Shown: positions 1-64,000, counted from the first letter of the stretch. The stretch is 64,000 nucleotides of DNA from Takakia lepidozioides (GCA_030704615.1 CM060732.1:68324001-68388000); one strand, 5' to 3'. Translations and numbers: made by a program. The notes: a model not told the origin generated them from the sequence alone.

Positions 1-2359
1 TACGGCAAGCGTTTTCATGTGTTGCTGACCTTTAGGGCATGTTGATCATGTGATGTAAAATTGTTGTATATTACATCCGTTATGTCTTGATGGGTAATTT
101 CTTGAATTTCTTCATTTGTAATAGTATCTTTGGTGTCAATTTCCGCCGTTGACATGGTTGTATGAATATATACTGCAATCCGAACAACTTTGGAACATCA
201 TGAGTATCATGCTGGTGGCCAGTGTGCAAGTGAGCTGGTCATTGGCTTGGATCATACTAGCAGTCGTAGATACAAATACCCGCTATCAAATAACTACGCA
301 GGGATTGGAACAACATAATTATAGACACATGACAACTCCTGCATAACATTCTAGAACTAGCTAAATGCTTCATTTTTGAACCTAGAGGTTAGTCTAGGTT
401 TTAGCCTGTAACCCCTACTAGACAAACTAGTTATGTGGTTTTGTCCATGTTCATCATGAACATGGACCCACTTATAGTAATAATTAGAATGTTAATGAGG
501 TCTGGATGGATGGGCAGCGAGACCATCCATCCGACCTCATTCTCCCGCCATCCCTCTCTATCCCGCCACCATCACCCCGAGTCTCTCTCTCGTTAAGCAC
601 CTGAAGCGCATAAGGTAGAAACACCCAAATATGAGCAGGTCTCAAAATGGACCCCTATTTTTGGGGTGTAAAGTGGTCCCTCCTGCCCTTAAATGGCGAC
701 CTTACTGCCAACGGGCTGATTTAGGTTCCTTCACGGGCATTGTGGGCCCCATGGTGCTTTGTTAGATGAACAAAAACGTACTGAATACTGTGACCAGCGT
801 ATTTGCCAAATGGAGGCCTTTTATAGGATACCTTTTGCTCTTGTGGGCCGAGCTGTTGGGTGAGTTATTGGGCCATTTCAAGTGCACATCTCGTGCATAT
901 CAGGTCACATGTAGGCTTCATATTAGATAATATTTCAGTGAGTTATGGTACCCTCTATAGCTCAGGCATAGCATTTTTGTGCCCTGCCACTTTGATAATA
1001 TATATATCAATTAGCCACTTCGTCCAAAATTCATGCAATTCAAACCACAAGCTGTTTGTTCAATTGCTCATCCAGTCATATAATTTTTCCCCTTACTGCA
1101 CCAATTGTATGGGCATATCTGCTTAAGCGCTCACATTTGGGTGTAACTACCTTAGTTAGCGCGGCGCTTTGAGCACCAAGCAAGCGGGGCAGAGTGAGTG
1201 AGCGCGTTGAGGAGCAAGCCTTGTTTGAGCACCAAGTGGAGAGGGAGCCTGCGTGCACTAGCGGCACTCACGGGTAAGGTCTATTTTTTTTTTGTTTTTT
1301 GTTTTTGCTCCCCTCAAGCTCTCTCCCTCTCTCGACTCTCTCTCTCTCGCCCATCGCTGGTGTAAGCAGAGCCGCGAGCTGCTGCCAACATCGTTGGGCT
1401 TTTTATTTATTTATTTATTTTTATCTATTTTGGTTTGTTTTTTTTTGTCTCTCATATCTTCCTCTCCCTCTCTTCTCTCCCTCTTTTCTCTCCCTCTTGC
1501 TCGCTTTGTCTCAGTCCCCCGCCCCATCACTGCTGGCAGTGGAGCCGTGAGCTTTGCTGCTCGCGATTTTGCCTTATTTTTAATTCTTTTTTGTTTAAGT
1601 TTTTTTTAAAAAAAAATCTGCATTTAATTCTCAAAAAAATTCCCCTCCCTCTCTCCTCTTAAGGCCCCCACGCACATCTCCGATCATCCTTGGAGGCCTA
1701 ATTCATAGGCCTAGCATTTCTCAGCATACTAAAAGAGGCTTGCATTATTATACAGATTGAGTTTTTTAAATATTAAAGATTAAAGATTATTTGGGATAAT
1801 GCATTAAAGTATCTTGTATTTAAATTAATAAAACTAACTGAATGATTCCTCGATTTGGCATTTGCAGGATTTGGGAGCCTTTTAGTGTGGTGTGAGCAAG
1901 ACTGAATATTCAATCTTGACTTGGCGCACCAATTGGAACAGTGAGTATCAACAAACTATTGCTTTTGTTTATTTTATTTATCTTGTTCATTTATCTATTT
2001 TTAATTTTTTGATGTTTCTCTCTTATTCATGCAGGAGAATGAGAGAAAACAAAGAAGGTGGCGTCGGGTCACCCCCTCCTCTTTCCCCACATCCGCAAGT
2101 AATTTATTATTTCACTAAGTTTTTTTTCATTGTAGCCTATTCATTTTTTTATAATTAAAGTTTAGGTGTGTATTTATTTATTAAGTATGAATTAGTATAG
2201 TTATACGATTTTAATCTAAGTAATATTCTAATTTAGTTATTTGTTATTGTATTTGAACTCAGGTGGATGATTATGTCGAAGAAGATGACGTAGAGTTGCC
2301 CCTTCCTATTTCCCCACATCGGCAGGTAATTTATTATTTCACTAAGTTTTTTTTCATTT

Positions 2360-4740
2360 TAAAAGCCGCGAGCCAGTGGCCTTGCCCTCATGTCAACCAA
2401 GAGCCAGAGGATGAAAAGTCACAACCTGTGTAAAACCTGTGTTGATGAGCAACAAAAACCATGTGGGGATGGAAACAGTGCTCTTACGGACAAGAGACAC
2501 AAACCAAAAAAGATGTGAAACATGGCTGTGAGTGGGATTATACCAATAGGGACAAGAGACACAGATGCCAAGTGGAGGGGCTGAGAGAGAAATAGAGCTC
2601 TACTCAAAATTTAGGAACTACATCGGACCCTCCTCATGATGTGTGAGCTCTCTTTGCTGTCTACTATGTCCAGTATACACTGATTGGCGCCAACCCACCA
2701 ACATAGTAATATAGGCAGACGTAAGACTGAGAATTATACAACTCAAAACTTGTCCATGTGCCCCCAAAGCAAAAAACCTGAATGAAGAGGTAGAAAATAA
2801 TTCCTGGTAAGGTGAAATGTCACGTAGCGAACAAGATAACAGCTGCCTTGGGCAGTATTTCTCCTTGAGCAGATTTCTATAAGTTCACAAGACATAAACT
2901 TGTTTGGTGGCTGTGTGAGAAAACCATACTTTATCCCGCAATTAAGGTGTCTCTACTCAATCATCAAGCCAAATGCATTATGTCTTCATACAATTGACAG
3001 ATTGGCTCTGAGAAATTTGTAGGGCTGAAGTCCTGGTTAGAGGTCAAGTCTTGGTCAACCGGCCTCACTAAGGGCATTAATCTAGCCTATGAAAGTTACT
3101 TAATGTCAGCTTTATGAGACTCGAGTCTCTGCCTTTAAGATTTATTTAGCCAAAAGAATCCATCTTCCACTTACCACTTAACCCAACATGCAATTGAATT
3201 TCTATTGATAGAGGACCAAAGTGGAACAAATTCTTGAAGTTAGGATGTGATAAAAAACTTCCTCAGGTGAGTCCTCAAGGCGTATCAACACTTTGTCTGC
3301 CTGGACAACCTGCAGAATTTTCCCTTACGAGTTTAATTGAGTATGACACTATGAGCCTTTCATCTCTTGGATGTGTTCAGCCTTGGAGCTTCTGACCTTG
3401 GGAAGACCAATATCCTGCAGCATGACATTGAGACTGAAGGACCTCCTATCAAGCAATTTGCCTGTAGGGAGAGTGTATTGTGCAAGAGGAAATCAAAAAA
3501 ATGCTTGAAGCTGTGTGATTAAGCATTCCATCTCTCCTTGGGCCAGTCCCATAGTCCTTGTAAGAAAGAAGGGTGGAAGTACTCGCTTTTGTGTAGACTT
3601 CAGGCGTCTCAACACAGTCACTAAGAAGGATGCATATCCCCTCCCCAGGATCCATGAGACCCTTGACATGTTACATGGAGCCACTGTGTTTTCTTCCTTA
3701 GACTTGGCCTCTGGATTTTGGCAAGTGCCTCTAACTGAGGAAGCAAAAGAGAAAACCTCATTTGTTTGTAGGATGAACAAGTACCAGTATGAGACCATGC
3801 CTTTTGGTTTGTGCAATGCAACTTCTACCTTCCAGCGCTTGATGGATATTGTCCTTGGAAATCTGAGGTGGGAGTGTGCTTTGATATACATTGAAGATAT
3901 CTATTCAGCCACATTTGAAGCACATCTTCTTTCAAGACTTGCAACGTGTCTTCAACAGACTTAGAGCTGTAGGGCTAAAGGTTAAGCCTAAGAAATGTGA
4001 ATTGTGCATGCCTGAGCTTCACTTCTTGGGTCATGTCCTATCTAAAGAAGGTCTTAAGTCTAATCCTAAGAAGTTTTGCTCTGTCTGGGAGTTTCCCATT
4101 CCCAAGGACAAACACTGTGTTAAATCTTTCCTTGGTTTGGCTTCTTACTACCGGAGGTTCATCAAACATTTTTCCATGATTGCTTTTGCTTTGACCAAGC
4201 TTTTGGCTAAGGATGTTCGCTTTGAATGGGGCACTTTCCAACAAGTTGCCTTTGACAGGTTGAAGGTTGCTCTCACCGCTGCTCCAGTCTTTATGTTTCC
4301 CAATTTTCACTTGTCTTTTAAGATACAAACAAATGCTTCTGATGTTGCCATCTCTGCTATTTTTTGAGTTGCTTTATGGTAGACGTTGTGTCTCTCCTTT
4401 GCATCCTACTCTACTGATTTCCATTGTTTCTGAGCCTGCTGACTTGTCTGATTTTGTAGAGAGGGTGCATGCTAGGCACATGTTCTCGATTAATGAGGCT
4501 AAAGCTAACATTGTTCTTGCTCAAGCAATACAAGCTAGGAATTTTAACAAGCGGGTTAAATACTTAGATCACTTCCATGAGGGACAGACTGTGTGCCTAC
4601 GTCTTCAGGATGGGCAACATGCATGTAAATCTAAGCGGAAGATCGATGGTCCTTATTTATTGTACAAGTTGCTTTGTGGGAGACGTGCTTTGATTTTGCC
4701 ATAGGGACAATACGAAAGCACTGGTGTACGGGCTTCTGGA
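2360..4740 (+). mobile_element. Degenerate Ty3/gypsy retrotransposon internal fragment (RT, partial RNase H, integrase C-terminus)
   Basis: 3515-3964 SPWASPIVLVRKK..RFCVDFRRLN..YPLPRI..MPFGLCNA..YIEDI; 3891-4367 FLGLASYYRRFIKHFS..IQTNASD; then a jump to the integrase end (FELLYGR..GPY). Frameshifts present. The 5' boundary is approximate. Confidence 0.85.
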
Positions 4741-5443
4741 CGTGCTCTGTGAGCTTTGGATGTGTGTGTGTTAGCTCTGCATATGCTGTACGTGGGATCC
4801 TCTATATATTCATCTCTCTTCTCGTGCTGTAAAGCCCGCTCCTTCCGAGCTCTTACCCCCCTAGTTTAACGTGCACTTGTGAGGACGGGAGAATCTCATT
4901 CAAGCACAAAATAAGCCTTCATATTGCCCCTAACTCTTCTCTATCACTCTTTAAGAGCAAAAACTAACAAATTGCATTTCATCTACTCCTCTTCAAACAT
5001 ATTAGCATCCTATAACGCATCCTGATTGAAGTGCCCTCTTGAAAATGCTATATGTAGTTAGTATCCCTAACCTCAAACTACCCTAGAGCCTACCCCTGCA
5101 TCATGTCCCTCAACCGCCGCATGCATGGTATTGGAGTGGTAGCACGAGGAAGAAGACGGTATGTTTTTGCGCCGGGGTTTTAGAAGTCCATGTATCCTAC
5201 CCCACCAAGGTATTGCCGGGTTTTGCCGGGTACCCGCCTGGTATGATCCTTCATACCATTATCCTTACCCTAGTTGATACCCACCCAAGACCTATATACC
5301 GGTCCAACACTGAAAATAACCTCTTTCATTTATGCGCCATGGAGGCAAATGAGTGGGACACCGCCCCGGAACCATACCACACCCGTCAGTAGCAAGATTT
5401 GACCCCAGAATCATCTGGGTGGCACTCAGATTATGTTTTTTCC

Positions 5444-6303
5444 ATTATTATTATTATTATTATTGTTGTTGGTTAACAGGGTTGGAGCCCTGGTTAACTT
5501 TATTTTGAAATATTTTTGGTGGGCGAGGCCCTTACATAGATGGTTATTGGGAGGGAAAAATTAAACCCTCTGATTACGCCATAAGGCACACACACCGTAG
5601 TCAGTGAATTGGAGCCTAACTACTCATGATGAGTAATAACGAACTGTCTGACTTGAGGCCTTTTTGCGTAATGCTACGAAGCGGTGGCGATCCCACCGGA
5701 TTCGATAATGTATGTTCCTCAGGCTCCAATTCAGCTAGAATAAAAAAACTAGCTACGGTTTAGGCCTGCTTCAGCGGATTGCTTGCCCGAAGGACTTAGC
5801 GGAAGCTGAGCATGGAGGCCTTTGATGATTGTTTAACGTGCTTCCAGTTGATATCCCTGTCAAACTCCGGCGAGGCTGTGGACGGTACCCGTGGCGTCTC
5901 TCCAAGCCCTTGGGGACAGTTTGTTCCAATCGCAGCGATCCGGGGAGGGGCTGTTGCAGATAATTCCATCCCGCCCCTAGGTTGCAATGAAGGTAGAGTG
6001 GAGTTGGATAGCTTGTTGGTCCGATCGTGCTCTTTCGATATTTGCACATAGTTTTTTCCACGCTTTCCTGGCCTCAATTTGCATGTCCATGTAGATTTTT
6101 GCGAGGAGTGAGGAAGTTAGTTTTTTCGCATCTTATTTTCCACAGGTGCCAGAGCGTTGCGCTTCTAAGAGTATCGTAAACTGGGCAGTGATTGGCTTTT
6201 GTTTTTGTTGTTGGGTCATAATTCAGCACCGGGGTGAGGTTTATGTGCCCCCAAGTTCGGAAATTACAATTGGTCTTAGATTTCAATTCTTCACACATGG
6301 GCT
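5444..6303 (-). mobile_element. 5'-truncated L1/Tx1-like LINE, copy 1 (ORF2 C-terminus, 3' UTR, (AAT)n tail)
   Basis: LNYD..PVYDTLRSATLWHLWKIRC and WNKLSP..GV* are homologous to 47052-47891. Shared 3' UTR blocks. (TAT)n at 5444-5467 is the tail. Confidence 0.85.
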
Positions 6304-6866
6304 GGAAGACAATAGGAATAATGTAAGAACTTAATGGAAGCTTGCGATCTTTTGCCGGATTCCGGCAGCCCGGGCTCCTCCGGCGTGGGCCCTGTCAAAT
6401 TCTCCCCACCCCTCTTACCTTGGTTTCACTATTAAATACTTAAGAATCCAGATGGGGTTCATGCTGTGGTGGGTAGTGTGATGATAAAGTGATAGCATTG
6501 TAGGCGGCGAGGTTGGGTGTTTGATTCTTGATGGGAGGCTCTTGTAGTGTAACCCAGGTATTAGTATTCCAATTGGTGTAATCCTCAATAACTTGGTTAG
6601 TCCATTTTATACTTAGACAAATTTCGAGACCAAGTGTGAGTTACACTCCATTCTGTGTAACCCGGAGTGGAATTCCACACCTCGTCGTCTAACCCAATGT
6701 AACCCCAAGTGGAGTTACACACCTCTGGACTGGAGTTTACACTCCTCCAGCTCCATGTCCCTCTCAAGAGAGGGTGGGGAAGATTTGACATGCCAGAAAC
6801 CTACGTGCCATCCTGTCAGAGGTTGTGCATGTGCATTAAGTTCTTACATTATTCCTATTATCTTCC
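6304..6866. mobile_element. MITE-like element with 33-bp terminal inverted repeats
   Basis: GGAAGACAATAGGAATAATGTAAGAACTTAATG (6304-6336) vs the reverse complement of 6834-6866, one mismatch. Internal GTGTAACC/GAGTTACAC repeats. No clear TSD. Confidence 0.7.
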
Positions 6867-7751
6867 CCACAGGCTACCCTAAGTATAGTATAAATACACA
6901 ACATCTAACTCTATGATAGATACCAAATGGAGTGGAGGCCTGGGTATGATCCCTGGGTTAGGCTGCAGTAAAGTGTTCCATATTCGAGACCCGCGGTCAT
7001 GGTATTATTTGTTGAAGATTCCTCATTTCCTTGCCAACAGCGAGAGAGAGGAAGTGGTGGGTACAGAAGTCACATTAAGGGGACAAATCATGGGTTTTCC
7101 CCTCTATCTCTGAAAAGTCCATAAAAAGTGGGGCAGATGTATAACACAACAAGAGTGCAACAACAGAACACACAAATGGAAAAGGATCCCTCAGACAACA
7201 ATCTTCAGAATCAACCCACAAATTTTTCATCCCAAATGTATACGAAAGAACACTGGACAGAAACAGCACAGTTGTTACAAGAATTGTGCACGAAAGACTC
7301 TTTCTAAATGTGACATTGAAACACCCTATTCCATTTCTTGTCGCTATTTCATCTTGTTCACATCATGTCGCCAAGAATAGGTTGGCGATGAGCAATTTGC
7401 ATACAGCCAGTTAGAGGGCTGTATTATGCTGTATGTTACATGTTAGAAACTGGGTAAAGCTTTTGGGAGGTTTGATAATACCACATGGCAGACTGCAAAT
7501 GTTACCCTTCTTTTGCCACACACTGGAAGGTCTCAGGGGATGCATTCCCTACCATAGATCACTCGAAAACATTCTGTGGGGATGGTTCACCATTTGGATA
7601 GTCCTTGGTCTCTAGGCTTGCAGTGAGCACACTCGAGTCGTTGTGTCACTACGCCCCGCCCTTCTCTCAAACAAAACCCCAGGAATCTTCTACAGATACA
7701 GTTCTCAGAAAATTAAGTTGTTCTATGCATCAAAAACCACCCTATTGTAAA

Positions 7752-7805
7752 AGAGAATGTACTCATGAGACGTTGTTTGTTTAAGGGAGAGAAAGAGAGA
7801 GAAAG
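7752..7805 (-). mobile_element. Tiny 3'-end fragment of the RTE-X-like LINE in a GA-rich tract
   Basis: GAGAATGTACTCATGAGACGTTGTTTG matches 33893-33917 and 17823-17849. Confidence 0.65.
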
Positions 7806-8224
7806 AGGATGAATAAAATACAAAGAGAGTGTCATCGTTGCACAGATAGCTTGGGTTATCTGGCTTCTGAGGGTAAACAACACTGAGGGCTTCATCTCTT
7901 GCTTCCTGAGAATCCCGCAATAATTTCCATTAGTCCCTACACAGGTGGATTGAAGAGTCAATGAATATAGTGTCCTGGATAGTTACACGGAGAGCTAGTT
8001 GGCCCTGTGCTTCTTTTTTCTCTCAGCACGTCATGTTTCACATACAAGAATCGTTGTCTTGGCTGCTGAGCCTGCCTGGGTCCAAGCTAGACAATGACAG
8101 GTCTGTAGGTTATAGAGTAGGTGTTTCCTCTTTTGCTGCCAAAAATGCGAAAACGAATGGTAGAGATGATTGTACCGTTGATTGAAGATGGGGGTAAGAA
8201 AATGCTTACATACTATGGCTCTCC

Positions 8225-11200
8225 TCATGGCCCCTTTTGAAGGACTGTCTTTGACATCTGGATAGCCTCGGCAGCGTCAATGTCCTCTGGTGCAATAGGC
8301 TTCTGCGTTGAAATCCCACAGCTCAAGGGTGCCAAGCTTCCAGTTGTTACACTTTGGTTTGAACCATGGGCATCAAGCTGTGAGGCCGCAACAGGCGAAT
8401 CCCTGCTCACCAGAAAACTACCTTCCTGCCCAGCCAGCTCACTTTTCTCCTTTGAGTCCAACACCTGGCCATCCCTGAACATCTCTGGATTCTCTTTGAT
8501 CCGGCGATCGTACTCAAGGGCAGCTTCCTCAGCACTGTTGAACATGCCAAAATATGCATATTTTCTTCGAACCGGGTCGAAACAGGATGCCTGAAACCCG
8601 AGTGTCCTTTTATTAGCAAATAGCGGTAGTCATCATTGGTTTTTACTGGGGTCTAAGAACCGAGTGTCACTGAGTTGGCTTCTAATTCAAACAGATATCA
8701 CATCTAGAAGATGTCAAAAGGCTAGAATACTTTCTCTCTTGCTCCTCTAAATTACTACCTGAAACCGTTTGCCTCTTTGGTAGACCTTCAAAACCCGGTG
8801 GTGCTCTTTCTCAGTAAATGCGCCTGACACTCCTTCAGAGATATCCAATGTATCCTCCATTAGCTCCTCTGAGTCTGGCTCATCTCCAGAGCTAGCTACA
8901 TTCTCCTCATATAACCTGGAGGGCTCGGGAACGTTTGGATTCCTGCTAGCATTGGAATCTTCATGGTCAGAGTCTCGTGTTTCCAAGACCTGGCTGGCTT
9001 TCAAGAGCTCGCCTACCAAAGCATTGAATGCGGGCGTCTCTGGTCCCTCTCTCCGAGAACTTTCCTCTGTTCCTGTCTTGTGCTGTGATGGAGACACAGT
9101 CCCTTCCACTGAGCCCTTCAAAGAACTCTTTGCTTTATGCCGCTGGCTGTACATCCTTACCCTATACTCCTCCTTCTTCGCAGGCCCCAGCACAAAATGT
9201 TCAAGGGAGCATGAACTTTCCCCACCATGGCCATCATCTTCGCCATCCAGATCTTCCTTCCTTCCACTCTCCTCTCTTTCTGTGGGTAGAACCGGGGAGG
9301 AATCTAATTCACATGTGCTAGCAGTCATGGACGATCCCTCACCTTTGACGCATCCCCTATCCACTAGACCTGCTGCTTTGTCTCCACGAAAGTTCAACTT
9401 AGCAGCAGGGCCAAGGTTCTTGGAGGCCTCAAGGTCGTAGGCGCGAGCAGCTATTTCAGCAGTAGGAAAGTTCCCACAGTAATTGTGCTTTTTGTTTACA
9501 CTGTCCCAGAAAATGGCCTGGAAAGTGCTCCGATTTGCATACACCCCAATATACTTGGTTGACTTGCTAGACCACTTGCCCTCTAGCAAGGGGTCCACTG
9601 GGACAGATGTGGAAGCGGGACATTGTTCTTCTCTATTGTCATTTGTAACAAGTTTCGCAGGAGGATCCACAACAGCAGTGGTTGGAGTCTCCAAAGCAGG
9701 TGCTGATGATTTCAGTGTCTCAAGTTCAGCTGGCAGATTTAAAACTGCCGCCTCCCCAAATTGCCCAAAAGCCACCTAACCACAAATTGACATCCAAATC
9801 AAGGTTAGATACGATACCTGTACTGGATTTTCCTAGTATTGTGTTCAAGGATGCCAAAGGGGCTATGCAACCAAAAGAACAGATCTCCAAAACTAATTGC
9901 AAGTAGGCCAAAAGAATTCAAGAAGTATATTCTCATTCCAGGCTTGCCATAGATGAGGGCTTAACTCCTGCAGCTGTCCAATAAATGTATTGCAGCTGAG
10001 TAAACATGGAAAACCTATCCTCTTTGCTGTTTTCCATCATCTTACCCGAGGGAAGGATAACAAAGATGATCTCGCTGAATATTGGGACTGGATCATAGGT
10101 ATACCTGATCATGGGCTCGAGCAGCTTCCTCAGCAGTTAAAAACGTGCCCAGGTATGTGTGCTTTTTAGTTGCTGGATTATAGTAGATGGACTGAAACTT
10201 GTGACCATTGCAGTAAACCCCTCGAAAGTCAGCTCGCCGAGTGAAACCTCCTCGTCGGGCGGGCTTTTTTGCTGCTGCCCCATGTGCAGATGTCCCCTTT
10301 CCAGATCGTATGGAGCGGGCTGAGCCCTTCTGCCCACTGGGCAGATGCAAAGTCCCCTTCTGATTTAACTTACCTACCACAGGTGCCTCCTGACCAGAAT
10401 TAGCACGTGTGCCGAGTGGCTTTCTTCTGGGAGTGTCCCGTCTTTCAGGGACCATGCTCGATGTCTCTCCCTCATCTCCCAGCGAAGCTTCAGGGACAGA
10501 CTCCATAGCTGCAACTTCCTTGTCGCCAGCACGGCGTGCAGCATCAACTGAGCTAAAAACTCCCACAGACCGATAGTCCTTCAGCTTTACATCATAGCAC
10601 ATAGTTTCAAAGTCCCCAGCATCCGTAAGCTGAATCACAACCTTCTTCGTTATTGGTTTTGCTTTCACCTTCAGAGATTGAATCTCATCGGGGAAGTTGA
10701 GAGGAGCTGTGACACCACGTTTGCGGTAGGCCACCTCGTCATACGCATGAGCTGCTTCCTCAGGGGTATCATAGATGCCAATATAAATATGTTTCTTTGT
10801 TCGGGGAACATAAATTTTGGCCTTAAATCGCCCACTTGGGGTGGACTGTACTCCCATGTAAGTCTGTTGACTTTCCTTTCCAGAGGCTTTCTTTCTGGAT
10901 AAGCCTTTGGTTGGAGTCTTAACAGGTGACCTTGAATTACCTGCTTCCACATTCCAGGTGCCACTCTGCTTCTTTTCTGCCAATGGGGGCTTGATATTCG
11001 CCTGGACTTTCTTGTGTCCAGATGAAGGAGGATCCCCAGCTGTGCGAATTTTCTTCTGGCCCGCCAAAGGTGAATTGCCATCTGTTTCAATCTTTGTCTC
11101 TTTACGCATCCTTGATGACTCAACTGTGCTTGGAACATTTTTTAGAGCAGGACCTGGCAAGCTTTTCTCTGGGGTTATAGCAGGCAAACTGGATCCACTT

Positions 11201-14200
11201 CCGTGCTTGTCCATCATGGCCCGCCGCTTGGATGTTGTCTTGTAGACCCTGGCATAGCCTGACTCCACATAGCAATCTCCATGAACCCTGAAGAAATACT
11301 CAAGGGGGAGCATTCAAACGACCAATGAGATTGACAGTCAATCTCAGTTACTCCATCACCTAGTTACTTATATTCGTATATAAATACTATATCTGAGTCT
11401 TAATATGCTTCAAAGGCGGGAAATTCTTGCCATATTAGTACACCATCCCACTAGGCCAGAATTGGTGTGGGGACACATGACAAATATTGCACAAATAAGA
11501 GACCACAGCAGAAGAATGAAGTTTGATATCCCCTGCAGTGGAAGATGCTTTGACACATCAACACCATCAAGTAAAATTGTCCAATTGAGCAAGTTACCAA
11601 CAGTAGCAGTAAATCGCTGTTGACACTACATCTCTGACCAGCACAACCAGACCATACAGTACATGCCTGATACCCAGTTTGTTGAATGGCCCCAGATGTC
11701 TGACCGCACATCCTTTGCACCCTGAGAAACCTGGTAACATACCTATAGGGGAAATTGTTGCGGGAAGCCCGTTGCTGTGATTTGCCTCCATGTTCAGTTG
11801 CTTCGTGATCCTTCTCGAGCACTTGCGAGCTCACATCTGGCTCACTGGTTCCTGCTTTCCTTTTTAAGTTTGTTGCCCGACGCTTCTTCATTCTTGACGA
11901 ATCTGTATCCAACCCTATTGGTCCCTCGGATTTCCGCTTACAGCTGTGAGCACCTGGTGAATTTGGCGAGTTGCTGCCTAGTTTCTCTTGAGGAGTGGAG
12001 TTACTCTTTACGGCCTTCGGTGGAACAAGCTTCTTTTCACTAACTGCATAGCATACACCAGAGTTAAGTAGACTCCATAAGATCTGTACATCTCAATTGA
12101 TGTGAATTAGTGCATACTTCGGTGGAGAGCAACAACTTCACAATGCCATTTACTCAGCTCAACAACTGAATGGATGCCTTGTAGTGTTCATGGAAAGGTA
12201 GTCTTCATTCCATGGGTGACAACAGGTACTTATGTAACATCCAGTGATATTTTAATAAAAATGAGCAGCAGTAGTCAGCTGAAGAATCCTGCCACTAAAA
12301 TCAAAGGTATGGCTGGAGCCTTTAGGCATTTTCACAGGTGCCCACACTCAATCTGCTGTGTGTGGGTATGCCCAATAACTAGGCCCCAAAAGGGCCTAGG
12401 CTTTTGGCTCAGCCTCGAGACTTTCAAAGGAGTGCAGAGAGACCCATATACACACACAGGGGAAGGGCGACAGCAATGCATCAAATAAGCTACCTGCAGA
12501 TCCATCCACAACTTGGGTGGCCACAGGAATCTGAGTTGTCATGCCATCATTGATGTCAACCCCTTTCCTGGACTTCTCTCCAGCAACAAGGCTTTCTGGC
12601 TCGGCTGCTGAGGTAGAAACACAAGGCTTGCTCTTTTGGGACTTGCTTTTTTGGACCTTTTGTTCTGCTGAACAAGGGGAGATCTCTGTTTCGGGTACTT
12701 TCCGTTTCATGGCCTTTTTCAAGACTGGGTCTTCCTTTTTCAGGTCCAGATCCTCCTTACTCTGGGCGATCATGCGTTTCTTCTTATACCACTGTGCAAT
12801 ATCCTGGGCCTTGGGTTTCTTCTTGATGGTCTGCACCATCCCCTTTGCCTGCAGACATGCCAACAACCAAGGTTTTTTCAATCTATCAACAGACAAGATC
12901 CTGACAGCAGGATCTCTCTGTTTCTTGCACCTGCACACAGCTATGGTGCAATGAAGCCAGTGCTAATCAATGAATTTTGCCTAAAACCAAAAAAAAATGA
13001 AGAATTAATCACCTGAACATCCCACAAGTCCGGAAAGTTGAGCGTGGAAGCAGCACCCAAATCAATGGCCTTTTGATCACGTGCACGTGCAGCCTCCATC
13101 ATTGAATTGTACATGCCCACATAGACCTTCTTCCTTCTGCTCCGGTCATAGACACTGGCTTCAAACCGGCCTGACTGCGACTTGCGTACGCCCGTCAACC
13201 TGAAGTCCTTGTCTCCATTACCTAGTTCCAATAGAATTTTCTTTTCTTCTTCATTCAACTCTTCTCCAGCAAATGAGCCTGGAGCATTTCTCTGGCGCAA
13301 CTTTTCTAGGGGTCTTTTTCCTTCCAACATCTTCCCCTTCACTGAAGCCCCTGAATTCAGAAAGCAACCTGCCTCCTCTTTCACTAGAGATGTCTCCTCC
13401 TCTTTCACCCTCACCTGACTACTACCCTCAGCTTCCTTTTCCGTGTCCGTCAGGCAGTCTGATTGGCCATCAGGGTCAGTCACCCCTGTTGCTGTTACTA
13501 TCCTCTTGAACTTCTTCTTTTGCCGATTTCCACGAGGGACGGAGTTCCCACCACTGGACCCTGGCTGTGCACCATCCAACTGCAACCCTTCTTGGCTCAC
13601 CGCAAAGTTGCTCAGCAAAAGCAACCGGTCCGCTCCCTGTGTGTCTTGATATATCCTCTCTATGTTGGGCTTCCTCTCTAAGACATTCCCGCAGCCTGGT
13701 TCACCGCCCCTCCTCAAACTTTGCCCCTGAGATAATTCAGAGGGAGGGCGTTTCACTGACTCCCAAGGTAATGTGGTCTCCTCGTGATGTGCCTGGTGGG
13801 CAATTGGTGGAATCACACATGAGTTCTCGGGTCCACAGGCTACAGCATCCTCATTTCCAGTGCAGTCCGTACCTGCAGTCTCTTGGTTATCCACCAAATC
13901 TGCAAAGAGATCAGTTTTCATCTCGTTGCCCCTACTATTGACCTCGGTGCCCTTATTCTTGACCTTGAAAATATCCCCTTTATCTACACCACTACCATCC
14001 TCCTTCTTGACATTGAGGGATCGGCGCTTTTTGGAAGAAAGGGCCTCCAGGCAGGCACTGCTGGCACTCCCACCCTCATCATCGGGAAGACTCGATGGGG
14101 AGCCAAGAACAAATGGATACGAACTAAAATCAAATTCTGATCCCTGCACAAAGTTGGTCACTGCACTTGTCCCTCGGAAGATACGCGCAGCATCATCATA

Positions 14201-17200
14201 GGCCCGTGCTGCAGCCTCCTCTGTGGTAAAGGTGCCCAGCCACAAGCGCTTTCCCTCCGGTGTGCGAATCTCTGCCCCATACGCCCCCCAGGGCCGCTTT
14301 CGGACACCCACAAACCGTGAGAAGAATACGCGCCGGCCCTGATTGAAACAATTTTGTCATTGAAACTCGCAGTGTATCCCAAGCTGCAGAATTAAAGCCA
14401 TGATAACAGACCTTACAGGCAACAACCAGCAATTTCACAAGGAGAGGTGGTCCATACCTGCCCTCTACCCAAGGCTGAACTGTCTCTTGGTTGCTGCACC
14501 TTTGACTTGCGCTTGATGGCCAGTCCTGGAATCCCCCGGGGCTCTCGAGGCGCACAACGCACTCCCATGGTTGTCATATCTAGTGCTCCAAAATCAATTG
14601 TTGGAAGGATACTTAGCTGCTCATATGGTCGTTTGCACCCATTAGCCAAGGGGTAAACAAATTGTGGTGCAGTGCACATGAGGCCTACCCGGGTAAGATC
14701 CATGGGACCAATGTCAACCAGGCAAGGAAGACTTTGTAGCCCATGAACAAGCCTCTTGGTGTGGGCTCCAGTCACATATATCTTGCTCCCAATGGTTGGC
14801 TTGTGAAGCTTCTCATATTGCGGAACCCCACCGCGGTGAACATGTTTGACCCCAGCAGTCAGACCATTCTCCCCTATGGTGCCCTTGCCTCCCACACCTG
14901 GTCCAGCATATGGAAGAGTAATTCCATGGCTGCTTAGACGGCTACCTAGTTGTGCCCGGAAAAGTTCCAGCTCATCTGTGATTGAAATTATCTTTGGTGC
15001 TGAGCTGCTGCTCTTTCCATGCAGTGCATGGAAGGTCTGTTGCCGGAAAGCATCCACTGAGCGAGCAGGATCGGTACACCCAATAGACCGGCAACAGGGA
15101 AATTCCACACCCGCCAAGTGGCCTTCAGGGCAATTCCCGCTACTTGTTGCCAAATGCCCTGACCCTTGGCAGACACCTGTTTGGCACGTAGCTCTTGCAT
15201 CCTCTTTAAGACGTCCTGCTGCATTTCCTGTTTCAAGTTATACAAAATGGTTGACTAATATCGAAGCAAGTGTAAATTATGGTGCCTTCCGTTTGGAAGG
15301 TGGACACTTTCTAATAGCCATAACCAGGGCGATGCGGTTGCCCAAACCTCCCCCAAAAGGACTCAAAAGTCCCCAGGTATCCACACGTTAGGTAGGTGAC
15401 CAGTTGACCCAGCGAGCCCCCTTTTTATAGTTATAATGGGTGTCATCCAACATACACCTATGTGGCTTTCAACCCTTGATCACTTGTAAGGTGGCATTGT
15501 GTCCCTAACCACTGAGTTGGATACTTTTCAAGTTATAGATACTGATTACATCAACTGAATACCCCAAAACTCTCGATTCCATTGACTTTCAGTTACACAG
15601 GAGAGTAAAATATACTGAGATGTCTACACAGTTAATACCAAAAAATTACAACTCCATGTAGCATTTCTAATTGACCATGGGGAGAAATTTCATAGAAAAC
15701 CTTCTTTCTTCTGCCAAAAACCTCAGCCTTTGTGACCAAGGACAGCTAAATCACAATGAATTTTTGCAAGTATGAACATCTGGTTCCAAGGTGCACTCAA
15801 CACCAAGACAGCATCAAGCGAGAACACCCAGCCTACCTGCTGCTAAACATAAGACAGAATAGAAAAGAGGAAGGAGATTCATGGCATTATCCAGCTTGCA
15901 GTTTCCAAAACCCACCTGAGGTTCTCTTGGCTGCCTGTTTGGCATTAGTGATCGCACAACCCTCCCCCACTATACCTCCATAGCCAGCTTGTTTTGCGTC
16001 CTTGTGGAACAGACGCACAGGTGCGTACCCTACTCCTCCCTCAAGATAGCATGTCCCAAACTGGGGAAGCCTCTTCCCACTCAATGTCCTTGGTTCCTCT
16101 TTGGCACTCCCACCCTCTGGAAATTGCACAGACCATGCCGGCTGGTCGGCAATGACAGATGCCCAGATCTTTGGTGGATCAACAACCTCCATGTGGTGGG
16201 CCACCGTTGCTGCAAGAACAAGTATGGAGAATTCACCCATTGGAGGATTCTCCATAGCCTCCTGCTGTCTCAGGGTTTGTGGATTCAGAGTAAAGCCATT
16301 TGCATGCTTGTGCATTTGACAGAATCTGCAAACAGAGGAGATAAGAGCCATCCCCGTTTCAACTTGAGCAATCTTAGGAGAGCACAGCATTCATTCCTGC
16401 TACCATCCAACAAAGACAACCCTTTTTGTAGATGTATGACGTCATCCATCAATCCATGGCCCTGAAATTGTGCACCATATTAACATTCATAGAGAAAGGA
16501 GAGCAAGAAACGAACAAACAAACAGGCACAGGAGGGACAGCATACCTCGTATCATCAGCTTTGAGGGACACTGGGAAGCGGCAGCGATCACGGGTGGGCA
16601 CTTCAACAAATTCACACTGCTTGTATGGGGCAGCCAGATCTTCCAGAATGTGCCAGAGGCAGAACTGATACCCCTGAAGGCAATACTGGGAACAAGTTTG
16701 CCTTTTGGAATGGCACATTAGGCTGGAGTGTACACTCTGAGCTTTCCCATTGGATTGCAGGGACCTTGGTGGCACCAATGAAGAGGGGGCCCGTGGTGGA
16801 CCAGAGGGCAAATGCACCACATTGGAGGACACAGGTGCCAAACTCGAAGTTGAAATTGGTAGAAGCCTCTGACCAGAGGATGTAAGCGGTAGGCCAGAGT
16901 ATAGTGGCAAATTGGATGAAAGTGGAGACAGGCCAGGGGGTAAAGGTCGCATACCAGTTGACAACGGCAGGAGACCAGGTGACGGGGGCTGCAGGCCAGA
17001 GGATGAAGGCATTGAGCGGAAGGCTGCAGGTGATAGAACAGCCAATTGAGGTTTCAAGCCCACTCTATTGAAGTCATTTGTCTGCCTCTGCTCCACATCT
17101 GTGCAGAGAATCTTAGCACTGTGATCCCGGGTGTCAAAAATTTGGGATGCTGTGATTGGGCCTGCTGGACTATGGGCTGGTGAGATCGGGACTATGGGAA

Positions 17201-20200
17201 TTTGACCAGCTGAGATATGAGACCCTCCCCCATAGCGGACTCTGTGTCTCCCACTTCTTGCTCGTGACGGACCCAAGCAGTCAGCAATGACAGACGGAGA
17301 GCCAGAGCTTGGCAAGGAATCTGAAGGGGCCTGGACACCTGGGTTCTCTCCTCTACCAGCAGCCTTCACAGTACCACAAGAGTCAAACATGCCAGCCTTA
17401 GCAACACAAGGCTGCACCATTCCATTTTCAAGGTCGCCAGCCTTGTCATAATCACTTCCGTCACTTCGAGAAGGTTCTTCTAAGCCATTTTCCATAACAT
17501 GTGTCATCTTTGTGCCAGGTGTAACCTGCACACAAAAATCAACACCTCCATCACAACTGTTCTGAGCAGATTGTGTTACTGCAAGACAATCTCAAGAAAA
17601 ACCACTACTCGAAAGTTGATGTATTTCTAGCATGATTGTGGTGCAGAGTTGTAAGATCATCATAGGACACTTATAACATGGTACATTCATCCTCCAATAG
17701 ACCTCTTCACAACATCAAACGACATCCAAAGACCAAGTGCCTCATGCACGAGAGAGAGAATGTGCTCACAATACATTGTTTACTGTAGCCTTGTGGCCAT
17801 AGACCCCGTGCCCAGTTTGGGAGAGAATGTACTCATAAGACGTTGTTTGCCGTAGCCTTGTGGCCCAGTTTGGGAGAGATAGAGAGAGAGAGAGAATGTA
17901 CTCCTACGAAATTGTTAGTCCTAGCCTTGTGGCCATAGCTGTCGCGCCCCAGTTTGGGCGGAACAAAAGGGACCAGACACTACCTTTGTGAGGGGATCAC
18001 TCCAGTAGTATACAAATAATTAGTTCGGGGTTTCCAGATATCCTCTAGAAAGCCCTTCACACAACCATCAATCTGCTGTGCGTATACAGCCCAAAATTGA
18101 GATCCCAACCAGGCCAGGGCTTTAGGCTCAGCCTCAAGATTTTGAAAGTTGGTGAACAGAGGTGCCGAGACAATGTTCTTCATTGTCCTGAAGAGGGTCA
18201 CTCTCTGGTGAGAATATCCCGGACAGTGTATCAGAAAATGGATATTGTCTTCAGATTGCCCACACATGGGCAATTACAACCTCCTCTTCCTCTCTGCATC
18301 TGTTTATTGTTCAAAGGGAGGCTTCCCGCCCTGAGTTTAAATTTCAGTCTACTGTCTAGTCTTGTGGCCATAGAGAGAGAGAGAAATGAAATGAAATGGT
18401 GCTTTATAACGTCCGCGGAAAGCACGTAGAGCTTATGGGACAGAATGGAAGAAAACATGAGAGAGGAACAAATCCAGAAACCACAATTAATGTTCTAGCG
18501 ATTGTCTAAGGGTGAAGGCCTCGTGTAGGTAGGCTGCCAAGCATAGAGAAAGACAAATAAAGAGAAAGTAAATGTGCAAAGGCAGAAGTGTACCTTGCCC
18601 AAAACTGACCACAATGACAGGTAAATTGGAAAGACAAATATCACTTACCTTATTGCCTGGAAGTGACCAACTTTCTCCAGTCCAATCCACATGCAGCCGC
18701 ACTTCTGTCTCAGAGTTGACAGGCAAGGTGGACCCATCACTCACTGAAACCTGAGAACAAGTGCATTCACGTGCAAATGTTAAGTTACCTCGCACACACT
18801 CAATGTAACCCTTGAGCTGTAAGTGCAACACTGGTGAAGGACCTCGTGAACCCATCTTCAGGTCCTTTAAACTTTTATCAGAGTCTTTAAGAACAAAGAA
18901 AATTCTTCAGAGTATGGGAGAGGGGGGAGGACATTGACACATACCATCACACGCCTCGAGTCCAGAACCTCCATAATTTTCCCTGGCCTCCAACAACTAG
19001 CAACGTAGGCGTCAACAATATCACCTACTTGCCACTCCCCCTTGACAGCGGGGAACACCAAAGATCCCCCCTTTACCAGAGGGAACACAGAAGATCCACC
19101 ATCATCTCCCGCTATTTCAATATGCCTAGGAGGCCTTGGTCGAATCGAAGGCCCACTAGCCTTCTCCATCTTTGAGCCAGCACCTACAGTTATCCAGTGG
19201 TCGGCTGCACAGCCACAACCATATGCACCCTGAGGAATGCACTGCTGAAGAGTCTAAGCAATAGCCGGAGCACAGACAACGCCTCAGACAGAAATGAAAC
19301 CACATGGCTTCTCAGTATTTGCTGCGTCTACATTACTGAGCAAATCATTACTCCGACAACCAATGCTGAAGCTGGCCATATGTCAAAGATCCCTTGAACT
19401 AACAAGGCCAATCTGGGGTGTGGTGGCTGCTGGAAGCAGCACCAATGAAGTTTTGCTGCAGCTCCCAATAGCAAGCCTAGCTCGCCCTTGTCAGTGAGAG
19501 AAGCCTGAATTGTGAACAAGTCTTTTATCAGCACGAACATTGACATACTAAACGGAAATACCAAAACATGACTTCCCTCACATCAGGGACATGGTATGTC
19601 CACTGTGCTGAAGCAGACTGTTGCCAGGCCACAATATGCATGGTGGTTTGAGCTTCAGTCTGTGTATATGTCGTGAAAGATCCGAGTGTCCCGGCCTCTC
19701 TTTCTTTCCCTGTGGCTAGTAATATTATGCAGCAAGTAAGTTCATAGAGCTAGAAAAGAATGGAAACTGCAGCTACCCTCCATGATGTGCCAGAATGGAG
19801 TCAAGCAATCACCACAGATGATTTCCAGTATTATAGTTTATCATATGATCTGGCATATTGTGGTGCTATCACTCACTACTAATCTCTCCTCTGCCTCTAA
19901 GCCATAGTTGACATGACTCACGCTCATCTGGAAACTCCGGGTAATTAACAAAGTAGCGAAGCGCCCCATCTGTCTCTTTGTCTATCTTCAAAATCTGTAC
20001 CATTGCAAATCACAAGCAGACAACATCTGAAGGGTGGTCAACTCCAAACCCTGAATGAAAGTAAAACCTCTGAAAGCAGATGTCCACCTAGATTTTAACA
20101 AGGGGTCACTTTAAGGGACACTCAGCTTTGACTTTGTAGTAGAATGTGAATGCCAAACATAGAATTGACACTCAATGGCCTGTTAGCAAATTGTGAATGA

Positions 20201-20475
20201 GAACTACACAAAATTCCAGGCTGAGTCTTGGATACTATAGTGGGCTGACCACTCAATGTCAGCTCTTGGAGGGATAGCATCATCGGGAGTGTATGCTGTC
20301 AAGGGTATGTCAAAACCAATATTTGCAGGGGACGGTCAATGAGGACATGTCTCACGTATACCCATGTAGGAATGAAGCATACCTGTGCATTAACCCATGC
20401 ATCTGAGAATCGTTCACAGCTCTGACTGAGCTCCACCTTATCCATCACACGAAAGCGGGACTCAGGAGTTTCCAT
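8225..20475 (-). CDS. Multi-exon gene: 2x Agenet/Tudor-like + zf-C3Hc3H + 7x AP2-domain protein (about 2404 aa)
   Basis: Hand-spliced model, all introns GT..AG with matching phases. Exons: 20475-20383, 19994-19922, 19183-18945, 18750-18649, 17525-16546, 16325-15916, 15227-14458, 14338-13013, 12848-12494, 12043-11743, 11287-10105, 9775-8759, 8590-8225. Total 7215 nt, open frame to TGA at 8225. The N-terminus is uncertain because the frame is also open about 36 codons upstream of the ATG. Confidence 0.85.
8490..13198 (-). other. AP2 domains 2-7 (divergent)
   Basis: 13198-13031 ([26 protein letters not shown]); 10860-10689 ([24 protein letters not shown]); about 10650-10510 degenerate ([26 protein letters not shown]); 10227-10105 + 9775-9731 ([22 protein letters not shown]|VAF..LNLP); 9553-9389 ([24 protein letters not shown]); 8795-8759 + 8590-8490 (FQ|[28 protein letters not shown]). 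Confidence 0.85.
12348..12428 (-). mobile_element. Intronic fragment of the RTE-X-like LINE
   Basis: TCAATCTGCTGTGTGTG..GGCTTTTGGCTCAGCCTCGAGACTTTCAAAG is near-identical to 34078-34158. Confidence 0.8.
14150..14314 (-). other. AP2 domain 1 (canonical ERF-like)
   Basis: [55 protein letters not shown]. Confidence 0.95.
15280..15520 (-). mobile_element. Putative tRNA-derived SINE in an intron
   Basis: The minus strand begins CTCAGTGGTTAGG (A-box-like) ..TGCCACC..GTGATCAAGGGTTGAAAGCC (B-box-like). The 3' end is approximate. Confidence 0.45.
16310..16715 (-). other. C3HC3H zinc-finger domain (INO80D/KANSL2 type), split by an intron
   Basis: [57 protein letters not shown]|FCQMH shows the C-C-C..HIL.D..Y.QC..C..PV..C..H spacing. 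Confidence 0.8.
17750..18385 (-). mobile_element. Stack of truncated RTE-X-like LINE 3' ends in (GA)n
   Basis: GAGAATGT.CTC..TAGCCTTGTGGCC units at 17750-17821, 17822-17874 and 17875-18355, plus a stub at 18356-18378. The longest encodes [27 protein letters not shown], as at 33900-34360. Confidence 0.9.
18649..20475 (-). other. Tandem Agenet (plant Tudor-like) domains, coding exons 1-4
   Basis: [24 protein letters not shown]|[19 protein letters not shown] and [36 protein letters not shown] match the Agenet-pair pattern (VE..AW..A, IRP.PP, GD.VDA....W..G, R.H.DW.G..W). Confidence 0.8.
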
Positions 20476-23400
20476 AGCCTCCGAACCTTGCCAGGAGAAG
20501 TGACCCTTTCTCAGATATTGTGTTCTGGACGTCTTGCCACCTAGTTGCTCTTCACGCGAGGAAACGTTACTCCAATTTGATGCAGGCTAAGTGTATCCTT
20601 CCGAGTCACCAACAGTCAATTATCAATCCTGTGGTCCAAGTGAGAACAGCCGCACTACTCACATCTCCAACTGGATTCGTGGCAAGGTGATGGCAATCAG
20701 ATTATCTTAATCCCTGATTATAGTTCAAACGCCAAAGCCATAGGCCTCCCATCAGTCTTCAGAGAGCTGGCTGTGGAAGCACGGTCTGGAGTGGTCCGGT
20801 GAAGTCACTAACGAATGCTACTGAAACCATCATAAGATAAATTCAGCTTCCAGAATCCATCCTGTAGTCTTCATCCAGCTGAATTTTCCCCAGCTTCCAC
20901 CACCCTTGTGAAAAGCATATCCATTGCGGTTGATCTCTCCTATTCATAAGGTGCCGTAAGAGAGTGTAGAGCCTTTAACCTATCCTTTTTTATGGACGCT
21001 CCAAAGAAAACGGGTCGCATAGTCCTTAAAATTGAATTCTCCCTCTTGTTGTCCACAGCCTCAGATAGCTCACAGTCATAACCACATGCAACCTGATGGT
21101 GAGACGATGGATAAAGGTTACAGTCAGATGACTTGATTTAAGTGATTACAGGGCAAAGATGGTGGTAACAGTAAGAAAAGTGGATGACAGGAAGCAGCAG
21201 GATATAACATATAACTGCAACCCCACCTTTCTCTCTCCCTCTCCCTTGCAATACCACCTTACCTTACATAGCATGATGGTGCACAGTGCCCAAAAAAAGG
21301 GCAGGCACACACACATATAACAGCAGCCAAGGTTCTTCAAATCTGCACTTGTGCTACACAGAACGCAGCACAATCAACCCTAGTTGAAGAAGACCAAACT
21401 CAAATACAATTCTCTATTTCATGAAGTCATTTCAAAGATGACATTTTTATCGATTTCAGAGAATTAACAGGATCAACCACCAACAAGGCGTGTTTCAATG
21501 TAATATGCACTGAAGTTTTTGGTGTGTTTCGGAGCCATCAAATCTCCATGTCAACTTCCAGTCCTGTGTTGATAGGGAGGGTACATCATAACAGAAATTT
21601 ATTCAAGGTTCCTCTCCTGGACTTCCCTAAAACTGCAAACGCAGGTGTCAAGAGGGAAACTGCTCTGACCTCTCGATCCTTTGCTGTTTCCCAAGATCTA
21701 ATTGTAATAAGAGATCTAATATATACCATTTGTTTACAGATGGTCATCTCTTACCTTCATGTCAATGCCTCTGGCCTCACAGTGAATCCACCCCTTTCTC
21801 TCTGTCAAGACACAGAAGTGAAGCTGACAGTGCAATGACAGAGCCATATGTCCCACAACTGTTGCAAGTGCTGGAACCCTCTATAAGGTTGCCAGCATCA
21901 TCCCTTAAATTGACACTCAAAATCCCAAAAATTGGATTGTTGTCAGCTGAGGGGAAGAGCTATGGTGATACTGGCCGAGTTCTATATACCATGTGGAGAC
22001 AAGGTGGTCAAGGGTACATCATGGCTTCAATCATTCAAAGATAAATCATCAATGAGTACACGTCTGTGGTTCAGCTCCATTCACTCCTACACCCACCCCA
22101 CATTGCTCACAGAATTCTCCCCCCCATACCCACTCTATGTGTGTGTGTCTGTGCCCACTGACCAGGGGTACAAGAGATCAAACCATAATATTTCCAGAGA
22201 TCTATGTCCACAGGATGCTGTTTCTGTTCAACATGAACATACCCAAAAGCTGTACCTCCTTTGGGCCTCAATTCTATGTATAAAGAGCTACCAACCTCAC
22301 ACTCGCTCCCCTGTGCTACATTAAAGTAGATCAAGGGCATTTCCCACAGAAACAGAACTCTAGAGGTAAAGTCCAGAACTCAGATAAACAACGAGAACCA
22401 CTTCAATTTTTATGGAATAGCAATGTATTAGACCTTTCTACAGAGGCCGTAAGCCCTAGTGACTGCTTGGGAGTATGATACCGGATACTGACTTGAGTCC
22501 TCCTCAGAGCAGTAGAGTTTAGGGATGATCGAAATCGACTATATTGGATTGCGAAAGGTAACAACCATCGTGAACATGCAAACAACTAGGAAAATAAAAT
22601 TGACAGAAGAGGTGAGGTGGACAACCAACGGGGAGGTGGGGTGGTGGGGCGCATTTGTGGGAGACTACTGATACGCGAAGAGGAAGCAGGAAGACAAGGA
22701 TATGAGCACTTAACGGCAAAGAGAGTCAGAAGACCTGAATGTGTCTGTGTGAGAAAGATTAGTGTGTGTTCGTGGGGGGGTGGGGGGAGGGCCAGGGGAG
22801 AAGCGAGGGTGGAGTCAAAAGCGCTAAGGGCACAGTCTGATGTGAGGGAGGACAAAGACCAACGAGAGAGGGTGGTCCCGGTGGTTGAGAATTTAATTGA
22901 GAGTAGGGTATGTAGTCTGGCAGAAAGAATACCCATACAAACTAACTGAGATATGAAGCAGTCGCTAAAAAGACAAAGTGGGGGTGAAAAGACGAGGTCT
23001 ACGCGATTAGATTAAGAGAGAGACTGTAGCTACCTGAACAAGAGATGAAAAATAGAGAGAGGGAGGGAGAAGGGAACTAAGGTGCAAATACATAGCACAG
23101 TACGAGTAACAAAGTCTACCACAACACAAGGGGAAGACTCCCACAGACAGAGGGACAGTAGCCAGGGAGGGAAAGAGAGAGAGGGTCCACCGTACCCGTC
23201 TTTGCAGATGCATGCAACATACAGCAAAAGACCCAAAGCCATTCCAGACGACCACATAGACAAGCGGGATGCAAAGAGACACGTTAGCTACCTGCTTTTC
23301 AGCGCCAAGAGAAACTTTCCCGAAGATTACTTGCAAACCTCCGTGAAGCGGTACATGGAACCAGCAGGCGTCCAGGGTCCAGGGTCCCACACAACAGACT

Positions 23401-23588
23401 CCCAACCAGGCCACAGATTACAGCTACCTGCACCACCCCCCGCACCAACACACCAAATTCAATCCCCCTTCATCCCAGAAACAAGAACACATCCTAGACC
23501 ACCCCCACCTCAAGGACCCGTCACTAGTCCAACCCCGAACAACTCCCCCTTCAAATTTGGTCCCGGATCCATCCCACCTCTCTAAAAC

Positions 23589-23950
23589 CTGTAGATTCAA
23601 CCCTCCACCATCCAGATTCCCACCCCCTCCGCGGGAGAGAGACAGGCAGCGCGAGCACGTCCCCCTTCCAGGGAGAGAGAGTGGAGAGGGCGAGGGACGA
23701 GGGGGCGGGCGGAGAAAGTGTAACTGGAGACTCGAGAGAGAGGCGGCTCAGGGCTGCTCGCAGCTTGCTCTGCCGTGCCCCCTTTTACCCTCCCTGCCAC
23801 GCCGTCCCTGTCCGTCGCCCTCCGTCCAGCTCCGTCCACACCGCCACCGCTCATTGCCGGTGGGCTCCAGCGACGCCGTCTCTCCTGTCCTCCACACTCG
23901 CGCGGCCCGGGTGACGGGCATCCCTTTCGACCGGCACTCGCCGGTGGCAA
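23589..23950 (-). other. Probable first (5' UTR) exon of the Agenet-AP2 gene
   Basis: GC-rich block ending at donor AG|GTTTTA (23589/23588), followed on the minus strand by pyrimidine-rich intron-like sequence. No recognisable protein. Confidence 0.45.
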
Positions 23951-25678
23951 CGACATCCTGTGCGGTGGCGAGAAGTGAATGATTTGGGGGAGAGCGATAA
24001 TGTACACGGAATTGTGGCGTCTATTTTACTCGCGGAATTTTTTACTACTGGTAACTTGTCACTCACTATCCGTCACTCCTGACCTCGCCTGCCGTCTTTT
24101 GTCCGCTGAGTTTTCCCGGGATTTCAAACCGCTGGACTGTTTTTGTGTAGAGCTTTCTCTACCCGGTGGATATTTCCGGTAACCGATGGACAGACCTTGA
24201 TTCTCTGCCGTCGAAAACATACCGCTGGATATTTCGGGGACCCGGCCCTTTGCAGACACGTCGTGTACTCTTCCCTGCGACCGCTGGATGCTTGCAGTAA
24301 CCGGTTGATGCACCGAGTCCCTCGACTGTCGGATATTAGTGCCACCAGCTGGAGTCGATGAAGCTCTTGAGACCGATGGGTAGAGCGGGATGCCGTCGCT
24401 ATTGTCGGACCATTGGATAAAAAAGCAGATCAGAGTTATTGCACCTCTGGATACCTTCACTATCCGCCGGATAAAAGCGAATTCAATGCCATACTCCTCG
24501 TGGACCGCTGGAAACTGTTATTATCGGATGGACACATCAAGTTGGATACAAACCTTTCCTTGTACACCACACTCCCTGTCTAAAATACGATGACAACCAG
24601 CCCATCCAAAACGTATAACATAATTGTATAGTCCCTATAACTTTGCGACGATTTGGATAAGTGACTCTTTATCATTAATTGGATGTGACTCTAAATTTGG
24701 GTGTAAATCGACAAACCTCGGACTTGCTTCCGCTTCACTGATGTACTAACTTCGCTACTGTAATGTTTAACCAATACATCCCAAACCTTCGGACAACGCT
24801 TTGAACGACTTGACGACTCGTGTTATAGATTACGCTACTAAATCAAAGAAAACATAATTGGATTTGGAATTAATTCTTTTAGTGCTTCGCAAAACTTATG
24901 TTTTGGGACTTTTTGGTTTATATTTCAACCACAAATATAGATAACTAAAATCATTGATTCATTACAGAAACTTCCAATGTACATGTAAGCCTGACGTAAG
25001 CCGAGTAGGTGGTGTGTCAAAGTCATCCGTAAAGGGGACTAGACGGGATTTAAGGAGGAACTGCGTATAAATATTCGGTGCCCATCCTCCTACTAGCCCC
25101 ACCAAGGCACGGACTGCTTCGGCGGTGCGTATGACAATTATAAATAAGTAAAAACAATTCATCGGTCAAAAAATAAAATAAATAAATAAGAGGAATTACC
25201 AAAAAAGACAAGACTGTTCATTCGGTGGATGAATAACGGACGAAAAAAAGGATGAACTGCAGACGAGCAGACGGACTGCGGGACACAAGCTGCACCTGGA
25301 GCAAGCGATATCCGTCGGATCAACCTTCTGACCGGTGGACAAAGAGACGCATCCGTTTCTAACCCGACTCAGTAACTGAATCTAACCAGAGGTGAGGCTG
25401 TTGACTAGTGACTTACTAACTAGGATCGTCATCATCATCGAATCCAACGGACGCAGTCGTTCGATTTAACTAAATTGGCGCTGGTCATGCTACTAGTAAT
25501 TTACGAGTTGCTAACTGATTGTAACTATTATCGTTTCACTAACTATATTGAACTCACGTTCAATCATTCCCAGGCCAGCCTGTTCATAATTGTCATCCGG
25601 TCAACACCAAGACCCCATCGATAAATGAACTTTTATCATCCATTTTGTACTTTCATCCTCGAGGATGATTACTGTCGA

Positions 25679-25711
25679 AGATGGATGGATAGATGGATGG
25701 ATGGATGGATG
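25679..25711 (+). repeat. (GATG)n microsatellite
   Basis: About 8 copies. Confidence 0.9.
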
Positions 25712-27119
25712 TCAGCCGTGTGCTCGCTCGCGACAGGACGGTTGCGCTGACGATGGGGGAAGGGAGAGAGACGAGATCTCTGATGGCAGCTTCGACGTTT
25801 CTTGCGAATTTTTTTGGTGCTTTCCCTTCTCCCTCTCCCCCATTGTATGCCCTGATGGACGCAACTCTTGACATGAAGGATCTTTAGAATTGGAAGTACA
25901 ATTTTAGCTTCGTTCACTTTTGTTGTCTTGCAGAGGTCCGATGGATTTGAGTACAGGAAAAACTTTCATTTTAGTGTGGTCAGTTGCAGATGACAGTGTT
26001 ATGTGTTGATTGGTGTAGATTTCCAGACCGTTGCGGAGGCCATGAGCCGGGGACTGAATGAAGAACTCAAGGCAGTTGCATGCCCAGGGACAAGGCTGAT
26101 TTCCCCACTTTGCGATACGGTATCGTCCGTTTCCCTGTGGAGGACTGGTCTGTAATCTTGTGAACCTCCATGATGCCCCACTCATAATTTACATCTTTCA
26201 ATTTTTCCCTTCTTATAGATAATAAAAGCAGCATGAAGTAACCCTACCTTTGCAGAGGTGGCGTTCTAAGCTGTAAGAGCAAGAGAATCCCTTCTTTACG
26301 AGATGGTGTTATGTAGGATCAATAGTTTCACAGGTGAAGGCATCTGTGTAATGGTAAAGCAGTACTTCTACCAATACCTTCAGTGATTAATCATTGAACA
26401 GGTTAGTGGGTGGTGTTGTGACTTGTCAACGGGGCTGACACTCGAACGATTCATTAAAATTGTTCCGGGCTGTCTGTCTCTGGAGACAGTTTAGAGGACT
26501 TGTCTTGTCTTAACAAGAAAGGATCTGTCTATTCCAGACTAGACAACAAATTTATAGACAATACAGCCTTCAGAAAAGGCATCATCACATTTCCTCTTGA
26601 TCTAAACTCAACATGGACTCCATATTCATAGAGGTGATCGGGTGGGTGGTGGTGTAATTGTATGTGATCAAATACAATGCGAATACGTGCTATGTCAAGC
26701 ATCATAATCAAAGAGCTCAGAACTTGGACAGCTTAGGTTCTCGAACTGAGCTCATGATAAGACAACATACCTCAAAAGTGATATATAGTGACTCTGCACA
26801 CTATCACTAATCTATCAGATTGGAAAAATCTCAGAGTATAGGTTAGATCCCTGGAGAAGGCAACCAGCCGTGATTCTTTCCTGAAGTCCTCTCGAAGGTA
26901 GTGGCACCATAACATTAGTTGCTGACTGCAAGTAAGCAACCTTCTCATATATGCAAAACTCCATATGCAGCTCTGTGATTTCCAGACAAAAACCCAAGAA
27001 TTTATAGAAGAATGAGGCCTCACCTGCACCTGTCCCAAGAAACATTGATGTGGATTAGTGAGGATATGCAAGGTGAATGGTAGGCCCTCTTGCTGTAGCT
27101 TTCCAAAATGAACCAGTAA

Positions 27120-27365
27120 GTATAATGTCCAATATCCAAATTTCAAGACTATGGCTACTTGAAAATCATGCCAGTTCATGGGTCTTGGTTTTTGCATGCG
27201 ATACCAGGTATCAGCCCGTGACTTGAGATTCAGCCTTGCCGATATAAGTAGCTTGTGCTCGCCAAAGCTCCGGCCCTCACCATCCCTTTTCAGATTCTGG
27301 ATCCAACTGTAAACATCCTCATCCTCCTTCCCGTAAAATGGAATGTTAGTCACTATTTCTCGCAA
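27120..27365 (-). mobile_element. Ty3/gypsy gag remnant
   Basis: IPFYGKEDEDVYSWIQNL..ARLNLKSRADTWY..WHDFQVAIVLKFG follows the retrotransposon gag pattern. Confidence 0.7.
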
Positions 27366-29942
27366 ATCACTCCCCTACCTTCCTACACTAAATCCTACAT
27401 CTCCCGGATCAGAGCATAAACCCCACTTGGGTACAACCATGCAAGGGAGTCACAGGATTACCTGGAGCTAACACCACTGGTACCACAGAATGATAAAGCC
27501 AAAAAGAAATTTTAGAGGCATCTCTCGGTCAGAAGAGTGTGACAGAGGTACTGTTTCTGTCATACTTCCCTTGTATATCAGTGCATATTAGCAGCTCATA
27601 GAACAATACCACTGATTCTGCGTTTAGAGTCATGTGGTTGGAAGTAAGGAGTGCCATTGACTAGACTAAATCAAGAGTCAAGTGGCTGGTACAAAAGTAT
27701 GAGAGAGAGAGAGAAACAAACATATATATCCTAAGCATAGCATGATTCTAACCTCTAACAAAATTGGTCCTCACAGTACTTGCTTTAACATATTTGTCAA
27801 TTGAATCTGTAACATCAATAATTATCCGAAAATGTTGTGGAAAGACATGCATGCAAGACATTTTTCAAGGCCAGCGAGAGATTGCCCAAGAAATGTTGAG
27901 AGCAAGAAAATTTATGCCTTGACATTGGATTGAAGTAGAAACAATTGTGTGATCTCTATGTGTGTCTCCAAAATGTGACAAATCCTTGCATGCCAGGCAT
28001 AATGACCCCCACGGCTTAGGAGCGGCTTCAATCCACGAACTATGGAGAAACTGATAGCCACTGCCATGGCATCTACAGCATCCATAAGCCCAAACTTTTC
28101 TGAAAAGGTCTGGAGCAGGATGGAATTAACCATGTCCAGCAAATGACGAAGGTTGCGTGCTTATGGAACTCCAAAAACCTATCATGCCATCGCTGCACTT
28201 TTGCAATTACCTTTGAACATTTCCTTGGTCGATATCTTCAGTTCCAAGATGCACATGTCTTACCCCATGTTGCAACACACGCTTGTCTTATCGTGGGTGT
28301 TTCTGTGCTGGGGTATCTTTTCGCAGCCTTGGCACCTCATTCATTCTTTATGCACATCATCAATCCAAGGGAATCTGGAGTCTGAAGTCGGAACTGCTCC
28401 TACTACAAGCGTGAATTTTCCCCTCACCACGTATAAAATCTATTGCAATACAGAGCATTTGGCACCTGATCTGGTTACGTAGTGAACTGACCTTTAGAAT
28501 CGGACCGCATCTTCTCGACGTCGGAACATAGAACTGATGGTTCGTAGATCACCTCATGCGCAGATAAGTTCGTAGCTGTGGCCCCGCGAGATTTGGTACA
28601 GCTTCAGCGAAGTTTGAACACTTGCGGAACCTGCAGAGCTGCAACCACCTTTCCGAGAATCTCAAAGGGAGGTTTCTTCCACAACTGCGCATCAAGCTCT
28701 GCCATGGCTCTCACAAGACAAGAGCTTAGATCACCCACCAAAGAGTTCGTTGTCCCACACGATCTGAATTACGTAAGTATACGTAATAAACGAACACTCG
28801 ACGATAACGTAGATTTTTCTTTGGAGACCATTGCATATGATCAACTTAGTTTGCATTTGAGTTTCTGTCGCCTCGACTTATACTGTTTGTGCGAGACAAG
28901 CCATGCAGCCTGTTCTTGGCTGAGCGAATTCCTGGTAGCATGTAAGTGTGGTGACTGGTGACTCACTAGACTTGTTTACAGTTCACATTCATACAGTGCA
29001 GGTCTGATATTTCTATCCAACTCATGGTCTTTCCTTTATCTCTCAACTGACCCTCCTCTCATCATTCTTTTGCTGAGCGGATCTCTCTTCTTCCCAATGT
29101 TTTATCTCCCTTTTCTGATGCAAGTGCCCATATTGGACCAAACAGCCCTTCTATCACCATTCCCAATTGACATGCATCATCTCTTATCCTCTCTACACCA
29201 TTCTGGTTTGAAGCCCAGACCACCACTCCATTCCATTTTCAAAAACCCTTTTTCCTCTATCACATGTCTCTATCCTTTTCCCTTCTATCAAGAGCAAGTC
29301 CTAAATCTGCCCAAAACGATTTCTAAGTCACACCCAAAAAGGAAGCATCCTATGTTTGAGAGCTGACTTCCCAACTTCTTGCAGCACTCCACACAACTTC
29401 CACCCTACCTCACTTTCTCTCTACCACCAGGACTGGTATGAATTCCAGCAGTCTCCATTCCATTTGCCAAAATCTTTTTCTATCTCCCTCATTTCTATTG
29501 AGAGTCTCTCTAGCAAAATTCCATAGCAACTATCCCTAAGTCAGAGAGGAGAGCTTGCATCTATGAACTTAGCTCTCTTATACTCCAGCTGAAGCGGTGG
29601 GATCGCCTGCCTGAAATGGCACCTCACCATCTCTGTCCAGTAGGACAGTAGGTACTGTCAGGATCCTGACAAGCATCTCGGCGCAGACCCCTGACCCCTG
29701 GCGTCTTCTACTTATTTCGTCGTTTGCACTTGCCATCTGTATCTCCGTGACCCAAAACAGCGGGGGAGCGTGGTGGCCTATAAACATGGGTCTGTCCCCG
29801 CGATAGCGATGGCCTCCGTAATGAGGCTGGTCGGGTGGTGGGGTCAGGGTGTCGGGCATCAGGGTGGAAGTAGGCTACAATCGGCCTCCTCGGCTAAAAC
29901 TCCCACCTTACTCGGCAGAAATCCCTCGGAGGCCGGCACTAT

Positions 29943-30073
29943 GTGTGCACAGCACCTTGTCTGTCGTAAGGTAGTCTGCAGCTTGATCGAACCTTTGGCT
30001 ACTAATTGTGTGTGCACAGCACCTTGTTTGTCGTAAGGTCTGCAGCTCGATCGAACCTTTGGCTACTAATTGT
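29943..30073 (+). repeat. About 67-bp direct tandem duplication
   Basis: GTGTGCACAGCACCTTGT.TGTCGTAAGG..TCTGCAGCT.GATCGAACCTTTGGCTACTAATTGT occurs twice. Confidence 0.9.
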
Positions 30074-30836
30074 AAACTTGGTGTTTTCGTATTTTGCTGA
30101 GGATGGAATGGTTGCATGAGTGCAAGCACTATGGCAATGCAGTTGGGTCCTCCGAGTGATCACTTTCTTTTTCCCTGTCTACCGTAGCTCTACGAGTAGT
30201 ACAGTCTTATGCACTTGCAGGTCTGATGGTGATCACCTCTCACTGTGCTGCAGGCGGGAAGCGCAGCAGCAGCTGGTGGCTGCGGACAGGGCCAATCTCC
30301 CGCAGCGATCCTGTTGCCGCGTGCTCCTCCTACAGGCGGGCAGCAGCCGGCATCTCCTCGTAGAAGTTGCACCGCACGCTGGTTATGCAGCTTTGAGGTA
30401 AGGCCATCTAGCCCTTACGTCACAAATCTCGAGATTCTCTACATTTCAGCCTGCACACTTCACCCTCCATACTCTCAATTGCTTCCACAACAACGATAAT
30501 TTTCTTCCAGGGCCTATGTATGCAGGGCTGCCCTTCAACTATGGCTGTGGGATGTTGTGCTAAAAGACTGCAACTGTGGAACCAAAGCCTCATGTGAACG
30601 CTCACTAAAATTGAGAAGAGTCTAGCGATTCATTGATAATTAGTCCTCCCTTGCAAATGAGGGCTAGCTTGGGTTGTTTCTGGCGAAGCCTGCGCCATAC
30701 GGAATGGCCAATTCCACATGTACCTGGGTCCTGGGCTCCCATTCAGCCTGCTTAGTCGGCCTCTTTGTCAAACTGATGAGAAACTTTTCCTGTTTCTGCA
30801 GAATTCTGTTAAAAGGTGCACACCTTCCTGTTCATC

Positions 30837-33385
30837 ATGGCGACGCAGGCATCTAAGCTCCTTGAAGCCCATGTGGTTGCCTTCCCCTTTCCATCGGCAG
30901 GCCACCTTGTCCCTTTCGTGCAGTTCTCGAAGATCTTGGCTGGCTATGGCATCACTGTCACCTTTGTGACCACGACTACACATCTCTCTCGTACAAAACG
31001 AGACCTGATTGATGACACCAGCTTTGTGTTCAGCCACAATGTGCATTTGGTTGCCCTTGAGCTTCCTACTGGATATGAAAATCTAAACAGCTCCAGCGTA
31101 GAAGACTTGAAAGAGGCGTCAAAATCACCCGTCATGAAAGCATCATTCGAAGAACTCATAAGATCACTGATGGACTCCCCCCCGGCTACCCTCATAGGTC
31201 CTCCTGTATGCATCATCTCCGACATGTTCTTGGGTTGGACTCAGGTAGGCGCCTATGATTGCATCACAAGAGAGCTTTGAGTCAGCGTTGTATTTGCAGT
31301 TTCTGGTGTCAAGCACATGTAATTCTACAACAAGAGAATTTGCGTACATGCCACTCGGTAGTATGAATTCAAGCTCGAGTCGTATCACATTGGGAAGATG
31401 GACACTTAGTGTGATCATCTGAGGACTTCCATTCACTAGCCTGAGAAAGATACACAAGATTTTTGCTATGTGATCTTTAGGTCTACCACATTTGGGAGGA
31501 TGGTGCAATGCTCTATTAAGTGTTATGCCTGCCCACACTCTTTCTCTCAGCTGTCATGTTAATAAGCTAGCTTGATCAAGATATAGATACGATTGTATGC
31601 AATCTACTACCTTAGCTTGAGTAACACTGCAAACAAGAGGTCACTATCCAGTCCCAATATGCACCTCACAAGTGACACAACTTGAATGGCAGGTTACCGC
31701 TACCAAGTATCGGATCCCAAGATATTGTTTGTTTTCATCATCAACACCTTTGCTTTCCCTGTGGTACCACTTCCGCTTTTTCAGTGCACAAGGTCGGATT
31801 CCTGTGAAGTCAGCTGAACAGGCTCCATTTCTCCTTCCAGAGTTTCCTCCCCTCAAAGCTCACGAGCTCCCTCCAACATTGCAGAAAAAGTCAGGCGCTG
31901 ACTTTTTTGTGGAGAACGCGGAGAGTTTATGGGAAGCTGTGGGGGTGTTTGTGAATAGTGTTTACGAAATGGAATCTTCCGTAATTGAAGGCCTTCGAGA
32001 TGTACTTCAAAGTAGGTTGAAGATAACTCAGGTCAGTGTCTTTACATTTAACACAGAGGTATTACAGGGCAGAGTTGGAATGGACTTAAACTAGGATACC
32101 CGCACAGCTGACATCTGCAAGATTCAAATCTTGAAGGGCTGAATTCACCTGGGACCATGTATATAGCCACATGTTGTGGCTGCAGGCCCTACAGAATTCT
32201 ACCTTTCCCAGATCTCAACTCTTAAGCTTTACATCAACACAGAAGGAGCTACTCACAGAGAGAGTGATTCGAGAGGTCACAGACTACCTATGGCTTTTTT
32301 CTCCAGGAGAGAGATGTGAGAGAGAGAAGATGATAGGTGAGACAGGGCATCTGTCACCCCTCATGAAGAACCTGCATGGTGCAAGAAGGAAAGAGAAAAA
32401 GTTCAAAATTATAGAAAATGCAATGGGAACTGATGGGTGCACGACTAATCTTAGCTTAGTTGAGTGGATGACAGTTTCTCAAGTGGTGCAATAGGTGTGC
32501 CAGGCGATTTTAGTATTTGAATTAGAAGGGTATCTTGTTGCATAGTTTCATGGCTGCTGGAAACAAAGCTGAGTACTTCGATTTCAGACAAGATGGTAGT
32601 GGCAGCTCTACAGCTGATACCATATTATTTATATGCAATTGACCTGTTGCTTGCAGGTGCCTAGCATCTTAATGGTGGGACCCACACTATTAGAGGGAAA
32701 CAAGGAGAACATGTTCAACAACCCATCACAAGCGAGTTCAGACAAGAATGAGTGCATAGACTGGTTGAACACACAGCCAACCTCCTCTGTTCTGTATGTC
32801 TCCTTTGGAAGCATAGCTACTTTCTCTGCCACACAGCTTCATGAACTAGCTCTCGGGCTTGAGACGAGTGGGCAAAACTTTCTGTGGATCCTAAGAGCTC
32901 TACAAGGTAGTGAAGGTGACATCTCTGCCTTCCTCCCTGAAGGTTTCATGGAGAGGACTAAAAAGCAGGGATTAGTGTTCTCTGCATGGGCGCCACAGTT
33001 GCAGATCCTTGCCCATCCCGCGGTTTGGGGTTTCCTGAGCCACTGTGGGTGGAACTCCATAGTGGAGAGTATTTGCATGGCCGTGCCCATGATAGCTTGG
33101 TCGATTCAATCTGAGCAACACATGAACAAAATACTTGTTGTAGACGTACTAAAAGTTGCTGTTCGGGTCCAGGGATCTGATGATGGGTTGGTTGGCAAGG
33201 AGGAGGTAGAGAGGGTCGTGAGGCTTCTGATGGAAGAGGAGAGGGGAGAGATGTTAAGGAAAAATGTGAAGGATCTAAGCATTACAGTACGAAATGCTGT
33301 AGGGCCCGGTGGTTCTTCCAGGAAGACTCTGGATTCTTTTGTAGAAAAGCTCCATTTTTGGCAGTCTCAGTCATCTTCATCGTGA
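30837..33385 (+). CDS. Family-1 UDP-glycosyltransferase (UGT), 3 coding exons, 491 aa
   Basis: join(30837-31244, 31693-32031, 32657-33385), phase-0 GT-AG introns. HVVAFPFPSAGHLVPF (catalytic His), CIISDMF (Asp), WLNTQPTSSVLYVSFGS, PSPG box WAPQLQILAHPAVWGFLSHCGWNSIVESICMAVPMIAWSIQSEQ, GGSS motif. Confidence 0.95.
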
Positions 33386-33884
33386 GTGATGTGCCTTGAC
33401 TGAGGGTGTCTGTTTGAGCTTGTTTTTTTGAGAGGCTGGGAGATTTTATTGGAAGCTGTGGAAGGAGCTTTGCTTTGATCTTCCGAGTGCTTGCAGCTCT
33501 GCTTTCAGGAGACTGACTCCTAAAACACTGTTCACTCAGAGGGTTCCTGAATTCCGTTGAGTCTGGTGGGCTACCTTGCCATCTTTACCCCACATTTGAT
33601 ATTTGTGTGTCCGAGTGGGTACTTCTGAGCCACACCTAATCTGTTGTATAGAAGATATCTCATCTTCTTCAGGTGTGTGTTCATGCTATGCTCTAGATAC
33701 CACCATTAGCAAGTGGTATACCATTCTCCTTTCTGACTTCACAGACCATGTATGTAGTTGCAGATAGTGGAAGGCACAAAACTCTAGTTCCACTTTGGCA
33801 TTAGAAAGGATACTTCAAAATAGACTATCAGATTTCTCCTAAGAGAAATATAAGAAAGATGTATGTGCTGCTTTCAAAAGTATG

Positions 33885-36800
33885 AGAGACAGATTGTACT
33901 CATAAGACGTTGTTTGCCGTAGCCTTGTGGCCATTGACCCCGCGCCCAGTTTGAGCGGGAACAAAAGGGACAGAACCTACCTCTGTCAGGAGCTGACGTT
34001 GGTAGTAAGACTTACCTCCATATATAGAATTAATCCGGGTTTTCCAGATATCCTCTAGAAATCCCTTCACACAAGCATCAATCTGCTGTGTGTGATTTGC
34101 CCAAAAACTAGGCCTCGGGAGGGCCTGGGCTTTTGGCTCAGCCTCGAGACTTTCAAAGTTGGTAAACAGGGGTACAGGCACAATACCCTTAATAGATTTG
34201 AAGAGAGCGTCTCTTTGGTGAGAGAACCCCGGACAGTGTATCAGAAAATGAATACTGTCTTCAGATTGCCCACACAACGGGCAATTGCACTCTCCCTTTC
34301 CTCTCTGCTTCTGTTTGCTGTTCAAAGGTAGGCTTCCTGCCCTGAGTTTAAATTTCAGTCTAGTGCCGAGAGTGGGTAGACCCTTGAGGTCATCCAAGAT
34401 GTCCTCCCCCATGTCACAGACTGGAAACAAGTTCAGGGAAGTTTTCTGCCTAACTTCATTTTCATCAGACGATCTCATGGCAGCAGACATGGCTGAGGAC
34501 ACTACAGCCTCTAAGTCAGATTTATCCAGCAGGGTCAAGACTTGCGGATCCAGGTCCAGGTCCTTGAGGATCTCTTCTACTCTCTTCTGCCAGGACTTAG
34601 CCTGTTTGACAGGGCGGTCCTGTTTCCAAGATATAGAGTCGATTAACTTAGGATATCTGGTGTTGGGCATATGTTGCAGCTGACCCCACCATCCGACCTT
34701 GAATTCATCTCGTCGGGAGCTTAAGGACGGAATGCCAAACTCACCCCGAACAGCCACATTGGCTGTTTTGGAGCATGCTGACATACACTCCTTAAGCACC
34801 CCCACTTGAATGGATTCTAGAGACTTAGCCTGGTTGGAGTTATCAACCCATATAGCAGATCCGTACTCCAAGGCAGGTCTAATAACGCGACAAAGCATGG
34901 TTTTCTTAACCTCAGAGTTGACCCCTCTGCAGTGGAAAAGTTTAGTGAGCCCCAGAGCTTTGCCCTTGCCAGTTTGAACAACTTTCTGGATATGTGCATC
35001 CCAATTACAATTGGAGGAGAACTCAACGCCCAGGTAAGTGTAGGAAGGGAGGACCGGGATCTCTTGGCTACCCCACTGCCACTTAAGATCACTTCCTCCC
35101 TCTCCTCTGTCGTTGAATGCTACCACTGCACATTTGCTGACATTAGCCTCTAGCCCCCAAAGATCAAAGTATCTCTTCGCGCAATCAATCAACTCCTGGA
35201 GATTGGTTGGAGTCTCCCTATGCCTGCGAAGTCATCCGCAAACATAAGGGCTGGTATGGTGGTATCACCCACCCTTAACCCAAATCCCTCACTTTCCACA
35301 TCCTCGAGGAGTTGATTGATGAAAACATTGAAGAGCAGAGGGGAGAGAGTACATCCTTGAGCTACACCTTGGTCTATGTCAAAGAAGTTGGACTTCTGTC
35401 CGTTAACAGTGACACAGCTTTTGGTGTGAGCATACAAGTTGTGGACAACTCTCCACATCTTTCCCTTGATCCCACAAGACCAGAGGCGGAACCATAGGCC
35501 ATCTCTCCACACTGTGTCATAAGCCTTTTTGACATCCAGGAAAAAGACATAAGTGGGTTTCCCTTCTTTTTTCCTTCCTTGGATAATCTGGCTTAGAGTG
35601 AAGATACGATCCACACAGCCCCTGTTTCGCCGAAAGCCAGCTTGGCCTTCGTGGAAACAACCTCTAGACTCCAGATCAACCTCGAGACGAGTACTTATAA
35701 CTCTGCAGAATGTCTTGCCAACAGCATTGAGGAGCGTGATGCCACGGTAGTTCCCCAGTTCTTCTCTGTCACCCTTCTTGTATAGATTGACAATGACCCC
35801 CTGTCGCCAGCGAAAGGGGATCATTTCAGTCTTCCAGATAAGGTTAAAGAGGAGAACTAGGGCCTCTATCATGGGATCGCCACCGTGCTTGATAAGCTCG
35901 TTGACAATACCATCAGGTCCACCAGCTTTATATCCATTTAAATGTTCAATTGCTTCCACAATCTCAGAAGAACTAATGGGAGCATTATAAGCCATTGAAA
36001 TATACTCCAGTTCATCAGGGCTGTTTTAAATCATAGGAACAGTTTTTCCAACTGTGTCCCTCCATTCAGCAGAAGACCCCTCACTGTTAGACCTAGAAGT
36101 TCTGCCAAGGATACTGTAGTGAGTTTCAAAGGTTTTGACAATGTCAACCGATGAAGTCACCACTGCAACTTTAGTAGTCTTCAGCGCTTGTACTTGCTGA
36201 CCGTTTTTCGGTTTGTACAAACGTTGAAGGGCCAATTTCTTGTCATTACCACCATGGTCGTTTGAGTTTATTTCACTGTATAACTTGTCCCAGTATAATT
36301 TCTTCTGAGACCTAACAAGCTGATTGATATCTTTACGGAGCTAGTAGTACCTCTCCCACAATTCTCTATTGGTTTCCAAATTGCAGCACTCTTTATAGAG
36401 GGCTCGTCTCTCAGCTATCTTGAGTTTAATCTCATTAGTCCACCAATTAACTGCTCTACCGCAGACAATTAGTTTCCTCCCAATGATCTTGTTAGCCATG
36501 GAGGAAACGAAACTCTCCCAAGAGTCCACTGCTCTTTCCACTTCATTTCTTGCGTTAACAGAGCGTGACTGAAGTTCTTGGAGCGATTGGACAAAATGAG
36601 GGAGAGCCTCTTGCAAGGCCTGGACGTACTCAGCCTTGACCTCCTCATTGTGGAATTTTTCTATGCGCCACTTCCGAATCGAACGTTTCACAAATCTCTT
36701 GGTGGTGGGAAAACACCTTTTGATCTCAGTCCAAACCAGGAAGTGGTCAGAGGTACCAATATCAGTTCTGCCGATCAACACATTGGCACATTGGGGGAAC

Positions 36801-37605
36801 AAAATTTTGTCCATTATGATATAGTCCACAATGGAACGTTCCCGAGTTTGGGATTTCTCACGAGTCCACTGCACTTGGTCACCACTTGTCCTGTTATTCA
36901 AGGTAAACTTGTGAGCTGAATTCTAATGGCAGACGGTTAATTAACTGTCTAGAAGTTCTTCTAGACAGTTAATTAACCGTCTGCCATTAGAATTCAGCTC
37001 GTCCTCACCAAAAGGTCCAATGATATCGTCCTGATGGATCCCTTTGCCCACCCGGGCATTGAAGTCCCCCAATAGTACTACCTGACCTTTGGCAAGGAAC
37101 GAAGCACAGTCTAGCTTTACATCTTCGAAGGCCTTGTCTGCGTCAGCACTAAGGGTCCCCTCTGTGGGCATGTAAACACAACCAACAAAGAGGTCCTTTG
37201 TATTCATGCCGCCCTTCAAATTCAGTTTTAGCCAGATACTGTGCTCGTACCTCAAACCCTTGTTGATAATTTCACAATTGTCAAACAAGAAATCACGAAC
37301 AAAGAATCCGACCCCTTTTTTATCGCCTTTGGCAGAGGCTGCCTTTAGAGTACACATCTTACCTGCCCATTTATAACCAATGACATCTCCAACCGGTTTA
37401 TCCGACGTTTCCCATGTTTCTTGCCCAACACAGATATGAATATCATTAGTCCGAAGAACTTGTCCCACTTCAAGTTGTTTCTTTTGGTTGGTCAACCCTG
37501 AGAAGTTGAAAGTGGCCAGTCGCAAGCCAGCCCTTTGCGTGTGAATTGTTTGTCGTCTAGGTAGCTTGTGATTGCTCCTGGACGGCCAACCGTTCTGCAA
37601 AGGGG
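33885..37605 (-). mobile_element. RTE-X-like LINE (APE endonuclease + RT + C-terminal CCHC), disrupted; 5' part displaced to about 49300-49699
   Basis: APE: LATFNFSG, GQETW, GVGFFV, CVYMP, LLGDFNARVG, IVDYI, SDHFLV. RT: KAGGPDG, NYRGITLL, QAGFR, FLDVKKAYDTVWRDGLW, GVAQGCTLSPLLF, MFADD, YTYLGV, LEYGSAIW. C-terminus CPLCGQSEDSIHFLIHC. Several stops and frameshifts. The clade assignment is an inference. Confidence 0.9.
36913..37000. repeat. Perfect 43-bp inverted repeat with a 2-nt spacer
   Basis: 36913-36955 is the exact reverse complement of 36958-37000. Confidence 0.95.
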
Positions 37606-38675
37606 TGTCGAGCGGCTTTTACTCACCCATCCTTTCGCTATCCGAGGTGGAAACTCCAAGATAGAAGAGTTGGATATCTCTAAGCACTCAGCCCCGCTCA
37701 GTACAATCAGTCATGACCTGCAGCTAGTGAATCACGGTTGTGCTTCCCCTTTGTATTCCTTCTTGCTTTCATGTTAACAATTTATCTTATCTGGTACTGA
37801 AGCATCAGTTTGCTTCAGTATCTTCTTAGTTCCAGTTAATCATGCATTCATTTCACAGCTTCACTCATGTCTCTCTACACAATGTGCTTGTATCAAATAA
37901 GTTTCAGATTACGATTTATCAGGTACTAGGCCAATGTCAAGTGACTCTAATCCACCCTACAGTATCACTACAGTTCTGCATGAAGTAAAGCATCTACTGT
38001 TCATCTCTCTTCCTACTCCGTGCTCTCGTTCTTGTTCTTTGCCTGATCTCTTCTCCTCCATGACCATCAAGCGTTCCCCCGTGAAGTGTCCTTCTTTTCG
38101 TTGCCGTTCTCCTTATCTGCCCCCCAAGCTGTTCTAACCACCTAGCTAATTAACCGTTATCCCCGAAGTATCACGTTCTTACTGCAGATGTCGTTCCCTC
38201 ACAGTCATTCTCTGCCATTGATAACTGTTCCCCATGTACTGTGACAGGCTGTGTCAAGCTGTGCCGAGCTGTGACTGGCTGTGTCGGCTGTGTTGGCTGT
38301 GATGGCTGTGATGGCTGTGACTGGCTGTGTCGGGCTGTGTTGGCTGTGTCGGGCTGTGTTGGCTGTGACGGGCTGTGCGAACCTGTGTCAGGCTGTGTCG
38401 GCTGTGATTGGTTGTGACGGACTGTATCGGCTGTGCGAAGCTGTGTCAGGCTGTGTCGGCTGTGATTGGTTGTGACGGACTGTGTCGGGCTGTATCGAGC
38501 TGTGTCAGGCTGTGTCGGCTGTGATTGGCTGTGACGGACTGTGTCGGGCTGTGTAACCCCCCCTAAAGTGCGCTGCTGTCACCCCTAAGGCTCCTGTTGG
38601 TCTCAGTCTGCGCAAAAATTAAGGGTACCCCACAGAACCCGTAAAAGCGTCTAAGTCCCAAGCAGCCTTCTAACA
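37606..38675 (-). mobile_element. 3' LTR of non-chromovirus Ty3/gypsy element A
   Basis: TG..CA termini; homologous (inverted) to 49700-50745; preceded on the minus strand by the polypurine tract GAGAGGGGGAGGGGTAAA (38693-38676). Confidence 0.92.
38238..38553. repeat. CTGTG-based tandem repeat inside the LTR (also at 49826-50113)
   Basis: GGCTGTGTCG/GGCTGTGAC units of about 9-10 bp. Confidence 0.9.
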
Positions 38676-39027
38676 TTTACCCCTCCCCCTCTCAAAAAGC
38701 CGTGTCCTCACGGTTTACTGTTTGGGATTAGCAAACCTTTGTGAGCGAGCACCCTTCTGACGGTGAGAGTCTCGTGAAGGACTCCGTGTGCGAGCCCGAG
38801 TCCTGTCACTGGTTGACGGAGATGATTAAGCACTACCTGGAAATGTCAGTCCCCTTTGGCTGATATCGTGGTAACCTCTCAGGTATAAGAGATCCCCGTC
38901 GTTTCTTCTCTGTCATCTGAATTGCGTAGTCCTCTGCCATGTCAAAAGAGTCCGCTAAAGAAACAGTAGTATCAGAGTCTTTGTCGCTCCTCAGGTGTTT
39001 TAACGGTCGAACTCTAACTAGAATCCG

Positions 39028-42000
39028 TTATGGCATACAATGTGGTCCCACCATGTCTGGAAGTTTACACTGTACAACCTGCTGTAAGCTCTTAATAGCA
39101 AAATTGGTGAACACCCTGAACTCCTTGTCCGTATAGGTGAGTGGTGTGCCAATGACTTGGGAACAGTGCAAGTATTTCCATGCCTCATGGCCCTTAAAGA
39201 AAATATCGTCAGGGCCAAATTTCTGTGTTGTCAAATTGTTCCAAGCCGAATGAAACCATGAACGAAGTTGGGAATCCTTCTGCATCGTAACCTTTGCATC
39301 ATATAGGTACATATGAGGTGGCACTGAAGGTAAGACCCAATGATCCCCACTGGAATAACTCAGAAATCGCGATTGCATCTTCTGCTGCTCAATGTGATAA
39401 CGTGCCAGAAAACAAGAAAGTATAACCCGCAGCCCATGACAATACTTACTACCTCCTTGGTCTTGGTATAAATGTACCCATGTACAACCTGGAAGGCAAT
39501 TAATTCCTTCAACATGGTACTTGCTTCATGCCAGTACCTCGCAAAGTGATGATCCTCAATGGGTCGATTGTTCGGAAGAACCTTAGTCATAGTTGCCACT
39601 GGCAGCCAATTGCGCATGATCTGGTAGTAATGTGCCAACGATGTGGAGGACTGAATTTTTTCCAAACCAAATCCAACACAATGGGAATTTGGTTGAAGGG
39701 CATAATCATAGCCTAACTGTACTCCCGTGCAGCAGGAGTCCTAGGTGGGTTAAAAGCAGCATCCCCCCATACCTCAGGCTGTGGCGGCTGTGGTGTGGCT
39801 ATAGTAACAACAGGGTCAGCTACCGGCACAGTCACTTGTTGTGGTATTGGTAATATTGGCCCTTCCACCACTGGCATCTCCTGCACCCCTTGCGAAGAAG
39901 ACTGAAAAATTAGAGTTCTGGCTTGTAAATAAGTAGCCATCAGCTGCTCCTCAGGTACAAAGACTCTCTTATCAATATTTGAAGTCAGGTTCTCCACATG
40001 AGTCTGCAGGCCGTCTACATCCTCCTGTAGCTCCGCTATCCTACTATAGACATTGTCTATAGTAATTGTGGCAATGTTCTGCACCCACAGTTTGAGCTCA
40101 TTCATCTCGCCTTGGGTGAGCTTCCGTGGTGCTTTGTCTTCCACCGGCCCTTGTGCTAACCAGACTTGCATAAGGTGGTTATCCACCAAGTTGCGTGTGG
40201 CACCCCTGAGAGTCTACTCCTCTGTGAGCATGTACACATCTATCTGCTGCTGTAAAGCCTCCATGCGCTTCGCATGAGGTTCAACCAAACTCGCATATGC
40301 AGCAGCCAGATTATTGGCTTCCTTCCAAGCATTGTTAGCCACAGAGAGTTCATTTTTATTCACCATGACTGTTTGTTGCAACTCCAGGATGTACCTCTCT
40401 TGGTCAGCTTCAACCTGTTTGTATTGCTTGAAAGTGTTCTCATTGCGACAGATTGTATTCTTCATATCAACAATGAGTTTTGTCTGTTCGACTGTCTCTG
40501 CCTCAGCCTTCATACATCTCTCCGCTTGTCTGTTAACTTCTAATGCAGTTTGCTCAAGAGTAGTTGTGAGTGTAGCACATTGTATGGTCATCCTCTCATG
40601 TACTGCCTGCAACTCTATATGTAGTGCATTCATTTCTTGCAACTTGCCCTCATGCTTCACCTGCATTTGGTATAACTGTTGTTTATGTGCTTCGTGCAAC
40701 TGGTCTTGCGCGAGGCCTGCTTCAATCAAATGTTCATTGGCCAACTGCAAATCAGCTTTTGTATCCTCTAACTCTTGCTGTAACTTGAGAGTGACCTCCT
40801 CATCGACCTTGTTTGCACACTCAGTGGCAAGTCGAGCCTCAAACTCCTTCCGGAGTTCCTCCCTCAAAGCTGCCAATTGGGTAGATGGAACATGGGATTT
40901 CACATAAGTGCCCAACAAATTAAGTGTCCTGCTTATGGAACTCATAAGTATGGCCTGCTGAGGGTCATCATGGTGAGGTTGCTGCTGTTCTCCCTGATCC
41001 TCATTAGTGTGATGCCTCATGAACCATTCAGGCCATTGCCCCACCAGATTTTCTTCTTGAATCACCTCATCCGCTACAGGTGCTGCAGTGTCTTGTTATT
41101 CTACCCCTGGTACCTCCGTCACAGGTGTGGGTATTACATGCACAACAGGGTTTCCCCTGGACAACCGCTGTACCTCTGGAATCACTGATTCCCTTACCAA
41201 GCCAGAATTTTCATAGAGAAGGTCACCCTTCTCAATTTCGGCTACGACCTGCTCTGTAGTGGGAATGTCCAACTTTTCTCCTTCCAGAGCAATTGGGGGT
41301 GATGCCACAGCATATACTAACTGTGGAACCTCTAAAACAACAGAGTCATTTGATTGTTGTGGTTGTGGTATCGAAGTGACTTCCTCTTCCCTCTCTGAAG
41401 GCCCTGCTTCCAATAATAGCAGCTCTCTGTGTTGTTGTGCCCCTTCCTGCACAAGAGCTTGGGAAACATTATCGTGCGGTTTCCGTGAAGTCAGTGGATC
41501 CGCCACTACAGTCTTACCCCGCCTCTGTCTCTTAGACTGGTGTTGCGCTGTCAGTCCACCCTCACTGTGTGAAGAGCCTTGCTCTTCAATTGCAGTGGTT
41601 TCTGCCTCAAACACTCCCATCTCCTTTCTTTCCCGAGTATCAAGTATGCAAGAATCAAGAATTATTTGAGCAATGATTGGACCGGACACAATGATCGGAG
41701 ACTTAGCAGCAGTGCCTAGTAACCTCTTCATCTCGTCCACCAATCCGTTGTACATTAACTCTGCCCAAGCGACATCCTCTCCCCTCAAAGCTTTCAGGAT
41801 CTCCTCTGTGAAGGACCTGCTCAAATATTGTTGGTTCTGTTTCATGGCAAACAGAACGTTCAAGATTTGGCCAACTTCCCTAAGCCCTGGGTACTCGGCT
41901 TTGGTACAAGCAAAACCTTGAGTTTTAAATAAACTCCCTTCTTGGAACAGATTCCCTATCTGCAATCTTGCCCTGTGCTCATCTACATCCACATGTCCTG

Positions 42001-42256
42001 ATGGCAAATCAAACAATTGCTGCAGGTACTGGGGAATAATTACTCCCCTCACCTGAGTAAGTCCTGTCCGAGGCTCAAAGTTCTGAAGAAATTGTATCAT
42101 GAACTGCCGATGATGCAAGGACCAGTCCTTGCGTAACAATCCTTCCAATCGCAGCTCCTTCAGTAGCTGCACCGCCTGTGGTGCAGCAATCGTTTGCTTC
42201 TGTAAGATTGTGGTGCTCTTCACCCTGATATCCTCCATTCCTCTCACTCTCTTCAT
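39028..42256 (-). pseudogene. Additional 3' ORF of element A (env-like position), about 1070 codons, disrupted
   Basis: ORFs 41096-42289, 40214-41065 and 39713-40189 share one frame and are separated by single stops; frameshifted continuation runs to about 39028. N-terminal QFLQNF..VRGVII..LFDLP..GEDVAW resembles plant transposon/Athila-type accessory domains; central coiled coil. Confidence 0.7.
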
Positions 42257-42959
42257 TCTAGACAAACAGAAAGGTTTTGGTTGCAACAACTGAAGAAACG
42301 CCTACAGGGCACAAAGCATAAAAGTATGGTTTGCGTAGAATGAAATGGGTAAGTGCTTGTAAGCCTGTGGGGCTTGCAAGTATCGATTTAGAGAAAAGGT
42401 ACTATCCGCTCGTCCGTCCTTGTGCCACTGCGTAAGTAGTAATGCGAGTGTGTAGTCTATTATTTCCGCCATAGCGTCAAAGCTATAGCTTTGATTGTCT
42501 CTCCCGTCGAGACGCCCGTTACTTGGAACGACGCCGACTCTTGCGCTCAGAATCCCTCTAAATTCTTGATTTTGCTTCTTGGAAAATACCCTGTGCAGGT
42601 AATTCTGGCTCATGATTGGCTGTTGACTCTGTGATTGGTTTTGTAATTTAATTCCCTTCCATGGATTTTCCCCCTGGACTGTCCACTAGGATAGCACATG
42701 TGGCATTGGTTTCCCTTTTCTGAACTCGGAAAGGGTTCCATTACCCTGGCACTGAATGCATTAATGGGCCCACAATTAGTTACTGTACCGGGTAGGTACT
42801 TTGACGGCCAATTTTGTCTTCTTTCTTGGTGACACCCGTTCTTGCAATTCATGTCCGGCTGTGTGTCTCGCCCTGGCGTCCACGTGTCCATTTCTAATCC
42901 TGCCTCCGTCCACTTTTCCGCCGGCCACTCTCCGGATGTTAATCCACGTCCAGCTGTCA

Positions 42960-43230
42960 CTGATCCTATGGACTGTGTAACCCCGGTAGGCTGTGTTGAG
43001 CTGTGATAGGCTGTGTGGCACTGTGATGGGTTGTGATAGGCTGTGTCACGCCGTGATGGGCTGTGATAGACTGTGCCACACTGTGATGGCTTGTGATAGG
43101 CTGTGTGACACTGTGATGGGCTGTGATAAGCTGTGTCACGCTGTGTTGGGCTGTGATAGGCTGTGTGACACTGTGATGGGCTGTGATAGGCTGTGCCACA
43201 CTGTGATGGCCTGTGATAGGCTGTGTCGCG
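42960..43230. repeat. 30-bp-period CTGTG tandem repeat downstream of the integrase
   Basis: About 8 copies of CTGTGATGGGCTGTGATAGGCTGTG.CAC. Confidence 0.9.
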
Positions 43231-43369
43231 CTTGTACTGGCCGCCCTGGTCATATACGCTCGGCTTAGCGACAAGTGCTCCATACTCCGTTGGTATCACT
43301 GGCGCAGCCCGTGACTGCTTCTGCGTTTCAACATGCAAATCGTGCTGCAATGGTTTGTCATGGATACCA

Positions 43370-44838
43370 CTGTACCCCTTCAACTTATTGGCATTGACTC
43401 TTCCCAGCATCTCTTTGTTAATGGTTTGTAACATGGCTGTGTTGTTATCATACATCTTCTATATGACATAAGGTCCTTTCCATGGTGATTTAAGCTTAGA
43501 AGCTTTAATCTTCCCCTTCTTCTGCAACCAGAGAACCAAATCTCCCGTCTTAAAAGTCTTTAATTTGCCTTCATTAAACTGTTCCTTCCTCTTCATCTGA
43601 ATTCTGGTCATGTTATCAGCTCCATCAGCTCGTACTTTTTCCACATGGTATAATTCATGTTTCCTAACCTTAATTGAATCTTCCAATTCCATTCTCTTTC
43701 CCCATTCCGTTCTCATGGTAGGTAACAAGAATTCCACTGGAAGTAAAGCTTCCATGCCATACACTAATTGGAATGGTGTATACTTAGTGGTGACTTTATA
43801 TGAAGTCTTGTATGACCACAAAGCTGTCAGCAGCTTTGTATCCCAATCCGTTCTGTTTGCATTGACTATCTTAGTCAAGATAGTACATAGTATTTTGTTG
43901 ATAGCCTCTGCCTGACCATTACCCTGTGGGTAATACGTTGTACTCTTCATATGCTCAATCATGAACTCTTTAGTCAGTAGTTCAATGGTCTCATTAATGA
44001 AGTGACTTCCCTGGTCACTGATAAATTCCAAGGGACAGCCAAATCGTGTAAGTATGTTCTCATACAGGAACCTTGCTGTGGACCTGGCTGTGTTGTCCCT
44101 CAAAGCTTTAGCTTCCATCCACTTCGTAGTATAATCAGTGGCTGTAATTATGTACTTGTTCTGTGTATTCTTGGCCGGTGGGTTAATTGGTCCAACAAAG
44201 TCTAATCCCCATTTCTGAAATGGTTCAGTAGGCATCGTAGGATGCAAAGCCATCTTCCCAGATCTCTGCAAAGGTCCTAGCCTCTGACATTCATCACAAC
44301 TCTGACAATACTTGTGTACATCCTTGAACAAAGTAGGCCACGAGTAACCTGCAAGTAGTATCTTCCTACTAGTAGTCTCTTCTCCAAAATGTCCTCCAGC
44401 CACTCCTTTATGAACTTCCTCCAAAACTTTATTTACTTCATGGTGGTACAAGCATCATTTAAGTACTCCATCAGGTTCTAGCTTATACATTCTGCCCCCT
44501 ACCATAGTATAAGGTAAAGCCTTGATAGCGATTCTCTTCCTCTACTCCTTACCATAACTAGGTGGGCACTGACCACAAGTAAGGTAGTATCTGATTGGCC
44601 ACTGCCAATCTAACCATTCATCTGCACTTCCTTGCACCTCCATTGCAAATAAACTCGCATCAGGTAATTGGTCGTCTACTCCTGTGGCGGCCGCTCCTGT
44701 TGTTAGGCATGACAAATGATCTGCCAGAAGATGCAAACGGCCAGGCTTGTAAACAACTTCAAACTCAAACTCGTGCAAGATTATTAACCACCTCCCTATC
44801 CTTCCACTTATCAAAGGTTTGTTCACCAGATATATCAG
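43370..44838 (-). mobile_element. Element A pol: RNase H C-terminus + integrase
   Basis: GRIGRWLIILHEFEFEVVYKPG..ADHLS; HKGVAGGHFG..CDECQR; WGLDFVGP, ISDQGSHF, GQAE; WKGPY..VNANKLK. Confidence 0.92.
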
Positions 44839-45557
44839 TGTCGCGGCCCTTTGCCTTGAGGGCAGGGGGTCGGGACACATGAGGGGCTGCCCCTGTGGTG
44901 GGGGCAGCGGCAGCGATAGGTATGGGGGGCTGAAGCACCCTTGAGTGCCCAAGGCACTCAAGGAGGCGGAGGCGCTCACTAGGTGGAGCCCCGCACACCG
45001 GGTTGCGGTGGGGGTGGCTCCACAAAGGGTGGTGGTGCATAGCGGGACTTAGTGGGGGTGGCATAGGACTCACCATAGGGGCGGAGACCTCGTGGTGGGA
45101 GTTGTGGGGAGTCTTGGGACTCATCACGGTCCATAGAGGCCGTGGTGAGTGGGCCAAGACTCACCGCGACTCATCACCGGGAGTCGAGGGTTTTCGTGGT
45201 GGTTCGCCATAAAATGGCATGGCTGGTTGTGAAACCCCCGCAGACAGCTACAGAAGTATATATAAGGGGAGTAGTGACCCCGAGAACGGTGCAAGCCCGT
45301 TGGTGACCAAAAACTAATGAGTAAGCGAGCAAGCCGGAAAGCGACCAAAGAGTGGGGAGCTGTTCCGGACTGCCATCTACCAAAGGGAATTCCACTAGGC
45401 CCAAATAGGTGGAGGGTTTAGTGGGAGAGCAAAGGGGGACTGTTATGTCCCGGTGAGCAGCCGAAGCTCCAAGTTGGCCCGGCGGCCAGGTTGGGAGTCA
45501 GGCGCAAGCGAGTAACTATGACTTGAATGGGAGCTTACCGAAGTGAGGTGCGCGACA
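44839..45557 (+). mobile_element. 5' LTR of chromovirus element B
   Basis: TGTCGCG..CGCGACA; homologous to the reverse complement of 54064-54788; flanked by ATCAG (44834-44838), the reverse complement of TSD CTGAT (54059-54063). Confidence 0.95.
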
Positions 45558-45559
45558 CT

Positions 45560-45571
45560 TGGTATCGGAGC
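45560..45571 (+). promoter_or_regulatory. Primer-binding site (tRNA-iMet type)
   Basis: TGGTATCGGAGC, 2 nt after the LTR (consensus TGGTATCAGAGC). Confidence 0.9.
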
Positions 45572-45611
45572 TTAGAGTTCAGTACGTGATCGTCCTTGGG
45601 ATTGGCCTCAT

Positions 45612-46927
45612 CATGGGGTCGGGCAAGCCAAAGCGAAAGCGGAACGGCCCAAAAGATGATGATCCTGGTGAGCCCGATGGGGGCGACGTGTCACCGAAGC
45701 GGCCATTTGAGGAAGCGACGCAGGTTTCTGAAAACGAGGCCGCTCAAGAGCGGGAGGAATCCGAGGAGTCGGAGCCCGAGGAATCCCTGAGAGCTCCGAC
45801 AGACCAACAGATGCCTCCCATGCGGGCAGCTTTTTTGGAAGGTTGTTGGCGCAGTTTGGCGGGACGTTGAAAGACGTGTTAGAAGCCACCTAAGACTTTG
45901 AACGAGGCAATTGAGAGGGTTGAATGTTTCTCAGATGTCCCTATGGGTGAAAGACAAGGCCGTACGGAGCTGAACCACAATAAGACCCGGCAAGAAGGTG
46001 ACTCCTTCCGACCGGAAAAGAAGTGGGATAGGCCACGCGGCGACAATGGCATGTGGAAATCGAAGGGAGGGCCATCACAAGTCAAGGCGACACCCGGTGC
46101 TTCGAAAGGAAAAGCGGGTGGAACGGCCTATGGCGGACAGAAGGCAACCTTTGATGGAGTGTGTTTCAATTGTGGGGAGCCCGGGCACATGGCCAAGAAG
46201 TGCACGAAGCCCCGGCAATTGAACATGACTCGGGCGACCACAGAGCTGTCGGAAGATACCATCAGTCGCTTGGTGGAAGCGGTGGTCGCCAGGACTTGCA
46301 AGGTAGTCAAATATTCTTGTGAGTTGTATCAGGAAACTGGCGCGTTGCGTAAAGGGAGTCACTTATTGTTCGTGGATGGGATAATATCCTGTGTCATTGT
46401 TGGTGGACACAGGAGCGTCGCACTCCTTCATGACACCGGCAACGGCACAGAAGTTGGGACTCCCGACAACTGACGTAGGGGCCTCTATTGAGGTGCGTTC
46501 TGCCAAAGGAGAACCGCAATTGGCGACGAGGTTGGCGTTCGATGTTCCTCTTCAACTGGGGAGTTGGGAGGGACGTGAGAACTTCACCGTCTGCGAGATC
46601 GATGGAGTGGATCTCATTTTGGGGATGACCTTTTTGAGCAAATCCGGAGCGGTCATAGATGGCCGCAAGAGGGTAGTCACGCTGCCATGTTGGAATGGTG
46701 GCGAGGTCTTACGAGTTTCGGAAATGCCCAAACCCGTGAGAGGGCGAATAAACCTTCTGCCAGCAAGGGAGTGGGCCGTGGAGGAGGCACACGAGCCCCA
46801 GTTTTTGCTCTACATTAGAGAAGTGAAGGGAGAAGGCGATGGAGAGCCGAGCCCAGATTGGATCAAGGGGATTTTGGAGAAATACCATGATGTGATGCCG
46901 GAGGATTTGCCAAGCGGCTTGCCACCG
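45612..46927 (+). mobile_element. Element B gag (capsid core apparently deleted, CCHC knuckle present) and aspartic protease
   Basis: CFNCGEPGHMAKKC; LLVDTGASHSF..DLILGMTFL; ends ..DVMPEDLPSGLPP at the inversion breakpoint. Confidence 0.9.
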
Positions 46928-48296
46928 TCCTTCCCTCGCAGTCCATACACCCCTGTCAGCATCTGCTGCTGGACATCCCCAACCAAAGACACCAACCCGC
47001 AACCCCCCCCCCTGAACCAACCTCCTCTAGCATGGCTAGCCTCCCAAAGGTTTGTATGGATCCTTGGCAGGCCTTCCAGAGTTAGACTTCGATCCGCATG
47101 AATGGTCTTGGAAACTAACCCGCACCACTACCCCATTCTTCACATACACAACTAAAAAAGGATATACAGCACTATCGCAAGCCCCTCCCTTTCTGGCGAA
47201 ATGGAACGAAAAGTGGAGTCACTTCGACTTTCACAATGAAAGCTGGGAATCGATTTGGAGGATCATTTGGACCAAAGCCAGACCAGCCAAGATGGCTGCA
47301 TTCTTGTGGCAAATAGCAAACAGAGTTCTGAAGGTTGGTGAATGGCTAGGGTTTAACGATGCCCTTCTCTGTAAATGTTGTTCAGCAGCTATCATGGAAT
47401 CGCAAGAACACTGTCTTCTTTACTGCCATGCCCCTGCATCGATTTGGCCGCACATCCGCTCCCTCTATAGCCGCTGGAACGGCATACCCCTAACCTCGCT
47501 TGGAATTATGCTAAACTATGACAAATCCTCAAAAAGCAGAGCCAGTGATTATCCAGTCTTCGACACTCTTAGATGTGCCACCCTCTGGCACTTGTGGAAA
47601 GCGAGATGTAAACAAACCTTCTCTGGAACCACCTGCTCAGTATCAGCACTTCTTTCAGCAATATACTATGACTTACAAATTGAATCCAGGAGAGTCTGGA
47701 TCAAACTAGCAGCTGACATGAAAAAGAAACCACGGATTGCAGGGCAACTGCACTCTGCCTTCATCTCTACCTGGGCACATCAAGGCATTATCTACAGAAT
47801 CGTCTCCAGCGTTCACTGCGAATGGAACAAGCTGTCACCGCCCAGCTGGAGCAACATCAATACCACCATCCACCGCCTCGTCGGAGTTTGACAGGGACAT
47901 AAACTGGAAGCACGTCAAGGAGGGCACCAAACAGTCGAGGCTCCACTTTCGGTGATGTTTGGTAGCTCTGAAGTGTGGCCGAGCTGTAATCACTCAATCG
48001 CCTCCAGGATACACCCACGTTCTGTGATGCAGCTACTCAACAATAAATCCCCAGGCGTTTTGCCCTGGGGATGCTTTGATAATTACAAAGCAATTACTAG
48101 CAAGGTTTTATTTACTCAATCAGAGTAGTATGGTTCGCTTATACTCGACCAAGAGTAGGAAAGTTCGTATTTCACTGACATCGGTGTGTGTGCCTTATGG
48201 TGTTCCCGAGGGTTTAATTTTTTCCCTCTAAATAATTCCAAATAAAGTAATAACAGGGCCACTGCCCCCTGTTCTAAAAAAAATAAAAAATAAAAA
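46928..48296 (+). mobile_element. L1/Tx1-like LINE copy 2, 3' part (zf-RVT region, 3' UTR, A-rich tail)
   Basis: WRIIW..KMAAFLWQIANRVL..CKCC..ESQEHCLLYC..LWHLWKARC; tail at 48276-48296. Confidence 0.9.
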
Positions 48297-49339
48297 GTCC
48301 ATTGGATATTACCGCGCCTGCCACCTGGGTGATTCAGGGCTCAAATCCTGTTACTTTGATATTTATTAATAGATTAATTATGTGATCTTCCAGATTCTTA
48401 CTACCTATTCATAATTACTATACATCAGGGCTTGCATGAATTCCATGCATTTGTTATGTTTCTTGGTTGGGTAGATGAATTGGACAGTTATCAATTATTT
48501 GCGATTGTGTAGTATATTGATTGTGGATATGTGTTAGATAATTTGTGTTGGTTTGGTTGGCAGTGCCAATATTTCAGTTACCATTTGAATAATATGCTGT
48601 AGATTAATATTTTGATGACAATCCAAGAGGTTGTGGACAACGAGATTAGTTGGTCCCCATTCTATCTACTCATAGCTATCATGAAACTGTCTAGTGTTTT
48701 ATGATCATATTACCATTTTGGAGACACATAGAGATCACTGAGTTAAGCATGTTTCTACTTCAGTCCGATGTCAAGGCCTACATTTTCTTGCTCTCAACGT
48801 CTCTTGGGCAATCTCTCACTGGCCTTGACAAATGTCTTAAATGCATGTCTTTCCACAACATTTTCTGACGATTCTTGCTATTACAGATTCAAAACGAACA
48901 TACACATATCCTAAGCATAGTAGATTCCAACCTCCAACAAAATTGGTCCTCACAGACCTGCTTTAATCTACACCTTGTCAATTTGGAACATGCACCAAAT
49001 GAGATATTTGATTACCATGACCAACCGTTCCAAACCTGTCAATTTTGGAGCATGCAAAGCAGTCAAAATACCACATCTAATTAGTAACTCTTCTGCTAAA
49101 GAAACAGACCCCTAGCCTTAAATTGAACCCCCCTCAACCTAAACTTGATCGATCCTTCAAATGGATTCCAATGATATTTCGTGACCAACAATGCTGCCAA
49201 AATCTGAAATAGTAGGAAAGACTTGCACATATCGTGCTCAATTGTTGCATGCACTATGTACATTCATGACTCTCATACAACTTCAACTTGAGAGTTTCTA
49301 ATCGGTTTGATGCTCTGGATGAGGTTGAATCCAAACAGC

Positions 49340-49699
49340 CAGAAGGACAAGATGCCCCTAAGTGTACGGAACCTGAACGTCCTGAATCTGAAGGATTTGG
49401 TACTCTGAATGGTTTAGCCGTTAGATGGACAATCTGTCCCTAAGTGTGCAGAGCCTGAACGTCGTGTAACCGAAGGATTTGGTACTCTAAATGGTTTACC
49501 AATCCTCAAAGTCTACACAAGACGAGCAAAATCTATACACGGGGTAATTGTCCCCAAGCAGTCTGACGGACAATCTACCCCTATGTGTGCGGAGCCTGTG
49601 CGTCGTGTAACTGAAAGATTTGGTACCCTGAATGGTTTACCAATTCTCAAAGTTTACACAAGACGAGCAAAATCTACACATGGGGTAACTGTCCCCTCT
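49340..49699 (+). mobile_element. Displaced 5' coding part of the RTE-X-like LINE, with about 129-bp tandem repeats
   Basis: About 2.5 copies encoding CAEP.RRVTE.FGTLNGLPILKVYTRRAKS.HGV.VP. Joins in frame (..GVTVPS|LQNGWP..) to 37600 when element A is removed. TSD CCTCT/CCCCT with one mismatch. Confidence 0.7.
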
Positions 49700-50745
49700 T
49701 GTTAGAGGGCTGTTTGGGACTTAGACGCTTTTACGGGTTCTGTGGGGTACCCTTAATTTTTGCGCAGACTGAGACCAACAGGAGCCTTAGGGGTGACAGC
49801 AGCGCACTTTAGGGGGGGGGGGGTTATACAGCCCGTCACATCCGACACAACCCAACACAGTCCGTCACAGCCAATCACATCCAACACAGCCTGACACAGC
49901 CTGACACAGCCCGACACAGCCCGTCACAGCCAATCACAGCCGACACAGCCTGACACAGCTTCGCACAGCCGACATAGTCCGTCACAGCCAATCACAGCCG
50001 ACACAGCCTGATACAGCTTCGCACGGCCGCCACAGCCCGTCACAGCCAACACAGCCCGACACAGCCGACAGAGCCAGTCACAGCTCGACACAGCTTGACA
50101 CAGCCTGTCACAGTACATGGGGAACAGTTATCAATGGCAAGGAACGACTGTGAGGGAACGACATCTGCAGAAGGAACGTGATACTTCGGGGATAACGGTT
50201 AATTAGTTAGGTGGTTAGAACAGCTTGGGGGGCAAATAAGGAGAGCGGCAACAAAAAGAAGGACACTTCACGGGGGAGCGCTTGATGGTCATGGAGGAGA
50301 GGAGATCAGGCGGAGAGCAAGAACGAGAGCACGGAGTAGGAAGAGAGATGAACAGTAGATGCTTTACTTCATGCAGAACTGTAGTGATACTGTAGGGTGG
50401 ATTAGAGTCACTTGACATTGGCCTAGTACCTGATAAATCGTAATCTGAAACTTATTCGATACAAGCACACTGTGTAGAGAGACATGAGTGAAGCTGTGAA
50501 ATGAATGCATGATTAACTGGAACTAAGAAGATACTGAAGCAAACTGATGCTTCAGTATCAGATAAGGTAAATTGTTAACATGAAGGCAAGAAGGAATACA
50601 AAGGGGAAGCACAACCATGATTCACTAGCTGCAGCTCATGACTGATTGTACTGAGCGGGCTGAGTGCTTAGAGATATCCAACTCTTCTATCTTGGAGTTT
50701 CCACCTCGGATAGCGAAGGGATGGGTGAGTAAAAGCCGCTCGACA
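49700..50745 (+). mobile_element. 5' LTR of element A (now inverted relative to its 3' LTR)
   Basis: TGTTAG..CGACA, followed by the truncated PBS TGGCGACACTGC (50748-50759). Confidence 0.92.
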
Positions 50746-50756
50746 TTTGGCGACAC

Positions 50757-53732
50757 TGCATCTTTCTTCAGAAGCTTGCTCAATGGTGCTGCTATCTGTG
50801 CATACCTTTTGACAAATCTTCTGTAATAACTGGTTTGTCCAAGGAATCTCCTTAGACTCTTAACATTTACTGGTGGTGGTGAGGCTTTAATGGCCTCTGT
50901 CTTCCTGGGATCCACAAGAAGTCCCCTCTTACACACAATGTGTCCCAGAAGCACCCCTGAGTTCACACAGAAAGTACACTTCTCTGGATTCAGGCCCAGA
51001 CCTCTCATTCTGCATCTGGCCAAACATAACTCCAATTTATGCAAGTGCTCATTCTTAGAGCTGTACACACTGAAATCATCCAAGAACACCTGCATGAAAT
51101 CATCCAGATACTCATGAAAAGATTCACTTATCACTCTCTGAAAGGTTGCTGGTGCATTACAAAGTCCAAAAGGCATGACTTTGTATGCATAAGCACCCCA
51201 GTCTGTGATGAAAGTTGTCTTTCCCTGGTCTTCTTCTGCCACTTGCACTTATATTTAAACCACTGAAGCCATCCATGAATGAGTACATCTCATGGCCTAC
51301 CACAGTGTCAAATACCGCTTCTGTGAAGCAAAGGGAAATGATCTTTCTTCGTGCAAGCATTCAACTTCTTATAGTTCACACAAACTCTTAGATTACCATT
51401 CTTCTTGGGAACTATCACAATGGGTGACAACCAAGTTGTATACTCTATCGGGTATATAAACTTAGCCTAACTTCTTGATCTCTTATCCAACCTTCTGTGC
51501 ATAGTTGGGATTCATTCTGTACCTTGCCTGTTTGATTGGTACTGACCCTGGTTCCAATTCAATCTTATGCTGATAGATCTCAGGTGGTATCCCTTTTAGA
51601 TCCTCGTAGCTCCAAGCAAATACATCTCTGTATTTGATGAACAAACTCTTAGCTTCCTCAAAGAACTCTGGCTCCAAATCAGCCCCTACCTTCACCATCC
51701 TCGGTTCCTCTCAGTTCCCACATTCACTTCTCTCACCTGCTCATCAGCTGTGATTGTCCAACCAGTCACCACTTCATCCTGTAAACTCATAGTGACTGGT
51801 TCCTCTAGGATTTCCATTTCTCCTTCTCTTTCTTCATAAAAATGTGGTGGGTAACTGCTTATTTCACCTTCAATTGGTATTGCTGTCACTACACCACAGC
51901 AGATACCTTTTAAACAACTTAGGCCTTCCAGCTGCATCTCTGCAACTTGCTCCCACTCTGGGTGTGTAGCGAATAGAGTAGCTTCCTGCTCCTCATCCAA
52001 TCCTCCCCTCCAGTCATACTCCCTGACCCTCGAGGTCTTCTCGTAGCAGGTAATCTACTAGATTTCTTAGTGGTAATTTGTATCTTGTGCATCCCATTAT
52101 GCACAGTTAGTAACTGAGAATTCCAGTCATGGAATACCCTGGCCTGTTTCAGCCACGGACGTCCCAATAATAAGGAGTAAGCCTCCATGACTTCATCCAT
52201 CTTCAACACAGTTACTGTGATCATAAAGATCATCTTTTGTATCTGTATCTTAACTCCTCTTATCAATCCCAATGGCTGTACACTTCTTTGATCTGCCATT
52301 GTTACTGTAAATGGGGCTGGTTTCATGTTACTTAGACCAAGCTTCTGCCTTAATTGGTCTGTCATGATATTCACTCCAGAGCCTCCATCTATCAGTACAT
52401 CAGTTAGTTCTGTGCTTCCAATTCTCAATTGGATTACTGACATAGAATCATCAAAGTCCATGACTGCTTCTCGCCCTTCCGGCTTCACATTATAACTGGT
52501 CACCTTGCTGTTCAGGTCTGTGTTTTTTGTCACATGGGCAGTTATTCCCAGCTCCAGTTGCACTACTTCCCACACTCCATGTCCCCCCAGAGCCAGATCC
52601 AGGCTGCCCGCCTGATCCCCCTGAGCCGACACCTTCGTTGGCCTGTGATCCAAGTGCTCCACTTGATCCAAGTCCAACGGGTTGGGATGTCCTGGTTGTA
52701 GTCTCAACCTCAGCTGTTGAGTCTACTTCTTCATACTCTTCCTCTTCCAATTTCTTCTCTCTATTTTCATCCTCCAAGTTCTGCCCTTGGGTTTCTTCTT
52801 CACTCATGTAACTCAAGTGCAATGGTGTTGGAGAGTTTGAACTCTCCGTTGGCTCTGCCACATCCTCTCCTCCTTCTTCACCTTCCGTTTCAGAAACTGG
52901 AGTTCCTGCTTTTGGTGTTCCATGCCAACTCTTATCAAAGATTTCTGTCAAATCTTTTATCCAGGGATGTACCTCAGATCTTTCACCTCGTGATTGATCT
53001 TCTTCCCGTACCAATTCCCTTAATCTTTCTTGCAAAGAAAAAAAAGGACTGGCATCCAACTCTAGTTCTTCCGGTATGGGTGATGTATTCTCTGATCTTA
53101 ATGGTGTGAGAGGTCCAGATGATTCCCCTATGTCTATTCCTCTCTCCCAAAGATATGGATAATTAGCTTTCAGATAACTTTCTCTTTTTACTGAATATCT
53201 CTGGAGTCTAGCTTCTCTTTCATCACTCATGTCCCATGTCTTTCATTTCTTTAATGTGGCAGTAACCAAAACTCTCTTCTGTAGTATCTCTCGTATATGC
53301 CTGGGTTTCTATCAAGCTTCAATGCACCCTTGGCTATATTAGAAGTCTCCATTACCATATAACCATATGGCAAACAAGTCTGGAAAGCTGTTCTTGGTGT
53401 GAGTTTGATCCACATAATATCCTTTGGAATCCAATTCTTTACCAGTACAAGCTCTTCATGCATATGAGTATAAACATTCACCTTCCTTTCCTCCCAGCCT
53501 TCAAACTCTACTCGCTTAATGGATAGCAATGCTATCACATAAACCAGTGTTGGTAACCAACGTGCTCTTCCTCTACAGGCCACCTGATAAATCTTTATCA
53601 CTCCCTTCTCCAGACCCCACTCAGGGTCGGCATCATGCACTCTTTTAAGAATGTTTTCTTTACAACTGTCTGGCAATTCCAAGAACCTCTGAAAGAATCG
53701 TTTGGACAATCTTTCCTTCTCAGTTTCACAGG
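50757..53732 (-). mobile_element. Element A 5' ORF / gag remnant / protease / RT (secondarily inverted block)
   Basis: VLIDGGSGVNIM..LLLGRPWL (protease); FAWSYEDLKGIPPEIYQHKI; KTTFITDWG..MPFGLCNAPATFQR..FLDDF; FLGQTSYYRRF..LLKKDA. Confidence 0.9.
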
Positions 53733-54063
53733 AAATTTGCATGGACAGCTGAATGTCAACAGGCTGTTGAGGAACTTACATTGTCAGTAACAACTACACC
53801 TGTGCTGATTAACCCTCACTGGCATGTAGTATTTCATGTTCACTGTGATGCCTCAGGAGAAGCGTTGGGAGCGGTGTTAGCCCAAAATGTTACAGAAAAT
53901 ATAGATTCACCTGTGTACTATGCTAGCAGGTTGATGAACAGTGCTGAAAACTATCTAGCACAACTGAAAGAGAAGCACTGGCAATGATTTATGCAATCAA
54001 GAAATTCAGACATTACCTATTGGGAAGAAAGTTTATGTTTTATGTGGATCACCAGGCTCTGAT
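53733..54063 (+). mobile_element. Element A RNase H N-terminal part
   Basis: KFAWTAECQQA..FHVHCDASGEALGAVLAQ..YYASR..KFRHYLLGRKF.FYVDHQALI, interrupted by element B and resuming at 44838 on the minus strand. Confidence 0.9.
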
Positions 54064-54788
54064 TGTCGCGCACCTCACTTCGGTAAGCTCCCCTTCAAGT
54101 CATAGTTACTTGCTTTGATGCGCGCACCTGACTCCCAACCTGGCCGCCGGGCCAACTTGGAGCTTCGGTTGCTCACCGGGACATAACGGTCCCCCTTCGC
54201 TCTCCCACTAAACCCTCCACCTATTTGGGCCTAGTGGAATTCCCTTTGGTAGATGGTCCGGAACAGCTCCCCACTCTTTGGTCGCTTACCGGCTTGCTCG
54301 CTTACTCATTAGTTTTTGGTCACCAACGGACTTGCACCGTTCTCGGGGTCACTACTCCCCTTATATATACTTCTGTAGCTGTCTGCGGGGGTTTCACAAC
54401 CAGCCATGCCATTTTATGGCGAACCACCACGAAAACCCTCGACTCCCGGTGATGAGTCGCAGTGAGTCTTGGCCCACTCACCACGGCCCCTATGGACCGT
54501 GATGAGTCCCAAGACTCCCCACGACACCCACCACGAGGTCTCCGCCCCTATGGTGAGTCCTATGCCACCCCCACTAAGTCCCGCTATGCTACCACCACCC
54601 CTTGTGGAGCCACCCCCACCGCAACCCGGTGTGCGGGGCTCCACCTAGTGAGCGCCTCCGCCTCCTTGAGTGCCTTGGGCACTCAAGGGTGCTTCAGCTC
54701 CCCATACCTATCTTTGCCGCTGCCCCCACCACAGGGGCAGCCCATCATGTGTCTCGACCCCCTGCCCTCAAGGCAAAGGGCCGCGACA
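54064..54788 (-). mobile_element. 3' LTR of chromovirus element B
   Basis: Matches 44839-45557; purine-rich GGTAGGGGTGTG lies immediately upstream on the minus strand. Confidence 0.95.
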
Positions 54789-55693
54789 CACACCCCTACC
54801 AACAGGGAGTCGATGTCCTCATCGACTTGTCCATTTTGTAGAAACGAACATCCAAGTTGTGGCGTCCCACATCAAGGAGTTTGTTTCCGCACCATGGCGT
54901 CCCATGGCAAAGAACCAAACCCCACACTTGACTCTACTCTCCACTAGCTAGTTCGGCCGACTTCTTCCAAGTCCCGCCCAAGGGTGGAGCCTCTCCAGCT
55001 CCTCCCAGTGCACTCTTCTTGGCCTACTTCAAGGCCAAGGAATGATCCTCCCCGAGGATCGAATCGCCTTACTGCAACAACATTGCTTGCGACCGCTCAT
55101 GATGCCACTTTTGGCATCACCTTGAGCAAGGGTTCACCTGGAACCCTCTTTGACTAGGAAGATAACCTTGAACCAACCGTGCGCCCCAATCACTACAATT
55201 GGGTCCGCCTTGGAATGCTGGCCTGAGGTACGGGAACACGCCGAAACCGCACTACGACTTCGTCCCGAGGCTACACAATTATAGTACGTGAACGGAAGCA
55301 CGTGGCTTCCGTGTTAGCCCGCACTACAAGGCAACCCCCTCGGTAGCGTAGTTATAGTACGCACACGCGCCAGGTGCGCACTAGCACGTGAACTCCCAAA
55401 GAAGGCGCAAGTTTCCTTGCCCCTCGGATGGGGGTCACCCGATTTCGGCACTACGCAAACACATGATTAAACCAATTTACCTCTCCCACTTTTATAAGCT
55501 AGCATGCATTCTACACACTAGCCAACCATACCACGCATCACCATTCCAAACAAAATAGGACGCACAACATTTGGAAGCCATTTCATTTATAGCACGTTTT
55601 GTACAATATAAGCTTTTGCAATCGGATTCCTAAGCTAGCTAAGCCGGGCTAAGCATGCATTTCCTCCCCCACGCTCCAAGGTTGATGTCCCCA

Positions 55694-58461
55694 TCAACGC
55701 TTCTTCCGCTTTTGAGGTCGCCCTTCGAAAGCTGCAACCGCCTCGGATGCGTTTCCCATTTCTGAGGCACGCACCCAAGATGCCTCCACATGATGATAGC
55801 CCTTCCATTTGACGAGATATTCCGTTTCTCGGTTCTTGAACCTCCTCGACTTAAGTATTGCCTCCACCTCGTACTCAGGTTCATTTTCATGATCCAACAG
55901 CATAGGTGGCGGACGCAACACTTGATGCCGATTCGGACGCGCTTTATCTTTGAAGTAAGGCTTCAAAAGGGAGACATGGAATATTGGGTGCACCTTGCTG
56001 TTTGCCGGCAACTCCAATTCATACACATCCTCATTCATAACCTTCCGAATGCGAAAGGGTCCCGCATACGGAGGTACGAACTTCGGACTCACTTCCGGAG
56101 GTAGTCGGAAATTCTTGATGTTCAACCAGACCTCCGTGCCTACCTCAAACTTCACTTCCATCCGCTTCCGATTCGCCTGCCTTTCATACCGTTTCCTAGC
56201 TTTGGCAATGTTGTACTTTGCGAGCTTCAACAAACGCTCGCGTTCTTCCAGTACCGCCGTTACTGCCGGTTCCTCAACGTCCTGGGCGGCCCAACTTGTT
56301 GGCACCAGAGGTGCTTTTCCATAGACCAATACGAAAGGGGAAACTCCCGTTGCGGAGTGTTCTGTGTTATTATAACAGAACTCTGCCGCGTCTAAGTGTT
56401 CCACCCAGTCTGTTTGGTCTGCCGACACGTAATTCCGCAAGATCTGCTTCACTACGGAATTCACTCTTTCTGTTTGGCCGTCGGTCGTAGGTCGGAAGGC
56501 GGTGCTCATCTTCAGCCTCATCCCCATCTTCTTCCAAAGTGTCCTCCAAAATTTACTCGTAAACTTTGGATCGCGGTCCGAGACAATATCCTTCGGGACT
56601 CCATGATGCTTTAAGACGTGGGCAAAGTAAAGTCGCCCTGTCTCCTGCGCCGTTGCCGTCTCTTTGGTGGGGATGAAATGGCCCATTTTACTGAACCTAT
56701 CCACCACCACCATGATTGCATCGAATCCTTTTGACAGCGGCATAGCAGTCATGAAATCCATCGAGACGCTTTCCCAAGTCCCCTCTGGAATCGGCAAGGG
56801 TTGTAACAGCCCCGCTTGCTTTTTGTACTCGCTCCGGTTTTGTTGGCATGTGGTGCATGTCTTGACATACTCCTCTGCCTCCTCCCTCAGTTTGGGCCAG
56901 AAATACTCTTTCTTCAAGAGTGCCGCAGTGCGCTTGGCTCCGCCGTGGCCTGCAAGCGGGCTATCATGGCATTATCTCAAGAGGCTATCTCTGATCCCTC
57001 CTTTCGGCACGTAGAGACGCTTTTGCTTATACCGGAGCAGTCCATTTTGCAAGTGGAACTGCGATTTAACCGCCATCCTCAAGTCCTGCATCACGGACTT
57101 CGCCAGCTCATCCTTCCGGCAAGCCTTCCGGATCTTCCTTTGGAGCGCTGTCTCGCCCTTGTACACCAACAAGAGTTGCTGCTTTCTACTTAGAGCATCG
57201 GCCACCACGTTGTCTCGTCCCGGTTTGTACTGGATATCCACGTCGAACACCGCCAAAGTATCTTGCCACCTAAGTTGTTTTGGGAACAACTTGGGCTGCG
57301 TGGCAAAATACTTCACCATGACATTGTCTGTGAACACCTTCACCGGGTTGGAACCAACATAGTGGCACCAAAGCTCAAGACAGTGCACCACCGCCTTCAT
57401 CTCTTTCTCGTGCGTCGGCCACCGTCGCTCCACTTCATTCAGTTTCTTACTTTCGTAAGCCACTGGACGTCCATCTTGCATCAGTATACCCCCAATCGCG
57501 AAGTCCGATGCATCTGTATGTATCTCGAACGGACGATCGAACTCCCGGATTTTCAAGACTGGAGCTTCTGCCATCAGCTACTTCAATTCAGCAAAAGCTT
57601 GGCCACAAAAGGTGTTCCATGCCCAGACTTTAGATTTACACAGAAGGTCTGACAACGGTCCCGCAATCTTGGCGAAATTTTTCACATACTTCCGGTAATA
57701 GGAGGCGAGTCCTAGGAAGGATCGCACTCCCGGGACCGAAGTCGGAGGCTCCCAGTCCAAGATGGCCCTCACCTTCCTGTCATCCATTCTGATCCCATCA
57801 TGTGTAATCACATGCCCCAGGAACTCCACTTTTGTGACCCCGAATTCGCACTTTGAAGCTTTGGCATACAGCTTCCCTTCCCGCAATTTCTGGAACACCC
57901 TTTTGAGATGCTCCAGGTGCTCCTCCTTTGTTTTCGAATACACCAAGATGTCGTCGATGTACACGATCACAAAGTCATCCAACCACTCCTGGAGAAGGCT
58001 GTTCATCAGCGTGCTAAATGTCGCTGGTGCATTGGTGAGCCCTAAAGGCATCACCAAGAACTCATATGAACCATACCTTGTCCTGCACGCGGTCTTCTCC
58101 TCATCTCCTTCCGCCACTCGAATTTGATGATAGCCGGAGCGCAGATCGATCGGCTGAAATACTTCGCTCCTGCCAACCGATCGAAAAGGTCGTCGATCCT
58201 TGGCAAAGGGTACCGGTTTTTGATAGTCACCTTATTCAGAGCCCTGTAATCGACACACATCCGCAGCGTCCCATCCTTCTTGTCTGCAAATAGCACCGGG
58301 GCTCCGTAGGGTGACTTACTCGGCCGGATGTACCCCTTTGACATTAGATCCTTGAACTGGGTCTTCAGCTCAACCAACTCTCTATGGCTCAACCGGTAGG
58401 GCGCCTTGGCAGGCGGTTCCGATCCCGGTATCACCTCAATCTTGTGGTCAACTCCTCTTGG
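55694..58461 (-). mobile_element. Element B pol: RT, RNase H, integrase, chromodomain (stops and frameshifts)
   Basis: [28 protein letters not shown]; YIDDILVYS; HTDASDFAIG; SMDF, VSDRDPKF, DGQTERVN, GPF; chromodomain YEVEAILKSR..YLVKWKGY..SW. Confidence 0.95.
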
Positions 58462-59260
58462 TCTGTAGTGGAAACCACAAAGAGGATAGTAAATGTGTTG
58501 GAAAGGATAACGAGAGTCCAGTAATTGGAGGAGGGGCTTGAGGGTCCCGCCAAGAGAATGTCCATCCAAGGGGGTGGGATGCTTTGGAATCGTAACTGTG
58601 GTTCGCTCTGATTTTTCCGACTATGGAAGTGGCTGTGTCTTTGGAGAGCAGGCTACCCTGTTTCCAAATGTCTCCTACTTTACTGATCCCCTTGGAGTCC
58701 CAGCCTGCCCATTTTTTGGCCTGCTGCCTTTGGATTGGGGTGGTGACGTTAGAGTTCAGAAATAGTGATTGTCTGAGGGTTTGGAAGTAAGATGTGGGCT
58801 CCACTTTTGCTAGAAATGGTCTCAGTTGTGAACAAGCTTGCCAGATGGCTGTCCATAAAGGGGATCCAATGTTTAAACCCGTTGACTATCCATCTGTAGG
58901 ATGGTTGCCATGAGACAGATTTGAGGGGGGATGCCATGACTATGCTGTCTGCAACTAAGAATTTCCACCATCCCCCCTCAGGGCCTAAGAATCTCGGGAT
59001 CCATTTGCCCAAAAGGGTAGTGATCTATTTGTCCAAATCAATGATACCAAGACCCCCTTTCTTTTTGGGGAGACATATCTGTTTCCACGAGACCTGCGGG
59101 CGTTTTTTTTCATTATGGTTGGGTGCCCCCCATATGTAGTTCTTCAATAGTTTTTTTGCTTCTTTGATGTTGGATGAGGCAGGTCGCCAAGATGTAGCAA
59201 AGAACCACAGACCTGATGACAGGATCTGGTTGGTTGACAAGGCCTTGCCTGTAATGGATA
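58462..59260 (-). mobile_element. L1/Tx1-like LINE copy 2, upstream ORF2 part (post-RT)
   Basis: ISITGKALSTNQILSSGLWFF..NYIWG..VSWKQICLPKKKGGLGIIDL..GKWIPRFL; joins 46928 in frame (FHYR|SFPR). Confidence 0.9.
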
Positions 59261-60259
59261 TGTCAAGTTATTTTACCACTAGTGTGAAACTAGCTAGGAA
59301 ATAGCTAGCTGTTACATATTGACATTTGGGATTGGCCCAAGTGTCAATCCAGGGTCAAGGCAGATTTAGGCCCTGGAGTGGTTATCTTCACGGCAAGCGC
59401 GGGAGGCTCATCTTTCTCGAGTTGAGCCTCACCGCGCCTAGCTATGGCGTCGTAGTGTGGATTCCCCATGGCGTGGGGTGCACTTGGCTTGACTTGTATT
59501 TGAGTGATGAGGTTATATATGCATGAGTTTATGCTTCAGCTTTGTGAGCTCGTGCTTGTATTCTTCTTCTTTATCACTCGAGAAAGATGAGCTCGTATCT
59601 GTAAGTGCCAGATACGAGTTAGTTGTAGCACTTGTGGTTTTTGCTTGAGAATGAGAGAAACCAGGTTGTTATGCAAGGAGCACCGTTGAGCTCTTGGTTG
59701 TTAGAAGCGGAGGCGATGTGGGTTACGAGGTGGTAGACCTTGGCATTCGATCTTCAGCTTCAGAGATGAAAGCACCATGCTGCAGGTAATTCCATAGCAC
59801 CTTGATGGTTTCAGATTGTGTACATGCATGAGCAAGCACAATTGGGAAGAGGACCAGTCAAGAGTAGGTTATAGTGGCTTTGGTGGCAAAACTGAGAACT
59901 GGACTTGGGAATGCGAGCTTTCATTGTGTGAAGGATTGCAAGACCAAGCGAAAGGGCTGATTTGGCTTGGGGCAAATCAGTGCACTTTGTGGAGTATGTT
60001 GATATTGGGTTTCAATCTCGAGCTTCAGCATTGAGAGGGCTCTTGTCATGGCAAGAGCAGGGCTGGAACTGGAGCTAAGAGGTGCGACAAGGCCATGGAA
60101 TGTGCATCTAGGGTTTCAGAGCTTGGAAGAAGAGCTCTTGCACCACAAGAGGAGTGTCTTGTGGCTGGAAATGTAAGCCTTAGGGTTTCAGGAGCTTGGC
60201 AAAGGCTGTGGAGTGCTTAGTCTTGTCTTAGAGAGCATCAAGGAACCAAGGAGCTAAGA

Positions 60260-60740
60260 TAGGGGGCTGATACCTCTTGTGTGAAGGGGCTGCATGTGTG
60301 GAGCATGTATTCAGCTCATTGAAGCTTCCATCTTCAAGCTTGGAGGGCAAGCAAGGAAGAGTGAAGGGCTGACTTCCCTTATGTGAGGGCAATGCATGTG
60401 TGGAGCATGCTTTCAGCCTGTTGAAGGCTTGTACTTTCAGGTTTGGGAGTGCAAGAAAGGAAGGAAGGGGCTGGTTTCCCTATAGGGCATGTGCGGAGCA
60501 TGCTTTCAGCCCGCTGAAGCTTGTATTTTCAGGTTTGTGGGTGCAAGAAATGAAGCAAAGGAGCTGATTCTCTTATGGTGAGGTGGGGCATGTGTGGAGC
60601 ATGCCTTTAGCCCATTGAGGCTCTTATTTTCAAGCTTTAGAGAGCTAGAACGGAAGGGCTAGGGTTGGTTTCCACTTGGGGTGAAATAAAAGCACTTGTA
60701 GGGCATATTTGAGTTGGGGTTTCAACTTCAAGCTTGAAGG
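60260..60740. repeat. About 100-bp degenerate tandem repeat (4-5 copies)
   Basis: GCATGTG.GGAGCATG..TT.AGC..TGA.GCT recurs at about 60300, 60401, 60495 and 60596. Confidence 0.8.
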
Positions 60741-61129
60741 GAGCACAAGCTAGCAGAAGTAGCAGGTGCAGGGGCTGGATTAGGTGCGAAGGGCATGCTA
60801 TGGTCAAGAAAAGCACGTGAATGATTGCCTACAAGGGCTGGAAGTCAGCCATGTTTGGTTAGTCGCCATAGGGATCAATGGCGCTGTTTTGTGAGTTAAA
60901 ATGAAGCTTGTACACTTAGTTTTGGTTGCAAATATCTTCCTTTGGAATTAGAGCTACTATTGGTGGTGTGTGGGAGCCATAAAGAGCAAGAATACCTTGC
61001 TGATTTCCTCACAGCCGCCATAGCTCGGTGCAAAGAAGCCTAGAGTCCAAGAGACACAAACCCTAGCTTGGTGTGGCTAAACCCCTTGGAGAAATGGCTA
61101 AACTGCCATGAGTGGCCATGGATGGGGCT

Positions 61130-61575
61130 TTGACAGGCTGTGCCCTGGGCCCTGTGGGGCTGTGACGGGCTGTGATGGGTTGTGACGGGCTGTGGCGGGT
61201 TGTGCCCTGTGGCCTGTGGGCTGTGAGGGGCTGTGAGGGGCTATGATAGGCTGTGGCCTTCGGGGCTGTGACCCCTGTGACCTGTGTAAGGTTGTGACCT
61301 GTGGCTTTTGGGGTTGTGACAGGCTGTGACAGGCTGTGGCCTGTGGGGCTGTGACGGGCTGTGGCGGGCTGTGCCCTGTGGCCTGTGGGGCTGTGAGGGG
61401 CTGTGAGGGGCTGTGACAGGCTGTGGCCTGTGGGGCTGTGATCCTGTGACCTGTATAGGGCTGTGACAGGCTGTGACCTATGGCCTTTGGGGCTGTGACG
61501 GCTGTGACCAGTGATCTGTGTGGGCCTGTGCTGGTCTGTGGTGACCTGTGTTGACCTGTGGACGGCCTGTGCTGA
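61130..61575. repeat. CTGTG/GGGCTGTGAC tandem repeat
   Basis: Dense GGCTGTG units resembling those in the element A LTRs. Confidence 0.9.
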
Positions 61576-64000
61576 CTCGTGGAGGCACTGGTGGACTACC
61601 TAAGAACTGACATGTGGTCTTGAAGGCCGAATTTTGACGCTCGTGGAGGGCGGTTTGAGGAGTATCTTCACGATATTCCCATGGTCATGCAAGTGAGGGA
61701 AGAGAGGAGAGGAAGAGTGTTGGGATGAGGGCATGCTGGGGTTAGGCATTGCTTTAGTTTGTCTTCCTTGTAGTTTTCCACCCTCTCATTAGGCCAAGAC
61801 CTTTCCGTAGGTGGAGGCAAGAGTCAGTCCGGGTTTGGGCTGGGGTGTCCTTGCAGGAGCAACACCGTGGAGTTGTTTTTGGTGTGGGGGAGTTGTCGTT
61901 CTGATTTCTTGTGTTTGGATCTGTTAAAATTGAACAAGAACATGAACAAGAACTAATGTCTTAGACTAAAACTAAAACTAAAACTCTCCTCCCAACCATA
62001 GAAACCACCATCATACTCTTACCCTTAGACTAGTGATTTCACTCCCGAGCTTGTACAAGAAGGTCTCTAGAAAGTCCTACTTGGTCACTTCCACTTCCAC
62101 TATGGTGACCATCCACCTTCTACCCATTCACCTTCCAAAGGTGAGTTAAACAAGATAGTCTCTTAGACTTCTAAACCTTTGGCCTTCAAGACTCTTAGTC
62201 TTCTAGATATGTTTAATTACTTCCAACACTCTCACTCAATTAAACCATATCATTGAGCTACTTCGTTTGTCTTTGGAGAAGAGACACCAAGTAAGGCTGA
62301 ACACTTCATATGTTTTGTTTGTGGTAGACTCTTCGTCAAAACATCCGCAACCATATCTCTTGTAGCACAATAGATCACCTTGATCTCTCCTTTGCAACAA
62401 CTTCCTGTATGTAGTGATGTTGCACTTCAATGTGTTTCGTCCTTGAATGATACCTCGGATTCTGACTTAGTGCAATCGCACTTTGATTGTCACAATAGAG
62501 AGTCGTAGATAGTGATTGGAGATGACCCAAATCTCCAAGCAACTTCCGTAACCAAATAACCTCATTTGCTACTTGTCACAAGGTAGAAGATGACATGTTT
62601 CAACTTTGTTCTAGGCTGGCTGCCTGCATAAAGTAATCGGATTATATTGGAAGTAGGTGGAAGAGGCGTCCCTAAATTCCTACAGACGTAGAAAACCCAT
62701 AAACAAAACGTAGGACTAGGAAACGCTAATCGCCCTGTGAAGTAGAGATGATAAGCTTTGCTTTGCCGGTAGGAAATTAGACTATTTAGATCCGTCCATA
62801 GCTGCCACGGACCCTTGCACTTACCGCAGCCGGGTAGGCGGTTCGTTCAGCCCAACCTACACCGCAACTTGCCACGAACCCCTAGGCTAGTAAGCCGTCA
62901 CCCTGGCCGCGCGCGACCGGGGCTCGTCACTGGGTCCTGTGAATGTCCTTCTAGCAGCTCTGGGTTTGGTACTGGGCTTCGATTCTGCAGGTAGACTGGC
63001 GCGTTTGCTGTCACATTGGGAAGGGGGTTCGGATGTTGCCTCTGCTGACCTTCGTGACTTTCCCTGCGGTTGTCCGTCCAGGCTGCAAGTCGATCCCTGG
63101 GTTTGCCAAATGGATGTGCCTTCATGAACATTACGACCTATCGATTGGGCCTGGTGGGCTTGGAAGTAACCTGTACCCGAGGATGGAAGAGGGCGCTGCT
63201 GATGTCGTGGTTGTATCCGTGGCTGATCTCTCCCTTTGCCAGAGCTCTGACCGCGAGAGTGGAAAAATGAGTCGGGAGTCATTGTGCCGGCTGAGGAAAG
63301 CAAGTGCTAAAGACACTCGGAGCTGGAATGGAGCAGCGAAGCGAAACGGGTCTGCAGTCTATCCGATCACTATGCTTTCAAGACTAAGCAAACCTTCACA
63401 CTGAGAGTTCACCAGGGGTGCTGGACGTTGGTTGTGGCAAGGAGAAGGCAGTTGCGTGGGAGAGCTAAGCTTAGCTGTTGGGGAGGGGGGCATGAATCGT
63501 AATGAGATGACAGTGAACTTTGATCGAGATCATAAATGGTGACGGCCGTCAGCCAAAGGCCTGAGCTTCCCAAGATGAAAATAGATCTGATGCCTTCTTC
63601 GAAAACTTGAAAATCCATGTTTGGGCCTCGCCGTGGGTGGAGGAGAGAGACGAAGAGACCGTTGCTGTCGGCTCTCCTCTCACCGCAGATTGCGGAGCTC
63701 CATGGGCGCTCCATCCTCCACTTTCATTTATTGTGTGCACAAGAAGTTGAACGGATGTCATTCAATAAAAGATAGAATATTCTCTTGACAACTGTCTCGA
63801 TCGAATTGGAAGTCTAATCGAAAGTATCGGTGCTAAAGCAGCTGAAACCCATTGCGTAGTTCTGCCTTAGGAAGGCAGGGGCAACAAACTTACATATGTA
63901 ATCTCTCATTGAATGTAACCTAGATAGAGATATTTCACGTGCAGACCCACATATTCAACAGCAGGTGGAATTTTTTTTTTAAATTAATTTGAGTAAAAGG

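What the first reader, a model, noticed from the sequence alone, without database searches (positions are those of the whole stretch)
8225..20475. Giant Agenet x2 + INO80D/KANSL2-type zinc finger + 7xAP2 protein: a candidate chromatin reader fused to a polydactyl AP2 DNA-binding array
Seen: the ORF-track fragments splice with canonical, phase-consistent introns into one frame of about 2404 aa carrying all three domain types. Established: plant AP2/ERF proteins normally have 1-2 AP2 domains; Agenet domains are Royal-family readers often binding methylated histones; zf-C3Hc3H occurs in INO80D and KANSL2, subunits of remodeller and acetyltransferase complexes. Inference: one polypeptide could read a histone mark, bind an extended or multipartite DNA site, and recruit INO80/NSL-like machinery. 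I do not recognise this architecture from angiosperms. It is the best candidate here for an undescribed system.
Basis: partly seen in the sequence, partly recalled or inferred. Interest (0 to 1): 0.85.

Follow-up and report, generated by a model that had tools for sequence, protein, structure and literature searches.

The report
Moss seven-AP2 transcription factor, A3Bz1 family
This is a real, very large moss gene-regulator gene from a family that was described in 2019 but has no functional study I could find; this copy has lost one DNA-binding domain, and its supposed histone-mark reader lacks the residues that normally bind the mark.

Summary
The gene is real. Thirteen minus-strand exons (20475-8225) and 12 GT-AG introns give one 2411-aa frame: tandem Agenet pair, zf-C3Hc3H, seven AP2 domains. 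Eleven intron positions recur in moss orthologues; intron 12 does not.

It is not undescribed. It is the orthologue of Marchantia MpAP2B3-2/MpREM3 (Mapoly0093s0032) and Taxus TcA3Bz1, a clade published in 2019 (PMC6781369). I found no functional study. Members occur in liverworts, mosses, a lycophyte, ferns and conifers, with a permuted relative in Chlorokybus; I found none in angiosperms.

This copy lost the two B3 exons cleanly and has the most AP2 repeats seen.

The Agenet pair has 0 of 3 H3K9me2 cage residues. Only AP2-1 keeps the GCC-box contacts, and the repeats are distinct ancient types on long linkers. The finger resembles the first KANSL2/INO80D finger, which was dispensable for NSL function.

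Best reading: a scaffold transcription factor anchored on DNA by AP2-1. The scan's notes show no earlier report of this architecture.

The parts
20383..20475 (-). Exon 1: start codon and first part of Agenet 1
   Evidence: same junction in L002 and Marchantia
19922..19994 (-). Exon 2: Agenet 1
18945..19204 (-). Exon 3: end of Agenet 1, Pro-rich linker, first part of Agenet 2 (cage positions V and R)
18649..18750 (-). Exon 4: end of Agenet 2; perfect-consensus phase-0 donor
17526..18648 (-). Intron 4: where relatives carry two phase-0 B3 exons; no B3 trace here
17750..18354 (-). LINE 3' fragment inside intron 4, about 77% identical to 33884-34365
16546..17525 (-). Exon 5: disordered linker, internal Met187, most of the zf-C3Hc3H finger (from 16715)
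15916..16325 (-). Exon 6: last Cys/His of the finger and a conserved hydrophobic block (about 16267-16169)
14458..15227 (-). Exon 7: conserved unnamed block before AP2-1 (about 14739-14458)
13013..14338 (-). Exon 8: AP2-1 (14314-14141, canonical ERF contacts) and AP2-2 (13198-13025)
12494..12848 (-). Exon 9: basic linker with a short conserved helix-like motif
11743..12043 (-). Exon 10: basic linker
10105..11287 (-). Exon 11: conserved motif (11286-11197), AP2-3 (10860-10684), AP2-4 (10641-10474), first part of AP2-5 (from 10227)
8759..9775 (-). Exon 12: end of AP2-5 (to 9725), AP2-6 (9553-9380), start of AP2-7 (from 8791)
8225..8590 (-). Exon 13: rest of AP2-7 (to 8462) and stop codon; the junction has no orthologue support

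Best explanation
A single intact gene of an early-branching moss encodes the A3Bz1 / MpAP2B3-2 orthologue, a 2411-aa scaffold transcription factor with long polar, probably disordered, linkers. Shown by sequence: AP2-1 is almost invariant across land plants and keeps the ERF base-contact residues. Inferred: it anchors the protein on a GCC-box-like site. Shown: AP2-2 to AP2-6 are separate conserved types without those contacts. Inferred: they and AP2-7 add weaker or different DNA contacts, or protein contacts, on flexible tethers, rather than reading one continuous long site. Shown: the finger is intact, of the first KANSL2/INO80D type, and followed by a conserved hydrophobic block. Inferred: this is the protein-docking module that links the factor to chromatin-modifying partners. 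Shown: the Agenet pair keeps its fold and is under purifying selection but lacks the methyl-lysine cage. Inferred: it binds a protein or unmethylated peptide. Agenet and B3 are accessory and were lost in steps in mosses. The core kept by all members examined is finger plus AP2-1.
For: Orthologues with the same domain order in liverworts, mosses, a lycophyte, ferns and conifers. Shared intron positions. An intron-free 1987-aa ORF with Agenet, B3, finger and AP2s on 6.5-kb contigs from two runs, evidently spliced RNA of a relative that groups with conifers. AP2 repeats group by position in a tree. dN against L002 is 0.02 for AP2-1, 0.05-0.2 for AP2-2 to AP2-6, 0.21 for the finger, 0.42-0.62 for the Agenets and 0.65-0.79 for linkers, with dS above 1.1 or saturated. 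AP2-1 aligns to AtERF1 with R150, R152, R170 and W172 kept. KANSL2 showed no DNA binding and its second finger mediates protein contact.
Against: No binding, localisation or mutant data were found for any member. No RNA from this species. The KANSL2 finger of this type was dispensable in the one test reported, so its partner is unknown. Agenet 1 dN is close to linker levels. The single-sequence fold of AP2-3/4 failed (pLDDT 42).
Confidence: 0.5

Rival explanations
1. One reading: the Agenet pair reads a methylated histone, the seven AP2s read one extended site, and the finger recruits INO80 or NSL machinery.
For: The orthologue's Agenet pair has the fold of the H3K9me2 readers ADCP1/AGDP1/AGDP3. 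The finger's nearest non-family relatives are KANSL2-like proteins. The invariant neighbouring Trp and other conserved aromatics could form a different pocket.
Against: Cage residues are 0/3 here and in L002, 1/3 in liverworts and 2/3 in conifers, where Arg or Lys sits at the Trp position. In ADCP1, mutating two of these abolishes binding. Agenets are absent from Physcomitrium, Ceratodon and ferns. The AP2 repeats are far apart. The finger is not the type shown to bind NSL.
Confidence: 0.13
2. In this species the working product is a shorter protein starting at Met187 in exon 5, as in Physcomitrium and Ceratodon. The Agenet exons are a minor isoform, a separate small gene, or on the way out.
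For: Physcomitrium and Ceratodon proteins begin with a similar sequence and have no Agenet or B3. Intron 4 has lost the B3 exons and taken a LINE fragment.
Against: All four Agenet exons are open, with conserved splice sites and dN below dS. The exon 4 donor is a perfect consensus. The exon 5 acceptor is the same one used after the B3 exon in L008. Both are phase 0.
Confidence: 0.12
3. The protein is a stable subunit of a plant remodeller or acetyltransferase complex and gives it sequence targeting through its own AP2 domains, much as YY1 does for INO80 (analogy from my own knowledge).
For: The finger scores 82 bits against a first-finger profile and 34 against a second-finger profile. Finger plus AP2-1 is the core kept from Chlorokybus to conifers. 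The Marchantia gene is detected in 414 gemma cells by single-cell RNA-seq.
Against: Only one finger is shared. No other KANSL2 or INO80D region matched. Not found in angiosperms, which keep INO80 (own knowledge). The profiles were built from hits picked by likeness to this finger.
Confidence: 0.2
4. The AP2-7 exon is not spliced on, so the protein has six AP2s.
For: L002 ends without a seventh AP2. Intron 12 was not found in any orthologue.
Against: Splicing rebuilds a full AP2 across the junction (E 1.6e-14), and liverworts have a terminal AP2 that resembles it, with weak tree support.
Confidence: 0.1

Closest known systems
A3Bz1 clade of AP2/EREBP: Taxus TcA3Bz1, Ginkgo Gb_05581, Marchantia MARPO_0093s0032 = Mp5g11100 (MpAP2B3-2/MpREM3), Physcomitrium Pp3c11_13860 and Pp3c7_17700 (PMC6781369; name in PMC11132968 supplement)
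   Same: Orthologous. Same order: Agenet pair, finger, several AP2s. Shared intron positions and conserved unnamed blocks. Nested among mosses in the tree.
   Different: No B3 domain while the Agenets are kept, a combination seen in no other land-plant member examined. Seven AP2s, against six in Marchantia, Riccia and L002, five in Physcomitrium and Ceratodon, four in Diphasiastrum, three in conifers and one or two in ferns. The paper counted three.
ADCP1/AGDP1 and AGDP3 tandem Agenet H3K9me2 readers (PMC6318295, PMC6208443)
   Same: Tandem Agenet fold with a Pro-rich linker.
   Different: Cage Y/W/F becomes V/R/V, and the H3R2-binding N/D becomes A/S. One pair, not three.
KANSL2 and INO80D zf-C3Hc3H fingers (PMC10456878)
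   Same: All eight Cys/His positions and the motifs of the first double finger are present.
   Different: One finger unit, not two. It matches the first unit, whereas the second carries NSL binding. The rest of the protein is unrelated.
ERF-type AP2 factors (AtERF1, ERF96) and RAV/TEM1
   Same: AP2-1 keeps the GCC-box contact residues.
   Different: Six further non-canonical AP2s. In relatives the B3 lies before the AP2s, the reverse of RAV.

Membership tests
A3Bz1 / MpAP2B3-2 clade | Three or more AP2 domains | tested here: met
   Seven repeats
A3Bz1 / MpAP2B3-2 clade | zf-C3Hc3H N-terminal to the AP2 repeats | tested here: met
   Pfam above cut-off; order in model
A3Bz1 / MpAP2B3-2 clade | AP2 repeats orthologous by position | tested here: met
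   Repeats 1, 2, 4 and 5+6 form supported groups; 3 has its nearest rows among third repeats but no single supported clade; 7 is weak
A3Bz1 / MpAP2B3-2 clade | Orthology to MARPO_0093s0032 and the Physcomitrium members by sequence, tree and introns | tested here: met
A3Bz1 / MpAP2B3-2 clade | B3 domain (in Taxus, Ginkgo and Marchantia; optional in the clade, since the paper includes B3-less moss members) | tested here: not met
   Family B3 profile finds nothing in the window, best 5 bits against 92-140 in relatives' loci
ADCP1/AGDP tandem Agenet H3K9me2 readers | Tandem Agenet fold | tested here: met
   Marchantia orthologue model matches 7yta, 6ie6, 5zwz; window scores 123 bits to the family profile
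ADCP1/AGDP tandem Agenet H3K9me2 readers | Aromatic cage Y/W/F in the second Agenet | tested here: not met
   V/R/V
ADCP1/AGDP tandem Agenet H3K9me2 readers | Binding to H3K9me2 peptide | not testable with these tools
   needs ITC or a peptide array
KANSL2 / INO80D | zf-C3Hc3H finger with all ligands | tested here: met
KANSL2 / INO80D | Two finger units and homology outside the finger | tested here: not met
   One unit; matches limited to the finger
KANSL2 / INO80D | Subunit of NSL or INO80 complex | not testable with these tools
   needs IP-MS
ERF subfamily | GCC-box contact residues | tested here: met
   AP2-1 only
ERF subfamily | Single AP2 domain | tested here: not met
   Seven

The most novel reading that the evidence does not exclude
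The family is an ancient streptophyte DNA-targeting subunit of an INO80- or NSL-like complex. It docks through a first-type KANSL2/INO80D finger, is aimed by an ERF-type AP2 plus up to six non-canonical AP2s with new specificities, uses a cage-less Agenet pair in an undescribed binding mode, and was lost in flowering plants.
Probability: 0.2. Interest if true: 0.75.

Novelty: new member of a known kind. Interest (0 to 1): 0.38.

Why it matters
The family is conserved from liverworts to conifers, has a permuted relative in Chlorokybus, and was not found in flowering plants. I found one descriptive paper on it and no functional study. Only one Marchantia polymorpha cluster turned up in the searches (Mp5g11100), so it is directly testable. 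This locus shows the family has up to seven distinct AP2 types rather than three, and it records a step in domain loss within mosses (B3 lost, Agenets kept). If the finger does tie a sequence-specific AP2 factor to a remodeller or acetyltransferase, that would be a targeting route not known from Arabidopsis. As it stands, it is one more member of a described, untested clade.

Tried and rejected
I did not resend, trim or shift it, so read laying could not be used. As a precaution I sent no further letters of that stretch to search tools; the job had gone out in the same batch. The joined protein was used only in local scripts and was never sent to a search tool.

My first exon guess was out of frame and was corrected. 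One search mislabelled the Y129-equivalent column by one residue; one search is the correct table. The L002 model had a frame slip, so its first two AP2s are missing from that tree; it was fixed.

A hidden or decayed B3 in the window was not found by tblastn, profile, tblastx or blastn. No solved structure matches the finger. The single-sequence fold of AP2-3/4 was unusable. The Atlas gave no hit for the conserved motif before AP2-3. A search with the Chlorokybus protein found no further algal member with the finger. A GCC-box count in L007 was at chance level and uninformative.

Rejected: recent tandem duplication of one AP2 type; chance juxtaposition of separate genes; pseudogene.

Full report
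Observation. The feature lies on the minus strand. Joining 13 exons (20475-20383, 19994-19922, 19204-18945, 18750-18649, 17525-16546, 16325-15916, 15227-14458, 14338-13013, 12848-12494, 12043-11743, 11287-10105, 9775-8759, 8590-8225) through 12 GT-AG introns gives 2411 aa with no internal stop. This was done in a local script only; the joined sequence was not sent to any search tool. Pfam finds zf-C3Hc3H and AP2 above cut-off and a weak Agenet signal. A profile built without the window finds seven AP2 repeats at residues 905, 1277, 1700, 1773, 1911, 2026 and 2280, all far above shuffled controls.

Is it one gene? I have no transcript from this species. The case rests on orthologues. A second moss (L002) has junctions 1-11 at the same positions and phases. 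The annotated Ceratodon gene shares junctions 5-11. Marchantia shares 1-3, 5 and 8, with 4 three residues away. A 1987-aa intron-free ORF with Agenet, B3, finger and AP2s sits on 6.5-kb contigs from two runs, evidently spliced RNA of a relative that groups with conifers. Only junction 12 has no such support.

What it is. A search with the finger exon returned long proteins from Physcomitrium, Marchantia, Diphasiastrum, Ceratopteris, Adiantum and Chlorokybus. Further searches added Riccia, Calypogeia, Ceratodon, Cryptomeria and Taxus. The angiosperm hits had AP2 without the finger. This is the A3Bz1 clade of Zhang et al. 2019 (PMC6781369), who named the Marchantia gene MARPO_0093s0032 with its Agenet, B3, finger and three AP2s and reported absence from angiosperms. 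That gene is Mp5g11100, MpAP2B3-2/MpREM3. It is detected in 414 gemma cells, while its promoter reporter gave no signal (PMC11132968 supplement). I found no functional study. On conserved blocks the window gene is sister to all other mosses in the tree (96/99). An earlier scan note suggests the genome is Takakia; that fits the tree, but I did not test the species.

What differs in this copy. B3 is missing. In moss locus L008 the B3 is carried by two exons bounded by phase-0 introns, and the acceptor after them is the one the window uses at 17525. The loss is therefore a clean removal of two exons. The intron now holds a LINE 3' fragment about 77% identical to a copy at 33884-34365; whether it caused the loss is unknown. 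Physcomitrium and Ceratodon lack both Agenet and B3 and begin with a sequence resembling the one at window Met187. The window's AP2 count of seven is the highest among the members examined. AP2-6 is shared with L002 and groups with AP2-5. AP2-7 resembles the last liverwort repeat, with weak support. The Chlorokybus protein has finger, one AP2 and two Agenets in a different order.

Testing the proposed mechanism: Agenet. The Marchantia pair folds like ADCP1/AGDP. ADCP1 binds H3K9me2 with Y301, W306 and F323, and a Y/W double mutant does not bind (PMC6318295). The equivalent residues, read from the alignment, are V/R/V in the window, I/N/L in L002, I/W/L in Marchantia, and Y/R/F or Y/K/F in conifers. 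Canonical H3K9me2 reading is therefore unlikely. The exons are still constrained, with dN 0.42-0.62 against dS 1.25-1.33.

Testing the proposed mechanism: AP2. Repeat 1 is 98% identical to that of L002 and keeps R150, R152, R170 and W172 of AtERF1 (residues from PMC3602543). It also keeps W154, E160 and R162 (their role is from my own knowledge). Repeats 2-7 lack nearly all of these yet are conserved by position. Gaps between repeats are about 315, 365, 15, 80, 55 and 195 residues of polar linker. Only repeats 3 and 4 are a tight pair, so this is not a finger-like array.

Testing the proposed mechanism: finger. All ligands are present. It matches the first finger unit better than the second in 36 of 36 two-unit proteins, and scores 82 against 34 bits on unit-specific profiles. 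Those proteins were picked by likeness to this finger, which biases the comparison. In KANSL2 the second unit is needed for NSL binding, the first was dispensable, and no DNA binding was seen (PMC10456878). A protein-contact role is plausible; recruitment of INO80 or NSL is not shown.

Mechanism, committed at about 0.5. A scaffold transcription factor. AP2-1 anchors it on GCC-like DNA. The other AP2s add secondary DNA or protein contacts on flexible tethers. The finger and the block after it dock chromatin partners. The Agenet pair is an accessory, cage-less binding module. Gene structure, domain content, residue states and selection are shown; all binding steps are inferred.

Verdict. Observation confirmed, interpretation partly supported. 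It is a new member, with a new domain combination, of a described but functionally untested clade. Interest 0.38.

Noticed in passing
L004:7993-8327: The annotated 2171-aa Marchantia isoform splices out a stretch encoding an intact AP2-2 (72.6 bits); a 2255-aa annotation keeps it. The Calypogeia model also lacks AP2-2. Possible alternative splicing that switches one AP2 in or out.
   Followed up: partly
P0026 (Chlorokybus), residues 457-1010: Finger, AP2 and two Agenets in a permuted order, with no B3. The three-domain association may predate land plants.
   Followed up: partly
window 11286-11197: A motif of about 30 residues before AP2-3 is conserved from liverworts to ferns and conifers. It has no Pfam or Atlas match.
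   Followed up: partly
window 14739-14458 and 16267-16169: Two further conserved unnamed blocks, one just before AP2-1 and one hydrophobic stretch just after the finger.
   Followed up: partly
window 33884-37618 (-): A broken LINE with RT- and endonuclease-like ORFs. Its 3' end recurs in intron 4 and, as a short piece, in intron 9 (about 12348-12429).
   Followed up: partly
window 30813-33382 (+): ORF pieces that look like a plant UDP-glycosyltransferase gene, judged by eye from the translation.
   Followed up: no
window 55697-58231 (-): Ty3/gypsy chromovirus pol with integrase and a C-terminal chromodomain. Other LTR-element pieces lie near 3500-4400, 43400-44450 and 50600-53200.
   Followed up: no
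window about 38000-38600, 42800-43300, 49900-50150, 61050-61600: Arrays of short degenerate tandem units near the retroelements.
   Followed up: no
fern proteins P0008, P0012, P0017, P0019: Ferns keep two or more paralogues, reduced to finger plus AP2-1, with or without B3 and AP2-5, and with no Agenet.
   Followed up: partly
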